64,000 bases of DNA, taken from positions 1 to 64,000 of the forward strand of contig JAUCBJ010002550.1 in the NCBI GenBank assembly GCA_032718475.1. The letters are read 5' to 3'. The stretch's first letter is position 1; each line of letters begins with the position of its first letter. Origin of the DNA: Nemertoderma westbladi. Lineage: Eukaryota; Animalia; Xenacoelomorpha. A program made the translations under genes and the position numbers. The notes beneath the pieces are model-generated. The model saw nothing but the letters and a program-made list of their open reading frames with translations. It did no database searches and had not been told where the DNA came from. Shown here in pieces: positions 1 through 64,000 of this stretch.

Positions 1-3000
1 TACTATAATACATCCTGTAGTTACCACGTAGAGCCTATACTATACTATAATACATCCTGTAGTTACCACGTAGAACGAACCCGTACTATAATACATCCTG
101 TAGTTACCACGTAGAACGAACCTGTACTATAATACATCCTGTAGTTACCACGTAGAGCCTATACTATAATACATCCTGTAGTTACCACGTAGAGCCTATA
201 CTATAATACATCCTGTAGTTACCACGTAGAACGAACCTATACTATAATACATCCTGTAGTTACCACGTAGAACGAACCTGTACTATAATACATCCTGTAG
301 TTACCACGTAGAACGAACCTGTACTATAATACATCCTGTAGTTACCACGTAGAACGAACCTGTACTATAATACATCCTGTAGTTACCACGTAGAACGAAC
401 CTGTACTATAATACATCCTGTAGTTACCACGTAGAACGAACCCGTACTATAATACATCCTGTAGTTACCACGTAGAACGAACCTGTACTATAATACATCC
501 TGTAGTTACCACGTAGAACCTATACTATAATACATCCTGTAGTTACCACGTAGAGCCTATACTATAATACATCCTGTAGTTACCACGTAGAGCCTATACT
601 ATAATACATCCTGTAGTTACCACGTAGAACGAACCTGTACTATAATACATCCTGTAGTTACCACGTAGAACGAACCTGTACTATAATACATCCTGTAGTT
701 ACCACGTAGAACCTATACTATACTATAATACATCCTGTAGTTACCACGTAGAACGAACCTGTACTATAATACATCCTGTAGTTACCACGTAGAGCCTATA
801 CTATAATACATCCTGTAGTTACCACGTAGAACGAACCCGTACTATAATACATCCTGTAGTTACCACGTAGAACCTATACTATACTATAATACATCCTGTA
901 GTTACCACGTAGAACGAACCCGTACTATAATATAATACATCCTGTAGTTACCACGTAGAACGAACCCGTACTATAATACATCCTGTAGTTACCACGTAGA
1001 ACGAACCTGTACTATAATACATCCTGTAGTTACCACGTAGAGCCTATACTATAATACATCCTGTAGTTACCACGTAGAGCCTATACTATAATACATCCTG
1101 TAGTTACCACGTAGAGCCTATACTATAATACATCCTGTAGTTACCACGTAGAGCCTATACTATAATACATCCTGTAGTTACCACGTAGAGCCTATACTAT
1201 AATACATCCTGTAGTTACCACGTAGAACGAACCTGTACTATAATACATCCTGTAGTTACCACGTAGAACGAACCTGTACTATAATACATCCTGTAGTTAC
1301 CACGTAGAACCTATACTATACTATAATACATCCTGTAGTTACCACGTAGAACGAACCTGTACTATAATACATCCTGTAGTTACCACGTAGAGCCTATACT
1401 ATACTATAATACATCCTGTAGTTACCACGTAGAACGAACCTGTACTATAATACATCCTGTAGTTACCACGTAGAGCCTATACTATAATACATCCTGTAGT
1501 TACCACGTAGAGCCTATACTATAATACATCCTGTAGTTACCACGTAGAGCCTATACTATAATACATCCTGTAGTTACCACGTAGAACCTATACTATACTA
1601 TAATACATCCTGTAGTTACCACGTAGAACCTATACTATACTATAATACATCCTGTAGTTACCACGTAGAACCTATACTATACTATAATACATCCTGTAGT
1701 TACCACGTAGAGCCTATACTATACTATAATACATCCTGTAGTTACCACGTAGAACCTATACTATACTATAATACATCCTGTAGTTACCACGTAGAGCCTA
1801 TACTATAATACATCCTGTAGTTACCACGTAGAACGAACCCGTACTATAATACATCCTGTAGTTACCACGTAGAACCTATACTATACTATAATACATCCTG
1901 TAGTTACCACGTAGAACGAACCCGTACTATAATACATCCTGTAGTTACCACGTAGAGCCTATACTATACTATAATACATCCTGTAGTTACCACGTAGAAC
2001 CTATACTATACTATAATACATCCTGTAGTTACCACGTAGAGCCTATACTATACTATAATACATCCTGTAGTTACCACGTAGAGCCTATACTATACTATAA
2101 TACATCCTGTAGTTACCACGTAGAACGAACCCGTACTATAATACATCCTGTAGTTACCACGTAGAGCCTATACTATAATACATCCTGTAGTTACCACGTA
2201 GAACGAACCCGTACTATAATACATCCTGTAGTTACCACGTAGAACGAACCTATACTATAATACATCCTGTAGTTACCACGTAGAACCTATACTATAATAC
2301 ATCCTGTAGTTACCACGTAGAACGAACCCGTACTATAATACATCCTGTAGTTACCACGTAGAGCCTATACTATAATACATCCTGTAGTTACCACGTAGAA
2401 CGAACCCGTACTATAATACATCCTGTAGTTACCACGTAGAGCCTATACTATACTATAATACATCCTGTAGTTACCACGTAGAACGAACCCGTACTATAAT
2501 ACATCCTGTAGTTACCACGTAGAGCCTATACTATACTATATACATCCTGTAGTTACCACGTAGAGCCTATACTATACTATAATACATCCTGTAGTTACCA
2601 CGTAGAGCCTATACTATACTATAATACATCCTGTAGTTACCACGTAGAGCCTATACTATACTATAATACATCCTGTAGTTACCACGTAGAACGAACCTAT
2701 ACTATAATACATCCTGTAGTTACCACGTAGAGCCTATACTATAATACATCCTGTAGTTACCACGTAGAGCCTCATACTATAATACATCCTGTAGTTACCA
2801 CGTAGAGCCTCATACTATAATACATCCTGTAGTTACCACGTAGAGCCCTATACTATAATACATCCTGTAGTTACCACGTAGAGCCTATACTATAATACAT
2901 CCTGTAGTTACCACGTAGAGCCTATACTATACTATAATACATCCTGTAGTTACCACGTAGAGCCTATACTATACTATAATACATCCTGTAGTTACCACGT

Positions 3001-6000
3001 AGAGCCTATACTATACTATAATACATCCTGTAGTTACCACGTAGAGCCTATACTATACTATAATACATCCTGTAGTTACCACGTAGAGCCTATACTATAC
3101 TATAATACATCCTGTAGTTACCACGTAGAGCCTATACTATACTATAATACATCCTGTAGTTACCACGTAGAGCCTATACTATACTATAATACATCCTGTA
3201 GTTACCACGTAGAGCAACTATACTATAATACATCCTGTAGTTACCACGTAGAACGAACCTATACTATAATACATCCTGTAGTTACCACGTAGAGCCTATA
3301 CTATACTATATACATCCTGTAGTTACCACGTAGAGCCTATACTATACTATAATACATCCTGTAGTTACCACGTAGAGCCTATACTATAATACATCCTGTA
3401 GTTACCACGTAGAGCCTATACTATACTATAATACATCCTGTAGTTACCACGTAGAGCCTATACTATACTATAATACATCCTGTAGTTACCACGTAGAGCC
3501 TATACTATACTATAATACATCCTGTAGTTACCACGTAGAGCCTATACTATACTATAATACATCCTGTAGTTACCACGTAGAGCCTATACTATAATACATC
3601 CTGTAGTTACCACGTAGACCGAACCTATACTATAATACATCCTGTAGTTACCACGTAGAACGAACCTATACTATAATACATCCTGTAGTTACCACGTAGA
3701 GCCTATACTATACTATAATACATCCTGTAGTTACCACGTAGAGACCTATACTATAATACATCCTGTAGTTACCACGTAGAGCCTATACTATACTATAATA
3801 CATCCTGTAGTTACCACGTAGAGCCTATACTATACTATAATACATCCTGTAGTTACCACGTAGAGCCTATACTATAATACATCCTGTAGTTACCACGTAG
3901 AACCGATACCTGTACTATAATACATCCTGTAGTTACCACGTAGAGCCTATACTATAATACATCCTGTAGTTACCACGTAGAGCCTATACTATACTATAAT
4001 ACATCCTGTAGTTACCACGTAGAACCTATACTATACTATAATACATCCTGTAGTTACCACGTAGAGCCTATACTATACTATAATACATCCTGTAGTTACC
4101 ACGTAGAGCCTATACTATAATACATCCTGTAGTTACCACGTAGAGCCTATACTATACTATAATACATCCTGTAGTTACCACGTAGAGCCTATACTATACT
4201 ATAATACATCCTGTAGTTACCACGTAGAACGAACCTATACTATAATACATCCTGTAGTTACCACGTAGAACGAACCTATACTATAATACATCCTGTAGTT
4301 ACCACGTAGAGCCTATACTATAATACATCCTGTAGTTACCACGTAGAACCTATACTATACTATAATACATCCTGTAGTTACCACGTAGAGCCTATACTAT
4401 AATACATCCTGTAGTTACCACGTAGAACGAACCTATACTATAATACATCCTGTAGTTACCACGTAGAACCTATACTATACTATAATACATCCTGTAGTTA
4501 CCACGTAGAACGAACCTATACTATAATACATCCTGTAGTTACCACGTAGAGCCTATACTATACTATAATACATCCTGTAGTTACCACGTAGAACGAACCT
4601 ATACTATAATACATCCTGTAGTTACCACGTAGAGCCTATACTATAATACATCCTGTAGTTACCACGTAGAGCCTATACTATAATACATCCTGTAGTTACC
4701 ACGTAGAGCCTATACTATACTATAATACATCCTGTAGTTACCACGTAGAGCCTATACTATACTATAATACATCCTGTAGTTACCACGTAGAGCCTATACT
4801 ATAATACATCCTGTAGTTACCACGTAGAGCCTATACTATAATACATCCTGTAGTTACCACGTAGAGCCTATACTATAATACATCCTGTAGTTACCACGTA
4901 GACCGATACCTATACTATAATACATCCTGTAGTTACCACGTAGAGCCTATACTATAATACATCCTGTAGTTACCACGTAGAGCCTATACTATAATACATC
5001 CTGTAGTTACCACGTAGAGCCTATACTATACTATAATACATCCTGTAGTTACCACGTAGAGCCTATACTATAATACATCCTGTAGTTACCACGTAGAACG
5101 AACCTGTACTATAATACATCCTGTAGTTACCACGTAGAACCTATACTATACTATAATACATCCTGTAGTTACCACGTAGAGCCTATACTATACTATAATA
5201 CATCCTGTAGTTACCACGTAGAACCTATACTATAATACATCCTGTAGTTACCACGTAGAGCCTTCTATACTATAATACATCCTGTAGTTACCACGTAGAA
5301 CGAACCTATACTATAATACATCCTGTAGTTACCACGTAGAGCCTATACTATAATACATCCTGTAGTTACCACGTAGAGCCTATACTATACTATAATACAT
5401 CCTGTAGTTACCACGTAGAGCCTATACTATAATACATCCTGTAGTTACCACGTAGAGACCTATACTATACTATAATACATCCTGTAGTTACCACGTAGAG
5501 CCTATACTATAATACATCCTGTAGTTACCACGTAGAACGAACCTATACTATAATACATCCTGTAGTTACCACGTAGAACGAACCTATACTATAATACATC
5601 CTGTAGTTACCACGTAGAGACCTATACTATAATACATCCTGTAGTTACCACGTAGAACGAACCCGTACTATAATACATCCTGTAGTTACCACGTAGAACG
5701 AACCTATACTATAATACATCCTGTAGTTACCACGTAGAACGAACCCGTACTATAATACATCCTGTAGTTACCACGTAGAACGAACCCGTACTATAATACA
5801 TCCTGTAGTTACCACGTAGAACCTATACTATAATACATCCTGTAGTTACCACGTAGAGCCTATACTATACTATAATACATCCTGTAGTTACCACGTAGAG
5901 CCTATACTATACTATAATACATCCTGTAGTTACCACGTAGAGCCTATACTATACTATAATACATCCTGTAGTTACCACGTAGAACGAACCTATACTATAA

Positions 6001-6863
6001 TACATCCTGTAGTTACCACGTAGAACGAACCTATACTATAATACATCCTGTAGTTACCACGTAGAGCAACTATACTATAATACATCCTGTAGTTACCACG
6101 TAGAACGAACCTATACTATAATACATCCTGTAGTTACCACGTAGAACCTATACTATAATACATCCTGTAGTTACCACGTAGAGCCTATACTATACTATAA
6201 TACATCCTGTAGTTACCACGTAGAGCCTATACTATAATACATCCTGTAGTTACCACGTAGAGCCTATACTATACTATAATACATCCTGTAGTTACCACGT
6301 AGAGCCTATACTATACTATAATACATCCTGTAGTTACCACGTAGACGAACCTATACTATAATACATCCTGTAGTTACCACGTAGAACGAACCTATACTAT
6401 AATACATCCTGTAGTTACCACGTAGAGCCTATACTATACTATAATACATCCTGTAGTTACCACGTAGAGCCTATACTATACTATAATACATCCTGTAGTT
6501 ACCACGTAGAGCCTATACTATACTATAATACATCCTGTAGTTACCACGTAGAGCCTATACTATACTATAATACACCCTGTAGTTACCACGTAGAGCCTAT
6601 ACTATACTATAATACATCCTGTAGTTACCACGTAGAACGAACCTATACTATAATACATCCTGTAGTTACCACGTAGAACCTATACTATACTATAATACAT
6701 CCTGTAGTTACCACGTAGAGCCTATACTATACTATAATACACCCTGTAGTTACCACGTAGAACCTATCTATACTATAATACATCCTGTAGTTACCACGTA
6801 GAACGAACCTATACTATAATACATCCTGTAGTTACCACGTAGAACGAACCTATACTATAATAC
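1..6863. repeat. Satellite DNA, 37/41/42-bp monomers (left block)
   Basis: Near-invariant 31-bp core ACTATAATACATCCTGTAGTTACCACGTAGA followed by a short linker drawn mainly from GCCTAT, GCCTATACTAT, ACCTAT, ACCTATACTAT, ACGAACCTGT, ACGAACCTAT, ACGAACCCGT. The array runs off the left edge of the window. Confidence 0.99.
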
Positions 6864-8621
6864 TACTAGTACTACTACTACTACTAGGATCGGCATGCTG
6901 CATTGCAGCTGCATTTTTAAAAATGCTGTGCCGGCTTGTCAACAAAATTGCACCGCCACAACTCCCTATCACCCATGACATTTGCTAGATCATCCGCATC
7001 TTTAAGGCCAGTGTCCTTTAAGATGCGTCTCAAGAAAGTCATGGGCTGTCCACCATGCTTATTCACTCCATGAGGCTGCCAAAGTACAAGATTATGCACT
7101 GGCTGGTCCTCACGGCGAAAGCAATGTCCTGCAAAGCGGAGGCGATTTTGTTCTAGTGTCAAGCTTGGGGGAACCAATGAGACACCTCCAATGTTATATA
7201 GTGTCTGGTTGGAGATGTGTGCATTGTACTTGACACAATGTACCCGGCGTAGCATTCTTGTGAATGTGCCATCCAGAGATTTGGTGTCCTCAGCAGTTAG
7301 AGCCCAGCATGGACTCCCGTAGAGGAGTACTGGAACTACTGCTGCTCTGAATAATCGGACCTTAAGTTTCCGATTAATTCTAGGTGACTTCCAAATCCTG
7401 GAAAGCCTATTCAAGGCTGCCCATGCCTTTCCCTTACGTATTCGAAGGTCCTCACCTGACTTCCGGATCCATGATCCCAGGTAACAGAAGTCGTCCACAT
7501 GCTCAAGCATACCATCCTTTGAGCTTATGCTCATCCGATCGGAGACTTGCTGAGGACTTTCAAAGTTAACTGTCAGAATTTTGGTCTTTCTGGAGTTAAT
7601 AAAAAGACCAACACTAGAAGCAGCATGTTCTAATGAGCTGAGGAGCCGCTGGGCTCCCTCTAATGATTCTGAGAGTACTCCTAAGTCATCAGCAAAGTCT
7701 AGATCAGTTAGGTACTTGGCAGGATTTCCTCGACTTCTGGAGCCAGTAGGTGGAGTTATCATCACCCCATCATCATTATGATGATCTAAGGACATGCGTA
7801 GAACATAGTCAACCACAATAATGAACAAGAATGGTGCAAGTGTGTCTCCTTGGAGGACGCCCCATAACACTTCAAATGGTTCTGTGTCACCATCAACAGT
7901 AGACACAAATGTTGTCGAACCATCGTATACTGATCTGATTGCTGCAATAATTTCATCAGGAATCCCATATAATGAAAGTATGCTGAACATACGTGAGCGA
8001 GAGACTGAATCAAAGGCCTTGAAGAAGTCAACAAAGATAACAGCCAGATGCCTGTCTTTCTTTTTTGATAACTCTTCAATTATCCTTCTAAGTGCCAAAA
8101 TGGGCTCCATGGTCCCACGACCTTTACGGAACCCATTCTGATTTCCACGTAGCAGTCTCTCAATGGGATCCCTGATGCGATTTAATAGAATTCTATTGTA
8201 TAGTTTTGCAGCAATCGAGATCAATGAGATTCCCCGAAAAGAACCATAGAGTGTTAGGTTGCCCTTCTTGGGAACTGGCACCAACTTATTTGTTTTCATT
8301 TCTTGTGGGACTCTTGTTGTACGGTACATGTCTACTATGATGGGATAGATGAGCTTTAAACACTCAGGTATTTTAAAGACCTCAGGGGGAACACCATCTA
8401 CTCCACTGGCACGATTGGTCTTAATGCTCTTTGCAGCAGCCTTCACTTCTGCAAAGGAGATATCGCCAATGGGAATATCTGGGAGTACAGACTCAGACAC
8501 TTTTACTTCTATAAAGTTATCAGGCAATACCCTGTCATTATTGAGGAGCTTTTCAAAGTGGGCTTTCCAACCATTGAGGCGATCGGCTGGTGATTCAGCC
8601 TTAACCTTGGTGGTTGGTTGG
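6864..8621 (-). mobile_element. 5'-truncated RTE-clade non-LTR retrotransposon inserted in the satellite
   Basis: RT ORF, short 3' UTR and (TAG)n tail at about 6864-6887. A 14-bp TSD CTATACTATAATAC lies at 6850-6863 and 8622-8635. Confidence 0.93.
6917..8620 (-). CDS. Reverse transcriptase of the RTE LINE (endonuclease domain lost to truncation)
   Basis: The frame stays open back to the truncation point (QPTTKV...WKAHFEKLLN). Motifs: FRGISL, NQNGFRKGR, FVDFFKAFDSV, GVLQGDTLAPFLF, DLDFADDL, FCYLGS, LLYGS..W, RLRFAGH. Confidence 0.93.
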   Translation of the reverse strand, partial: QPTTKVKAESPADRLNGWKAHFEKLLNNDRVLPDNFIEVKVSESVLPDIPIGDISFAEVKAAAKSIKTNRASGVDGVPPEVFKIPECLKLIYPIIVDMYRTTRVPQEMKTNKLVPVPKKGNLTLYGSFRGISLISIAAKLYNRILLNRIRDPIERLLRGNQNGFRKGRGTMEPILALRRIIEELSKKKDRHLAVIFVDFFKAFDSVSRSRMFSILSLYGIPDEIIAAIRSVYDGSTTFVSTVDGDTEPFEVLWGVLQGDTLAPFLFIIVVDYVLRMSLDHHNDDGVMITPPTGSRSRGNPAKYLTDLDFADDLGVLSESLEGAQRLLSSLEHAASSVGLFINSRKTKILTVNFESPQQVSDRMSISSKDGMLEHVDDFCYLGSWIRKSGEDLRIRKGKAWAALNRLSRIWKSPRINRKLKVRLFRAAVVPVLLYGSPCWALTAEDTKSLDGTFTRMLRRVHCVKYNAHISNQTLYNIGGVSLVPPSLTLEQNRLRFAGHCFRREDQPVHNLVLWQPHGVNKHGGQPMTFLRRILKDTGLKDADDLANVMGDRELWRCNFVDKPAQHF

Positions 8622-11600
8622 CTATACTATAATACATCCTGTAGTTACCACGTAGAACCTATACTATACTATAATACATCCTGTAGTTACCACGTAGAAC
8701 GAACCCGTACTATAATACATCCTGTAGTTACCACGTAGAACGAACCTATACTATAATACATCCTGTAGTTACCACGTAGAGCCTATACTATACTATAATA
8801 CATCCTGTAGTTACCACGTAGAGCCTATACTATACTATAATACATCCTGTAGTTACCACGTAGAGCCTATACTATACTATAATACATCCTGTAGTTACCA
8901 CGTAGAACGAACCTATACTATAATACATCCTGTAGTTACCACGTAGAGCCTATACTATACTATAATACATCCTGTAGTTACCACGTAGAGCCTATACTAT
9001 ACTATAATACATCCTGTAGTTACCACGTAGAGCCTATACTATACTATAATACATCCTGTAGTTACCACGTAGAACGAACCTATACTATAATACATCCTGT
9101 AGTTACCACGTAGAACGAACCTGTACTATAATACATCCTGTAGTTACCACGTAGAACGAACCTATACTATAATACATCCTGTAGTTACCACGTAGAGCCT
9201 ATACTATAATACATCCTGTAGTTACCACGTAGAACGAACCTGTACTATAATACATCCTGTAGTTACCACGTAGAACCCTATACTATAATACATCCTGTAG
9301 TTACCACGTAGAACGAACCTGTACTATAATACATCCTGTAGTTACCACGTAGAGCCTATACTATAATACATCCTGTAGTTACCACGTAGAACCTATACTA
9401 TACTATAATACATCCTGTAGTTACCACGTAGAGCCTATACTATACTATAATACATCCTGTAGTTACCACGTAGAGCCTATACTATACTATAATACATCCT
9501 GTAGTTACCACGTAGAGCCTATACTATACTATAATACATCCTGTAGTTACCACGTAGAGCCTATACTATACTATAATACATCCTGTAGTTACCACGTAGA
9601 GCCTATACTATACTATAATACATCCTGTAGTTACCACGTAGAACCTATACTATAATACATCCTGTAGTTACCACGTAGAACGAACCTATACTATAATACA
9701 TCCTGTAGTTACCACGTAGAGCCTATACTATACTATAATACATCCTGTAGTTACCACGTAGAGCCTATACTATACTATAATACATCCTGTAGTTACCACG
9801 TAGAGCCTATACTATACTATAATACATCCTGTAGTTACCACGTAGAACGAACCTGTACTATAATACATCCTGTAGTTACCACGTAGAACGAACCTGTACT
9901 ATAATACATCCTGTAGTTACCACGTAGAGCCTATACTATACTATAATACATCCTGTAGTTACCACGTAGAGCCTATACTATACTATAATACATCCTGTAG
10001 TTACCACGTAGAGCCTATACTATACTATAATACATCCTGTAGTTACCACGTAGAACGAACCTGTACTATAATACATCCTGTAGTTACCACGTAGAACGAA
10101 CCTGTACTATAATACATCCTGTAGTTACCACGTAGAACGAACCTGTACTATAATACATCCTGTAGTTACCACGTAGAGCCTATACTATACTATAATACAT
10201 CCTGTAGTTACCACGTAGAGCCTATACTATACTATAATACATCCTGTAGTTACCACGTAGAGCCTATACTATACTATAATACATCCTGTAGTTACCACGT
10301 AGAACGAACCTGTACTATAATACATCCTGTAGTTACCACGTAGAACGAACCTGTACTATAATACATCCTGTAGTTACCACGTAGAACGAACCTGTACTAT
10401 AATACATCCTGTAGTTACCACGTAGAGCCTATACTATACTATAATACATCCTGTAGTTACCACGTAGAACGAACCTGTACTATAATACATCCTGTAGTTA
10501 CCACGTAGAACCTATACTATACTATAATACATCCTGTAGTTACCACGTAGAACGAACCTATACTATAATACATCCTGTAGTTACCACGTAGAGCCTATAC
10601 TATACTATAATACATCCTGTAGTTACCACGTAGAACCTATACTATAATACATCCTGTAGTTACCACGTAGAACCTATACTATACTATAATACATCCTGTA
10701 GTTACCACGTAGAGCCTATACTATACTATAATACATCCTGTAGTTACCACGTAGAACGAACCTGTACTATAATACATCCTGTAGTTACCACGTAGAACGA
10801 ACCTGTACTATAATACATCCTGTAGTTACCACGTAGAACCTATACTATACTATAATACATCCTGTAGTTACCACGTAGAACCTATACTATACTATAATAC
10901 ATCCTGTAGTTACCACGTAGAACGAACCTGTACTATAATACATCCTGTAGTTACCACGTAGAACGAACCTGTACTATAATACATCCTGTAGTTACCACGT
11001 AGAGCGAACCTGTACTATAATACATCCTGTAGTTACCACGTAGAGCCTAACTATACTATAATACATCCTGTAGTTACCACGTAGAGCCTATACTATACTA
11101 TAATACATCCTGTAGTTACCACGTAGAGCCTATACTATACTATAATACATCCTGTAGTTACCACGTAGAACGAACCTGTACTATAATACATCCTGTAGTT
11201 ACCACGTAGAGCCTATACTATACTATAATACATCCTGTAGTTACCACGTAGAGCCTATACTATACTATAATACATCCTGTAGTTACCACGTAGAACGAAC
11301 CTGTACTATAATACATCCTGTAGTTACCACGTAGAGCCTATACTATACTATAATACATCCTGTAGTTACCACGTAGAACGAACCTGTACTATAATACATC
11401 CTGTAGTTACCACGTAGAACCTATACTATACTATAATACATCCTGTAGTTACCACGTAGAGCCTATACTATACTATAATACATCCTGTAGTTACCACGTA
11501 GAACCTATACTATACTATAATACATCCTGTAGTTACCACGTAGAACGAACCTGTACTATAATACATCCTGTAGTTACCACGTAGAACCTATACTATACTA

Positions 11601-14600
11601 TAATACATCCTGTAGTTACCACGTAGAGCCTATACTATACTATAATACATCCTGTAGTTACCACGTAGAGCCTATACTATACTATAATACATCCTGTAGT
11701 TACCACGTAGAACAACTATACTATAATACATCCTGTAGTTACCACGTAGAACCTATACTATACTATAATACATCCTGTAGTTACCACGTAGAACCTATAC
11801 TATACTATAATACATCCTGTAGTTACCACGTAGAACGAACTATACTATAATACATCCTGTAGTTACCACGTAGAGCCTATACTATACTATAATACATCCT
11901 GTAGTTACCACGTAGAGCCTATACTATACTATAATACATCCTGTAGTTACCACGTAGAACGAACCTGTACTATAATACATCCTGTAGTTACCACGTAGAA
12001 CCTATACTATACTATAATACATCCTGTAGTTACCACGTAGAGCCTATACTATACTATAATACATCCTGTAGTTACCACGTAGAGCCTATACTATACTATA
12101 ATACATCCTGTAGTTACCACGTAGAGCCTATACTATACTATAATACATCCTGTAGTTACCACGTAGAGCCTATACTATACTATAATACATCCTGTAGTTA
12201 CCACGTAGAACGAACCTGTACTATAATACATCCTGTAGTTACCACGTAGAACCTATACTATACTATAATACATCCTGTAGTTACCACGTAGAGCCTATAC
12301 TATACTATAATACATCCTGTAGTTACCACGTAGAACGAACCTATACTATAATACATCCTGTAGTTACCACGTAGAGCCTATACTATACTATAATACATCC
12401 TGTAGTTACCACGTAGAGCCTATACTATACTATAATACATCCTGTAGTTACCACGTAGAACGAACCTATACTATAATACATCCTGTAGTTACCACGTAGA
12501 GCCTATACTATACTATAATACATCCTGTAGTTACCACGTAGACGAACCTATACTATAATACATCCTGTAGTTACCACGTAGAACGAACCTGTACTATAAT
12601 ACATCCTGTAGTTACCACGTAGAGCCTATACTATACTATAATACATCCTGTAGTTACCACGTAGAGCCTATACTATACTATAATACATCCTGTAGTTACC
12701 ACGTAGAACCTATACTATACTATAATACATCCTGTAGTTACCACGTAGAGCCTATACTATACTATAATACATCCTGTAGTTACCACGTAGAACGAACCTG
12801 TACTATAATACATCCTGTAGTTACCACGTAGAGCCTATACTATACTATAATACATCCTGTAGTTACCACGTAGAGCCTATACTATACTATAATACATCCT
12901 GTAGTTACCACGTAGAACGAACCTATACTATAATACATCCTGTAGTTACCACGTAGAGCCTATACTATACTATAATACATCCTGTAGTTACCACGTAGAA
13001 CGAACCTATACTATAATACATCCTGTAGTTACCACGTAGAACGAACCTATACTATAATACATCCTGTAGTTACCACGTAGAGCCTATACTATACTATAAT
13101 ACATCCTGTAGTTACCACGTAGAGCCTATACTATACTATAATACATCCTGTAGTTACCACGTAGAACCTATACTATACTATAATACATCCTGTAGTTACC
13201 ACGTAGAGCCTATACTATACTATAATACATCCTGTAGTTACCACGTAGAGCCTATACTATACTATAATACATCCTGTAGTTACCACGTAGAGCCTATACT
13301 ATACTATAATACATCCTGTAGTTACCACGTAGAACGAACCTGTACTATAATACATCCTGTAGTTACCACGTAGAGCCTATACTATACTATAATACATCCT
13401 GTAGTTACCACGTAGAACGAACCTATACTATAATACATCCTGTAGTTACCACGTAGAACGAACCTGTACTATAATACATCCTGTAGTTACCACGTAGACC
13501 GAACCTATACTATAATACATCCTGTAGTTACCACGTAGAGCCTATACTATACTATAATACATCCTGTAGTTACCACGTAGAACGAACCTGTACTATAATA
13601 CATCCTGTAGTTACCACGTAGAGCCTATACTATACTATAATACATCCTGTAGTTACCACGTAGAACGAACCTGTACTATAATACATCCTGTAGTTACCAC
13701 GTAGAGCCTATACTATACTATAATACATCCTGTAGTTACCACGTAGAACGAACCTATACTATAATACATCCTGTAGTTACCACGTAGAGCCTATACTATA
13801 CTATAATACATCCTGTAGTTACCACGTAGAGCCTATACTATACTATAATACATCCTGTAGTTACCACGTAGAGCCTATACTATACTATAATACATCCTGT
13901 AGTTACCACGTAGAACTAACTATACTATAATACATCCTGTAGTTACCACGTAGAGCCTATACTATACTATAATACATCCTGTAGTTACCACGTAGAGCCT
14001 ATACTATACTATAATACATCCTGTAGTTACCACGTAGAGCCTATACTATACTATAATACATCCTGTAGTTACCACGTAGAGCCTATACTATACTATAATA
14101 CATCCTGTAGTTACCACGTAGAGCCTATACTATAATACATCCTGTAGTTACCACGTAGAGCCTATACTATAATACATCCTGTAGTTACCACGTAGAACCT
14201 ATACTATAATACATCCTGTAGTTACCACGTAGAACCTATACTTACTATAATACATCCTGTAGTTACCACGTAGAGACCTATACTATAATACATCCTGTAG
14301 TTACCACGTAGAGCCTATACTATACTATAATACATCCTGTAGTTACCACGTAGAGCCTATACTATACTATAATACATCCTGTAGTTACCACGTAGAACGA
14401 ACCTGTACTATAATACATCCTGTAGTTACCACGTAGAGCCTATACTATACTATAATACATCCTGTAGTTACCACGTAGAGCCTATACTATACTATAATAC
14501 ATCCTGTAGTTACCACGTAGAGCCTATACTATACTATAATACATCCTGTAGTTACCACGTAGAACGAACTATACTATAATACATCCTGTAGTTACCACGT

Positions 14601-17600
14601 AGAGCCTATACTATACTATAATACATCCTGTAGTTACCACGTAGAACGAACCTGTACTATAATACATCCTGTAGTTACCACGTAGAGCCTATACTATACT
14701 ATAATACATCCTGTAGTTACCACGTAGAACCTATACTATAATACATCCTGTAGTTACCACGTAGAACGAACCTGTACTATAATACATCCTGTAGTTACCA
14801 CGTAGAGCCTAACCTATACTATAATACATCCTGTAGTTACCACGTAGAGCCTATACTATACTATAATACATCCTGTAGTTACCACGTAGAACCTATACTA
14901 TAATACATCCTGTAGTTACCACGTAGAACGAACCTATACTATAATACATCCTGTAGTTACCACGTAGAGCCTAACTATACTATAATACATCCTGTAGTTA
15001 CCACGTAGAGCGAACCTGTACTATAATACATCCTGTAGTTACCACGTAGAGCCTATACTATACTATAATACATCCTGTAGTTACCACGTAGAACGAACCT
15101 GTACTATAATACATCCTGTAGTTACCACGTAGAACCTATACTATACTATAATACATCCTGTAGTTACCACGTAGAACAACTATACTATAATACATCCTGT
15201 AGTTACCACGTAGAACGAACCTGTACTATAATACATCCTGTAGTTACCACGTAGAGCGAACCTGTACTATAATACATCCTGTAGTTACCACGTAGAACGA
15301 ACCTGTACTATAATACATCCTGTAGTTACCACGTAGAACCTATACTATACTATAATACATCCTGTAGTTACCACGTAGAACCTATACTATACTATAATAC
15401 ATCCTGTAGTTACCACGTAGAACCTATACTATAATACATCCTGTAGTTACCACGTAGAACGAACCTATACTATAATACATCCTGTAGTTACCACGTAGAG
15501 CCTATACTATACTATAATACATCCTGTAGTTACCACGTAGAACCTATACTATACTATAATACATCCTGTAGTTACCACGTAGAACCTATACTATAATACA
15601 TCCTGTAGTTACCACGTAGAACGAACCTGTACTATAATACATCCTGTAGTTACCACGTAGAACCTATACTATACTATAATACATCCTGTAGTTACCACGT
15701 AGAGCCTATACTATACTATAATACATCCTGTAGTTACCACGTAGAACCTATACTATAATACATCCTGTAGTTACCACGTAGAACGAACCTGTACTATAAT
15801 ACATCCTGTAGTTACCACGTAGAGCCTAACCTATACTATAATACATCCTGTAGTTACCACGTAGAACGAACCTGTACTATAATACATCCTGTAGTTACCA
15901 CGTAGAACCTATACTATACTATAATACATCCTGTAGTTACCACGTAGAACCTATACTATAATACATCCTGTAGTTACCACGTAGAACGAACCTGTACTAT
16001 AATACATCCTGTAGTTACCACGTAGAACCTATACTATACTATAATACATCCTGTAGTTACCACGTAGAGCCTATACTATACTATAATACATCCTGTAGTT
16101 ACCACGTAGAGCCTATACTATACTATAATACATCCTGTAGTTACCACGTAGAACCTATACTATAATACATCCTGTAGTTACCACGTAGAGCCAACCTATA
16201 CTATAATACATCCTGTAGTTACCACGTAGAACGAACCTATACTATAATACATCCTGTAGTTACCACGTAGAGCCTATACTATACTATAATACATCCTGTA
16301 GTTACCACGTAGAACCTATACTATAATACATCCTGTAGTTACCACGTAGAACGAACCTGTACTATAATACATCCTGTAGTTACCACGTAGAGCCTATACT
16401 ATACTATAATACATCCTGTAGTTACCACGTAGAGCCTATACTATACTATAATACATCCTGTAGTTACCACGTAGAGCCTATACTATACTATAATACATCC
16501 TGTAGTTACCACGTAGAACCTATACTATAATACATCCTGTAGTTACCACGTAGAACGAACCTGTACTATAATACATCCTGTAGTTACCACGTAGAACCTA
16601 TACTATACTATAATACATCCTGTAGTTACCACGTAGAGCCTATACTATACTATAATACATCCTGTAGTTACCACGTAGAACCTATACTATAATACATCCT
16701 GTAGTTACCACGTAGAACGAACCTGTACTATAATACATCCTGTAGTTACCACGTAGAGCCTATACTATACTATAATACATCCTGTAGTTACCACGTAGAA
16801 CGAACCTATACTATAATACATCCTGTAGTTACCACGTAGAACCTATACTATACTATAATACATCCTGTAGTTACCACGTAGAACCTATACTATAATACAT
16901 CCTGTAGTTACCACGTAGAACGAACCTGTACTATAATACATCCTGTAGTTACCACGTAGAACCTATACTATACTATAATACATCCTGTAGTTACCACGTA
17001 GAGCCTATACTATACTATAATACACCCTGTAGTTACCACGTAGAGCCTATACTATACTATAATACATCCTGTAGTTACCACGTAGAACCTATACTATAAT
17101 ACATCCTGTAGTTACCACGTAGAGCCTATACTATACTATAATACATCCTGTAGTTACCACGTAGAGCCTATACTATACTATAATACATCCTGTAGTTACC
17201 ACGTAGAGCCTATACTATACTATAATACATCCTGTAGTTACCACGTAGAGCCTATACTATAATACATCCTGTAGTTACCACGTAGAGCCTATACTATAAT
17301 ACATCCTGTAGTTACCACGTAGAGCCTATACTATACTATAATACATCCTGTAGTTACCACGTAGAGCCTATACTATAATACATCCTGTAGTTACCACGTA
17401 GAGCCTATACTATAATACACCCTGTAGTTACCACGTAGAGCCTATACTATAATACATCCTGTAGTTACCACGTAGAGCCTATACTATACTATAATACATC
17501 CTGTAGTTACCACGTAGAGCCTATACTATAATACATCCTGTAGTTACCACGTAGAGCCTATACTATAATACATCCTGTAGTTACCACGTAGAGCCTATAC

Positions 17601-20600
17601 TATACTATAATACATCCTGTAGTTACCACGTAGAACCTATACTATACTATAATACATCCTGTAGTTACCACGTAGAACCTATACTATACTATAATACATC
17701 CTGTAGTTACCACGTAGAGCCTATACTATACTATAATACATCCTGTAGTTACCACGTAGAACGAACCTGTACTATAATACATCCTGTAGTTACCACGTAG
17801 AGCCTATACTATACTATAATACATCCTGTAGTTACCACGTAGAACCTATACTATACTATAATACATCCTGTAGTTACCACGTAGAGCCTATACTATACTA
17901 TAATACATCCTGTAGTTACCACGTAGAGCCTATACTATACTATAATACATCCTGTAGTTACCACGTAGAGCCTATACTATACTATAATACATCCTGTAGT
18001 TACCACGTAGAGCCTATACTATACTATAATACATCCTGTAGTTACCACGTAGAGCCTATACTATACTATAATACATCCTGTAGTTACCACGTAGAGCCTA
18101 TACTATAATACATCCTGTAGTTACCACGTAGAACGAACCTATACTATAATACATCCTGTAGTTACCACGTAGAGCCTATACTATACTATAATACATCCTG
18201 TAGTTACCACGTAGAGCCTATACTATACTATAATACATCCTGTAGTTACCACGTAGAACGAACCTATACTATAATACATCCTGTAGTTACCACGTAGAGC
18301 GAACCTGTACTATAATACATCCTGTAGTTACCACGTAGAACGAACCTATACTATAATACATCCTGTAGTTACCACGTAGAGCCTATACTATACTATAATA
18401 CATCCTGTAGTTACCACGTAGAGACCTATACTATAATACATCCTGTAGTTACCACGTAGAACGAACCTGTACTATAATACATCCTGTAGTTACCACGTAG
18501 AACCTATACTATACTATAATACATCCTGTAGTTACCACGTAGAGCCTATACTATAATACATCCTGTAGTTACCACGTAGAACCTATACTATACTATAATA
18601 CACCCTGTAGTTACCACGTAGAGCCTATACTATAATACATCCTGTAGTTACCACGTAGAGCCCTATACTATAATACATCCTGTAGTTACCACGTAGAACC
18701 TATACTATACTATAATACATCCTGTAGTTACCACGTAGAACCTATACTATACTATAATACATCCTGTAGTTACCACGTAGAACCTATACTATACTATAAT
18801 ACACCCTGTAGTTACCACGTAGAACGAACCTATACTATAATACATCCTGTAGTTACCACGTAGAGCCTATACTATACTATAATACATCCTGTAGTTACCA
18901 CGTAGAGCCTATACTATACTATAATACATCCTGTAGTTACCACGTAGAGCCTATACTATACTATAATACATCCTGTAGTTACCACGTAGAACCTATACTA
19001 TACTATAATACATCCTGTAGTTACCACGTAGAGCCTATACTATACTATAATACATCCTGTAGTTACCACGTAGAGCCTATACTATACTATAATACATCCT
19101 GTAGTTACCACGTAGAGCCTATACTATACTATAATACATCCTGTAGTTACCACGTAGAGCCTATACTATACTATAATACATCCTGTAGTTACCACGTAGA
19201 GCCTATACTATAATACATCCTGTAGTTACCACGTAGAACGAACCTATACTATAATACATCCTGTAGTTACCACGTAGAACCTATACTATACTATAATACA
19301 TCCTGTAGTTACCACGTAGAGCCTATACTATACTATAATACATCCTGTAGTTACCACGTAGAGCCTATACTATAATACATCCTGTAGTTACCACGTAGAA
19401 CGAACCTGTACTATAATACATCCTGTAGTTACCACGTAGAGCCTATACTATACTATAATACATCCTGTAGTTACCACGTAGAGCCTATACTATACTATAA
19501 TACATCCTGTAGTTACCACGTAGAGCCTATACTATAATACATCCTGTAGTTACCACGTAGAACGAACCTATACTATAATACATCCTGTAGTTACCACGTA
19601 GAACCTATACTATACTATAATACATCCTGTAGTTACCACGTAGAGCCTATACTATACTATAATACATCCTGTAGTTACCACGTAGAGCCTATACTATAAT
19701 ACATCCTGTAGTTACCACGTAGAACGAACCTGTACTATAATACATCCTGTAGTTACCACGTAGAGCCTATACTATACTATAATACATCCTGTAGTTACCA
19801 CGTAGAGCCTATACTATACTATAATACATCCTGTAGTTACCACGTAGAACGAACCTGTACTATAATACATCCTGTAGTTACCACGTAGAGCGAACCTGTA
19901 CTATAATACATCCTGTAGTTACCACGTAGAACGAACCTATACTATAATACATCCTGTAGTTACCACGTAGAACCTATACTATACTATAATACACCCTGTA
20001 GTTACCACGTAGAACCTATACTATAATACATCCTGTAGTTACCACGTAGAACGAACCTGTACTATAATACATCCTGTAGTTACCACGTAGAGCCTATACT
20101 ATACTATAATACATCCTGTAGTTACCACGTAGAGCCTATACTATAATACATCCTGTAGTTACCACGTAGAACCTATACTATACTATAATACATCCTGTAG
20201 TTACCACGTAGAGCCTATACTATACTATAATACATCCTGTAGTTACCACGTAGAGCCTATACTATACTATAATACATCCTGTAGTTACCACGTAGAACCT
20301 ATACTATACTATAATACATCCTGTAGTTACCACGTAGAACCTATACTATACTATAATACATCCTGTAGTTACCACGTAGAGCCTATACTATACTATAATA
20401 CATCCTGTAGTTACCACGTAGAACGATACCTATACTATAATACATCCTGTAGTTACCACGTAGAGCCTATACTATACTATAATACATCCTGTAGTTACCA
20501 CGTAGAGCCTATACTATACTATAATACATCCTGTAGTTACCACGTAGAGCCTATACTATACTATAATACATCCTGTAGTTACCACGTAGAACCTATACTA

Positions 20601-21504
20601 TACTATAATACATCCTGTAGTTACCACGTAGAGCCTATACTATACTATAATACATCCTGTAGTTACCACGTAGAGCCTATACTATACTATAATACATCCT
20701 GTAGTTACCACGTAGAGCCTATACTATACTATAATACATCCTGTAGTTACCACGTAGAGCCTATACTATACTATAATACATCCTGTAGTTACCACGTAGA
20801 GCCTATACTATAATACATCCTGTAGTTACCACGTAGAACGAACCTATACTATAATACATCCTGTAGTTACCACGTAGAACCTATACTATACTATAATACA
20901 TCCTGTAGTTACCACGTAGAGCCTATACTATACTATAATACATCCTGTAGTTACCACGTAGAGCCTATACTATAATACATCCTGTAGTTACCACGTAGAA
21001 CGAACCTGTACTATAATACATCCTGTAGTTACCACGTAGAGCCTATACTATACTATAATACATCCTGTAGTTACCACGTAGAGCCTATACTATACTATAA
21101 TACATCCTGTAGTTACCACGTAGAGCCTATACTATAATACATCCTGTAGTTACCACGTAGAACGAACCTATACTATAATACATCCTGTAGTTACCACGTA
21201 GAACCTATACTATACTATAATACATCCTGTAGTTACCACGTAGAGCCTATACTATACTATAATACATCCTGTAGTTACCACGTAGAGCCTATACTATAAT
21301 ACATCCTGTAGTTACCACGTAGAACGAACCTGTACTATAATACATCCTGTAGTTACCACGTAGAGCCTATACTATACTATAATACATCCTGTAGTTACCA
21401 CGTAGAGCCTATACTATACTATAATACATCCTGTAGTTACCACGTAGAGCCTATACTATAATACATCCTGTAGTTACCACGTAGAACCTATACTATACTA
21501 TAAT
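8622..21504. repeat. Satellite DNA, same family (main block)
   Basis: Same 31-bp core and linker set; the 42-bp GCCTATACTAT monomer predominates. Confidence 0.99.
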
Positions 21505-21630
21505 TATAGAATTATATTCCCTAAATGCCGTGGATTTTCAAAATTTTATTTTATTCGGATTAACTTTGTAAAGATTGCTTTGAGTTCTCATTCGTATTGG
21601 TTCTATCTATTATGCATCTATCGGTCAAGT

Positions 21631-21717
21631 GGTTCAGTAGCTCAGTCGGTAGAGCGTTGGAAATTATGTGTGTAGTAGGTATCGAGTTCGAATCCTAGTA
21701 AGTGCGAATTATTTTTT
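21631..21717 (+). ncRNA. tRNA-derived Pol III-type cassette inside the LTR (not a functional tRNA)
   Basis: A box/D-arm TAGCTCAGTCGGTAGAGC at 21638-21655, B box GAGTTCGAATCC at 21684-21695, T6 run at 21712-21717. Acceptor and anticodon stems do not pair. Confidence 0.7.
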
Positions 21718-21913
21718 GTGCAGAATTTCAACTCATTTAAATTAACCGCTACAAATTAATTGCATTTATCTGTACCAATGAGACTGTAGTTATTTGATTG
21801 TAACCAATGTCGTGCAAGTTATATATTAGCTGGACCAATAGCTATCTTTAAAACCTTGTTAGAACCTATAGAACAATCGAGAATTTTCTCGATTGATTGC
21901 AGCACAAATTTGG

Positions 21914-22038
21914 TATATAAAGGTGCGATTTCGTTCATTAGTTCACTACTCAATCACTTCAATATTCACATCATTATTCTGTCGTGCTTAGTTTATTCTC
22001 AGATTACATTGTATTATAATTGTATCTTCTGTAATAAA
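21914..22038 (+). promoter_or_regulatory. Putative LTR Pol II core promoter and poly(A) signal
   Basis: TATATAAA at 21914-21921 downstream of several CCAAT boxes (about 21775-21840). Initiator-like TTAGTT about 25 bp later, AATAAA at 22033-22038. Confidence 0.5.
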
Positions 22039-24218
22039 GTCAGAATATTCCCTCAGTTTTCTATCTGTTTTACTATGGTTTCACTACGGTGAACAAACTC
22101 AGGGACAGGATGGCCAGCTAGAGATCGGGCCGCAGCAATGAACGGGAACATCACGGGAATGTAGACGAGAGACAACCCGCAATACCTTTAGAGTTATTCG
22201 CCCATCGCCTGAAAGGTTAGACAGCGTTTGATCCTTGCTACCTAAGTGTAAGACCAAAAGATCAACAGGTAGAAGTAGTGACACGCTGTAAGCCCAAAAT
22301 TACATCATAGGGACTGTACTGTCTTGATTCAGGAAAACCCACAGTAGACCTTCACATTCCTACGGGGGGAGAGCGCAGGCAGATACTAGTACGCAGATAG
22401 GACGTAGGCACACCGGTACAAGGCATACACATTGGTTAGGGTGCAGCAAACTGTACGCTTAACTCTTGCTAAGTACAGGTGCGCGTGCGACTATTTGCAG
22501 TACGACAGTGTCCATTGCATTAGAACTTGTAGGCTAAGGGGGTTGCTGTGTTTTCACCTGAATTGGGATTGTACCGTTCAGGCGGTAGGGCAGTTTACAC
22601 TAGGCGCAAATAAATTGAGGCTATCAGGGATATACTAACATCTACCGTGTCCCCGCCAACGCCCTAATAGGAAGTTACCTGGACTACCTGGGTGACTAAA
22701 ATTCTAGATAGGAGCCAGGATAGCTATTAGTACCCGTACGCCTACAGTAGTAAACTAACACATCTCTTCTTAGTATCAGGGACCTGGTACCTAAAATTGC
22801 CGAATTCTGGGCGTAGTATTAACCTTATGCCTGAATTTGAGTCCTGGAAATACGCAAGAGGGGAAGGAACCTTATCATTCGTGAGTATTGGACCTACAAG
22901 TTACAAAATTAGAATATTCGTAAAATGCACACCGTACCCAGTAATTATATATGTGAAGGAGCAAAACTGTTTTGACCGTTCAGAATTAACACACGCGCGT
23001 TAGAAATTATTTACACCTCGAAATATATAAAATTAACTTAGTCCGTACTGTGCTTTGCCCGCTAGTTAGACATCTCCAAATCTCTGCCTGTACCTAGCTA
23101 GCGTCCCTTCGCCCAACCATATAAATCACACCGCGGCAAAGTATACGAGCCTCTTAGTCCGTCAGTGAGTCAGCCTGATTTTAGGATTCGCTGCGCGGGA
23201 TTTTGTTTTATCGAAGTTTGTCTGCTCGTAGACTGTTTTCTGCCTCACCGGTTATAAGAGATCGATACTGCAATATATTCGCTTACTTAGGGTTTACTGT
23301 TTTGGTGAGAAGGTCGGATTTATGATTTGATTTACAAACTTTACAGTAGGATATTGCAGGTATTGTTACCGTCTCTTCCGATAGTAGGAATAGGCGTATC
23401 TCTTCAATTAGTAGGAATGTGTTTTACTGAACTACGGTTCGGTAGGACTAAAGTTTTTTGAAAAATTTGTATTTTGAGGTAAAATTTTGTATTTGATTAG
23501 CTAAGTGCTAATTTTTTGAAATAAAATTTGATTTGAACCGCGTGTAAAATATTTTTGGAATTGAATACCGGTGTTTAAAAGGGTTTAAATACCATATTGT
23601 ACCGGTACAAAATTTTCGTAAAGTAAAACCTAACTCTTTTGTTTTTCAGGATTCAGAACTCATTTCTAGACTGTAACGGGAGCAAGACCGTGTTTAGCAA
23701 GTTTGGGAGATAGATAACTCAACAACTTTGGTTGGGAAAATCGCGTTTCGTCCGCAACGTTAAAAACGGAAAGGTTCACGTTCGGTTTGTATCTGGGAAT
23801 CTGTTTTTCTGGAGAATTATTGGAGTGGGTGAGTTCGAAAAGTTGCATAAATAAGTTAGGCATTACCGTATTAGTTAAAATTATTGTGGGTTCCACTGTC
23901 TCAAGTATTTATGCATTCCGTACGATTTCTTTGTTCATTGCTGAATTAGTCCGTATTATTGTATTTAATTTACCTTTTGATAACGCATATCGTTATCCGA
24001 TTTATTTGTTGTAAAATTGGCCGCTAGGCTAATTTTATTATATACTTATTCCGTGACATTTATTTGCTGTAAAATTGGCCGTTTAGGCTAATTTTATCCA
24101 TCTGCTATAAAATCGGCCGGTAGGCTAATTTTATAAGACTGTAATTAGTACCGTTTTGTATAAATACGGTAAAACTCGATACTTTGACACTCACTTTACT
24201 TGACTTACAACTACCGAA

Positions 24219-27200
24219 ATGAGTGACAAACAAGACTATACGAAGAACACACAAACCGACTATGACTCGTGTGACGGAGATAAGTCAGCAGCGGAAGAAC
24301 AACAGGGGAAGACTCGCGAGCCTACCGAACCTACACCGTGTGCGTCACCAGTACATCCAACGGGAGTACCGGATGCCGTAGTACGAGGCGACGGCAGGAC
24401 CGAGGACTTTCTAACTGTTCCGCAACCTAGATATAGGGAAACGGAAATGGTAAGTTCAGCAGGAAGCACAGAAAGTGTGGTTAGAAGCGTCGGTGGATAC
24501 ATGGCGCATATTACCAGGAGTATTGGAGAAGGCCAACGCATATTAGACGGGTTGACCGCTCCGATGTCTCGATTCGAGTTCTACACCCTCCAGGTTAGAG
24601 TACAGAGTAAAGTATATAAGTCCGTAGATAATCTAGTTGGCCTACAAGATCTAGCTAGACAGAGACAGGACATGGATACTCAACTTAGAATCCTCGAGAA
24701 ACTAATGATCACTAGAGAGAAACTGATTCAGTTTAAGTCGACGATTAGACAGATACAACAGGAACAAGCGGACCAGTTGTTAGGTGAGTCAGTTTCGGAC
24801 GAATTATTGCAACCCGAGGAAGAACAGGAACTGTACCGACTGGATGGACAATTGAAACATCTGACGGACCACTTACGTATGTGCGGCGAAGACGTCGGCG
24901 ATTTGGAAACCGTGCCGGAATATACGAAAGAAACTTCACCCGTACGAATTGAATCGGCACCGGGAATACTGGACCAATCGTTGGTAAGTATTCGTAGCGA
25001 AATCTGCGAGGGAAGTATAGTCACGTCAGAAGTTGCTCGACAACAGCAAGAATTCCACCGACAACGACAAGAAATGGAAGAACAAGCTCAACTTCTAGTG
25101 ATGCAAGCAGCAGTAGAGGAAGAGAAGCTACGCGTTGCGAATATAGCAAGAATCTCTCATCTACAGGAACAAGCTGAATTAGAAGCAGCTGAAGTAGAAA
25201 GGTTAGAGTTAGACATTGCCCGACAAGCGGCAGCGGCAGCGGCAGAGTCAGAGCGACAAGCGGCAGCGGCAGCGGCAGAGTCAGAGCGACAAGCGGCAGC
25301 GGCAGCGGCAGAGTCAGAGCGACAAGCGGCAGCGGCAGCGGCGGAATTAGAACGAGACAGGTTAGTTTCGGAGGCGCGGGCCGAAATGAAAACACGGCAA
25401 ATAAAGGCTCAATCCGCTATACGACAAGCGGAGTTTGAGGCGCAACGACAACAAACGGAACAACGAGAGAAGACAGCTAAACTTCATTTCGAACTTGAGA
25501 AGAAGGCGAGAGAATTAGCGAACGCTGAGGAAGATCTGGATCAAAGGGCCCGCGATCGTTCGATGAGATCTCGTGACGGACATGATTTGGACCAGTTAGA
25601 GGTAAGACATCGCCAAATTCAGGAACGGAAGAAGGAAGGAAGCGTAGGAGCACCCGGACGGGAACGACAATTAGTAAAGGACGTGTGTCAACGATTCCCA
25701 CAGGTAACTCATATGTTTGCACCGGTTACGACTAAGGAACCTGTTTCGATTGCGGGTAGTAGTGATATTTCTCCTATCCATGGTGCGACGGAACACAGGT
25801 TTGTTATTCCGGACGAGTTTATACCGCCAAGAGCAACGTCGTCGCCCATTCCGAAAGTCAAGGTAAGTAACCCACCGATTACGGATCGTAGTAGTTTATT
25901 AACCGGACCCGCACTACTGACGACAAAACAGGTGAGTCCACCTTTGACACCTAAACCCGTTACACATTACGCTTATCCAATGACGTTTCGACCTACAAGG
26001 CCAGTTGTTTCAAATGCTGTCATTCGCCCACCGAACCAGTTTACATCGCAATCTACGACTTCGAGGAAGACTTGTGAGCCTACCGAACAACGAAGAACAG
26101 TGGAGACGCGACCATTCAACCAGTTTACATCGCAATCTACGACTTCGAGGAAGACTTGTGAGCCTACCGAACAACGGAGATCAGTGGACGATGTTCCGAA
26201 ACGAACCGTTAGAATTCGTACGACGCAACGAACGCGAGCACGTCGACCACCATATCCAGATGATAGTAGTACTTCGAGCGAATCGGATTACCCGAAACGC
26301 GAGGTATTTAGAACAGGGGCGGCCGATGAATATAAACGCGAGCGTTCAGACAACTCTTTTGCAGACAATCCTCCACAGAATACACCGACACAGAAGGCGT
26401 TACCACCAGCGGGCGCGATCGGTGCACAACAGTTCGCCGACATTGTCAACAAGTTGGCCCGGATTGAGGAACGTCTGGAGGAAGGTTACACCGACAGTTC
26501 GAGAAATTCCGAATTCGAACACAATAGACACCCGAAGGGACCACAAAGACCAGTACCTTCAAACCCCACAAGCGATCAGGGAAAAGCGCCAAGAAGGGAG
26601 AACATCAACCAGACTACCAACCAAGGACGCGAAACTCTGAACGTTGCCGAGGAGATAGCGAAATTCGCAGCCAGACAAGGATTGCCGGTACAACAACCAC
26701 CGAAGTTTTCCGGTAGCTCAAAACACTGGCATACCTTCGTAGACTATATCGAATCCCAGATCGCCGTGTGCGCCTTTACATCACGGGAGAAGTTCAATTA
26801 CCTGCTCCAAACGTTGTCAGGAGAACCTAAACGTTTGGCGGAGACCTTCGTCGGTGTACCAGACGCTTTCGAACTAGCGTACGATCGTTTGACTTCGATA
26901 TACGGAGGTACAGTGAGTATGGCCAGGTCAGTAATAGAAGAACTCTGTAAGGGAGGGGCTATCACTAAACCCGTCGACTTACTAAAACTGGCTGACGAGA
27001 TTAAGAACGCTATCACTACCTTAAGATCAATTGGACAACTTGATTACGGGAATACCCCTACAGTTCTATTAAAGATAATAGGACGACTCCACCATCGACT
27101 CCGTCGGGAGTGGAGGAAGGTCGAATACCAGCGGGAGGAGCGGGGAGGATTCTTAAAATTAGAAGATGTGTACCTTTTAATATCCAGGGAGGCGGTAGTA

Positions 27201-29030
27201 GAAACTCGATCTAACTATACCGACCAGCACATCGTGGCAGAAGGGATCACACTGCCATCCTCCAACCGACAAAAACCCCAGACAACATCCACAAAGACGG
27301 CCACTTACGCCACACCGACGGAATCACGACAATTCTCAGACGGTAATAGAGTATCTGCGCCCATTGGGACGAAACAGACGAGACAGCAACTCAGCACCGA
27401 CTTCAACGGCTGCCAATACTGCGAACATCTAGGTAAGCGGTATATTGGTCACAAGTTACGAGGTTGTCGACAATTTCGCGAGTTGAACTCGGAAGAACGA
27501 CGGCTGCAGATACGGCCACTGGACTCTTGTTGGCGGTGTACGCGACACGGACACGTCCGTAAGGATTGCCCAAATACCGACACTTGTCCATCCTGTGGAC
27601 GCAACCACGACATTCTGCTCCACACAGACAGCCACACGCCGACGAAACGCTTCGCCAGGGAACACCCAGAAGCAGCAGCGAGATGTGATGCGGCTTACCG
27701 AAAACGAGAATCGAAAACGACTCCAACCTTCGTGACCCATATTGAGGATTGCTTCTCAGAACAATCCGGATCGTCGGACGAAGAATCAGAAGACGACGAT
27801 GTATATTCCAATGGAGACGAACAACCGTCGATCGCGCTTCTAACCACTGACCAACTGAAGGGATTCAGTGTAATCCCGATTAAGATCACTGGCACAAAAG
27901 GGAGTAAGAGGATTTACGCGATTCTAGACTCAGCCTCATCTCACAGTTACGTGGATGAAAAGATAGCTGACGTCGTAACGGATCTCAGACAAGGTAAACA
28001 CGTCAGTTATACAGTAAGTAGTATGCACGGCCAGCGTGCAATACCAGTGACACGAGTTAAGTTGGACTTAGACTCTCTTCTTCCAAAATCGCAACACAGC
28101 GAGAGGGAGAGGTCTTTGTTACCCTTTAGAGATCTAACCTTTGCGGCCACGAAGGACTTTAGTAACCTACTAGGTCCAGTGCCGGAACAATCTCTGGAGG
28201 ACCGTAAGTATTTCAGACACCTTGGTGTACCTGAATGTCCTGTCAATTATAGATCGGTAGCAATGCTGATCGGGACGGACCAATTCAACCTACATCAGGT
28301 GTGGGAAACCAGACCATCGGCAGTTGTAGCGGGAAACGCATACGCCTGCAGAACGCCGATAGGGTGGTATACTCGAGCGCCTGTGCGCACACTAGACGTA
28401 AGTGACGAGGAAGACGATGTACAGAGTACATGTAGTTTATTAACTACAAATTCAATTCATTCCTTTTCACACGACGTGAACCATACTACACTACAGTCGA
28501 CAAAACACGACAGACGTGTAACTAGTATGATAAGTCACAAGGAGCAGCTAACCCACAAGGTGAGTTTAGAACTTGGGGAGAAGACGAGTCAGCTGGAGAT
28601 TCCATCGACGACAGATGATAGGCTTGCGAGTCTACCTACCCCAATAACCTCAACAGTGCCCGTCGATATCGATGATGACGCGTTGAGAAATCATCAGTTG
28701 GAACAAGCCGCCTTGGACAAAGAATTAACGGAGAAGACTATCAGGTGGTTAGAACAAGATACAGCTGAACCTGGTAGCTACGAACCTTGTATGTCGGAAC
28801 AGGAGAAACAATCTCTGAAGATCATGGAAGATACTATCCGCCAGACGAAAGACGGACATTATGAGGTAGGGATGTTATGGCGTAGCCAAAGTCCTAAACT
28901 TATAAACAACTATCCACTGGCTTTAAGACGTCTACACTCAATCCGACAACGTCTATTAAAAGACGAGAAAGCCCATCTGCAGTACAACACTCAGATGGAG
29001 ACGTATTTGACGAAGGGATACGCTATCTGA
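24219..29030 (+). CDS. BEL-1 Gag-protease polyprotein (ends at an in-frame TGA just before RT)
   Basis: Coiled-coil N-terminus and BEL gag core (PPKFSGSSKHW...EKFNYL). Three BEL-type Cys/His fingers (CQYC..H..C, CWRCTRHGHVRKDC, CPSCGRNHDILLH), protease ILDSAS, pre-RT motif YEVGMLW...NNYPLALRRL. Confidence 0.93.
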   Translation: MSDKQDYTKNTQTDYDSCDGDKSAAEEQQGKTREPTEPTPCASPVHPTGVPDAVVRGDGRTEDFLTVPQPRYRETEMVSSAGSTESVVRSVGGYMAHITRSIGEGQRILDGLTAPMSRFEFYTLQVRVQSKVYKSVDNLVGLQDLARQRQDMDTQLRILEKLMITREKLIQFKSTIRQIQQEQADQLLGESVSDELLQPEEEQELYRLDGQLKHLTDHLRMCGEDVGDLETVPEYTKETSPVRIESAPGILDQSLVSIRSEICEGSIVTSEVARQQQEFHRQRQEMEEQAQLLVMQAAVEEEKLRVANIARISHLQEQAELEAAEVERLELDIARQAAAAAAESERQAAAAAAESERQAAAAAAESERQAAAAAAELERDRLVSEARAEMKTRQIKAQSAIRQAEFEAQRQQTEQREKTAKLHFELEKKARELANAEEDLDQRARDRSMRSRDGHDLDQLEVRHRQIQERKKEGSVGAPGRERQLVKDVCQRFPQVTHMFAPVTTKEPVSIAGSSDISPIHGATEHRFVIPDEFIPPRATSSPIPKVKVSNPPITDRSSLLTGPALLTTKQVSPPLTPKPVTHYAYPMTFRPTRPVVSNAVIRPPNQFTSQSTTSRKTCEPTEQRRTVETRPFNQFTSQSTTSRKTCEPTEQRRSVDDVPKRTVRIRTTQRTRARRPPYPDDSSTSSESDYPKREVFRTGAADEYKRERSDNSFADNPPQNTPTQKALPPAGAIGAQQFADIVNKLARIEERLEEGYTDSSRNSEFEHNRHPKGPQRPVPSNPTSDQGKAPRRENINQTTNQGRETLNVAEEIAKFAARQGLPVQQPPKFSGSSKHWHTFVDYIESQIAVCAFTSREKFNYLLQTLSGEPKRLAETFVGVPDAFELAYDRLTSIYGGTVSMARSVIEELCKGGAITKPVDLLKLADEIKNAITTLRSIGQLDYGNTPTVLLKIIGRLHHRLRREWRKVEYQREERGGFLKLEDVYLLISREAVVETRSNYTDQHIVAEGITLPSSNRQKPQTTSTKTATYATPTESRQFSDGNRVSAPIGTKQTRQQLSTDFNGCQYCEHLGKRYIGHKLRGCRQFRELNSEERRLQIRPLDSCWRCTRHGHVRKDCPNTDTCPSCGRNHDILLHTDSHTPTKRFAREHPEAAARCDAAYRKRESKTTPTFVTHIEDCFSEQSGSSDEESEDDDVYSNGDEQPSIALLTTDQLKGFSVIPIKITGTKGSKRIYAILDSASSHSYVDEKIADVVTDLRQGKHVSYTVSSMHGQRAIPVTRVKLDLDSLLPKSQHSERERSLLPFRDLTFAATKDFSNLLGPVPEQSLEDRKYFRHLGVPECPVNYRSVAMLIGTDQFNLHQVWETRPSAVVAGNAYACRTPIGWYTRAPVRTLDVSDEEDDVQSTCSLLTTNSIHSFSHDVNHTTLQSTKHDRRVTSMISHKEQLTHKVSLELGEKTSQLEIPSTTDDRLASLPTPITSTVPVDIDDDALRNHQLEQAALDKELTEKTIRWLEQDTAEPGSYEPCMSEQEKQSLKIMEDTIRQTKDGHYEVGMLWRSQSPKLINNYPLALRRLHSIRQRLLKDEKAHLQYNTQMETYLTKGYAI

Positions 29031-32000
29031 ATGACTAACCCGGAGCGAGTGACCGACCAAACGTATTACTTGCCACATCACTACGTGAGACACCCCGACA
29101 AACCAGACAAAGTACGTGTAGTCAATGACTGTGCGGCTCTGTTTGAGGGAATGTCCCTCAATAGTGAGTTGATGGATGGACCGAACATGAATAATTATCT
29201 TATGGGGGTGATTATGCGCTTCCGTCAGCGTCAAGTAGCCTTTACTTGCGACGTTGAAGCGATGTTTCACCAAGTAAAAGCGTTAGAGCGAGACAGAGAC
29301 AGTTTGCGGTTCCTCTGGTATCCGGAAGGAGATTTAAGTCTACCACCGGCGACTTACCAAATGCAAGTTCGCGTTTTCGGTGCCAGAGACAGCCCAAATT
29401 GTACGATGTACGCCCTAAAGCAGGCCGCTAGGGATCAGAAACATCTATATGACCCAGAGATAATTAGAATTGTGGAGCGTGACTTTTACGTTGATGACGG
29501 ATTACAGAGTTGCGACACAGTAGAACGTGCTACAACAGTAGCACATCAATTACGGGACTGCTTGGCGGGCGGAGGTTTTAACCTCACCAAATTCGCCTCA
29601 AACAGTGCCGAATTAGTAGACTCATTCGGAACTACTGAGCGTGGAGGTGGTGACATAGACCTAGAGTTCGAACCACTACCGACGACCAAGGTGTTGGGGC
29701 TCTTTTGGGACCCAAACACAGACAACTTTCGAGTGAAGGTGAGACTGGACAGTCAAGGGAACACACTGACAAAGAGATCATGCTTGTCAAAGTTGAGCCG
29801 ATTGTTCGATCCGTTAGGATTCATCAGTCCAGTGATACTGCAAGCCCGCATTTATATGCGCAGTATATGGAAGGATGGACTAACTTGGGACGAGCCGATC
29901 TCATCAGACCAAGTGGACTTATGGAAGACCTGGGAGGCGGAATTATCTTCGCTAGAGGATTATTCCATACCCAGGGTTTACTTTCCATTGCAAAGTACAT
30001 TTCCTGACAACTTGGAACTACACTGTTTTTCTGACGCCAGTGACAACGGTTTTGGTGTGGCAGCGTACCTGCGCAGACAAGTAGAATCAGACGAGTTCGA
30101 TGTTTCGCTCATTACTTCTAAGGCTAAGACCATGCCTACTAAGTATATGACGACACCACGAGCCGAGCTACAAGCCGCAACCCTGTCAACCACCATCGTG
30201 AACCTCATACAGACAGAACTACAGTCGAGTTTACAGATATTTTATTGGACTGACGCGACGTTGGTTTTATTTTACATAAACAACGACACACTCGAATTCA
30301 AGACATTCGTTGCTAACCGTCGCGCGGAAATTCTAGACCGTTCAATAAAAGGGGATTGGCGACATTGTCCCGGACCACAAAACCCAGCTGATATTGCGTC
30401 GCGAGGAATGATGCCTGAGGAATTCTGTAAACCGGAGAACAAAGAGTTTTGGCAACACGGACCCCAGTTCTTGCAGAAATCGACACAAGATTGGCCTCCG
30501 TTATACGACAACAAGTCCAACACTATTCCCAAGGACGCCGAAATCAAGAAACCAAAAAAGGGGAAGACAAAGAAAAAGACGACGGCGGCGAAACTCAAGA
30601 AAAAACCGAAGGCGAAATGGAAAGATATAACTTCAAAGGTCAAGAGAGGAAGACTTGCGAGCCTTTCTACACCAGACATATCGCCAGACGGTCAACCAGA
30701 CACGTTACCAGACGGTCAACCAGACACGTTACTAGACAGCCAACCAGACATTTTGCCAGACATATCACAAAATGTTCCACCAGACGCTAGTAACACACTG
30801 ACAAACAGTAAAGCCGCAGTTTCCCTATTGGAGCGGCCTTCTATTGACAAACAACCAGATACGTTACTAGACGTATCGCCAGACACATTACTAGACAGTC
30901 GACTAGACACTAGTAATGTATTGACTAACAATAAAGCCGCAGTTTCCCTATTGGAGCGGCCTTGTATTGACAAACTACCAATTTTGACACACTTGAGCAA
31001 CCATAAGCACGGTGAAACCTCATGTATTACAGATGTGGGTAGTACCTACGCTAATGTAAATACAGGTGTTACTTTGCGCTCAAGAGACATACCGAACTTG
31101 CAACCTATGTTGAAACCTGGGATTAATGTCGGCAGGAAAATAAGTTTACCGAAACCTGCTGACCCCATAGAGTTCAAACCACCATTAACGATCGACTTAC
31201 AAAGTACCGACAATCAAGGTAAGAAGACAAAGAAGGACAAATTACTTGTAGACCCCGACGGATCAACAGTCAACAAGGGAATACTTACCGGCGGACCCGT
31301 GGGCCCTTCTAGTAATTCAAAACCTTCCAAGTTCTCCATTGACTTACCTGATGACGTCACAAATACTTACGTCGACCGTATCGTAAACTTAACAGACTCT
31401 TGGTCAAACGCTTGCCGAAAATTAGCGTGGATTGTACGTTTTGTACAATACGTTAAAGGCAAACGTGACTTTACACGTCGACTTACATTGGCTGAGATTG
31501 ACAGGTGTGAGATTAAATTAATTCGCCATTACCAACTGCGATATTTCGCGCGCGAATTCACATCTATAAATCAAGGTCAACCAATCAAGTCACCGATACT
31601 GAGTTGGAGTCCGATTATTTATAATGGCTTGATTTGTCATAAATCTCGGCTTCAAAACATTGACTTTAACACAAACTTTAGGTACCCAATAATAATACCG
31701 CAACATCACGAACTACAACGTGCAATGATACTGGACGCACATTTACATCTGAAACACGCTGGAAGACACCACTGTCTTTCCTACTTACGTACTAGATTTG
31801 TATTAATTAGACCCAGTAAAGCATTAAGTTCAGTGACACGTACGTGTATTATTTGTAAAAAGGTACATTCTAGAATAGGTACCCAAGAAATGAGTGAACT
31901 ACCACAAGCACGACTTCAAGCATTCAGACCACCTTTTACAGAGACTGGAATTGATTGCTTTGGTCCCATACATACGAAACGTGGACGTATACTAGTAAAA

Positions 32001-32384
32001 CGCTGGGGACTGATTTTCACATGTATGTCCAGTAGGGCAGTTCACATTGAACGTGTGATGGATCTTTCCACCAACGCGTTTATACTAGCACTGCGGCGAT
32101 TTATCGCTAGACGCGGACTAGTAAAATGCTTGTACTCAGACCAAGGGACAAACTTTGTTGGTGCTCGGAATGAGATTGCTAGAGCCTTTAAGAAATTAGA
32201 TCATGATCAAATCTCGAACGAACTGCAACCTCACAAGATTGTTTGGAAGTTCAATCCTCCAGATAGTCCTTGGAGAGGCGGAGTCTGGGAGAGACTGATT
32301 AGATCTATCAAAGACAGCAATGGCAAAGGTCATTCCAGTAAACCACATATTAACAGACGACCAACTGACAACATTGTTTGTTGA
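29031..32384 (+). CDS. BEL-1 RT-RNase H-integrase (same frame as gag, frameshifted near 32310)
   Basis: YYLPHH, KVRVVND, SLNSELMDGP, DVEAMFHQV, FYVDD, FDPLG, HCFSDAS, TPRAELQAA, WTDA, NPADIASRG. Integrase HHCC, GIDCFGP, SDQGTNFVGA, GGVWERLIRSIK. Confidence 0.94.
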   Translation: MTNPERVTDQTYYLPHHYVRHPDKPDKVRVVNDCAALFEGMSLNSELMDGPNMNNYLMGVIMRFRQRQVAFTCDVEAMFHQVKALERDRDSLRFLWYPEGDLSLPPATYQMQVRVFGARDSPNCTMYALKQAARDQKHLYDPEIIRIVERDFYVDDGLQSCDTVERATTVAHQLRDCLAGGGFNLTKFASNSAELVDSFGTTERGGGDIDLEFEPLPTTKVLGLFWDPNTDNFRVKVRLDSQGNTLTKRSCLSKLSRLFDPLGFISPVILQARIYMRSIWKDGLTWDEPISSDQVDLWKTWEAELSSLEDYSIPRVYFPLQSTFPDNLELHCFSDASDNGFGVAAYLRRQVESDEFDVSLITSKAKTMPTKYMTTPRAELQAATLSTTIVNLIQTELQSSLQIFYWTDATLVLFYINNDTLEFKTFVANRRAEILDRSIKGDWRHCPGPQNPADIASRGMMPEEFCKPENKEFWQHGPQFLQKSTQDWPPLYDNKSNTIPKDAEIKKPKKGKTKKKTTAAKLKKKPKAKWKDITSKVKRGRLASLSTPDISPDGQPDTLPDGQPDTLLDSQPDILPDISQNVPPDASNTLTNSKAAVSLLERPSIDKQPDTLLDVSPDTLLDSRLDTSNVLTNNKAAVSLLERPCIDKLPILTHLSNHKHGETSCITDVGSTYANVNTGVTLRSRDIPNLQPMLKPGINVGRKISLPKPADPIEFKPPLTIDLQSTDNQGKKTKKDKLLVDPDGSTVNKGILTGGPVGPSSNSKPSKFSIDLPDDVTNTYVDRIVNLTDSWSNACRKLAWIVRFVQYVKGKRDFTRRLTLAEIDRCEIKLIRHYQLRYFAREFTSINQGQPIKSPILSWSPIIYNGLICHKSRLQNIDFNTNFRYPIIIPQHHELQRAMILDAHLHLKHAGRHHCLSYLRTRFVLIRPSKALSSVTRTCIICKKVHSRIGTQEMSELPQARLQAFRPPFTETGIDCFGPIHTKRGRILVKRWGLIFTCMSSRAVHIERVMDLSTNAFILALRRFIARRGLVKCLYSDQGTNFVGARNEIARAFKKLDHDQISNELQPHKIVWKFNPPDSPWRGGVWERLIRSIKDSNGKGHSSKPHINRRPTDNIVC

Positions 32385-32877
32385 AATCGAGGCAATACTA
32401 AATACTAGACCAATAGTATTAGTACCCGATGACAAACAATCTCAGTTTGCTTTAACACCAGCACACCTGCTTATGCAGGCACCGACCACATTGACGCCGA
32501 TTTCCACTCCAATGGAAAGCGATAGCTACGGTAGAAAAGCGTGGAAAATCACGCAACTACTAGCTAACAAATTCTGGGAAATATGGCAAAACCATTATTT
32601 GCCCTCTATTTCTGCCAGAACAAACTGGTACAATAACACCCGCGCATTAAAGCCGGGAGATCACGTGCTGTTGGCAGAAGTGAATCTAAAAAGACGCTTC
32701 TGGATAACAGGTGTCATTTTAGCCACACATCCATCTATGGATGGAGTGACAAGAACTGTGACGGTACGGACAATTGACGGTCGTACAGTAGACAGACCGA
32801 CTCAACGTCTCGTACTTCTTGAAGAGACTCGTAACGAGTCTGGAGACTACAAATCTCCACCTAATACTAGTAAATAA
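32320..32877 (+). CDS. BEL-1 integrase C-terminal part (after the frameshift)
   Basis: EIEAILNTRP, LTPAHLL, FWEIWQNHYL, W..GVI....PSMDGVTRTV.VRT: the typical BEL integrase C-terminus. Confidence 0.92.
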   Translation: MAKVIPVNHILTDDQLTTLFVEIEAILNTRPIVLVPDDKQSQFALTPAHLLMQAPTTLTPISTPMESDSYGRKAWKITQLLANKFWEIWQNHYLPSISARTNWYNNTRALKPGDHVLLAEVNLKRRFWITGVILATHPSMDGVTRTVTVRTIDGRTVDRPTQRLVLLEETRNESGDYKSPPNTSK

Positions 32878-33538
32878 TTAGGAGTTTACAAATAGATTTC
32901 CACGTACCTGTACACCGTAGTAAGGACAGCGGTAGAATTCCATTGTCTTTATATGTGAACATTGAGGGTAGTACCCTTATGTGTCACATAGGAGCGGGAT
33001 TTGTAGGTATAAGAAATGGAATTCTACTTGGAACTCACAATATTGAGACATTTTCGAAATTTTAGACAATCCATTTGGATTTGAAAAAATTTTAAAATTT
33101 TCTCCAGTGAATAGATTTCAGGGTACAGTCGGGTGGAACTTAAAATTAGAGAAACAAGAGGAAGACTTGCGAGCCTTTCTTAAAATTTAATTAAAATTTT
33201 ACACGGTCTTGTTTCAATAAGTTACATCAAATAAATAGACTCCCCTATATTTATTACTAATTCTTGACTGCTTATTTTCTGATAATAGTTTGGGATCAAA
33301 AAGTGAGTATTTTAGACTCACAGCCAGTTTAGCCCAAATTCGTTTTTATTTCGGCAAAAAATTTTAGATAAGAAGCAGCGTGTCATTAAAGAAACCCTAG
33401 ATCTTAGGCTATGGGTAGGAGGTTAGAGCGTTGTCGAAGCCCAAAAGGCAGACGAAACTCTCACGTCTCCTCACAACTAACCACAAACTCTGTTGTATTC
33501 CCTCTAGTAGTAATGATTATGTAACTACACCTCTAATT

Positions 33539-35241
33539 ATGGAGAAAGGGATACAAAGAGAGCCGAGATGGGGATATGATATCCAAGAGGAGGCGGCAGC
33601 TTCATTCGAACGATTTGGAGCAAAAGACTACACTATATTTGGTATAAAGGAATTATCAGAAAGTACAGCGAAGCTCGCAAAGACAGCAATGCCTTTACTC
33701 GAGCAGGATTTAGTATATTTCGAGACGTGTATCTTCGCTGTGCGGGATCTCTTATCGAAAGACCATCTATGTTTACATTGTTACCCTATGAAGGAGAACG
33801 TATCGTGGAGATTACGGATGAATCACGGCAGACGCGTGCGCCTATCGGTCACCTTGGTGATGAATTCGAAGTAACTACTACGATCGCCGACGATCCTTTA
33901 GAGGAACTTCTTGAGATTGAAAGGAACCTCCCGAAGAAATCTCAGACGGAGATTCGACAACTTGAAGCAACAGATGCTATAGTTTGTATACAACCTTCAG
34001 AAACCTACCAACCCATAGACCCAGATGATTACGATTATAGTATGGGAGGAAGCGCTCGACCGATTGGAGATTTTATATACGAACGAGTGTGGTACCCTGC
34101 CAATACGATGTGTAGTAAATGTGGCGTCGCTGGACATCATATGACAAAGTGCAGTGGAAAGCACATTACTACGACTCAGCTAATCTGTGGATGGTGTGGG
34201 GATCAAGGGTCTCATACCTTTTATACTTGCTGGAGATTTATGGCTCAATGTACTTACTGCAATATAAAGGGACATCGAGCATCTGAATGCCAACTGAGAG
34301 ACATACCTTATGAACACGAATCTGTAAAACTCGTGAGGAAGTTATTTGATGAGTGGGAAGATTTAGCCGACGAACATGTATCGGCACAGAGAAGACGGTT
34401 TCCGATGAGAGCGCATCTCGGATTTTGGGCGGTAAATCCCCAGACGATGATGTCGGAAGGATACATCTCCGCTATGCCTCAATATGACGAACTTATCGAG
34501 GTTGTCGATATTTTGCCCCACGACAGCGGATTCCGAGTGGTGCGCGAGTATCTGTTACAAATTCACCCGGATAACAAAAACACGTGGAATTTTCAGAAAG
34601 TCGTTAATCGGATTACGTATGGTGAATTCGATCGTTTCCGAACTGAAAGGCGGAACAAGGGAGCTTGGTTAACCGTCGCATGGGCGTACCGAGCCGCGTT
34701 TTACCACAAACGTATACGAGCGAGCGTATTCGAGGAAGAAGAGGTCCTAGAGGCGACGAACATATCAGCCACTCCGGTTGCGCCGTCTGCACGTCACCCT
34801 CGGGAGGACGGGCAGGGTAGGATCATACGGGTCCAGAAAGTGGGCCAACAATTGAAGAAAATTATTAATGTAGAAGAACGCAAGGGAGTTGAGCCGACCA
34901 TTCGAGTTACTCGGGATACGGTATCACTTCCAAGAGAACCAGTAGGAGGATCGGGACATACACCAGCTGATCAACAGGGGGCGCAAGCTACTCTCGGGTC
35001 TGCGTCGTCCGCTTCTCACGCGTTCCCAGACGTTCTACCAACTGTAGTGACGACTGATCGGTCACGAGGAATTGGTCGAGGTTTTGGGATGCCAAATAGA
35101 CGAATTTGCGAGGAAATAGTCGCACCGTCTCTCAACGTCCCAAGTAAACCAGTGACTCGCCCCACGAGTCCCATATCGCGAGCAAAGTCACCTGTGCGCA
35201 GTTTTCGAGGACGCGGCAGGGCTCGATCAACTAAACGATAA
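33539..35241 (+). CDS. BEL-1 ORF3: triple CCHC zinc-knuckle protein with an Arg/Pro-rich tail (probable frameshift near 33727)
   Basis: CSKCGVAGHHMTKC, CGWCGDQGSHTFYTC, CTYCNIKGHRASEC; ends RGRGRARSTKR. The ATG at 33539 joins the 33727 frame if 2 nt are removed at GAGACGTGTAT. Confidence 0.75.
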
Positions 35242-36145
35242 AAGGGAGGGCAAGGGTGGACGGAAGACTCGTGAGCCTTTCTTATGATTTGTGATTTATT
35301 TGAATTATATGTTTTATATTTAGAAAGTTTGTATTCTGAAAGGGACTCATATTTAGTAAAAACTTATATTTTATATTTGTGCTTATTCCAAACTTATGCA
35401 ATTTGTATTGTTCCGAATTTATGAAATTTAGAAAGTTTAGAAGGAACTTATATTTGAAAGATTTATGTTTCATATTTGAGATGCAAAGGTTTATATTATT
35501 CTAAACTTATGCAGTTTATATCTATATTTAGTAAGACTACCCAAAAGAGAGTTTATATTTGTAAGAATTTATATTTATATTTGTAATTATTTCGAACTTA
35601 TACAATTTATATTATTCCAAACTTATGCAATTTGTATTGTTCCGAATATTATGCAATTTATATTTTATAAGCAGTATTTGTACCTAAAGAGAAAGTTTTA
35701 TAGACAGAAAATTTTGTGCTCAGAAAGACTCATATTTGTAATTATTCCAAACTTATGCAATCTACATTTAGGTACGAAAGTATTTGTAATTACTTGAATT
35801 TATGCAATATTTGGGATGCAATAGTAGATGGAAGACTCGCGAGCCTTTCTTATTGTTTTCATTTATTTGTATTTGTAATTGTTTGAATTTATGCAATATC
35901 TGAGATGCAATAGATTTATATTGGTGAATTTAATTTAGATTTATATTGTACTTACTTAGCAAAGCCTTAAATACGTAAAGTTTGAATTTGTAATTATTTT
36001 GTATCGAATCATTACGTAGAAAGGAAGTATTGTTTGAAATTTAATTGTAAATATGTAAGTACGCCCTAAGTATTTTATAGTTTGATTGATTATTGGTGAA
36101 AACCGTATATTTTATGCACGATAATATCCTGTTTTCATGGAGCGG

Positions 36146-36286
36146 TATAGAATTATATTCCCTAAATGCCGTGGATTTTCAAAATTTTATTTTATTCGGA
36201 TTAACTTTGTAAAGATTGCTTTGAGTTCTCATTCGTATTGGTTCTATCTATTATGCATCTATCGGTCAAGTGGTTCAGTAGCTCAG
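36146..36286 (+). repeat. 3' LTR of BEL-1, part 1
   Basis: Matches 21505-21645; preceded by a short purine-rich GGAGCGG (weak PPT). Confidence 0.92.
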
Positions 36287-37500
36287 CCCAAAAACAGTTG
36301 GCCTCGAGGTGCGTCCTAGGTGCGTCCTAGGCTAAGCTGAGGTCCGTCCTAGGCAGAGGGCTAAGGTACGTCCCAGGCAGAGACAAGTTTGATTGGTTGT
36401 TCCACTTGCTAGCTAGGGAATTCCTTCTTGAATCCGTCATAGTAAGCGAGGCCTGTGATTGGCTAATTCAGAATTAATGTGCTGTTTGTTATTGTAAATT
36501 TTCTGGATGCCGAGAATGGATTGTAAAGTAGTATTAATTAAGAATTAATTCAAATGTAACTAAATATTACGTTACGGAAAAAATTTACAAAAAATATGTG
36601 AATGCTCCATTTTATATTTTTTATTTGTATTCTTGTTTAAATCAAACAAACAGGTAAATAATGAGTTGTGCGGTGTAGTGTAAATTATCATTGTTTGGTT
36701 GTGTGGCAACTGGAGTAGCAGGCTGGGTATTTGGGTAGCCCCAGTTGTGCGGGCCTGGACAGGGTTTCCATCCAATGCTAACATGTATTGCAACTGTATA
36801 ATGTTTAGAATGCCAGTGAAACAAAATAGGAGGGTCCTTAGTAGTCAACTGGAGTGGCAGCCAATATCGTAAATATTCATTCCAGAACATGTATTTATTT
36901 AACATGGGTTATATGCAGTTCATTAGTTGCACAGAAAAGGAGACACATAGTATGTTGAAGGTGGAGTTGATTCTATTGGTTGTCTGACTCGACGGCTGGG
37001 ATATCCCAGTGAGCGTATACAATAGCAGGGCTTCCCTCTAATAATGGTATCACAATGCTACTATAGTATATTATTTTTCATGGCTTGCGTTTATGTGCCT
37101 ATTAATCAGTAGTATTTAGTATTGTAACTGTAACAACTGTGTTGTTAATAATATTTCTTATAATTGTATATATTTGCTGCTACCTGTAATACATTTTACA
37201 ACTTTAATTATTTAATTAATTAGTTAACCTAATTTTAACTTATTAATTGGATATTCCTGTTTTGATTTCTACATAAAATAACCGTATATAAATTGCAGGT
37301 TTAGTTACATTTTAATTTTATAGTTTCGGTTTGTAATTTTTCACTTTGTCATACAAACTTAAATTTGTAAAAAAAGCTCTGTAAGTTAAATACAGTAATT
37401 TTAAAAAATAAGCAATGCATAACACAGATACACAAACAGGGGGGGGGGGGGGGGGGGCAGTGGAAAAGTGTACCCGGGCCGCTATGTCCTAAATTAGAGA

Positions 37501-37575
37501 TCAAGATGCCATGAAGCAAGTTATTTTGCTATTACGACTCCTAATAGCAAAATAACTTGCTTCATGGCATCTTGA
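37501..37575. repeat. Perfect 34-bp inverted repeat with a 7-nt spacer
   Basis: TCAAGATGCCATGAAGCAAGTTATTTTGCTATTA (37501-37534) and its exact reverse complement (37542-37575). Confidence 0.95.
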
Positions 37576-37816
37576 CGCAGTGGATAGCTGCCTTGTATTG
37601 TACATAGCCAACCAGTCTCTCTCTCTATCTGGGTAAACCAAGCACATACTGTAGACTCCATTATGTGGTTTACTTGTGCTAGTAGTAGATGCCACCAGGT
37701 CAAGGCTTGGTTATTGGCCTTATTGGTCAAGGCCTGCTTTACTCTGTATACATTTGACTTATCACAGCAGACTCAGAAATTAGTCATCAATGTAACATAA
37801 ATGATATTATATTCAG

Positions 37817-39034
37817 GGTGTTCGGACACTTCCCCCCCGGACACTTCCCCCCCGGACAGTTCCCCCCCCCGCTCAAGTAGGACACTTCCCCCCCGGACAC
37901 TTCCCCCCCGGACAGTTCCCCCCCGCTCAAGTAGGACACTTCCCCCCCGGACACTTCCCCCCCAGACACTTCCCCTCCCCCCCGCGGACACTTCCCCCCC
38001 GACTGTTCTTAACTTCGCACATTCGTATTTTTCATTTTGTAAGGTAAACGGACCGCTTGTATCCAGATAAGTTGTATCCAATTTTCCTTACGTAGCTCAG
38101 ATAGTGATCTTTTGCATCCTGATTTTACATTTTATATCCAAGTTTTATTTATGGGTTTTATCAATGCAATTACATAGTATTGTTTGCTAATCTTTAAACG
38201 ATTAATTATATTAGATGACCTATAAATTCCATCCACCGAATGATATACTGTTTTTATTAACTATAGAATTATAATAATTAATTGTTTTAATTATAGGTAT
38301 TATTATGTAATAGTCTTCTTCAAATTGTAGCAGATGGGGATGAATATTATTGTTGCAATCAAAATTATACCTCTCTAGGGTAAAATCGACATGCGTCGAC
38401 CTGTATTCTGTGTTCAGCATTACATACAGTATTAATATACATATTACTACTATACATACTATATAGATATTATACACACTACATATTAAATTTCCTGGTT
38501 ACTTGCGATATTTTTAATAGGATTTTGTTGAATTATATAATATTGTAGTAATTTATATATTAAATTGGTTAACATTCAATACAGCTCCTACTTTAGGCTT
38601 AGTCAATTTATTATCTGATGATACAAACATGAATTAGTTATTTCAAAGTGGTCTTAAGTCTTTCACCACGGGCACTCAGCGAAATACCGGGTTATGGGGG
38701 CGATAACCCCCAAGAAATGAAGCGGGGGGGTTTGGGGGCGGCAGCCCCCAAGAAAAGAAGCGGGGGTTTGGGGGCGGCAGCCCCCAACAAAAGAAGCGGG
38801 GGTTTGGGGGCGGCAGCCCCCAATTAAAAGAAATTAAAAGAATTAAAGGAATTAAAAGAGAAACAAACAAAATTTGACTATAAAAATGTTTCTTTTATAA
38901 TTTTGAAAAAACTTGTCTAGATACAACTTGTCCTGTAACCATCTTTAACTTTTGTTTATTGCTTTGATGCACCCAGATTAATTTTAACACTTTAACTGGG
39001 GGGGAAGTGTCCGGGGGGCAAGTGTCCTAGATCC
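37817..39034. mobile_element. Non-autonomous Mutator-like (MULE) element with repeat-built TIRs
   Basis: 9-bp TSD TATATTCAG at 37808-37816 and 39035-39043. Ends GGTGTTCGGACACTT... and ...AAGTGTCCTAGATCC. Tandem GGACACTTCCCCCCC units at the left end, inverted copies at the right end. Confidence 0.75.
38695..38822. repeat. Four tandem GC-rich hairpin units (about 37 bp)
   Basis: TTGGGGGCGGCAGCCCCCAA three times plus one variant, separated by AAGAAGCGGGGGT. Confidence 0.85.
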
Positions 39035-40059
39035 TATATTCAGTTATCTGGTCTTTTGTGGTATTCCACTGTCATTTAATAGCTACTTATTGGTCTTTAA
39101 ACAATGTCGAAGTCTCACCATTTTAAAGGATTGAAGTTTTACCGCGACAAGTTCATAGCACTTGCTAACAGCCCGAGTGGGAGTAGAAATCTGTACGTAA
39201 CTTTACAGCGTTTGATAACATAACTTTACAGTGTTTGAACCCATAACTTCTCAGTTTTTGATCCCATAACTTTAGGCCTAAAGTACCGTTTATCATTTAT
39301 TATATTACAATTTTACCGATGTACAATTTTACCGTAATGTAAATAGTTTTTATTATATTACAATATAATAATATTCTGTATTTTAGAAAAGACCTACGAT
39401 TTTATAATAGCTCAATTTATTATAATAGCTAATATGATTTCAATATAATGGTATGTATAACGGTATACCTCTTTTTGTGCCATTTTGGTACATTGTTTTA
39501 ATTACATAAACGTTTCACTGCAGTTCATTTGTGTAATGAGTAATGATTTATTTAATCAATAAATATTTATCTACTAATTATTAAAAGCAAAGAAATATGT
39601 AATATTCAAATTTATATTTTCCCTTAATTTCAAACCCTCTTTTTTATTTTCCTTCCCTTTCGTCTTTATTATCTTTTTTAACGCAACATGTGGGCGTGGG
39701 GTGGGCCTTCGCGCCGCACAAGAGTGAGTTAGTAAGCCTAGATAACAATATATTTAGCACCACCTAGTGGCGGGCCAAGGAAATTGTGCGACGCCAGAAA
39801 CTGCCTCATTTATTTGAGACCAAAGATTAGACCGACTGACGACAGACCGTCAGACAATCAGACAGACCTACACGAGGTTGAGATAGTGATACTTGTAAAC
39901 TAAGATCTCTAACTTTCTTGACTTTTTCTTTCCCTACCCTTCTTTTGCTTTTCTCCTTTCCTTTCTTTTCCCCTTTTCTCTTGCCCCTCTTTTTCCTCCT
40001 TTGTTATAATTTTTTCTTCCCCCCTCCGATCAGGCTATCTTACCCCAGCCCTAGCTCAG

Positions 40060-41824
40060 TTGGTAGAGCGTTGGAAATTATAAGTGTAGTAGGTATCGAG
40101 TTCGAATCCTAGTAAGTGCGAATTATTTTTTGTGCAGAATTTCAACTCATTTAAATTAACCGCTACAAATTAATTGCATTTATCTGTACCAATGAGACTG
40201 TAGTTATTTGATTGTAACCAATGTCGTGCAAGTTATATATTAGCTGGACCAATAGCTATCTTTAAAACCTTGTTAGAACCTATAGAACAATCGAGAATTT
40301 TCTCGATTGATTGCAGCACAAATTTGGTATATAAAGGTGCGATTTCGTTCATTAGTTCACTACTCAATCACTTCAATATTCACATCATTATTCTGTCGTG
40401 CTTAGTTTATTCTCAGATTACATTGTATTATAATTGTATCTTCTGTAATAAAGTCAGAATATTCCCTCAGTTTTCTATCTGTTTTACTATGGTTTCACTA
40501 CGGTGAACAAACTCAGGGACAGGATGGCCAGCTAGAGATCGGGCCGCAGCAATGAACGGGAACATCACGGGAATGTAGACGAGAGACAACCCGCAATACC
40601 TTTAGAGTTATTCGCCCATCGCCTGAAAGGTTAGACAGCGTTTGATCCTTGCTACCTAAGTGTAAGACCAAAAGATCAACAGGTAGAAGTAGTGACACGC
40701 TGTAAGCCCAAAATTACATCATAGGGACTGTACTGTCTTGATTCAGGAAAACCCACAGTAGACCTTCACATTCCTACGGGGGGAGAGCGCAGGCAGATAC
40801 TAGTACGCAGATAGGACGTAGGCACACCGGTACAAGGCATACACATTGGTTAGGGTGCAGCAAACTGTACGCTTAACTCTTGCTAAGTACAGGTGCGCGT
40901 GCGACTATTTGCAGTACGACAGTGTCCATTGCATTAGAACTTGTAGGCTAAGGGGGTTGCTGTGTTTTCACCTGAATTGGGATTGTACCGTTCAGGCGGT
41001 AGGGCAGTTTACACTAGGCGCAAATAAATTGAGGCTATCAGGGATATACTAACATCTACCGTGTCCCCGCCAACGCCCTAATAGGAAGTTACCCGGACTA
41101 CCTGGGTGACTAAAATTCTAGATAGGAGCCAGGATAGCTATTAGTACCCGTACGCCTACAGTAGTAAACTAACACATCTCTTCTTAGTATCAGGGACCTG
41201 GTACCTAAAATTGCCGAATTCTGGGCGTAGTATTAACCTTATGCCTGAATTTGAGTCCTGGAAATACGCAAGAGGGGAAGGAACCTTATCATTCGTGAGT
41301 ATTGGACCTACAAGTTACAAAATTAGAATATTCGTAAAATGCACACCGTACCCAGTAATTATATATGTGAAGGAGCAAAACTGTTTTGACCGTTCAGAAT
41401 TAACACACGCGCGTTAGAAATTATTTACACCTCGAAATATATAAAATTAACTTAGTCCGTACTGTGCTTTGCCCGCTAGTTAGACATCTCCAAATCTCTG
41501 CCTGTACCTAGCTAGCGTCCCTTCGCCCAACCATATAAATCACACCGCGGCAAAGTATACGAGCCTCTTAGTCCGTCAGTGAGTCAGCCTGATTTTAGGA
41601 TTCGCTGCGCGGGATTTTGTTTTATCGAAGTTTGTCTGCTCGTAGACTGTTTTCTGCCTCACCGGTTATAAGAGATCGATACTGCAATATATTCGCTTAC
41701 TTAGGGTTTACTGTTTTGGTGAGAAGGTCGGATTTATGATTTGATTTACAAACTTTACAGTAGGATATTGCAGGTATTGTTACCGTCTCTTCCGATAGTA
41801 GGAATAGGCGTATCTCTTCAATTA
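40060..41824 (+). repeat. 3' LTR of BEL-1, part 2
   Basis: Matches 21646-23410 with only a few substitutions visible. Confidence 0.92.
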
Positions 41825-41967
41825 ATAATACACCCTGTAGTTACCACGTAGAACCTATACTATACTATAATACATCCTGTAGTTACCACGTAGAGCCTAT
41901 ACTATACTATAATACATCCTGTAGTTACCACGTAGAGCCTATACTATAATACATCCTGTAGTTACCA
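41825..41967. repeat. Last ~3.5 monomers of the satellite (array boundary)
   Basis: Same core resumes after the TSD and ends at ...GTTACCA (41967). Confidence 0.95.
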
Positions 41968-43480
41968 TTTATATTATCACATTTGTTAAAACATCGCGAT
42001 ACTTGTAGTTTTACTTACCCAATAAATTTGATTTCAATCGTACTGTAACAGGAGTAAATATTTTTCAAGGAATTTTCTCAACTACAGTATTTATAGAATA
42101 TTATTCAGCTTTGATATCTAAATTTTTTTTTAGTTTTTATTCAAATAGTATCGTTAGGTTTCAGTAATGGGTAATATTTACTTTGGATAAACAAAATGTC
42201 GGAAACTTACTCAACTGCTTTAGCTGGTAAATTAATCACTGCAATATTACCAATGATCGATTATCATCTAGACTAGCATAGCTAGGCCCTACTATAAACG
42301 TGTGAATTAACCTAATGTGTAACTACAGTATGTACCAGTACATGTGAATTTGAAAGTATGGTACTTGTTTATGGGGTTATTTGATTTTAATCTTGTTATG
42401 TGCTGTACTGTACCTAACGGCAGCGTAAGGCTTGTAAGCTCCACTGGAACAGTAATTCGTTTGTAGTAAAAGGCGTATGTCGAAAGAAATAATTATAGAA
42501 TACATCGGTCAACAACATTATTACCTTTTCTTGAGGACTGATTCCGCGTGCCCCGACAAGCATTGAGTTTAAATACAGTATGCTATGCCTATGGGTGTGT
42601 CAATGGCGCAAAATACCCGCAAAAACAAAATGTGTGTTTAGTGGGGTTGAAAAATTAATTTAATTTAATTTAAAACATTAAGGGAAATGAGTAGGTTACA
42701 GTACAAAAACAATAAACGAGACTTTATCTTCCTTGCGGTCAATTTGCGCTGAAGATCAAAATTTTTACTTGCGGTCAATTTGCGCCATTATATATGCTAT
42801 CGGTAGGCTACAGTACTTTATACATCTTGTTATTTGCTACACCACACCCGTAAGGTGGCACTGTTATATGTAGCACTGTATGTATTATCATATATATTTT
42901 TAATATTTCAGTATTATGGATCAAAACAATCAAACAATACTGTAGGGTATGTTGTTGATTATTTTTACTGGTTTCATTTAGACTGTTGTCATGTTAGTTG
43001 TACCACTGGTGTTTTGATTGCCTTTCTGGCCCAGTTATTATTAAATAAACGCAATAATTTTTATTGTCCGTTTAAATCACTCATGATGTCCTTTTTTTTA
43101 CTTATAATGTCCTCCAGAAATTTACCGTTAGGTTCCATGTTACCATGTCCACCGGGTCCATGTCTCAGGCTATCAGTACCGGTATTATGTAGTATATAGA
43201 GCACTATATTAGTATTGCTGTATTGTATGTACAGATGTAGGTATAAAGCAGGTATTTTAGTACCGGTTCCGGCACCGGTATTGCTGTAGGCCTATTGTGT
43301 AGCCTACCATTTAAATACGGTAATGGTAGGCCTACCGGCTGACCGGTTGTGCTAATAAATTTTAAATAATTGATAGGCCAAACTGGATTGTGGAAAATGT
43401 GGATATTGTGGATATACCTTTCACATAATTTATCAGTTTTATAATGGATCATGACTACTGTCTTCTACTAACCGGCCTGA

Positions 43481-45285
43481 CTACTCCTTTCCCTCAATTA
43501 GTTAAGTGATCGTTTATTGTTTTGGTTAGAAAATCCCGTCTCTGTAACCTGCTCCTTTCCCTCAATTAGTTAAGTGATCGTTTATTGTTTTGGTTAGAAA
43601 ATCCCGCCTCTGTAACCTGCTCCTTTCCCTCAATTAGTTAAGTGATCGTTTATTGTTTTGGTTAGGAAATCCCGCCTCTGTAACCTGCTCCTTTCCCTGA
43701 ATTTGTAAAGTGACCGTTTATTGTTTTTGTTAGAAAATCCCGCCTCTGTAACCTGCTCCTTTCCCTCAATTAGTTAAGTGATCGTTTATTGTTTTTGTTA
43801 GAAAATCCCGCCTCTGTAACCTGCTCCTTTCCCTCAATTAGTTAAGTGATCGTTTATTGTTTTGGTTAGAAAATCCCGCCTCTGTAACCTGCTCCTTTCC
43901 CTCGATTAGTTAAGTGATCATTTATTGTTTTGGTTAGAAAATCCCGCCTCTGTAACCTGCTCCTTTCCTTCATTTAGTAAAGTGACTGTTTATTGTTTTG
44001 GTTAGAAAATCCCGCCTCTGTAACCTGCTCCTTTCCCTCAATTAGTTAAGTGAACGTTTATTGTTTTGGTTAGAAAATCCCGCCTCTGGAACCTGCACCT
44101 TTCCCTTTCCCTCAATTAGTTAAGTGATCGTTTATTGTTTTTGTTAGAAAATCCCGCCTCTGTAACCTGCTCCTTTCCCTCAATTAGTTAAGTGATCGTT
44201 TATTGTTTTTGTTAGAAAATCCCGCCTCTGTAACCTGCTCCTTTCTCTCAATTAGTTAAGTGATCGTTTATTGTTTTGGTTAGAAAATCCCGCCTCTGTA
44301 ACCTGCTCCTTTCCCTCGATTAGTTAAGTGATCATTTATTGTTTTGGTTAGAAAATCCCGCCTCTGTAACCTGCTCCTTTCCCTCAATTAGTTAAGTGAT
44401 CGTTTGTTGTTTTTGTTAGGAAATCCCGCCTCTGTAACCTGCTCCTTTCCCTGAATTGGTAAAGTGACCGTTTATTGTTTTGGTTAGAAAGGACCGCCTC
44501 CTTAACCTGCTCCTTTCCTTCATTTAGTAAAGTGACTGTTTATTGTTTTGGTTAGAAAATCCCGCCTCTCTAACCTGCTCCTTTCCGTCAATTAGTTAAG
44601 TGATCGTTTATTGTTTTGGTTAGAAAATCCCGCCTCTGTAAGCTGCTCCTTTCCCTCAATTAGTTAAGTGATCGTTTATTGTTTTGGTTAGGAAATCCCG
44701 CCTCTGTAACCTGCTCCTTTCTCTCAATTGGTAATGTTATCGTTTATTGTTTTGGTTAGAAAAGACCATCTATGTAACCTGCTCCTTTCCTACATTTGGT
44801 AAAGTGATTGTTTATTGTTTTGGTTAGAAAATACCGCCTCTGTAACCTGCTCCTTTCCCTGATTTTGTAAAGTGACCGTTTATTGTATTGGTTAGAAAGG
44901 CTAGCCTCTTTAACCTGCTCCTTTCCTTAATTTGGTAAAGTGACTGTTTATTGTTTTGGTTAGAAAATCCCGCCTCTAAAACCTGCTCCTTTCCGTCAAT
45001 TAGTTAAGTGATCGTTTATTGTTTTGGTTAGAAAATCCCGCCTCTGTAAGCTGCTCCTTTCCCTCAATTAGTTAAGTGATCGTTTTATTGTTTTGGTTAG
45101 GAAATCCCGCCTCTGTAACCTGCTCCTTTCCCTGATTTGGTAAAGTGACCGTTTATTGTTTTGGTTAGAAAGGCTAGCCTCTTTATCCTGCTCCTTTCCT
45201 TCATTTGGTAAAGTGACTGTTTATTGTTTTGGTTAGAAAATCCGGTCTTAACCTGCTCCTTTCCATCAATTGGTAATTGTTTTTG
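43481..45285. repeat. 68-bp minisatellite, about 26 copies
   Basis: Consensus CCCTCAATTAGTTAAGTGATCGTTTATTGTTTTGGTTAGAAAATCCCGCCTCTGTAACCTGCTCCTTT; copies diverge more toward the right. Confidence 0.97.
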
Positions 45286-45395
45286 GCTATTAAATGAGTG
45301 TTTTGCTACGTCATGTGGTAATCGACTATCGACAACAACCACAAACTATTAAATTTAGAGTCTTTTACCACAGACGCATATGGAAATCTATCTCA

Positions 45396-45505
45396 TCTTC
45401 TATACCTATAAATATCAAATTCTGTCTGTCTCTCTCTCTCTCTGTGTTCGAACTCCTCCAAAACGGGCGGAGGGATTGCGCTGGAACTTGGCATGTGTGT
45501 ATAAC
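45396..45505 (+). mobile_element. Helitron-like 5' terminus (non-autonomous type)
   Basis: A|TCTTCTATACCTATAAATAT followed by a (CTGT)/(CT) microsatellite and CTCCTCCAAAACGG...GAACTTGGCA. This layout is typical of animal non-autonomous Helitron heads; no 3' CTAG end was located. Confidence 0.4.
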
Positions 45506-45608
45506 TTTAACCAGCGGTCGTACTGTACCAGGCCCATTCTCCACTGGTACTGTAAAAGGCACAAAGTCATAACTAGTTTTCAGATATTGTCTGATTCGGA
45601 GGATTATA

Positions 45609-45747
45609 GCTCGCGTGCTCGCTTGCTCGCGTGCTTGCATTCTCGCGTGCTCTCTTGCTCACGTGCTCGCTTGCTCGCGTGATGGCGTGCTCGCTTGCTG
45701 GCGTGCTCACGTGCTGGCGTGCTCGCTTGCTGGCGTGCTCGCGCGCT
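45609..45747. repeat. Degenerate 8-bp GC-rich tandem repeat (GCTCGCGT/GCTCGCTT)
   Basis: Directly visible 8-bp periodicity. Confidence 0.85.
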
Positions 45748-47746
45748 CTATCTGTCAAAAGATATTTGTTGGCAAATGTAAGAATTATTTACCACCATTT
45801 ATTACAGTATTACGGATTTGTGAGATTAAGGGGGCTGTACTCCCCCCTTAATAACGAAACGAAAATCTTGAGTGATCCAACAGAAACTTATAATATTTAC
45901 ATATAAAATATGGTTAAAACGGAGGAACGAAAAGCAGAACCAAAGGCGTTACTAAAATAATAATAAAAAGATTCGCAATATTAGACTACGGTAAACAATG
46001 AACAATAATGCTCTCCATTGATATTATACTGTACATATTTGTTGTATTTACCACACTCAGGTTGTATCTACTGTATGTAATATTATTACTCTACTGTATA
46101 TATATTTCTCTCTATTTTATATTTCTCATATTTCACTATATTTCTCTATATTATATTTTTCAATAAATAAATATACACCACTCAGCCACTTGGCAGGTTG
46201 GGGTCGAAATTCCCTGTATTTTTTTTTATTAACATAGTGACGTCGGTCCAGCCGACATTATATTATCTTCAAAGTAAAATTGTGTAGTACATCATGCACA
46301 AGTAACGGGTAAAACGAGTAAAACGAACGCGCAAATAATTACATGTGCTGCGTAGTACATCCGGTAAAAGTAGCGAGTAGACCAAACACACAATCACAAA
46401 CACATAGGTTAAAAAAAATAAAAATACGTACATTGTCGGTAGGACCCTATAAACTTATAAAATAAAGAGTTTGTTACGATCGATTTCGAGCTCCTAGGCC
46501 CATTCTCAAGTAAATAATTAACAATATGAAATCACATTACAGACTAAATAATGAAATGGAGTAGGCCTACATGGAATAGCTGAATACGTAAGAAAATTAC
46601 AGAAATACACTAAAATAAGTAACGAAATAAACTGCAAAGCCCTGGTAAAACTCAGAAACCGAACAACAGACTTACAATAAAATAAATACTGATTTAATAC
46701 AGTTAGATGTTGTACGATAAAACCAAAGATACCGTTACCGGTTTGTAATGCTGGTTCTGTAGTCTGATAGCCTGGGCTACATGGTGTACGGTGTAGGCCA
46801 TGGTACGGTAGGCTGTCAGGCAGGGTCAGTACACCAGTACAATTCGTACTAACAGTTGACAGATAAAATATTCAGGTGAACCTAAAGATATACAGTACAG
46901 TAGTTAAAATAACGGGGCGGGAAAAGTTAATATAGAGCACCATATACCATAGTAGAACTAAATAAAAGGACATGGCATATAAAATAAGTAGAACAAATAG
47001 GGCATGACTAAAAGTAAATAAAGGCACGGCGTATTGGAATAAATTAATTTAAACTTGTGCAAAATCTTAAACTACAGTAGTTACGATAGGTTGTGTTAAA
47101 CATAAAATAAACTAAATTAAAACTGGAATCCAAAATTCCAACAGTTTTTATTTTCATTCCATTTTTATAATTCCATTTTTTCATACACCGAGATATGGAG
47201 GGGACCATTGCCCCCAATGATATATCCCACACAGGGAAAGTCGATGAACCCGAGAGGCGAAGCACAGCCAGAGAAGCTGCATCCGTACCGTCGAGCGCAC
47301 TGGAGATTCAAGCGATGGGAATGGCAACACTAATCGACGCGCTAAAATCTAGAATAGAGCTGCCACCCGTGGAGCCTTTTAAGTTTGATGGTAGCAAGCC
47401 GGAAGAATATCTACGTTCCTGTGTAAGACTTTAATCATTAATAGGGTTTTGCAATCAAGGCGTACTATATACAAGGCCAAATATAAAGCGCAGACATAGT
47501 TGGTTAATAATAGGAATATTTAATTATTAATATTGCATTATCAGCCGATACAATACACTTCTTGTCGAACCCACCACCTTATATTTAGTAATAGTAACTT
47601 AAATATGCAAGTGCTGCACGGTACGCTAGGCCTATGTAATAGCTGAAAGCTACTAACAGCAATAAACTGCACCGAATGGGAAAAACACAAAGCATTGTAT
47701 TACAGTGTTGTAAATCACATTACATAAATGGATAACGTATTATACA

Positions 47747-48806
47747 AATTATACATAACCTTATGTAAATTATTCATAACTACTGGATGAAGGCGCCAAA
47801 TGGAGGAGCTCTGACTTAAATTGTTCGAATTAGACTTCAGTGACTTGATTTCTTTTACATAATGGCGATGTTGTTCTATCGAAATAAGGTAGTTCAATGA
47901 ATAACTATGTTCAGAACCAGACAAAGATCCCTTTGTCATTGATTTTGGATTCTTTATATTATGTACAAATCGGAATATCCAGGCTAATATCCTAACAGGT
48001 TTATTAATGTTTGAATAATCCTCTAGCTTCAGTAAAGAACAGTCTGACAATGGTTCTATGGCTTCAATGGTTAAAAGTTGAGGAGGGGGTGTAGGCTCAA
48101 TTGGCCATGATGACTCTGGATATCTGAGAAACTCAGGTCCATTCAAATATAAGTAATTTACTGCCAACCTAGATAGGCTACACCCACGCGAAGGAATATC
48201 TGCGGGATTTTGGGTTGTGGAAACATAACGCCACATTGCTGATTCTGTATTTTGGTTTATTTCAGAGAGTCTATTATTTACAAAAATATCCTTTTTGGCT
48301 GAACCTTTGCGAATCCAGAATAAGGCACAAAGTGAATCAGTCCATAGATGCATTCTATAAGGCTTACATATCTCCTTATTAATATGGTTGGCAAATCGAC
48401 TACCCAGTAGGCAAGCCATAAGCTCAAGGCGGGGTGTTGAAAGACCTGGTTTGCGTGGGGCAGCTCTAGATTTCCCATAGAACAATATTGGTACTCTATT
48501 GGGGTGAGCTATATAGGCCAAAAATGCATAGGCAGAAGAAGAAGCATCGCAGAATATGTGTATGGAACAATCCTGAGAAAAGTAGACACAGCGTGGGAAA
48601 TATATTACCATTCCAGCCTCTGACAACCACTTTGACCATTGACATTGCAGAGGCTCTGAAACTGTCGCATTCCATCCTTCCCCAGATTCCCATGACTTCT
48701 GAAGAATTAGACGAATCACTATCGTCCAAGCACATAATAACCCAAGTGGATCAAATACCTGAGCAGACATCTTTACCAACTCTCGGCGGGTAAAGCTAGT
48801 ACACAT
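47747..48806 (-). CDS. BEL-2 RNase H region (frameshifted continuation, truncated before integrase)
   Basis: VFDPLG, HIFCDAS, STPRLELMA, LWTDS, NPADIPSRG, GPEFL; the frame then runs into the 3' LTR. Confidence 0.88.
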
Positions 48807-51769
48807 GATGGTAGTGACACATGAGATGTGTCAACAAATATTACATCTTGGGTTGAATCCCATGATACACCTAATAATTTTTTAGGGTTAGTGACTGGTT
48901 TAAGGTTCATTCCAGCATTTGCCAACATAGAAATAGCATTTCTTAGGAAGTTTTCAGCCTGTAACTGATTATCATGACTATAAAGTACATCATCACAATA
49001 TATAGACTCAATAAAACGGTTCTGAAAATCTGGTTGATCTTGTTCTAAGACATGAAATAAAACAGTGGAATGTAATAAAAAAGAACTAGGTGCTATACCA
49101 AAGGGTAAATATTTAAATTGATAGGCTTTACCATTCCACATTAATTTAACCCACTGTCTATCATCCTGATGGATTTCGACCTGATGAAAGGCTGCCTCAA
49201 TATCAGCAACTACCATATAAGGATGCAATCGAACTCGTAACAGAACATCAACCATTGATGCTAGGAGATTTGGACCAGGGTCTAGGCACGAGTTTATACT
49301 TTCACCTTCAAAATTACACGCTGATCCGTTAAACACTATACGGTACTTATTTGAACTGAAAACTAAATGGTGTGGAAGGAAAAATCCGACATCATTATCT
49401 GTTGCTGCTGGTTCAATTATATTTTGGGAAATAAGCTTGGCAAACTTTTCAGTATAAATACTACATTCATTGGAAGAAAGAGATAATAACATTTTCTTTT
49501 GTTGTGGCATTACCCTGTTATAATTAGAGGATGGTCGTTTATTACACTTAAATGGTAATCTTACTTGATAATGTGGAGGGTTCTCAGTAGAGACCACAGG
49601 TGGAGGATAAGGTGCACAGTTAACTTCCTGTTCTTTAATTCCAACTGACTCCAGATTCCAAAGTTGAGTGACTGACTCCAGGTTCCAAGGTTGTGTCACA
49701 TTGCTTGGTTCAGTTATTAACAAAGATGGAGAAATGCTGTTAATATTAGAAACAGAACCAAAGAATGGACCAGAAAGAACTGTGCCAAAAAATGTTTCAA
49801 CAACTGTTGGACATTTCGGATACTTATAGGCTTCACCAGTAACGGACCAGATCTGATCAGCTCCTATAAGTATGGAAATATCCCTCTCACCTCCATCAAA
49901 ATCATCAGCAAAGTTTGCAATATTGGTAAGATGGTGAGGGAATTTAATAACCTTCTCTTGTCTCATTGTCGGACAGAGTTTATTAGTAGTCCATGCACTT
50001 AGACATATTGGTTGTTCATGATACTGGCTGAAAAGCTTGAAACTAACATGGTTTGATTCAATGGTGGAAATATTGTTTCCAAATGACCCAGTTGTTAGTA
50101 TTGATGATTCTAAAGAAGGAAGAAATAAGTTTGCAGCTAAACTGGATTGGATATAGGATCGTTTTGACCCATCATCTAAATAGATATGAACCCACTTCCC
50201 AATAGAATGATCAGGAGAGGTTATATATGCCTTGGCTAACTTAACAAAAATAATACCATCTGCATTAGACTGCATCACATTACTAACAGATAATGTATTT
50301 GAGGGTTGCATACTTTGACGGTTACTTTGGTTATTACCAACTGCAGATTTGGTCATTTCTGAGTTAGTTGTATTAGTTGAGTGAGTGAAGGGATTTGATG
50401 GTCGAAAGGGATTGGATGTGTGACTTAAAGGCTTACTTCCATTTACACCCTTTGAATTAGTTGGCCAGGAATTTTGAGAAGTCCTGGGGAACTTATTGTA
50501 GCATAGCAGAGTATTATGTCGGCCATTACATTTAAAGCAATTTGTACTGGATGGGCATTCATTGAATCGATGCGGACCTGTACAATTTTTACATAAATTA
50601 GAAGATTGTACAAGTTTGGCTCTCTGAAATGGTTCACGGGAAATAAAATTAGGGCAAGTTCTAAGTTTATGCATTGGGTCTTGAGAATGACAAGCTGGAC
50701 ATCCTGTAATAGGTTTCCTACCAGAAACATCTGATATTGGTAAGGCAGATGCAGATGCAGTGGAACTCTTAGGCCTATGGTAGTAAGGCACAGTAGATGA
50801 CTCACTGTTACAGCTCTTGATATTAAAAGCAAGTGATTCACGGAACTCCAACTCCTGTCGCACAAACTCTAATAAAGCCTTTAAATTAAATCTCTCATGA
50901 GAATGCATACGATTCCACACCAATACCACTTCACTAGGTAATTTTTGGAGAAGTAATGGTGCTAACAATAAGGAGGCTAAATCATTAGAGGCCTCAATAG
51001 TGACAGCTTCTGCTGCTGGTTCTCCTGGTGAAGTAAAAATTTCAGTGGCCAATTGGCGAATTTCCCGAAGGGATGATTCAAATGTATCCATAATTTTTCG
51101 AAACCCATTTAAATCATTTTCTTTAATAGAAGGTAATGCACACAGCTTACTGGCATATAAACCAATTAACAGGTTAGGGTTCCCATAACGCCTTTTTAGA
51201 ATGTTAATAGCTGCTTCATAATTAGTAGATGAAACTGCAAGGCCTGATAAAGATTCCAAAACTGATTTATCTAAACTACTGCGAAGATATACAAACTTTT
51301 GTATATCATCCAACCCTTCTCGAGTGTGAATTAAAGCTTTAAACTGATCCCAAAAGGGCCTCCAGCATAAAAATTCCCCATTAAAAGTAGGTAAGGTTAT
51401 TTTAGGTAAACCACTGGTTGGATTTTTAAATCTAGATGAGGAGCTCTCTTCACTCTCATGGCATGACTGAGCAGCCAGAAATGGTTTATTGTCAACACGT
51501 GACAACATTCGACGGCACTTAAAAATAACTTTATATAAATCCTGGTTATGGGTTGATTTACTTGTATCTTTGTAACCCAACTCAATAAGTTCTGAGTCTA
51601 GTTGATTTAATATCTGGTATTGCTGGTCAGCTAAATCTATATAATAAGCAAATTCATCTGATTCTACTTCATTTTCATTCATATTTCTAAAGTGCTCCAA
51701 ATCTGCTATTAATTTGGTAGACTTACCTCTCTCTGCAGTGCGTCGACCTTTTATTTCATCTACTTCCAT
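48773..51769 (-). CDS. BEL-2 Gag-protease-RT
   Basis: LPKITLPTFNG...FWDQF, QKFVYL, three Cys/His fingers, YLDDGSKRSYI, FFLPHH, SINSCLDPGP, ADIEAAFHQV, IYCDD. Frameshift near 48800. Confidence 0.92.
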   Translation of the reverse strand: MEVDEIKGRRTAERGKSTKLIADLEHFRNMNENEVESDEFAYYIDLADQQYQILNQLDSELIELGYKDTSKSTHNQDLYKVIFKCRRMLSRVDNKPFLAAQSCHESEESSSSRFKNPTSGLPKITLPTFNGEFLCWRPFWDQFKALIHTREGLDDIQKFVYLRSSLDKSVLESLSGLAVSSTNYEAAINILKRRYGNPNLLIGLYASKLCALPSIKENDLNGFRKIMDTFESSLREIRQLATEIFTSPGEPAAEAVTIEASNDLASLLLAPLLLQKLPSEVVLVWNRMHSHERFNLKALLEFVRQELEFRESLAFNIKSCNSESSTVPYYHRPKSSTASASALPISDVSGRKPITGCPACHSQDPMHKLRTCPNFISREPFQRAKLVQSSNLCKNCTGPHRFNECPSSTNCFKCNGRHNTLLCYNKFPRTSQNSWPTNSKGVNGSKPLSHTSNPFRPSNPFTHSTNTTNSEMTKSAVGNNQSNRQSMQPSNTLSVSNVMQSNADGIIFVKLAKAYITSPDHSIGKWVHIYLDDGSKRSYIQSSLAANLFLPSLESSILTTGSFGNNISTIESNHVSFKLFSQYHEQPICLSAWTTNKLCPTMRQEKVIKFPHHLTNIANFADDFDGGERDISILIGADQIWSVTGEAYKYPKCPTVVETFFGTVLSGPFFGSVSNINSISPSLLITEPSNVTQPWNLESVTQLWNLESVGIKEQEVNCAPYPPPVVSTENPPHYQVRLPFKCNKRPSSNYNRVMPQQKKMLLSLSSNECSIYTEKFAKLISQNIIEPAATDNDVGFFLPHHLVFSSNKYRIVFNGSACNFEGESINSCLDPGPNLLASMVDVLLRVRLHPYMVVADIEAAFHQVEIHQDDRQWVKLMWNGKAYQFKYLPFGIAPSSFLLHSTVLFHVLEQDQPDFQNRFIESIYCDDVLYSHDNQLQAENFLRNAISMLANAGMNLKPVTNPKKLLGVSWDSTQDVIFVDTSHVSLPSCVLALPAESW

Positions 51770-53699
51770 ATTTATATATTATATTATTAAACAAATTCGA
51801 CTAAGCAAATAGCATGAATAGCCCAACTGAATAGGTATATCGAAATGGAGAAATATGTATACTCATAGGCTCATTCATATTCTGATATTGCAGTATTGAT
51901 AGGCAGATAGGCGATTAGTGTACCAACAGCTGGTAGAACAGCAGAATGTACCAAAGAAACAACGTCCTTTATCCGGTTCGAAGATTGTGTAAGACTTTAA
52001 TCATTAATAGGGTTTTGCAATCAAGGCGTACTATATACAAGGCCAAATATAAAGCGCAGACATAGTTGGTTAATAATAGGAATATTTAATTATTAATATT
52101 GCATTATCAGCCGATACAATACACTTCTTGTCGAACCCACCACCTTATATTTAGTAATAGTAACTTAAATATGCAAGTGCTGCACGGTACGCTAGGCCTA
52201 TGTAATAGCTGAAAGCTACTAACAGCAATAAACTGCACCGAATGGGAAAAACACAAAGCATTGTATTACAGTGTTGTAAATCACATTACATAAATGGATA
52301 ACGTATTATACAGTTCCGGAGGAAGTATAGCAATGAGATTTTAACGAAAAATCTCACACAGGCGGAGTGCCTTAAATATCTACAAGTCTATACAGGGGGG
52401 GCCAGCCTATGACATCGTGAGGCAATACCAAGGAATTGAAGGAGGATTTACAACAGCGAGGAGAGCCCTGGACAGGGAATTTGGCCATCCTGCGAAGATT
52501 ATCCAACAAACCTTAAGGGGAATTTCATCAGGCGGACTCGCGGATAACCCTGTCAGTATCAAAGCCTTTGCCAACAAAGAACAAAGTAGAGAAGGCATTG
52601 ATAGTTTTGAAGACGCTAGTGCATAGTGCAGGCACTACCGATATGGTTGAGGAATAAATGGAGGAAGATCGATTTCTCCCACTCGAGAAAAGAAGGGTGT
52701 GGAGCCGGGGTTGGAAGAGATGTCGAACTTCCTTAACTACGAAGCCGAGTTGATAATGGATCCAGTGTACAGTGAGGAGAGTCTGGGCAAGGTACCGAAA
52801 GCGGAATATAGCCGACCTAAACCGGAACACAGTGCTGCAGATGCACTTCCGAGAGTGAGGCAATCGTTGCCATATGCAACCATCGAGGGGACTTCTAGTC
52901 CACAGAACAACCATGGTGGCTATAGAGGAAACAACACCCCTAACGCGGGTATGTGCAACCAAAACAACAAACCATCCAACTCGGACATGGACGAAATATG
53001 CAAGACGCTATACAGAGAGTGTTATAATCCGAACTATAGGTGCCAGCTACATAGAAAGCATGTGCATATATGGGAGTCGGCGCATAAGACCATCAATTTC
53101 GACCAGTGACAGGCACTGCTGAAAGAAGATTGATTAGTCTATACAGGGAGATTTGGGTTATGCCACAGATGTGCGGTGGGAGGACATAAGAAGGATAGAG
53201 AACCGATAGATTAGGATAGAGAATGTCTAGAGAACCCACCAAAGTACACTGAGACTGATGGAACTGGAGGCCACAAGATGGCGACGAGCACCATGGGAGC
53301 AAGGAGGAAGGTCCCCTTCCTCCTTGTTCCCATGGTACTACTCGGAGTAGTACCAGTGAGAATAAAAGGAGAAAACGGGCTATCAGTCACAACACTAATG
53401 TTGGTCGAAAGTGGAGCAGCGTTCACGCTAACGGAGAGTTGGGTGGCAGAGAAGATAGGGTTGGAGACCAGGCCAAGTAAGATGGCGGTGACCACGATAT
53501 CGAACAAAGACGAGGTCATGAAGATGAGGATGGATGGTGTGAAATTAGAGCAATAACACCAGGGTGCAACTATGGGGCTACCATCGAACCCATCCAAATA
53601 ATAGAGTCGATCTACATCAACACCAGGCAACCTACAAAGATCGAAAACAGTATCTACAAAGATACGGCATCGACTTCTCCGTACCCGAACTAGATGTGA

Positions 53700-56600
53700 C
53701 CTTTGAGGAATCCGGGTCATTTCGCCACTCGGCGACTAGAGGGTACCCAGAAAATCGATCCGAGTAAACTAAGTAGTGGTAACCTCCGAGAGTAAATAAA
53801 TCCGTAGAAACAGATTCAAAGATTCGAGTAGGTACTGTGTCGAATATAATTTCTTCCTTTGGTTGACTTGTTTGTCGTTCCTGACATAAGATACAACATT
53901 CAACTAGTTGCGTTATTTCATTTGTTATACCTGGCCAATATACCGCACAACGGGCTCTCTGCTTTGTGCGAACAATACCCTGGTGGGCCGCATGGAGGTG
54001 CTGGAGGACTTCTCTCCGTTTATCTTTAGGTATAACGATACGATTTCCATATAATACCAGGCCCTTGTCGATAGATAAATAATCCCAAATCGATTTGAAT
54101 TTCTGTACAAAGGGATGTCGATCACAATTATTTGTAAAAGACGATTGGATGGCAGTGATTAATGCCTGGTAGTCGTTATCGTTTTGGCCAGATAGTCGTA
54201 TATCATCCAAAACCGGGTCAATAATTTCATCTGCACAGACGACAATTGCAATGGAGTTTACAGCAGTTGAGTTTTGGAAGCTTTCCGGTTCATTATTTTC
54301 CTCATCCGGATCGTCCACAGGTGCCCGACTTAAACAGTCTGCTATGCAATGCTGCTTACCACTACGCCATTTAACGATAAATTGGTAATTTGATTGTAAA
54401 TCCGCTTTGACTTTTTGCAGTTTAGCATTATCAACCTGGCTAAGAGAATACGAATTAAATATGTTAATCAATGGTCGGTGGTCTGTAATGACTGTAAATT
54501 CTGGAATTCCTGATAAATATAAATGACATTTCTTAACTGCATACCGGATAGCGAGTGCCTCGAGTTCGATGATGGCGTAACGGCTTTCCGGGTCCGACAG
54601 AAATCGACTGCCGCATAGGATTAAACGCCAGTTTCCTTCTTGATATTGCATCAAGTTGAATCCAAATCCATGTAAACGTGAGGCGTCGGTTTCCAATCGG
54701 GTTTCTTTGTTCGGGTCAAAGCGAGCCAATACAGGCGGTCTAGTGAGGGCACTTTTAGTATTATTGAACGCCTCAGTGTGGACAGGAAGCCATGTGAAGC
54801 TGTTGCGTGTCCGTAATAGATCTCGTAATGGGCCTGCAGTCGCGCTGACATCCGAACTGAAATGTCGCAGTTGGTTGGCCATTCCCATGAAAGAACGTAA
54901 ATCGGTAATATTCTGTGGTATGGGAAGGTCGATTATTGCTTTAACAATATTAGGATTGGCCTCGGTACCATTGCCAGATACAATATAACCAGCATATAAT
55001 AGTTTATCTACTGCAAAGTTGAATTTATTTGGGTTAAGGGTTATTGAATGTTTCCGACAGCGTTCTAGAACTTCGCGAACTCGTAATATGTGGTTGTCAA
55101 AGTTGTCATCTTCAATTAGTATGTCGTCTACAACCTTTGTGACTCTAGAGATGCCTTTCAAGGCCAAATCTCCCCTGAGATTGTATGAATCTCCTGTAGA
55201 AATGTATCCCATTGGGGCGCGGCAATACCGGAAGCGGCCCCATGGAGTGAGGAATGTAGTGAAGTCGCGCGAATTTTCCTCGAGTTCAACTTGCCAGTAT
55301 CCTTTGGTGGCATCGAGGGATGAAAATATTTTAGCTGAAGGAGTAATATTTGATACGGCATCGAAAGGTGTGATAGCATTATGTATGGTGCGGTTAACTT
55401 GGGAGTTCAGTTTCGTTAAATCCGCAGTGATTCGAACACCTCCGTTTGGTTTTTTGGCCACTACCATGGGGTGGCACCAGGGAACTGCGCGGTCTCCAAC
55501 TCGTTCGATAATATTCTTTTTCACCATATCCTCAATTTCTATTCTTGTTTTCTCGCGTAAAGGAAATGGAATGGAGCAGGCTGCATATATTGCAAATGGG
55601 ACAGCGTTTTCACGAAGCTCTATTGCCATTGGTGGGCAGTCCATCATTTTAAGTTGCTCTGATGAGTCGAAAACGTCATGGAATTCGGAAAGTAATGATT
55701 GTTTGATTTCATCCTTAACTTGGTTAACATCATTTACTGGATGTATGGAACGGGATTGTGGAATTGGGATGGGAAATTCCCAATGCACAATTCCTAGATG
55801 ACGGCAAGCTGTAAGGCATAGATAAACATCATTGTGTGGTATATCCCTGCAGATACCTATATTCTCAGAATATATGTTGCCGGATGTACATTCCATGAGT
55901 TTAATTTGAAGAATACCGAGTGTATCGAGACTAGAACCATTTACTCCAATAAGATTTTTGGTATTCGTACTTAAACTGTCAACATTGATATGTAGTTTGT
56001 GTAGTAAACCCATACCGGAAACTGTGATTTCAGCTCCCGTATCGGCGATAACTTTGTGTGTGCCGAGGTAAACGTTGTCAGCTTCTCTATAAAACTCAAT
56101 CTCGACATATGGTTTTGCGGAGTAATTTGTAACTGTAGCAATTAGTACTGCATTGTTTTTATGTCCCGAATTTTGAGAATTGGGAGGATTTGTATTTTTA
56201 GACCGACAAACTGGCTGTAAGTGTCCCTTTTTGCCGCATGCGTTGCAAGTTGAATCCTTAGCCTTGCATTGTTTAGATTCCTCGTGTGGCCATTCTCCTC
56301 CACAACAGTAGCATCGTCTCCCAGTTCCGGATTTCGATGCGCTCCGATTTCTACTCCTATCGCCCCCGGATATATAATTATAATATTTGTTTTTGTATTG
56401 GGTGCGACCACGGGTATTCGCGTTTACCGCCAGGCCCTTTGAAGCCGATCGCAGTTTGGCCTCATCACGCTCTGCTAACTCACGATTACGACATAGAGTG
56501 AGAGTATCAATGAGGTTGAGTGCTGGTTTCTTTGAAAGGAGTTCCTGACGGACTTCCTCATTGCGGAGACCGCAGACGATTAGTGTTGCCAACCAATCGT

Positions 56601-57057
56601 CAGCTGTCATTGTACGCAGCTCTGCATCATCCGCTAACTCGCAAAGTTTTAAGTAAAAATCATCGATGGGCTCCTTATCTTGCTGGCATCTACGAACTAG
56701 TTGGCACCTGTCAACCGCCACATTACGCTGTGACTTTAAGTACTGTCGGATCTGGGTTAACACCTCATTGACAGATTGGTTTGTATCCTGTGGAATTCCA
56801 ACTATTCGATCGATTCGCTGTAAGAATTCTGGAGTGCAGAATGTCCAGAATGTAGATATCTGGTCTCGGCGGGGTTTCTCTTCGAGTTTAACGACTCGTT
56901 GGTAATTAGTCCAGCCGGTTTCCCATCTTTTAAACCCATTGTAATCTATGCTATCATCTAGCGGATCAGGGGGTCGCACTGTAATGCGGATCGCGTCCCT
57001 GGTAGTCGACGGATGGTTAAGTATGTGTAGCATGAGTACCTGTAGTAGGTGAGGCAT
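53700..57057 (-). CDS. Gypsy Gag-Pol (gag C-terminal part, PR, RT, RH, partial IN)
   Basis: CNACGKKGHLQPVC knuckle, IADTGA, LDATKGYWQ, PMG, VVDDIL, TDAS, ELEALAI, TDHRPL, ADCLSR, integrase H..H..C..C, DRFSGY. Confidence 0.93.
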
Positions 57058-57433
57058 TGTTGCCCAACGCCCCGAGTATGCGTGTCAACTCCAAATCATG
57101 GAGGCGTCGTTCCTCCTCTCGCTCAATCCGTCGCTCCACTTCCCGTACTTCTTCCTTTGCGGTCATCATAGAGAATAATTGGTTAATGTAAGTAGCAGTA
57201 TCCAAGGGTGGCTGTGTATCCACACCCGGAGGTTGGGTTTCATTATCTTCGTGTTCTGGATCGGATCGGATCGCATCCCACAGTAATTTCCGGAGTCGCA
57301 CTGTAGACGATTTCACGTCGTAAGGGATGTTCAATGCCGTGAAATAGGCTTTGACATTGTCCCTGCTTAATAGGGGGAGTTCGTCGTATGTGAGTTGAAA
57401 AACTTCCTCGCGTAAGGGAATTGGCGACGCCAT
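57017..57433 (-). CDS. Gypsy Gag N-terminus (overlaps the main ORF in another frame)
   Basis: ATG about 120 nt after the PBS; helical, charged sequence that overlaps the start of the long ORF. Confidence 0.7.
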   Translation of the reverse strand: MASPIPLREEVFQLTYDELPLLSRDNVKAYFTALNIPYDVKSSTVRLRKLLWDAIRSDPEHEDNETQPPGVDTQPPLDTATYINQLFSMMTAKEEVREVERRIEREEERRLHDLELTRILGALGNNASPTTGTHATHT

Positions 57434-58955
57434 ACCGAATCGCAGTACCGGTAGGTTGACGGATAACAGGATAGAGCAATACGATACCGGTACCCATCCG
57501 TTTATTACAGTATTAATTATGTATCTGCGATGCTGAAAATAATCCTACACACTGCGCCATGATGTGTTTCCCAACCATATATGTAATATAATATATGAGG
57601 TCATAATATATATAATGTATAATATAATATCAGTCATCAGTGGGTCCAGTGCTAGTGTTGCTAGCCTGGTACAGATACAATAGCTATGCAGATATATCAG
57701 TACTGCTGTACATACATAGTCCAACCCGTCACCCAAGACAGTATCCAGCATGGCCTATAAGGATATAACAGTGAGGTGAGGAGGAGTGAGGAGATTGGAC
57801 GATAGTGTCCAGGTGAGAAAAATTGTGTGAGGAGAAAGGGCGATCGTCTAAAACAGAGATGCCAGATGACTTGGTACAGCTTAACTCGCAGATGTACCAA
57901 GGATGGGTAGTAAGAACAAGCCCATGGGGACTAGTCTGGAAAACTAGTCCCAAGAAAAATATACCACCCCACATCCAATACTAGATTGGATTCCAGCGGA
58001 ATTGTAGCGCTCTTTAGGTTGATGCTATCTTCTCACCAGGAAGATAGCATGGGGGGGGGAGTGTGAGCGGATTCAATTCCCTGCACCACCCAGCGGAAAA
58101 TTGGGAAAGTGGCGTTTTACCAATTATGGTTGATTAGGTGACATTACCAATATAATGTCACCTAACAACCAAAGGGGGCAATATACATTCCCAGCTACGA
58201 GAAGAGATAACAGGCTACAAGCCATCTCAGGGAAAGCTAGCACGTGCGCACAGAGAATAGGGAGTGCCAGGGGAAAGAGTAGCCAATGGTGGGGCAGATA
58301 GCCACTGTGATTGGAGCGCATCCATTGGTTAGACCAAAGTAGATAGAAGTTTATTGTGTGTATTCATATATTAACCGTTGCCATATTGATTGTGCCTTTA
58401 GTTGGTTTGTACAGTTTAGAGGTCGAATGGTTTTCAACCGTCGTCGCCAGTACTGCTATTCCTATTGTACTGTATTACCGGTACATACTGACATATCTGA
58501 GATTAACAACATTAACATCAGAACTCAGCTTATTCTACCGGCCTTTGGCCTTTCAGCCCCACAGCATTTTAGTCACCAGGAACACGGCGACGCATATCAA
58601 ACCACGACAAAACCCGATCGGGATTCCTTTGCCAACTCAGGGAATCCCATCACAATTTGCTGTACCAGTATCAACATTATTTCCTGTAAGAAAGGTATTT
58701 TCATCAGTATTTAAATTATCAACTACGTTATTATTAATATTAACGTTCCTACTAAACGTATTGTCATTACCCCCCCCCCCCCCCCCCTCCCCCATACGCC
58801 CGGTCACACCAGTTCTGTGTTTGTTGCCCAGTACCTGTAACTGGAGTATTGACAAAGGTTTCCATCACCCCTGGTTCCTCATAAATACTTCCCGAACCAG
58901 CTTCGCTCTCTGTTAAACCCATTTTTGCCAGTTCAAATCGGCGCTTTTGTTTCGC

Positions 58956-59258
58956 CTACTACTACTAGGATCGGCATGCTGCATTGCAGCTGCATTTTTA
59001 AGAATGCTGTGCCGGCTTATCGACAAAATTGCACCGCCACAACTCCCTATCACCCATGACATTTGCTAGATCATCCGCATCTTCAAGGCCAGTGTCCTTT
59101 AAGATGCGTCTCAAGAAAGTCATGGGCTGTCCACCATGCTTATTCACTCCATGAGGCTGCCAAAGTACAAGATTATGCACTGGCTGGTCCTCACGGCGAA
59201 AGCAATTTCCTGCAAAGTGGAGGCGATTTTGTTCCAGTGTCAAGCTCGGGGGAACCAA
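58956..59258 (-). mobile_element. Second, ~300-bp 3' fragment of the same RTE family
   Basis: Near-identical to about 6876-7177, including the 3' UTR and (TAG)n tail. Confidence 0.93.
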
Positions 59259-60210
59259 GAATTGAACACTGGGGAACCCCATTAACTTTAGTTATACAAC
59301 TTGAGCGCGTTTCACCTATGGCGACATATTGCTCTCTGTCAGACAGTGAGAACCAATTGCAGGTACTCTGAGTGGCCCCCATAGCCCCAAGCTTTTGGAT
59401 TACGGTTTGGTGATCTACGCAATCAAATGCTTTACGCAGGTCAATTAGCACCATTCATGTGAGTTGTCCATTATCAATAGACCACGCGTATATGGTTGTC
59501 CAATAGCATAATAGATGACTATGTTGAACATCCTTGCCGGTAACTAGACTGCAGAGGGTTCATAATGTTGTTTGATACCAAGTGGTACACCCATTGGTCG
59601 AATACGATGCGTTCTAGAATCTTTGATAGAATTGGTAATAATGAAATTGGCCGAAAGTTTCCACGAACCAGATTGGATCCTTTTTTCTTGTAAATAGGGT
59701 TTAAGCGAGCAGTTTTGTAGATCTGTGGAAATGTTGATGTTTCTATGGATAAGTTAACAATGTGTGTGAAAGGCTTTACTAGCGAGTCCAGGCCATCCCT
59801 AATAACTCTAGCGGGGATTAGGTCAGGGCCAGTTGCTTTGTTGACATCTACTGTATATTCTGGAATATTTTACCGACTTCAGCTTGTCACCGGGTGAAGT
59901 GAGAATGAATTTGTAATAACCCCTTGGACGGAGTAGTAAGCTGGTACTGTAGCATTGTCGTTATAGAGCCCAGATGGAGTAGGTAACTGGGAAACCAGGT
60001 CATTGGCAATATTTGCGTAGTATTTGTTGAACTCATCGCATATAGTCTTGGTATCGTGACACACATTATCTTGAATTATTAGTCGATTAATTTGTTTGCC
60101 AGAAGCTCCCTATGTCTTTTTGTTGTCGGTCCAATTGTCTTTTAAGCCTTCCAGAGTTTCTTGGTATCGCCATTTGTATCTTCGAGTGTTTTCCTTATAT
60201 GACACTTTTT
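59259..60210 (-). pseudogene. Decayed CR1/L2-group LINE RT fragment
   Basis: EFNKYYANIA, KATGPDLIP, NFRPISILPILSKILERIV, LIDLRKAFDCVDH, GVPQCSILG spread over several frames. Confidence 0.8.
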
Positions 60211-60321
60211 TGGTTTTAATCATGTTATTTATTCTATTCATTTAATTTAATTTAATTTAATATTTCATTTATTATTGTAAAGATGGTTTGGTTTATTATT
60301 TTGGTTAGGGTTAGTTGGTCA

Positions 60322-60466
60322 GGCCTCAACCATAACTAAAACCACAACTGTCATGTAACCCTAACCCTAAGTCATACATAATCTAAGAAATTCCACTAAA
60401 TTTCATAGATTATGACTTAGGGTTAGGGTTACTTACAACATGACAGTTTTAATTATGGTTGAGGCC
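60322..60466. repeat. Imperfect palindrome (MITE-like) containing TTAGGG/CCCTAA units
   Basis: GGCCTCAACCATAA...TAACCCTAACCCTAAGTCATA mirrored by TATGACTTAGGGTTAGGGTTA...TTATGGTTGAGGCC. Confidence 0.75.
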
Positions 60467-60589
60467 GCCACTACTGTAAACCAGCGAGTTTCATACAGTA
60501 TAAAAATCCAATGGCCGTGTGGGTACCCCAAACTGCATATTCCCACATAATAACATACTGGTAACATCAACATTTTTGTAATACAGTTA

Positions 60590-62915
60590 ATGACTATGAC
60601 TTAAATTTTAGTGATGTTTTAAAAGAAGGGATTAACCTGTTTGTACCGTTCAGAACACCAAAAAATACTAGTAAAAAAGTTATCCAATTTATGTAAAACG
60701 TCTACAACGTGTCAAAAAGCTGCTGTGGAGACACCGCCACACAGCATCTGGTATGCGAGAATATAAGAATGCGGCGCAAGCCGCCTCTAAAGCGGCCTAC
60801 CGGGCAACCTGCGAGAAAGAAACCAAAATATTGAATTCTGGTGACAGAAATCACATATTTAAGTACCTAAACTCGAAACGCAAAAACAAATCCGGTGTTG
60901 GTCCGTTGAATTACAAGGGCGACACGATTGTAGACGATAAAATTAAAGCCAAAATTCTAAGTGAAGTTCTCTCCGAAAACTTCACTGAAGATAATAACTC
61001 GGTTCCAATATTTACACGTAAAGTTGGTAACAATGTTAATTTGTCTAGTGTTGGTTTCAGCCCAGTTAATGTGTTAGTTATGCTAAATAAGCTCGCGTCT
61101 AAAAAGAGTAGGACCCCTGATGGATTGCCAGCAATTTTATTTGTTAAACTAGCGTGTTGTATAGCAGCCCCATTATCAGCAATCTTTCGAGTATCATTCG
61201 AAACGCACGCATTACCATCTGTCTGGCTGACGGCCAACATAATACCAACGTTCAAAAAAGGCGATCCGTCAGATCCTTATAACTATCGGCCTATATCCCT
61301 TATCTGTATTGCTTGTAAACTCATGGAAATGCGCATTAAACAGGTTTTAATAGATTATTTATTTTCTCATAAATTAATAAGTAGGGCACAACACGGTTTT
61401 TTACATCGTAAATCCACCTGTACTCAAATGCTAGAATGTGTTACTGATTGGTTCAATTTAATTGATAAACGACAGAACCTGGACATTATATATATAGACT
61501 TTGCAAAAGCCTTTGATTCGGTAGTTCACTCTAAATTACTACCAAAGCTCACTAGCTACGGTGTATACGGAGATCTGTTTTTATGGATACGTGCATTTCT
61601 ATGTAATAGAACCCAAAATGTACTTGTAGGTACCGAATCATCGGACTACTGTGTAGTTACATCGGGAACTATTCAGGGCAGTGTCTTGGGCCAGTATTGT
61701 TTCTTTTATTTATTAATGATTTACCTGATGCATTGTTACCTGTATGTAATAAACTATTTGCTGATGACCTTAAGCTTTATGCACCGGAGGAAGATTGTGA
61801 TTCTCTAGCCTCAGCCCTTCAAAACTTGGAAGACTGGACTAGAAAATGGCAACTAACAGTAGCGGCGCACAAATGCTCGGTTGTTTACGTAGGTGGAAAT
61901 AATAATAAATTTGTTTATAATTTAAATGGTGCAGTGCTTAAATCAGTTACCTACTGTAAGGATCTAGGTTTAATCGTGTGTACGGACCTCAAATTTGATA
62001 AATACTGTAGGGAACAAGTTGCAAAAGCGTACAAAATACTGAACTGGATATTTCGTAGTGTACTGACAGCTAATATTAAAGCCCTGCTAACAGCATACAA
62101 GACTCTGGTAAGACCGTTGCTGGAATATTGCACACCCATATGGTCCGGTCCCCTTTCACAAAAAAAAGTATTGACCTTGTTGAGAAAGTACAACGGTACT
62201 TTACCAGACGATTGTACGCTCGCTGCAAACTGCCGTATGTCAGTTACCTCAATCGCATACAGTATCTATCTGTGCAACCGTTAGAGGTGCGTAGAATTAT
62301 TTTCGACCTCAAAATGTTGTATCGTATAAAGCATGGTTTAGTAGATATAGATTTCAATAAGATGTTCACAAGTGCCCCAAGTGCTGGTCTACGTGGTCAT
62401 AATCATAAACTGTATGTTCCCCAATGTAGACTTCAAATCTGTAAGCATTCATTTTCTCACCGTGTTGTGCCCGTATGGAACTGTTGATGCCAAAAGTATA
62501 AATATTTTCTCCGTGCAATTATTAAAAACGGACTTACTTACCCACGCAAAATTCACTCGTTGATTCCAGTTTTTTTGCTTTACTTTTTTTTATTTTTATT
62601 TCATTTTCGATCATCACCATTTTTTATATTAATCACTATGTATACAATTATTCACACCCATAAGTGCCCTGAGCCTGGGTGGTTCTCTCCCACGACCACT
62701 TGTTTTAGCTACCGACAACTACAGTACATTACTTTTTACATGTCCGTGTTTTATTTTTATTCGTTTTGCTGTTTACCTTATGTACAAGTTACTTAACTAA
62801 TGTTGTGTTTGTTTGACCGATTGTTTTATTCGTGTATTGTGTATTGTATTGTGTAATGTTCTGTTTTTAACTACTTGATCCCTCGTGTAAATAAATAAAT
62901 AAATAAATAAATAAA
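60590..62915 (+). mobile_element. 5'-truncated CR1-clade LINE with frameshifted RT and (TAAA)n tail
   Basis: ORF pieces 60753-61808, 61697-62284 and 62128-62487 give NYRPISL, QHGF, YIDFAKAFDSV, QGSVLG, FADDLK, KDLG, VRPLLEY, EKVQR, LRGH..KL, FSHRVV..WN. Tail at 62888-62915. Left boundary is approximate. Confidence 0.88.
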
Positions 62916-63439
62916 CATACAGACTGACAGACTTACCAGACAGCCAGAATCAGAGATTGTACCGGTACCGTATTGTAATATTAATATTTAATGTACTGAT
63001 GTAGGCCTAGGCCTAATTCTGTAATATCATAATAATGCTGGAATGTTGTACCTAATTATTAACTACTGAAATAACAATAGGCCTATCTTAATAGATTGCA
63101 TATTAGGCTTGACTGTCAGACTGTTGATCGAAGGTTGGATTGGAATTGGTGATAGCAGGATAGGGGAAGCCACTATCTGACTATACAGCTATACCTTTAT
63201 ACGGTACGTCTGTACGTCAGTACGTTGATTCTCATCCAGTCATCGTGCATTTACAGATTTATTTGTGTATGCTGCAGTGCTGCAGTGCTGATAGTTGCGT
63301 TACCAGGTTCCCGTTTGCCGTTCCCAGTGCCCAGCTCAGCACCCAGTCCAGTAATTACCAGGGTCGCGTCTACACTGACGTGACAGGAATGGCTAAATTG
63401 TAATAATAAATATAAACGATTATTTCTGCATTTACAAAT

Positions 63440-63574
63440 ATGCCGGGTTTAGAGGAACAAGCCATTGTTTGGGCTCCACATCAAACAGATGGATATCAGC
63501 TTGGAAAAGTCACTGATATTGGAACAAACACCATCACTGTGGATCCTTTCGAGATGCCAGGAGGAATATATTGT
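63440..63574 (+). CDS. Myo6: First coding exon of an unconventional myosin VI
   Basis: Translates as MPGLEEQAIVWAPHQTDGYQLGKVTDIGTNTITVDPFEMPGGIYC, matching the myosin VI N-terminus as I recall it ([27 protein letters not shown]). Followed by a consensus donor GTAAGT (63575-63580), phase 0. Too short for the ORF track. Confidence 0.85.
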
Positions 63575-64000
63575 GTAAGTTTACAGTTTAACGCATAACG
63601 GGATATACCGGTACCAGTCATCCAGTATACTGATATCTGGATGACAGTCAGAGTTTATGGTTTATATTGCCTGATTGCTGTATCAGTGTGTTGCATGGTG
63701 CATGGTGTTAGAATCTGGAATCCTGGAATCAGAAGGTACCGGTACGATCAGACGATTAGGGAGTAAGTAAGATGTTTAATGTTTAATGTTTAATAGTTTG
63801 GGTATAAGAAAGCTAATGCTTATGGAACCCGTACACACCAAAAGAAAGTCCAACTGAAAGTAATTATAACAGTACCGGTAAGTAATTAAGTATTGCGACC
63901 AATACCGACCATGTTTACGAAACAATGACAAAAACATATATAAAACAATTGGAACATAAAAGGACACAGTTAAATTAAAATAGTGTTCTTATAAAAATGG

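Follow-up and report, generated by a model that had tools for sequence, protein, structure and literature searches.

A BEL/Pao retrotransposon group that likely uses part of its own RNA as the primer of reverse transcription

A group of BEL/Pao retrotransposons is likely to start copying its RNA with a piece of that same RNA, and the element described here, found in a 64-kb stretch of DNA that we analysed as a whole (the window), likely works like Tf1 without belonging to the Tf1 group. The sequence GTAGGAATGTG at 23411-23421 (all features of this element are on the plus strand) starts on the first base past the 5′ long terminal repeat (LTR) and contains no TGG, and its exact reverse complement lies within the LTR at 22353-22363. 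The 3′ LTR carries the same complement at 40767-40777, and neither 11-mer was found at further positions in the window. Because there is no TGG after the LTR, the 3′ end of a mature tRNA cannot fit this candidate primer-binding site. ARAGORN called no tRNA gene in the window, and a search of Rfam with 21400-24300 gave a single chance-level match and neither a ribozyme nor a tRNA. The initial annotation of this DNA had pointed out the two 11-mers and put a chance match at about 1 in 2000; the coordinates were confirmed and the estimate holds. Self-complements of at least 11 nt occur at 6 of 12,689 internal positions of the element and at 13 of 19,200 positions outside it, so that the chance at a fixed site is about 5e-4, rising to 0.2% if offsets of 0-5 nt are allowed and to 1.1% for matches of at least 10 nt.

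Self-priming has been shown for Tf1, in which RNase H cuts between bases 11 and 12 (PMC7175516), and predicted for Tf1/sushi elements, Tcn1 and TAR (PMC6317226, PMC4600332, PMC10085805, PMC5341516, PMC5445492, PMC5443660). Our element has the Tf1-like arrangement, that is, an LTR complement of at least 10 nt located 0-5 nt past the 5′ LTR and no tRNA site, with 11 nt at offset 0. It resembles Tf1, Tf2, Tj1 and the Tf1/sushi group in lacking a tRNA site and in having an 11-nt post-LTR site that pairs with the LTR (PMC7175516, PMC10085805). The threshold of 10 nt at 0-5 nt is that of PMC6317226, in which self-priming is predicted for the plant TAR (Ty1/copia) and Tcn1 lineages; they belong to another superfamily and another host kingdom, and no intron-split or deeply internal primers are described for them in the available part of PMC6317226.

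The proteins, in contrast, are those of BEL/Pao elements. A gag-protease frame (24219-29030) with DUF1759, a CCHC motif and an LDSA-type protease motif ends in an in-frame TGA where the reverse transcriptase begins; it is followed by the reverse transcriptase, RNase H (PF05380) and integrase core with intact catalytic D/E residues (29031-32384) and, in a different frame, by the C-terminal part of the integrase (DUF5641, 32299-32877). The Pfam matches comprise DUF1759, the Pao RNase H family, the integrase zinc domain and DUF5641 (PF03564, PF05380, PF17921, PF18701), and the gag-PR-RT-RH-IN order, together with the BEL-type Gag, RNase H and integrase tail, identifies a BEL/Pao element, as do its two LTRs and short target duplication. 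The best 120 relatives listed share these domains at 36-44% identity, and the named hosts among them are echinoderms, molluscs, cnidarians, barnacles, amphioxus and fish. Although the copy in the window is damaged by the stop at 29028-29030 and by the frame change in the integrase, the catalytic D, E, D and D of RNase H are kept in all 24 aligned rows. Unlike the Tf1 group, the element has no chromodomain match in its proteins, and membership of the Ty3/gypsy chromoviruses (Tf1/sushi group) is thus not indicated. The ICTV profile describes Belpaoviridae as primed by host tRNA at a complementary site of 18 nt; it gives LTR lengths of 0.2-1.2 kb and genome sizes of 4.2-10 kb, and it calls their replication poorly understood (PMC8742986). 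Our element agrees with this profile in its DUF1759 Gag, protease-RT-RNase H-integrase order, PF05380, PF18701, LTRs and 5-bp target duplication; it differs in having no tRNA site, 1.9-kb TA...TA LTRs, an additional ORF with CCHC knuckles and a length of about 16.6 kb, not counting an insertion of 3,765 bp. For the polypurine tract of about 10 nt in the profile, the element offers only a weak candidate, a purine-rich run at 36136-36145, directly before the 3′ LTR. The extra coding region (33539-35241), which is reached through two splices, is made up of two overlapping frames and encodes three CCHC knuckles. It has no match to any envelope family, and a search of 1.84 billion representatives brought up no close relative of it; its three weak matches are all to CCHC knuckles.

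The element is housed in a 37/42-bp satellite array (1-21500 and 41825-41967), which also contains an RT-coding insert at about 6900-8600. The sequence ATAAT is present at both ends of the element (21500-21504 and 41825-41829), and removing the element restores a satellite unit; the LTR termini are therefore TA...TA. The 5′ LTR, as defined by self-BLAST and boundary checks, spans 21505-23410 (1,906 bp), and the 3′ LTR spans 36146-41824. The latter is split by the 3,765-bp insertion (36287-40051), which is flanked by an 8-bp duplication inside an A-box-like motif and in which no ORF of 150 aa and no terminal inverted repeat was found. The insertion aside, the two LTRs differ at four sites, three of them at most 32 bp from the right junction of the insertion. 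The element is young and high-copy. A tRNA-like sequence with an A-box and a B-box, spotted by eye at 21630-21705 within the first 200 bp of the LTR, was called by neither ARAGORN nor Rfam.

Could the real LTR be shorter? The segment 21505-22075 resembles a complete short LTR, with a TATA box, an AATAAA and a TA end followed by TGG (the TA/TGG site at 22076-22094), so that a tRNA might prime at 22076 and the 1.9-kb repeat might be an accident of this copy. It is the long repeat, however, whose ends carry the target duplication, and the T-loop-like GAAC lies about 5 nt nearer the TGG than it does in the 3′ end of a tRNA. Among the public runs listed, 6 of 11 contain the stretch, and we compared contigs, not reads, of four of them (X1, X3, X4 and X5). 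Contigs of X1 and X3 span the entire long LTR with no lasting drop past 22075, and in X5 the depth is about 6 over the LTR as against about 3 inside the element, summed contig depth being a weak measure. This coverage fits a long LTR throughout the family, and in one diverged copy the 89 nt before the binding site are replaced and the sequence resumes at 23410. Among the rows listed (20 of 299 and 12 of 149), none was a loose end at an LTR boundary. We consider priming at 22076 very improbable; it would gain if run X4, discussed below, were DNA, since spliced copies without both 11-mers would then have been reverse transcribed.

The initial annotation had proposed covariation among related elements as a check. 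A metagenome scan confirmed 550 stretches, of which the best 80 were kept; 26 of these 80 have distant direct repeats, and 13 of the 26 were judged readable at both LTR 3′ ends. A self-complement of 10-13 nt at offsets 0-5 is present in 10 of the 13 readable loci, with different letters. It is contiguous (10-12 nt) in L001, L043, L048 and L049, and in L007, L012, L017, L019, L037 and L052 a GTAAG..AG intron of the LTR has to be bridged for it to reach 10-13 nt. Because L037 and L052 represent one family, 9 of 12 families carry the signature. The two loci with a TGG site (L029 and L068) have no self-complement, and the remaining locus (L051) was assigned to neither class. Ten further loci have self-complements of 11-15 nt but weigh less, because their LTR ends were partly inferred from the match. 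In L015, the 11-nt complement shrinks to 5 and 9 nt when the LTR window omits its acceptor. Tested against the LTRs of other families, the binding sites found a complement of at least 10 nt in only 8 of 542 cross pairs, and in the related families L043/L049 and L063/L032 each site complements its own LTR only. Across families, then, the pairing is kept with other letters. The site in the window fits the profile of its relatives at offset 0 only, a score equalled by 1.4-1.9% of internal positions; offset 0 is also found in L037/L052, and 15 of 18 relatives share the GT start of the binding site. An AATAAA-type signal follows the primer in most relatives, 8-282 nt downstream.

ARAGORN called no tRNA genes in the 20 of the 80 relative loci that were scanned, and in 19 relatives no TATA box was found at a constant spacing upstream of the primer. 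Searches of metagenome, viral and prokaryote contigs with family-specific patterns gave no match, and protein scans of viral contigs yielded no loci. L001 and L019 have TG...TA LTRs, which shows that the family in the window is not alone in its TA right end. A second BEL/Pao element, at 47420-52312 on the minus strand, has identical 327-bp TG...CA LTRs and no integrase part; its binding site resembles those of L029 and L061, without their TGG start.

These data bear on the possibility that a host RNA (a tRNA half, an internal tRNA fragment or another small RNA) primes at 23411 and that the match in the LTR is due to chance or forms a helix for packaging or splice control. Position 23419, a G in the window, reads A in 65% (X1), 71% (X3) and 69% (X4) of the contig depth. 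Its partner at 22355 keeps C in the single long X4 contig across it. An A at 23419 without compensation at 22355 leaves a duplex of 8 bp plus a mismatch, and an 8-nt match is expected at 3.4% of positions. In addition, examples of half-tRNA priming exist among Copia lineages (PMC6317226), and the long branch of the element (see below) leaves room for an independent history. Against a host RNA stand the absence of a TGG for a mature tRNA 3′ end, the fit of the site to the clade profile and the binding sites of the relatives, which vary by family and each pair with their own LTR: one host RNA cannot account for family-specific sites of this kind. We therefore regard such a primer as rather unlikely. 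The G at 23419 is probably the newer letter, as a tandem duplicate of the binding site likewise has A at the matching position. Through this duplication (23372-23418; 27 nt, 17 of 20 alike), the LTR contains another primer site, of 8 nt, at 23384. In the roughly 100 nt surrounding the LTR end (23346-23447) there are four copies of the motif GTAGGA.

How might the two 11-mers come together in the RNA? Folding predicts a junction in which the 11-bp primer helix, a loop of 2 × 5 nt and a second 11-bp helix, formed by a purine-rich strand at 22366-22376 and the sequence 23394-23405, give a total of -31.7 kcal/mol. Of 600 internal windows matched for GC content, one reaches this energy, and of 300 shuffled LTRs none does; with A at 23419 and no compensating change at 22355 it weakens to -25.5 kcal/mol (p 0.04-0.065). 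RNAduplex predicts a possible 7-bp extension between 22342-22348 and 23423-23429, and a hairpin is predicted right after the binding site (23421-23448). In the Tf1 group, too, a second helix pairs what follows the primer with what precedes the binding site (PMC7175516, PMC10085805). When compared with the Tf1 pretzel, two helices are predicted here and the third is not in the Tf1 arrangement in the modelled fold, which varies with the assumed 5′ end. The second helix is not general in the relatives (best p 0.05, L012).

The predicted duplex depends strongly on where the RNA starts. Its probability is 1.0 for a fold from 22353 and 0.99 from 22330, and at most 0.03 for folds from 21945, 22000, 22100, 22216 and 22300, because a local hairpin in which 22520-22550 pairs with 22340-22373 then wins and is predicted to mask the primer. 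The two leader folds are a few kcal/mol apart, and folding thus leaves the question undecided. The initial annotation had cautioned that, given the TATA box at 21914, the 11-mer would lie about 400 nt inside the transcript and that polyadenylation would be needed beyond it. The TATA box (21914-21921, with a predicted start near 21945) is present, as is a second AATAAA at 22609-22614, 245 nt past the primer; a first AATAAA (22033-22038) lies upstream of it. The caution itself is well founded, because the X4 splice joint from 22215 requires an RNA start upstream.

In run X4, and in X4 alone, one contig with a depth of 250 joins 22213 to 23648 and so indicates a GT..AG intron at 22216-23649 that contains both 11-mers. 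A second GT..AG intron (23829-33507), leading to the extra ORF, is indicated by a loose end behind 23828 that fits 33508 onward in 29 of 30 letters; a loose end behind 22215 had no match within the 64-kb window. X4 is listed as 'DNA?', and none of the runs that contain the stretch is recorded as RNA; we read X4 as RNA, because deeper runs do not have these splice joints. If X4 is RNA, spliced RNAs start upstream of the primer, upstream of 22188, in agreement with the TATA box at 21914. Another X4 contig, over 22540-23240 (701 nt, depth 37), has 95 differing sites, many of them A>G, and represents either edited RNA or a diverged copy. A splice-built primer was also sought in the family of the window, and the best candidates, of 8-9 nt, were at chance level.

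A true Tf1 geometry would require a further transcription start at 22353 or close to it, with the 11-mer as the 5′ end of the genomic RNA. Such a start, downstream of the donor at 22215, would spare the binding site from splicing and would allow the duplex to form with the near-certain probabilities given above, and S. pombe Tf2 has alternative starts of which just one includes the self-primer (PMC5341516). We nevertheless consider it unlikely: there is no TATA-like site in the 70 nt upstream of 22353, the X4 contig is continuous over 22296-22481, though read-through of the 3′ LTR is a possible source of it, and the intron-split relatives would require a first exon of 4-7 nt. The upstream exon of these relatives supplies only 4-7 nt of the primer, and a 5′-tailed primer is plausible for this reason.

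We think it rather probable that the element primes itself in one of these two ways, either from a start near 22353 or by an internal cut. The best explanation, which we hold with even confidence, is that the LTR sequence 22353-22363 serves as the primer after unspliced RNA has been cut just 3′ of it. In this model, the genomic RNA would begin near 21945 and remain unspliced, and would fold the candidate primer onto 23411-23421. By analogy with Tf1, the RNase H of the element would probably cut after C22363, the predicted 3′ end of the primer, which would still carry a tail of some 410 nt at its 5′ end. The minus-strand strong-stop DNA would measure about 1,047 nt. Because the template begins at 22364 after the cut, strand transfer would need either RNA of the 3′ LTR that extends beyond 22364, through the first AATAAA and as far as the second, or a switch to a second packaged RNA. 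Splicing of 22216-23649 would delete the primer and its binding site together, and spliced RNAs would then act as mRNAs only; the X4 joint, which shows use of the 22215 donor, counts in favour of an internal primer. Compared with Tf1, the primer would lie about 410 nt behind the TATA-predicted start, within an intron, and many BEL/Pao relatives would differ further in assembling the primer by splicing. Counted against the internal primer are the majority A at 23419 together with the X4 contig that keeps C at 22355, the upstream folds that mask the primer, the stronger-looking poly(A) signal upstream of it and the limited spread of the second helix, as well as the long branch of the element and the exception of L027, described next.

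The initial annotation had suggested that tRNA-independent priming evolved in this element on its own. Independence from tRNA has gained support from the pairing in the relatives and from the second helix; an origin of its own has lost ground. In a phylogenetic tree, the rows with a TGG site form their own branch (100/98), in which L058 was counted as a TGG row without its site being seen, and the element of the window lies on the opposite side on a long branch; the trees were built without named BEL/Pao reference elements (Sinbad, Suzu, Dan, Tas and others). With L058 omitted, AU tests rejected the grouping of the element with each single TGG-site subgroup (p 0.025, 0.019 and 0.007), and its placement as sister to all five TGG-site rows was not rejected (p 0.44; p 0.20 in another test). 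L027, whose LTR is incomplete, has a TGG-starting site of uncertain type near the LTR end (1-100) yet groups with the self-complement relatives. Judging from these sequences, the trait extends across a broad clade of BEL/Pao elements and was probably not invented by this family. Shared ancestry is the simpler reading of its spread; given its long branch, the element of the window may instead have acquired the trait independently. We further propose, at somewhat less than even confidence, that a large BEL/Pao clade of aquatic animals swapped tRNA priming for 5′-tailed internal self-primers, which would be the third origin of self-priming among LTR elements, with host splicing as its control. 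Under this proposal, splicing would build the primer in many families and remove both primer and site in the family of the window, and the choice of splicing would sort transcripts into mRNAs and genomes.

We found no report of self-priming in BEL/Pao elements in the literature searched, which largely excluded subscription journals, Repbase Reports and supplements, and the same literature yielded neither a self-priming 'Ronin' group nor a C. elegans Cer7 element with a tRNA-like primer of its own. The main texts of a BEL/Pao survey (PMC3118150) and of the Sinbad paper (PMC554778) do not contain the terms PBS or tRNA. The predictions made here are base-exact and readable from raw sequencing data. 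If they are true, the Tf1 mechanism would reach a third LTR superfamily, the primer would not need to equal the 5′ end of the RNA, and priming would be tied to splicing. Self-priming would also account for BEL elements in which annotation by tRNA complementarity finds no binding site, and it may have removed the target site of host 3′ tRNA fragments from these elements.

Follow-up and report, generated by a model that had tools for sequence, protein, structure and literature searches.

A Large BEL/Pao Element with a Third Open Reading Frame

The window, which is the whole 64-kb stretch of DNA analyzed, contains a young, high-copy BEL/Pao element with a length of 16,547 bp when a nested insertion is left out (Table 1). 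It belongs to BEL/Pao by its Pao-type Gag and Pol, in the order protease, RT, RNase H and integrase, and by LTRs of 1906 bp with 4 differences between them and a 5-bp target duplication. Pfam matches are to DUF1759 (3e-11), Peptidase_A17 (8e-43) and DUF5641 (2e-22), and Pol is 39-41% identical to six BEL/Pao Pol proteins. The relatives of Pol are distant, with at most 45% identity among the fetched sequences, and a search of viral contigs returned no Pol locus.

Table 1. Coordinates of the element, its reading frames and the motif copies in the window
Feature	Position	Strand	Details
5' LTR	21505..23410	+	1906 bp; ends TA...TA; ATAAT 5-bp target duplication in 37/42-bp satellite
LTR 11-mer	22353..22363	+	Exact complement of 11 nt after 5' LTR; candidate self-primer; chance 0.0004 within LTR
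Primer-binding position	23411..23421	+	Complementary to LTR 11-mer
Putative GT..AG intron	23829..33507	+	Takes out gag-pol and 7/10 motif copies; one contig joint
gag-protease frame	24219..29030	+	Long N-terminal extension; DUF1759; three Cys/His knuckles 27411-27623; in-frame stop 29028-29030
Copy 1	24307..24326	+	Loop CGCG; Gag N-terminal extension
Copy 2	26065..26084	+	Loop TGTG; Gag N-terminal extension
Copy 3	26149..26168	+	Tandem duplicate of copy 2
Copy 4	28617..28636	.	Inverted; read on + keeps YGYG loop, G.U replaces A.C; between protease and RT
RT-RNase H-integrase frame	29031..32384	+	~265-aa insertion between RNase H and integrase; frame break near 32300-32384
Copy 5	30648..30667	+	Loop TGCG; Pol insertion
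Copy 6 (new)	31290..31309	+	Loop CGTG; compensatory C8-G13 and G4-C17; Pol insertion; E 0.013, rough
Integrase C-terminal part	32299..32877	+	DUF5641
Copy 7	33160..33179	+	Loop TGCG; non-coding spacer pol/ORF3
Short ORF	33539..33874	+	111 aa from ATG; just past splice acceptor; overlaps ORF3 in other frame; no Pfam match
ORF3	33769..35241	+	490 aa from first ATG; three CCHC-type knuckles 34111-34290; RG-containing basic tail
Copy 8 (new)	33827..33846	+	Loop CGTG; compensatory G8-C13; overlap of two 3' frames; E 0.003, rough
Copy 9	35262..35281	+	Loop CGTG; 3' UTR, 20 nt past ORF3 stop
Copy 10	35830..35849	+	Loop CGCG; 3' UTR
3' LTR	36146..41824	+	Broken by 3.77-kb insertion (36287-40051) with 8-bp duplication at its flanks

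The element resembles the Belpaoviridae (PMC8742986 and, in part, PMC3118150) in its DUF1759-containing Gag with three knuckles, its Pao-type Pol, its LTRs and its 5-bp target duplication, and differs from them in that its third gene is not env-like. In Belpaoviridae the 18-nt primer-binding site is the complement of a tRNA of the host (PMC8742986), whereas the primer site here seems to be complementary to the LTR itself, with an exact 11-nt complement within the LTR. At 16.5 kb with 1.9-kb LTRs the element also lies outside the size range of 4.2-10 kb (LTR 0.2-1.2 kb) given for BEL/Pao, a range that is typical and not clade-defining (PMC8742986).

The third gene, ORF3, is not env-like because it has no hydrophobic segment. 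It has zinc knuckles and not an arginine helix of the Rev type. Its Pfam matches are to zinc-knuckle models alone, below the cut-offs, no homologue was found in two protein searches or in metagenome contigs, and the best match in the PDB had an E of 0.28. Leads from the Atlas were CCHC proteins below 0.9, with nothing for residues 240-390, and a single-sequence structure model was unusable (pLDDT 35). Gag and ORF3 have three knuckles each.

A contig joint between 23829 and 33507 is a weak indication of a spliced ORF3 mRNA. This joint was seen in run X3, on a single contig with a depth of 211 and 29 nt on its shorter side (80% likeness), and not in runs X1, X4 and X5; X3 carries the label DNA by guess. 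The depth of X3 rises up to position 30550, where the element has its A-richest 30-mer, falls, and rises again toward the 3' end, a pattern that would resemble oligo-dT-primed sense RNA.

Ten Copies of a 20-nt Motif Are Dispersed through the Internal Region

The original prediction described a 17-mer, GGAAGACTYGYGAGCCT, with seven copies along the element, and exact matching confirmed all seven at the predicted coordinates, each on the + strand, against a mean of 0.00 in 100 shuffles. We define the motif as a 20-nt site, with the 64-kb window as background. Copies 26065 and 26149 stem from one 84-bp tandem duplication, with exact identity for 31 nt leftward and 11 nt rightward, so the seven exact copies amount to six independent sites. 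In a covariance model trained on the seven exact copies the next ranks were 28617, 33827 (E 0.003) and 31290 (E 0.013), and the top site outside the element had an E of 0.49 (64 kb, both strands). A pairing-blind weight matrix scored the same three sites at 24.4, 21.7 and 16.3 and the best outside site at 12.8. The related form predicted at 28620-28633 is present and belongs to the first of these, the 20-nt site 28617-28636, which scores 23.5 bits on the - strand versus 18.2 on the + strand and is most simply read as an inverted copy, as an orientation-independent DNA site would permit.

The total is thus ten copies, every one within the internal region of the element; the LTRs, the satellite and the window's other retroelements contain none. 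Relaxing a structure-only descriptor one pair at a time yielded no further copy, and neither did a model rebuilt on the ten. A site at 31761..31780 (+), in the integrase zinc finger, has a perfect stem and an off-pattern loop (E 0.08, then 1.3) and was not counted. Gaps between copies range from 84 to 2468 nt, with a median above 1 kb and a single tandem pair. Outside this pair the flanks are unrelated past 0-7 nt (left flanks 3-14/30 identical). Two sub-lineages of copies have 4-7 extra 3' bases in common. The next most dispersed word family in the element has 3 members, and the neighboring BEL and gypsy elements contain no dispersed 16-mer family of more than two.

Seven of the ten copies lie in coding sequence, where they are read in different frames as predicted (GKTREP/RKTCEP in phase 1, GRLASL in phase 0). 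The predicted setting of the coding copies in low-complexity linkers is better described as lineage-specific insertions: the RNase H-integrase linker that bears copies 30648 and 31290 is ~300 aa long, whereas its median length in 264 of the 265 fetched Pol relatives is 44. In none of these 265 does a motif-like peptide of one kind occur more than once.

In other members of the family a back-joint in the 3' UTR, from 35858 to 35690, represents copy gain by tandem duplication. One diverged member has a motif-like stretch right after the ORF3 stop, with a preceding flank that matches in 14 of 22 columns only. A joint from 28449 to 28620, seen in two runs, is a low-depth deletion that ends at the inverted copy. 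No base change fell inside the motif among 40 of 950 change rows, which are too few to weigh as evidence.

Searches beyond the element gave no counterpart. Rfam has no match at the motif, and within 21505-36286 no antisense guide was found besides the motif copies. Matches in viral contigs (2) and metagenome contigs (26) were judged to be chance because all were single and none of the 28 loci had tblastn similarity to the element proteins. The histone stem-loop, the BANP/Kaiso CGCG element and Smad and p53 sites, whose likeness was judged by eye, were dismissed.

The Copies Conserve Pairing, a Loop and a Mismatch

Across the ten copies Watson-Crick pairs 1-20, 4-17, 5-16, 7-14 and 8-13 are kept without exception. 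Variation at just two positions, as claimed, is true of the 17-mer in the seven exact copies, whereas 33827 and 31290 vary in the stem, and their core changes are compensatory, with pair 8-13 appearing as U-A, G-C and C-G and pair 4-17 as A-U and G-C. The chance of such core changes forming complete restored pairs is ~0.037 for 33827 and ~0.005 for 31290. The mismatch predicted as a constant A-C is borne out as a position, pair 6-15, that is non-Watson-Crick and purine-pyrimidine in 10/10 copies read on the + strand, being A.C in nine and G.U in one. A YGYG loop is likewise present in all ten on the + strand, with G at loop positions 2 and 4. The predicted 3' arm, AGCCU(UUC), stands as part of a hairpin, but its TTC end occurs in only 4 of the 7 exact copies, the other 3 ending in ACC.

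The stem covariation that was proposed as a check is present, with a score of 0.25 against 0.157 +/- 0.038 in shuffles (6/500 as high, a count and not a probability) and at most 0.125 in slid controls. A structure-only descriptor, written with copy 31290 left out, gave 10 + strand matches, all in the element, against 0.013 in shuffles, and on the - strand found only the mirror images of two CGCG copies. The compensatory pairs, the constant YGYG loop and the constant non-Watson-Crick 6-15 pair are more in keeping with a structure held by base pairs than with a mere word of duplex DNA. Conservation at the nucleotide level and the hairpin with its A.C are supported, also by compensatory changes in copies that the original prediction had overlooked. 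The covariation depends on two divergent copies and three compensatory core pairs, which template switching at a quasi-palindrome could mimic.

The evidence on the strand is mixed. Pair 2-19, which on the + strand is G-C in three copies and G.U in six, holds in 9/10 sense and 4/10 antisense. Canonical pairs number 65/80 sense and 69/80 antisense, and because these totals are nearly alike the stems leave the strand unsettled. The loop changes on the + strand are all C to T (eight places, counting the tandem pair once) with no G to A, a bias with a two-sided p of ~0.008 if the changes are independent and 0.25 if there were only three events. With no G to A on the + strand, strand-symmetric CpG decay would not predict this bias. 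In span-limited folding (ViennaRNA) the antisense hairpin reached a pair probability of at least 0.9 in 6/10 copies, and by the same method the sense hairpin reached 0.6-0.7 in 2/10 and at most 0.24 in 8/10. The sense 20-mers have fold energies of only -0.4 to -4.2 kcal/mol, and 41-nt contexts folded no better than shuffles. These predictions, from a program without a term for protonated A.C, stand against a sense hairpin that would form free of protein.

Comparison with Known Systems

Of the analogies considered, dispersed packaging signals fit the anatomy best. Those of ssRNA viruses and HBV pregenomic RNA (PMC6281560, in part) are likewise short stem-loops spread over the genome, including coding sequence, with a common loop motif and one protein that reads them, and the element has multiple such stem-loops, ten sites with YGYG in 10/10, although the strand is unsettled. 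As that source describes them in part, packaging signals differ from the present case, which has only ten sites, strong identity of the stem, a fixed wobble, an LTR retrotransposon as carrier and possibly an accessory protein, in place of the capsid, as reader. The hairpins SL3 (GGAG) and SL2 (GGUG) bound by HIV-1 NC are also ~20 nt long, and in these tetraloops the second and fourth bases, both G, are contacted by the NC knuckles (PMC7599994, in part); the element combines G at these two positions in 10/10 loops with encoded CCHC knuckles. In the same partial source the HIV-1 hairpins are clustered in the 5' leader, stable and mutually different, whereas those described here are dispersed, weak and nearly identical, with a pyrimidine at loop positions 1 and 3.

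Rev/RRE, Rex/RxRE and Rem/RmRE (PMC3342944, PMC2577329 and PMC7551171, each in part) have an accessory, non-Env protein made from spliced RNA, as ORF3 would be, and the location of their cis elements, mostly intronic with some in all transcripts as for RxRE, would match as well. In this material the RRE is one ~350-nt structure, and here there are ten separate 20-mers; the analogy fits the putatively spliced accessory protein and not the cis element. VANC/VANDAL of Arabidopsis is alike in its family-specific repeated word, its extra element gene and its gain of copies by tandem duplication (PMC5735166, in part). The VANC word described there, 8-9 nt of double-stranded DNA, belongs to a DNA transposon and is packed densely into its non-coding arrays, whereas the word here has 20 nt, and ORF3 matches zinc-knuckle models alone, not the VANC family. 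This analogy fits worst because 7/10 copies are coding, the copies are sparse and the arms covary.

Weighing the Possible Readers of the Motif

The most serious alternative, which we nevertheless consider unlikely, treats the word as a quasi-palindrome in double-stranded DNA to which a protein of the element would bind, in VANC-like anti-silencing or in transactivation, with the C/T variation reflecting CpG decay or a stand-in for methyl-C. It would accommodate the inverted copy, the variable loop positions, which are the C of two CpGs, and the gain of copies by tandem duplication as in VANC motifs (PMC5735166, in part). CpG observed/expected, a proxy only for methylation, is 0.73-1.53 across the element and 0.45 in the neighboring BEL, but the contrast is not specific to the element because the gypsy element also stands at 0.99. 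A half-site dimer would moreover have no reason to change positions 8 and 13, or 4 and 17, jointly, no G to A occurs on the + strand, no copy lies in the LTR promoter, and the mostly coding copies are separated by as much as 2.5 kb. The usual target of CCHC knuckles is single-stranded nucleic acid, which also speaks against a duplex DNA site.

Pairing of the copies with each other, as dimerization of genomic RNA in register or as self-looping in which the inverted copy would pair strongly, ranks somewhat lower in our estimate. Self-duplexes of 8/10 copies reach -17 to -24 kcal/mol, duplexes between the inverted copy and eight others reach -22 to -30, YGYG is self-complementary through G.U, and the 8-13 covariation would be equally expected; the two TGTG copies, however, self-pair at -8.2 only, self-duplex energy is no better on the sense than on the antisense strand, and pure pairing needs neither a common sequence nor a kept 6-15 mismatch. 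We would place slightly below this a functional fold of the other strand, whose stem would contain G.U (G.T) and whose loop would be CRCR, either in antisense RNA or in the minus-strand cDNA of reverse transcription. The antisense hairpins are predicted to be more stable and to form in context in the six copies noted above, and pair 6-15 is G.U in 9/10 on that strand, against which stand the better conservation of pair 2-19 on the sense strand, DNA hairpin energies of only -0.4 to -1.7 kcal/mol and the sense orientation of what would be the sole hint of expression.

Sense hairpins read by a host RNA-binding protein, for transport, stability or export, appear improbable to us. What ties the motif to ORF3 or Gag is residence in the same element alone, and simple retroviruses use constitutive transport elements that the host reads (PMC4829213, in part), yet Rfam offers no match, the element bears the cost of an orphan ORF for nucleic-acid binding, and the neighboring BEL and gypsy elements lack a comparable word family. 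Least credible of all are functionless relics of template-switch copying of a 20-24-nt cassette, tolerated in linkers and UTRs. The extra 3' bases common within two sub-lineages do show copying, and all the coding copies lie in poorly constrained stretches, but no other word is so spread, the divergent copies keep pairing, loop and mismatch, and palindrome correction would erase the 6-15 mismatch that is kept in 10/10.

The reading that we prefer, tentatively and with a probability of roughly 0.4, is that the copies are stem-loops of the sense RNA to which a CCHC protein of the element itself, likely ORF3, would bind so that full-length RNA is exported or packaged. The 20-nt self-complementary word would fold as a small stem-loop on the sense RNA of the element, a zinc-knuckle protein, most likely the ORF3 product, would bind it, and the bound stem-loops would mark the RNA of the element as its own. 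Protein binding and a protonated A.C wobble may together stabilize the weak hairpin, C.A+ being isosteric with G.U (PMC5769748, in part), and the knuckles might hold the two loop guanines in the manner of HIV-1 NC. We infer that RNA and not DNA is read, on the sense strand and for this purpose. The choice of ORF3 over Gag, plausible from its three CCHC-type knuckles and the one spliced joint, is tempered by the three knuckles that Gag also has. Because seven of the ten copies lie in the putative intron, the ORF3 mRNA would attract less protein than full-length RNA. Against this reading, splicing would leave three copies in place, and the 5' leader, the usual seat of retroviral packaging signals, contains none. 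A more ambitious picture, of a "complex" BEL/Pao element in which a spliced, orphan three-knuckle protein would read ten wobble hairpins set in coding linkers and UTRs, in a distributed Rev/RRE-like switch that would clear full-length RNA for export and packaging, with tRNA-free self-priming, is doubtful on the present analysis.

Implications for BEL/Pao Elements

How LTR retrotransposons recognize their own RNA and export intron-retaining RNA is poorly known, and for BEL/Pao the ICTV profile calls replication "poorly understood" and lists third genes that are env-like only (PMC8742986). In the mostly open-access BEL/Pao literature that we searched, neither a comparable motif nor an ORF3 with zinc knuckles was found described. 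A 20-nt element with natural variants and two candidate readers offers a cheap, direct binding test. If ORF3 does read the motif, a retrotransposon would here have, with other components, an equivalent of the accessory systems by which complex retroviruses export RNA.

Distribution of the Motif

The exact 17-mer occurs seven times, always on the + strand and at the coordinates of the original prediction, and never in 100 dinucleotide shuffles of the window. With three mismatches allowed, two further sites appear at 28620 (-) and 33827 (+), with 0.10 expected. The copies at 26065 and 26149 are accounted for by an 84-bp tandem duplication; this pair excepted, flanks are unrelated between copies beyond 0-7 nt. 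Among dispersed 16-mer families of the element's internal region, the motif alone has more than three members, and neighboring BEL and gypsy elements have no such family with more than two. Neither the LTR nor the 5' leader carries a copy. Coding copies are translated in two reading phases, and therefore the constraint acts on nucleotides, as had been proposed. The RNase H-integrase linker, which holds two copies, spans ~300 aa, whereas its median length is 44 across 264 of the 265 relatives fetched. The copies have thus come to lie at places that the protein can tolerate.

Features of the element and its surroundings
Feature	Coordinates	Remarks
Motif copies (starts of 20-nt site)	24307, 26065, 26149, 28617, 30648, 31290, 33160, 33827, 35262, 35830	28617 inverted
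In long Gag N-terminal extension		3 copies
Between protease and RT		1 copy
In RNase H-integrase insertion		2 copies
In pol-ORF3 spacer		1 copy
In ORF3		1 copy
In 3' UTR		2 copies
ORF3	33769 (first ATG) to 35241 (stop)	490 aa
111-aa ORF	33539-33874	after splice acceptor, other frame, overlaps ORF3; no Pfam match; spliced RNA may be bicistronic
Possible further intron	23360-23650	by eye; LTR-end donor, pyrimidine-rich acceptor ~23650
11 nt directly after 5' LTR	23411-23421	exact reverse complement of LTR 11-mer
LTR 11-mer	22353-22363	initiator-like context (by eye)
LTR ends	21505-21506, 23409-23410, 41823-41824	TA...TA, not TG...CA
tRNA-like stretch inside LTR	21638-21720, 40052-40135	A box, B box, T run (by eye); no call by ARAGORN or Rfam
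Later insertion inside 3' LTR	36287-40051	3.77 kb; 8-bp duplication; breaks LTR exactly at tRNA-like A box; short tandem repeats
Long hairpin in this insertion	37487-37589	
37/42-bp satellite array	1-21504, 41825 onward	long; hosts the element
68-bp tandem array	43345-45288	separate, downstream; about 25 or more copies
Second BEL/Pao element	47420-52285 (-)	shorter; CpG-depleted (o/e 0.45); neither dispersed motif nor ORF3

Pairing of the Arms

In all ten 20-nt copies G1-C20, a pair at 4-17, G5-C16, C7-G14 and a pair at 8-13 enclose a YGYG center, and 6-15 is always a non-Watson-Crick combination of purine and pyrimidine. A descriptor of these pairing rules with no stem sequence, written with 28617 and 33827 already known but with 31290 new to it, finds ten + sites, every one in the element (0.013 per shuffle); its only - strand hits are the two CGCG copies in mirror image. 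When a covariance model is trained on nothing but the seven exact copies, 28617, 33827 and 31290 are its next best sites, followed by a doubtful one at 31761 and then by background. A sequence-only model misses 31290 and places 33827 at E 6.7; in a sequence-only weight matrix all three outrank the best site outside the element. The five pairs are intact in each of the three. Eight copies have U-A at 8-13, where 33827 has G-C and 31290 has C-G; at 4-17 all copies have A-U except 31290, which has G-C. The chance probabilities for such paired changes are ~0.037 (33827) and ~0.005 (31290). Pair 6-15 is A.C in nine copies and G.U in 28617; C.A+ is isosteric with G.U, and the two are interchangeable (PMC5769748). 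These compensatory changes, seen in two divergent copies, are our strongest result: they support the predicted hairpin and argue against a plain duplex DNA word, and the arms very probably pair in some molecule. We conclude that the motif is real, structured and element-specific.

The Element and Its Family

DUF1759, Peptidase_A17 and DUF5641 identify a BEL/Pao retrotransposon, inserted in the 37/42-bp satellite with a 5-bp target duplication. Its LTRs (1906 bp, 4 differences) end in TA...TA, and the purine tract preceding the 3' LTR is just ~7 nt. Without the later insertion the element measures 16,547 bp, exceeding the family's 4.2-10 kb (PMC8742986). In this copy an in-frame stop lies at 29028-29030, and the frame is broken near 32300-32384. 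The 11-nt complementarity beside the 5' LTR (chance 0.0004) suggests Tf1-type self-priming (PMC4600332); for BEL/Pao elements, by contrast, priming by tRNA is described. The tRNA-like stretch is reminiscent of Helenus and its tRNA-derived LTR sequence (PMC10886601), although the element here is of autonomous type.

The whole internal region is spanned by public organism A runs belonging to three studies, two of them with thousands of variant contigs, which points to a high-copy family. A run labeled organism B (X5; 23300-36300) contains, at low depth, near-identical pieces distributed over the entire element (29/30 bins); a close relative, contamination or transfer are possible sources. The nearest Pol proteins found share only 36-45% identity. 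Family-level evidence on the motif is thin: a diverged member has a motif-like stretch directly after the ORF3 stop, its preceding flank matching in 14/22 columns. Further loose ends, together with a back-joint that runs from 35858 to 35690, suggest for some members a duplication of the 3' UTR copy or a different context for it.

Strand, Reader and Mechanism

On the + strand the loop changes are all C to T (8 places) with no G to A, YGYG is kept even by the inverted copy, and pair 2-19 alternates between G-C and G.U, all of which favor the sense RNA. Against this, folding programs prefer the antisense hairpin, which forms in context in 6/10 copies compared with 2/10 for sense; canonical pairs number 69 and 65, respectively, and sense hairpins reach only -0.4 to -4.2 kcal/mol, no better than shuffles. 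A stable sense hairpin would require protein or protonation. An antisense or minus-strand hairpin is unlikely rather than negligible, ranking just behind RNA-RNA contacts (dimer or compaction), themselves improbable; a duplex DNA site of VANC type, with the paired changes against its plain form, is a little less doubtful than either.

Three knuckles of CCHC type and an RG-containing basic tail mark ORF3, which lacks any hydrophobic segment and is therefore not env-like; Gag likewise has three knuckles. Protein, metagenome-contig and PDB searches returned no ORF3 homologue, and Atlas matches were CCHC proteins only, all under 0.9. In run X3 a single contig connects 23828 with 33508; the gap that it skips is bounded by GT..AG, its donor reads GTGAGT and its acceptor is rich in pyrimidines. 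This joint is absent from the other three runs. Depth in X3, labeled DNA by guess, rises to the element's A-richest 30-mer (30550), drops, and rises again toward the 3' end, a profile that we interpret as sense RNA primed with oligo-dT. Spliced messages are the typical route by which third ORFs of LTR elements are expressed (PMC5408684). In 19-20-nt hairpins with GGAG and GGUG tetraloops, HIV-1 NC binds the second and fourth loop bases, both of them G (PMC7599994), and these positions correspond by analogy to the motif's two invariant loop bases.

Our leading reading, to which we give a probability of roughly 40%, is that the copies fold as stem-loops on the element's sense RNA and would be recognized by a CCHC protein of the element, with ORF3 a candidate somewhat ahead of Gag, to mark full-length RNA for export or packaging. 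A host protein as reader seems distinctly improbable, and a mere relic least probable of all. Among the likenesses originally proposed, dispersed packaging signals (PMC6281560) proved closest, combined with a complex-retrovirus layout; the element belongs to neither the Rev/RRE nor the VANC family, lacking a defining feature of each. In the BEL/Pao literature searched, with supplements and Repbase outside its scope, we found nothing like the motif. The inferred splice would remove seven copies and retain three. The possible further intron, if used, would strip the primer-binding site from some transcripts.

Follow-up and report, generated by a model that had tools for sequence, protein, structure and literature searches.

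ORF3, located between the integrase gene and the 3' LTR of a BEL/Pao element, is a real, constrained, orphan accessory gene of its family. A structured repeat dispersed through the same element, which the original prediction had missed and which we newly noticed, is a candidate target of its product. The element lies in the window, by which we mean the whole stretch of DNA analyzed (64,000 nucleotides of contig JAUCBJ010002550.1 from Nemertoderma westbladi, assembly GCA_032718475.1). Feature coordinates are collected in Table 1.

Table 1. Features of the ORF3-bearing element, in order of position (hairpin copies, splice acceptors, and the slippery site are predictions)
Feature	Position	Strand	Remarks
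5' LTR	21505..23410	+	1,906 bp; TA..TA termini; preceded by 5-bp TSD (21500-21504) within the 37/42-bp satellite
Splice-acceptor-like site, 5' leader	23605..23649	+	Predicted; branch-like motif, pyrimidine tract, YAG; rank 2 of 411 YAG sites (simple score)
gag-protease frame	24219..29030	+	DUF1759, triple Cys-His box, ILDSAS/LIG protease motifs; in-frame stop at end (this copy)
Hairpin copy 1	24306..24327	+	gag
Hairpin copies 2 and 3	26064..26169	+	gag, within 84-bp duplication
Hairpin copy 4	28616..28637	+	G-U replaces A-C; both strands score about equally
pol frame	29031..32877	+	RT (YVDD), RNase H (PF05380, DAS), low-complexity linker, integrase DD(49)E, DUF5641
Hairpin copy 5	30647..30668	+	pol linker
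Hairpin copy 6	31289..31310	+	pol linker; two pairs altered on both sides
Hairpin copy 7	31760..31781	+	In the zinc region of integrase; closed by A-U, loop not YGYG
Hairpin copy 8	33159..33180	+	Intergenic, upstream of ORF3 acceptor
Splice-acceptor-like site	33463..33510	+	Predicted; tandem YAG 33507/33510, ~30 nt 5' of ORF3a ATG
ORF3a	33539..33874	+	Frame A, 111 aa, strong start context, Cys/His cluster in second half; no family
Hairpin copy 9	33677..33698	+	ORF3a; weakest (19.5 bits), non-YGYG loop
Slippery-like heptamer	33706..33712	+	Phased for -1 shift from frame A to B; weak candidate
ORF3b	33769..35241	+	First ATG gives 490 aa; acidic at the N terminus, then three knuckles, an orphan central domain, and a basic RG/RS tail
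Hairpin copy 10	33826..33847	+	ORF3a/ORF3b overlap; G-C closing pair
Three tandem CCHC zinc knuckles	34111..34290	+	Pfam and pattern
Hairpin copy 11	35261..35282	+	3' untranslated region
Hairpin copy 12	35829..35850	+	3' untranslated region
3' LTR	36146..41824	+	Interrupted by nested 3.77-kb insertion (36287-40059); TSD 41825-41829

The third gene lies in a BEL/Pao element

The element is young. Its two LTRs differ at 4 of 1,906 positions, a 5-bp TSD surrounds the whole element in a satellite array, and its length is 16,547 bp (~16.5 kb) once the nested insert is subtracted. As in other BEL/Pao elements, the Pfam domains PF03564 (DUF1759), PF05380 (E = 8e-43), PF17921, and PF18701 follow one another in that order, and the BEL/Pao motifs (triple Cys-His box, YVDD, DAS, DD(49)E, and DUF5641) are present; the triple Cys-His box of Gag ends in the BEL/Pao pattern CX2-4CX3HX4H. 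A search with the RT-RNase H region returned 462 proteins at E <= 1e-100, with PF05380 in all among the matches listed. The best 120 of the 462 were 39 to 45% identical, and the relatives named among the matches listed came from molluscs, echinoderms, cnidarians, a hemichordate, and fish. Sinbad, a BEL/Pao element, has the same Gag-PR-RT-RH-IN order, triple Cys-His box, YVDD, DAS, and DD(49)E (PMC554778, partial text), although the first Gag finger of the present element, CX2CX9HX4C, is unusual and longer than the BEL/Pao pattern in the available part of that paper.

According to the ICTV, Belpaoviridae are 4.2 to 10 kb in size with LTRs of 0.2 to 1.2 kb (PMC8742986), whereas the element described here, at 16.5 kb with 1.9-kb LTRs, lies above both ranges. 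It also departs from BEL/Pao elements in its TA..TA LTR ends, its lack of a TGG-type PBS directly after the 5' LTR, its non-env third gene, and its dispersed hairpin motif. In BEL/Pao elements, the 5' LTR is followed by an 18-nt PBS for tRNA-Arg/Gly; judged on the TGG start alone, no such site was found at that place here (past 23410).

Two breaks interrupt pol in this copy: an in-frame stop (29028-29030) and a change of frame (near 32299-32384). An in-frame ATG directly follows the first of these (29028-29033), and relatives are uninterrupted at that point; the stop between gag-protease and RT may be either a lesion or a stop-restart. The linker between RNase H and integrase (30500-31400) is ~300 aa long, of low complexity, and partly tandem-repeated. 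It has no counterpart in the alignments of close RT relatives and contains two of the hairpin copies.

ORF3 comprises two overlapping frames and three zinc knuckles

The original prediction placed a third ORF in the env position, and this was borne out: the integrase frame stops at 32877, and the 3' LTR begins at 36146. The 3,269 bp between integrase end and 3' LTR compare with 52 to 482 bp in the 8 control BEL loci readable for both. The single ORF of ~570 codons that had been described at 33539-35241, however, proved to be two overlapping frames, A (ORF3a, 111 aa) and B (ORF3b, 490 aa from the first ATG), of which B is open from 33580 to 35241 (553 codons). The three tandem knuckles are present at 34111-34152 (CX2CX4HX4C), 34186-34230 (CX2CX5HX4C), and 34249-34290 (CX2CX4HX4C), with Pfam matches to zf-CCHC (E = 0.005) and zf-CCHC_4 (E = 0.003) that are both below the gathering score. 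Also found as described were the acidic N terminus (24 D/E versus 9 K/R in 114 aa) and the basic RG/RS tail (11 K/R and no D/E among the final 36 aa; 8 RG/RS/SR dipeptides among the final 60). No membrane segment was detected, the top 19-residue Kyte-Doolittle mean being 0.78 for the long frame (B) and 1.07 for the short one (A). Gag does have its own triple Cys-His box, with a spacing unlike that of the ORF3 knuckles. The middle domain of ORF3b comprises 150 aa; its supposed helical nature was left unconfirmed by single-sequence models, which had mean pLDDT values of 37 and 44. No convincing leucine-rich export signal was found in ORF3.

We considered and rejected two other identities. An env-like glycoprotein does not fit the hydropathy maxima given above, the single N-x-S/T in each frame, the location of 9 of 12 Cys residues in knuckles, or the absence of any env family match. 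A second Gag does not fit either, since ORF3 is without DUF1759, matches no BEL locus at E <= 1e-3, and differs from the element's own Gag in knuckle spacing. As a matter of anatomy (knuckles and no membrane segment), the earlier description of ORF3 as an accessory nucleic-acid-binding protein and not an envelope is well supported; its function (export, chaperoning, or anti-silencing) is putative.

In the second half of ORF3a (33728-33850), a Cys/His cluster precedes an arginine-rich stretch that lies in the overlap with ORF3b. ORF3a may be a small protein that binds metal or RNA.

The two-frame layout looks native

The frameshift at 33727 might have been a lesion specific to this copy, but this idea was not supported. 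Were it a lone frameshift in this copy, most sibling contigs would carry a high-depth indel. Among the best 12 of 26 indels, no well-supported sibling indel falls within 33539-35241, and one contig, from run X5, spans 33691-33840 ungapped. Sibling variants at 33611-33625 leave the protein of frame A unchanged but alter that of frame B, whereas from 33837 onward frame B is favored. Similarly, a codon model trained on the element's gag-pol favors frame A to about 33760-33800 and frame B beyond. Given the absence of well-supported sibling indels, the variant pattern, and the codon model, the two-frame layout looks like the family norm.

Frame B might be reached by a -1 shift from ORF3a, by a second acceptor, or by leaky scanning to the ATG at 33769, and two separate proteins are as likely as a transframe fusion of ~570 aa. 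There is one phased slippery heptamer in 97 codons, where ~0.25 would be expected at the gag-pol rate (7 in 2,691); the sequence behind this heptamer (33706) forms no frameshift-stimulating stem better than those of shuffles (z = 0.15). ORF3 is predicted to be made from a spliced subgenomic RNA; the candidate acceptors at 33507 and 33510 rank 5 and 7 of 411 YAG sites by a crude score and are followed by an ATG in strong context. None of the listed sequencing runs is recorded as RNA; one (X5), guessed to be RNA, reads through these acceptors unspliced and is uninformative on splicing.

ORF3 is retained and constrained in sibling copies

The stretch was found in 5 of 9 listed sequencing runs, from 4 studies, and four runs were compared, one per study. 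ORF3 is present in siblings from three DNA studies, and the three DNA runs (one organism) cover 30 of 30 bins. Integrase and intergenic region are joined on single sibling contigs, as are the intergenic region and the start of ORF3a. Around ORF3, neither terminal repeats nor a TSD of another element were found, which argues against the separate insertion that the original prediction had named as a way to be wrong.

Neutral evolution, also named there, is contradicted by coding constraint in the form of a synonymous excess and avoidance of indels. We scored the best 40 of 132 substitutions (at least 5%) and the best 12 of 26 indels. Among these 40 substitutions, 11 of 19 in ORF3b are synonymous, versus 32% expected for transitions (P = 0.019), as are 8 of the 13 that segregate among siblings (P = 0.029); these P values, like those that follow in this section, are indicative only, because the contigs are collapsed related copies and not independent lineages. 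For the ORF3a frame, the same 40 include five listed variants, three of them synonymous. All 12 indels fall in the noncoding flanks, outside ORF3 (P about 8e-5 if uniform).

Among 32 of 5,653 pieces, five distinct divergent ones (79 to 85%) cover the knuckles and middle domain (33969-34609) with 173 substitutions and no gaps, whereas the divergent noncoding pieces are gapped in five of five cases (Fisher P = 0.008). Excluded from this count were one core duplicate, one pol-end piece, two acidic-part pieces (whose net gaps, 3 and 6, preserve the frame), and five tail pieces (a net 1-base gap in two, none in three). We conclude that this BEL/Pao family carries ORF3 as a conserved third gene under coding constraint.

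Searches for ORF3 homologues

Protein searches with ORF3b yielded no homologue among 127 and 71 candidates, and a comparison with 1.84 billion representatives gave two matches, one generic double-knuckle protein and one repeat peptide. Pattern matches in metagenome and viral contigs (137 and 8) included none, the best PDB match had an E value of 0.76, and Atlas look-alikes all scored <0.9 with low recognition. A HEPN-like resemblance of ORF3b (Atlas 0.76 to 0.79) was dismissed as being at chance level. ORF3a matched neither Pfam nor any of 80 other BEL loci.

These 80 control loci (636 kb; RT identity, 33 to 52%) served for both the gene and the hairpin motif. The knuckle-bearing ORF3 was found in none of the 56 with a located integrase end, many of which have short downstream sequence. 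Knuckle ORFs located 3' of the integrase in nine control loci (L074 duplicates L073) were all rejected as the gag of a following or collapsed copy, and six other downstream ORFs have neither knuckles nor a match to ORF3. A paper on the Cer elements of C. elegans reportedly describes extra ORFs in the BEL-like nematode elements Cer7 and Cer13.

In the literature covered, with Repbase, Dfam, supplements, and most subscription papers outside its scope, we found no account of a knuckle-bearing third gene or of dispersed covarying hairpins in LTR elements. The available parts of PMC2774666, PMC6238403, and PMC7264820 do not mention a knuckle-bearing third ORF. The extra BEL/Pao ORFs that have been reported are env-like (PMC8742986; also PMC3118150 and PMC13524379, partial texts). 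The plant LTR elements Grande, RIRE2, and Retand carry conserved orphan ORFs of unknown function between pol and the 3' LTR, but these are env-like or antisense, unlike ORF3, and the words zinc, CCHC, and RNA-binding are absent from the available part of the review of plant extra ORFs that describes them (PMC7264820).

A dispersed motif likely folds as an RNA hairpin

A 17-nt word occurs in 7 exact copies, all on the sense strand and all within the element, where 0.10 would be expected allowing up to 3 mismatches. Relaxing the word gave 12 copies of a 22-nt stem-loop motif, from 24306 to 35850, which are spaced 0.1 to 2.5 kb apart across the whole internal region (a span of 11.5 kb) and are absent from the LTRs. 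The pattern was picked after the repeats had been seen, so controls matter. With the loop and closing pair left free, the window has 11 hits, all in the element, and the closing pair is complementary in 11 of 11; for the same relaxed pattern in the 80 other BEL loci, it is complementary in 8 of 22 (Fisher P = 5e-4).

In the 10 distinct copies, the closing pair takes all four Watson-Crick types (UA in 6, AU in 2, CG in 1, and GC in 1), and the second stem pair is swapped from AU to GC. The third stem position is A-C in 8 of the 10, G-U in one, and A-U in one; A-C and G-U have a common wobble geometry. Across the stem alignment, 82.5% of cells pair, versus 35 to 54% for slid partners, and the covariation score of the alignment was reached by 0 of 500 shuffles; the copies are not independent, since several are products of duplication and two code for an identical peptide. 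Read on the sense strand, the loop is YGYG in all but 2 of the 12, and the copies occupy two codon phases as well as noncoding DNA. Of the best 40 of 132 sibling variants, one lies in the five covered copies; it alters a loop pyrimidine and keeps YGYG.

A covariance model scores the 12 sites at 19.5 to 31.5 bits (by construction), and no other site exceeds 12.3 bits in the window or 14.8 bits in the 636 kb of other BEL loci. The motif is absent from the other BEL, gypsy, and LINE-like elements of the window and matches no Rfam family. Folding energies are unremarkable on the sense strand (z of -1.2 to +1.0), and the antisense strand does at least as well; because they are ordinary on both, the strand of the hairpin is argued from the loop bias alone. 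On the pattern of compensatory changes, the 22-nt motif likely folds as an RNA hairpin. The ORF3 gene and the motif co-occur in this one family, and neither was found in the control loci, of which 56 of 80 could be judged for ORF3.

ORF3 as a candidate reader of the hairpins

The explanation that we prefer, tentatively and by analogy with known systems, is that ORF3, itself likely made from spliced RNA, binds the YGYG hairpins of its own element and so brings about the export or protection of unspliced genomic RNA. Since the internal region contains 12 consensus-like splice donors and several acceptors, full-length RNA would need help in leaving the nucleus unspliced. Splicing to the acceptor at 33507/33510 would give a subgenomic ORF3 mRNA, and the basic tail would take the protein to the nucleus. 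There, with the motif folded as a sense-strand RNA hairpin, two knuckles would read the Gs that stand second and fourth in its loop, and hairpin-bound ORF3b would export or protect the unspliced genomic RNA. With 12 sites on the genomic RNA versus 4 on the subgenomic RNA, selectivity would depend on dose.

We propose that ORF3b binds the hairpins because an orphan knuckle gene and a knuckle-type ligand occur together here and in no control locus. In HIV-1 NC, paired CCHC knuckles clamp the second and fourth bases, both G, of the SL2 and SL3 tetraloops (PMC7599994, partial text), and a YGYG loop presents this G2/G4 geometry, so that it is the type of ligand bound by retroviral knuckle pairs. 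Tandem CCHC knuckles and Gs at loop positions 2 and 4 are common to both systems, but the ORF3 knuckles belong to a separate 3' gene, where an orphan domain follows them, and do not close Gag; the loops are scattered across 11.5 kb. As a counterpoint, Gag's own knuckles could equally read the loops.

Cer1 of C. elegans, a Ty3/Gypsy-type element, offers a second comparison. It encodes CERV, a spliced accessory protein whose cysteine finger is required for export of unspliced genomic RNA, and ORF3 resembles CERV in being an element-encoded accessory protein of similar size with a cysteine finger, although for ORF3 splicing is predicted only (PMC10309623, partial text). CERV differs in sharing exons with gag, in having a C4-type loop instead of CCHC knuckles, and in having no defined RNA target in the available part of the same paper (PMC10309623). 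We found no sequence link between ORF3 and CERV (for PDB, see the E value above). HIV Rev acts through one clustered response element and not through dispersed hairpins. Unlike that element, the motif is not confined to unspliced RNA, because 4 of the 12 copies lie downstream of the ORF3 acceptor.

Somewhat unlikely, but the strongest of the alternatives, is that the hairpins are packaging or assembly signals for the triple Cys-His box of Gag and that ORF3, a separate accessory nucleic-acid chaperone or counter-defense protein, has no part in reading them. NC classically binds G-rich tetraloops (PMC7599994, partial text), the first Gag finger has its unusual CX2CX9HX4C spacing, and the copies run throughout the internal region at intervals of 0.1 to 2.5 kb, with none in the LTRs. 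However, the four downstream copies would tag the subgenomic RNA for packaging too, and other BEL loci lack the motif, a spaced-word scan having found no comparable dispersed word beyond tandem or collapsed repeats. RNA viruses have dispersed packaging signals, and dispersed covarying hairpins in a retrotransposon recall them, whichever protein binds.

We consider it unlikely that the hairpins recruit a host RNA-binding factor for export, localization, or decay protection while ORF3 acts elsewhere, for example, as an antagonist of a small-RNA or exosome pathway. Simple retroviruses do rely on RNA elements that the host reads, both for export and for protection from decay (PMC10309623, partial text), and the genomic RNA here has a very long 3' region. 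The Atlas look-alikes of the knuckle region also include HEXBP-like and Air2-like cellular multi-knuckle proteins, all at <0.9. A host-read motif might, however, be expected in the host's other elements, and neither the BEL, gypsy, and LINE-like elements of the window nor any Rfam family contains it.

A duplex DNA reading is more improbable still. In it, the motif would be a quasi-palindromic site, and ORF3 would be a VANC-like, family-specific anti-silencing factor acting on the provirus. CCHC knuckles typically bind single-stranded nucleic acid, a duplex reader gives no reason for closing-pair covariation through four pair types, and the LTR promoter is without any copy. CpG o/e is 1.0 to 1.3 in the coding parts of the element compared with 0.39 in the window's second BEL element, but the gypsy element likewise has 1.07. 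An accessory gene together with many co-oriented family-specific motifs is common to this family and VANDAL elements; VANC targets are short motifs of this kind that spread via tandem duplication (PMC5735166, partial text), and several of the hairpin copies lie within local duplications. The VANC motifs, however, are nonpalindromic duplex sites in noncoding tandem arrays of a plant DNA transposon (PMC5735166, partial text), whereas the motif described here covaries like a stem and is mostly within coding sequence.

It is very improbable that ORF3 is a passenger, i.e., a nested or captured gag-like or host fragment without a role in the element's cycle: no homologue links it to a function and the locus collects damage (the two breaks in pol and the nested insertions in the 3' LTR), but it has no flanking TSD or terminal repeats, shows the synonymous excess and indel avoidance described above, contains two family motifs with others on both sides, and has a GC content of 0.48 and CpG o/e of 1.26, compared with 0.49 and 1.20 for gag.

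To return to the preferred explanation, in which ORF3 reads the hairpins, the element may, with the same reservation, represent a "complex" BEL/Pao element with its own protein-RNA code, a knuckle regulator coating the genomic RNA via a dozen hairpins, independent of Rev and CERV. If so, BEL/Pao elements would reach complex-retrovirus organization without an envelope, and an export or anti-decay system, with a compact new protein-hairpin pair, would have evolved independently of Rev and CERV. Replication of Belpaoviridae is poorly understood according to the ICTV (PMC8742986). Mechanisms that export or protect unspliced RNA are known for few LTR retrotransposons, and this family provides the two components of a system that can be tested, namely, a knuckle module of 60 residues and a hairpin of 22 nt whose naturally occurring compensatory variants act as built-in controls.

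Other features of the element and the window

The LTR ends at 21505, 23410, 36146, and 41824 are TA..TA instead of TG..CA, and a PBS-shaped word lies ~105 nt inside the end of both LTRs (near 23304). At the start of both LTRs (21625-21700 in the 5' LTR, with its counterpart in the 3' LTR) is a tRNA-like stretch with look-alikes of a Pol III A box and B box. ARAGORN called no tRNA in this stretch, which is possibly a captured SINE head that is now part of the LTR. The insertion at 36287-40059 is noncoding, lies exactly within the A-box-like word, and has an 8-bp duplication without obvious terminal inverted repeats; tRNA-gene-targeting elements such as Dada are a possible lead. A second-level insertion lies inside it at 37808-39043 and shows a 9-bp duplication as well as imperfect ends, C-rich and G-rich; the 3.77-kb insertion also contains a perfect 37-bp hairpin (37501-37575).

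The insertion site of the ORF3-bearing element is a long 37/42-bp satellite array (1-21500 and 41825-41970). A LINE-like RT fragment lies in this array on the minus strand (6917-8626), and its end recurs near 58956. The second BEL element, on the minus strand at 47420-52285, is internally deleted, with no integrase frame found; its RT is ~31% identical, its CpG o/e is 0.39, and it is without the hairpin motif. The window further contains a 68-bp tandem array at 43345-45290, a Ty3/Gypsy-type pol on the minus strand at 53632-57084 (region 52500-58700), and a broken RT on the plus strand at 60675-62284.
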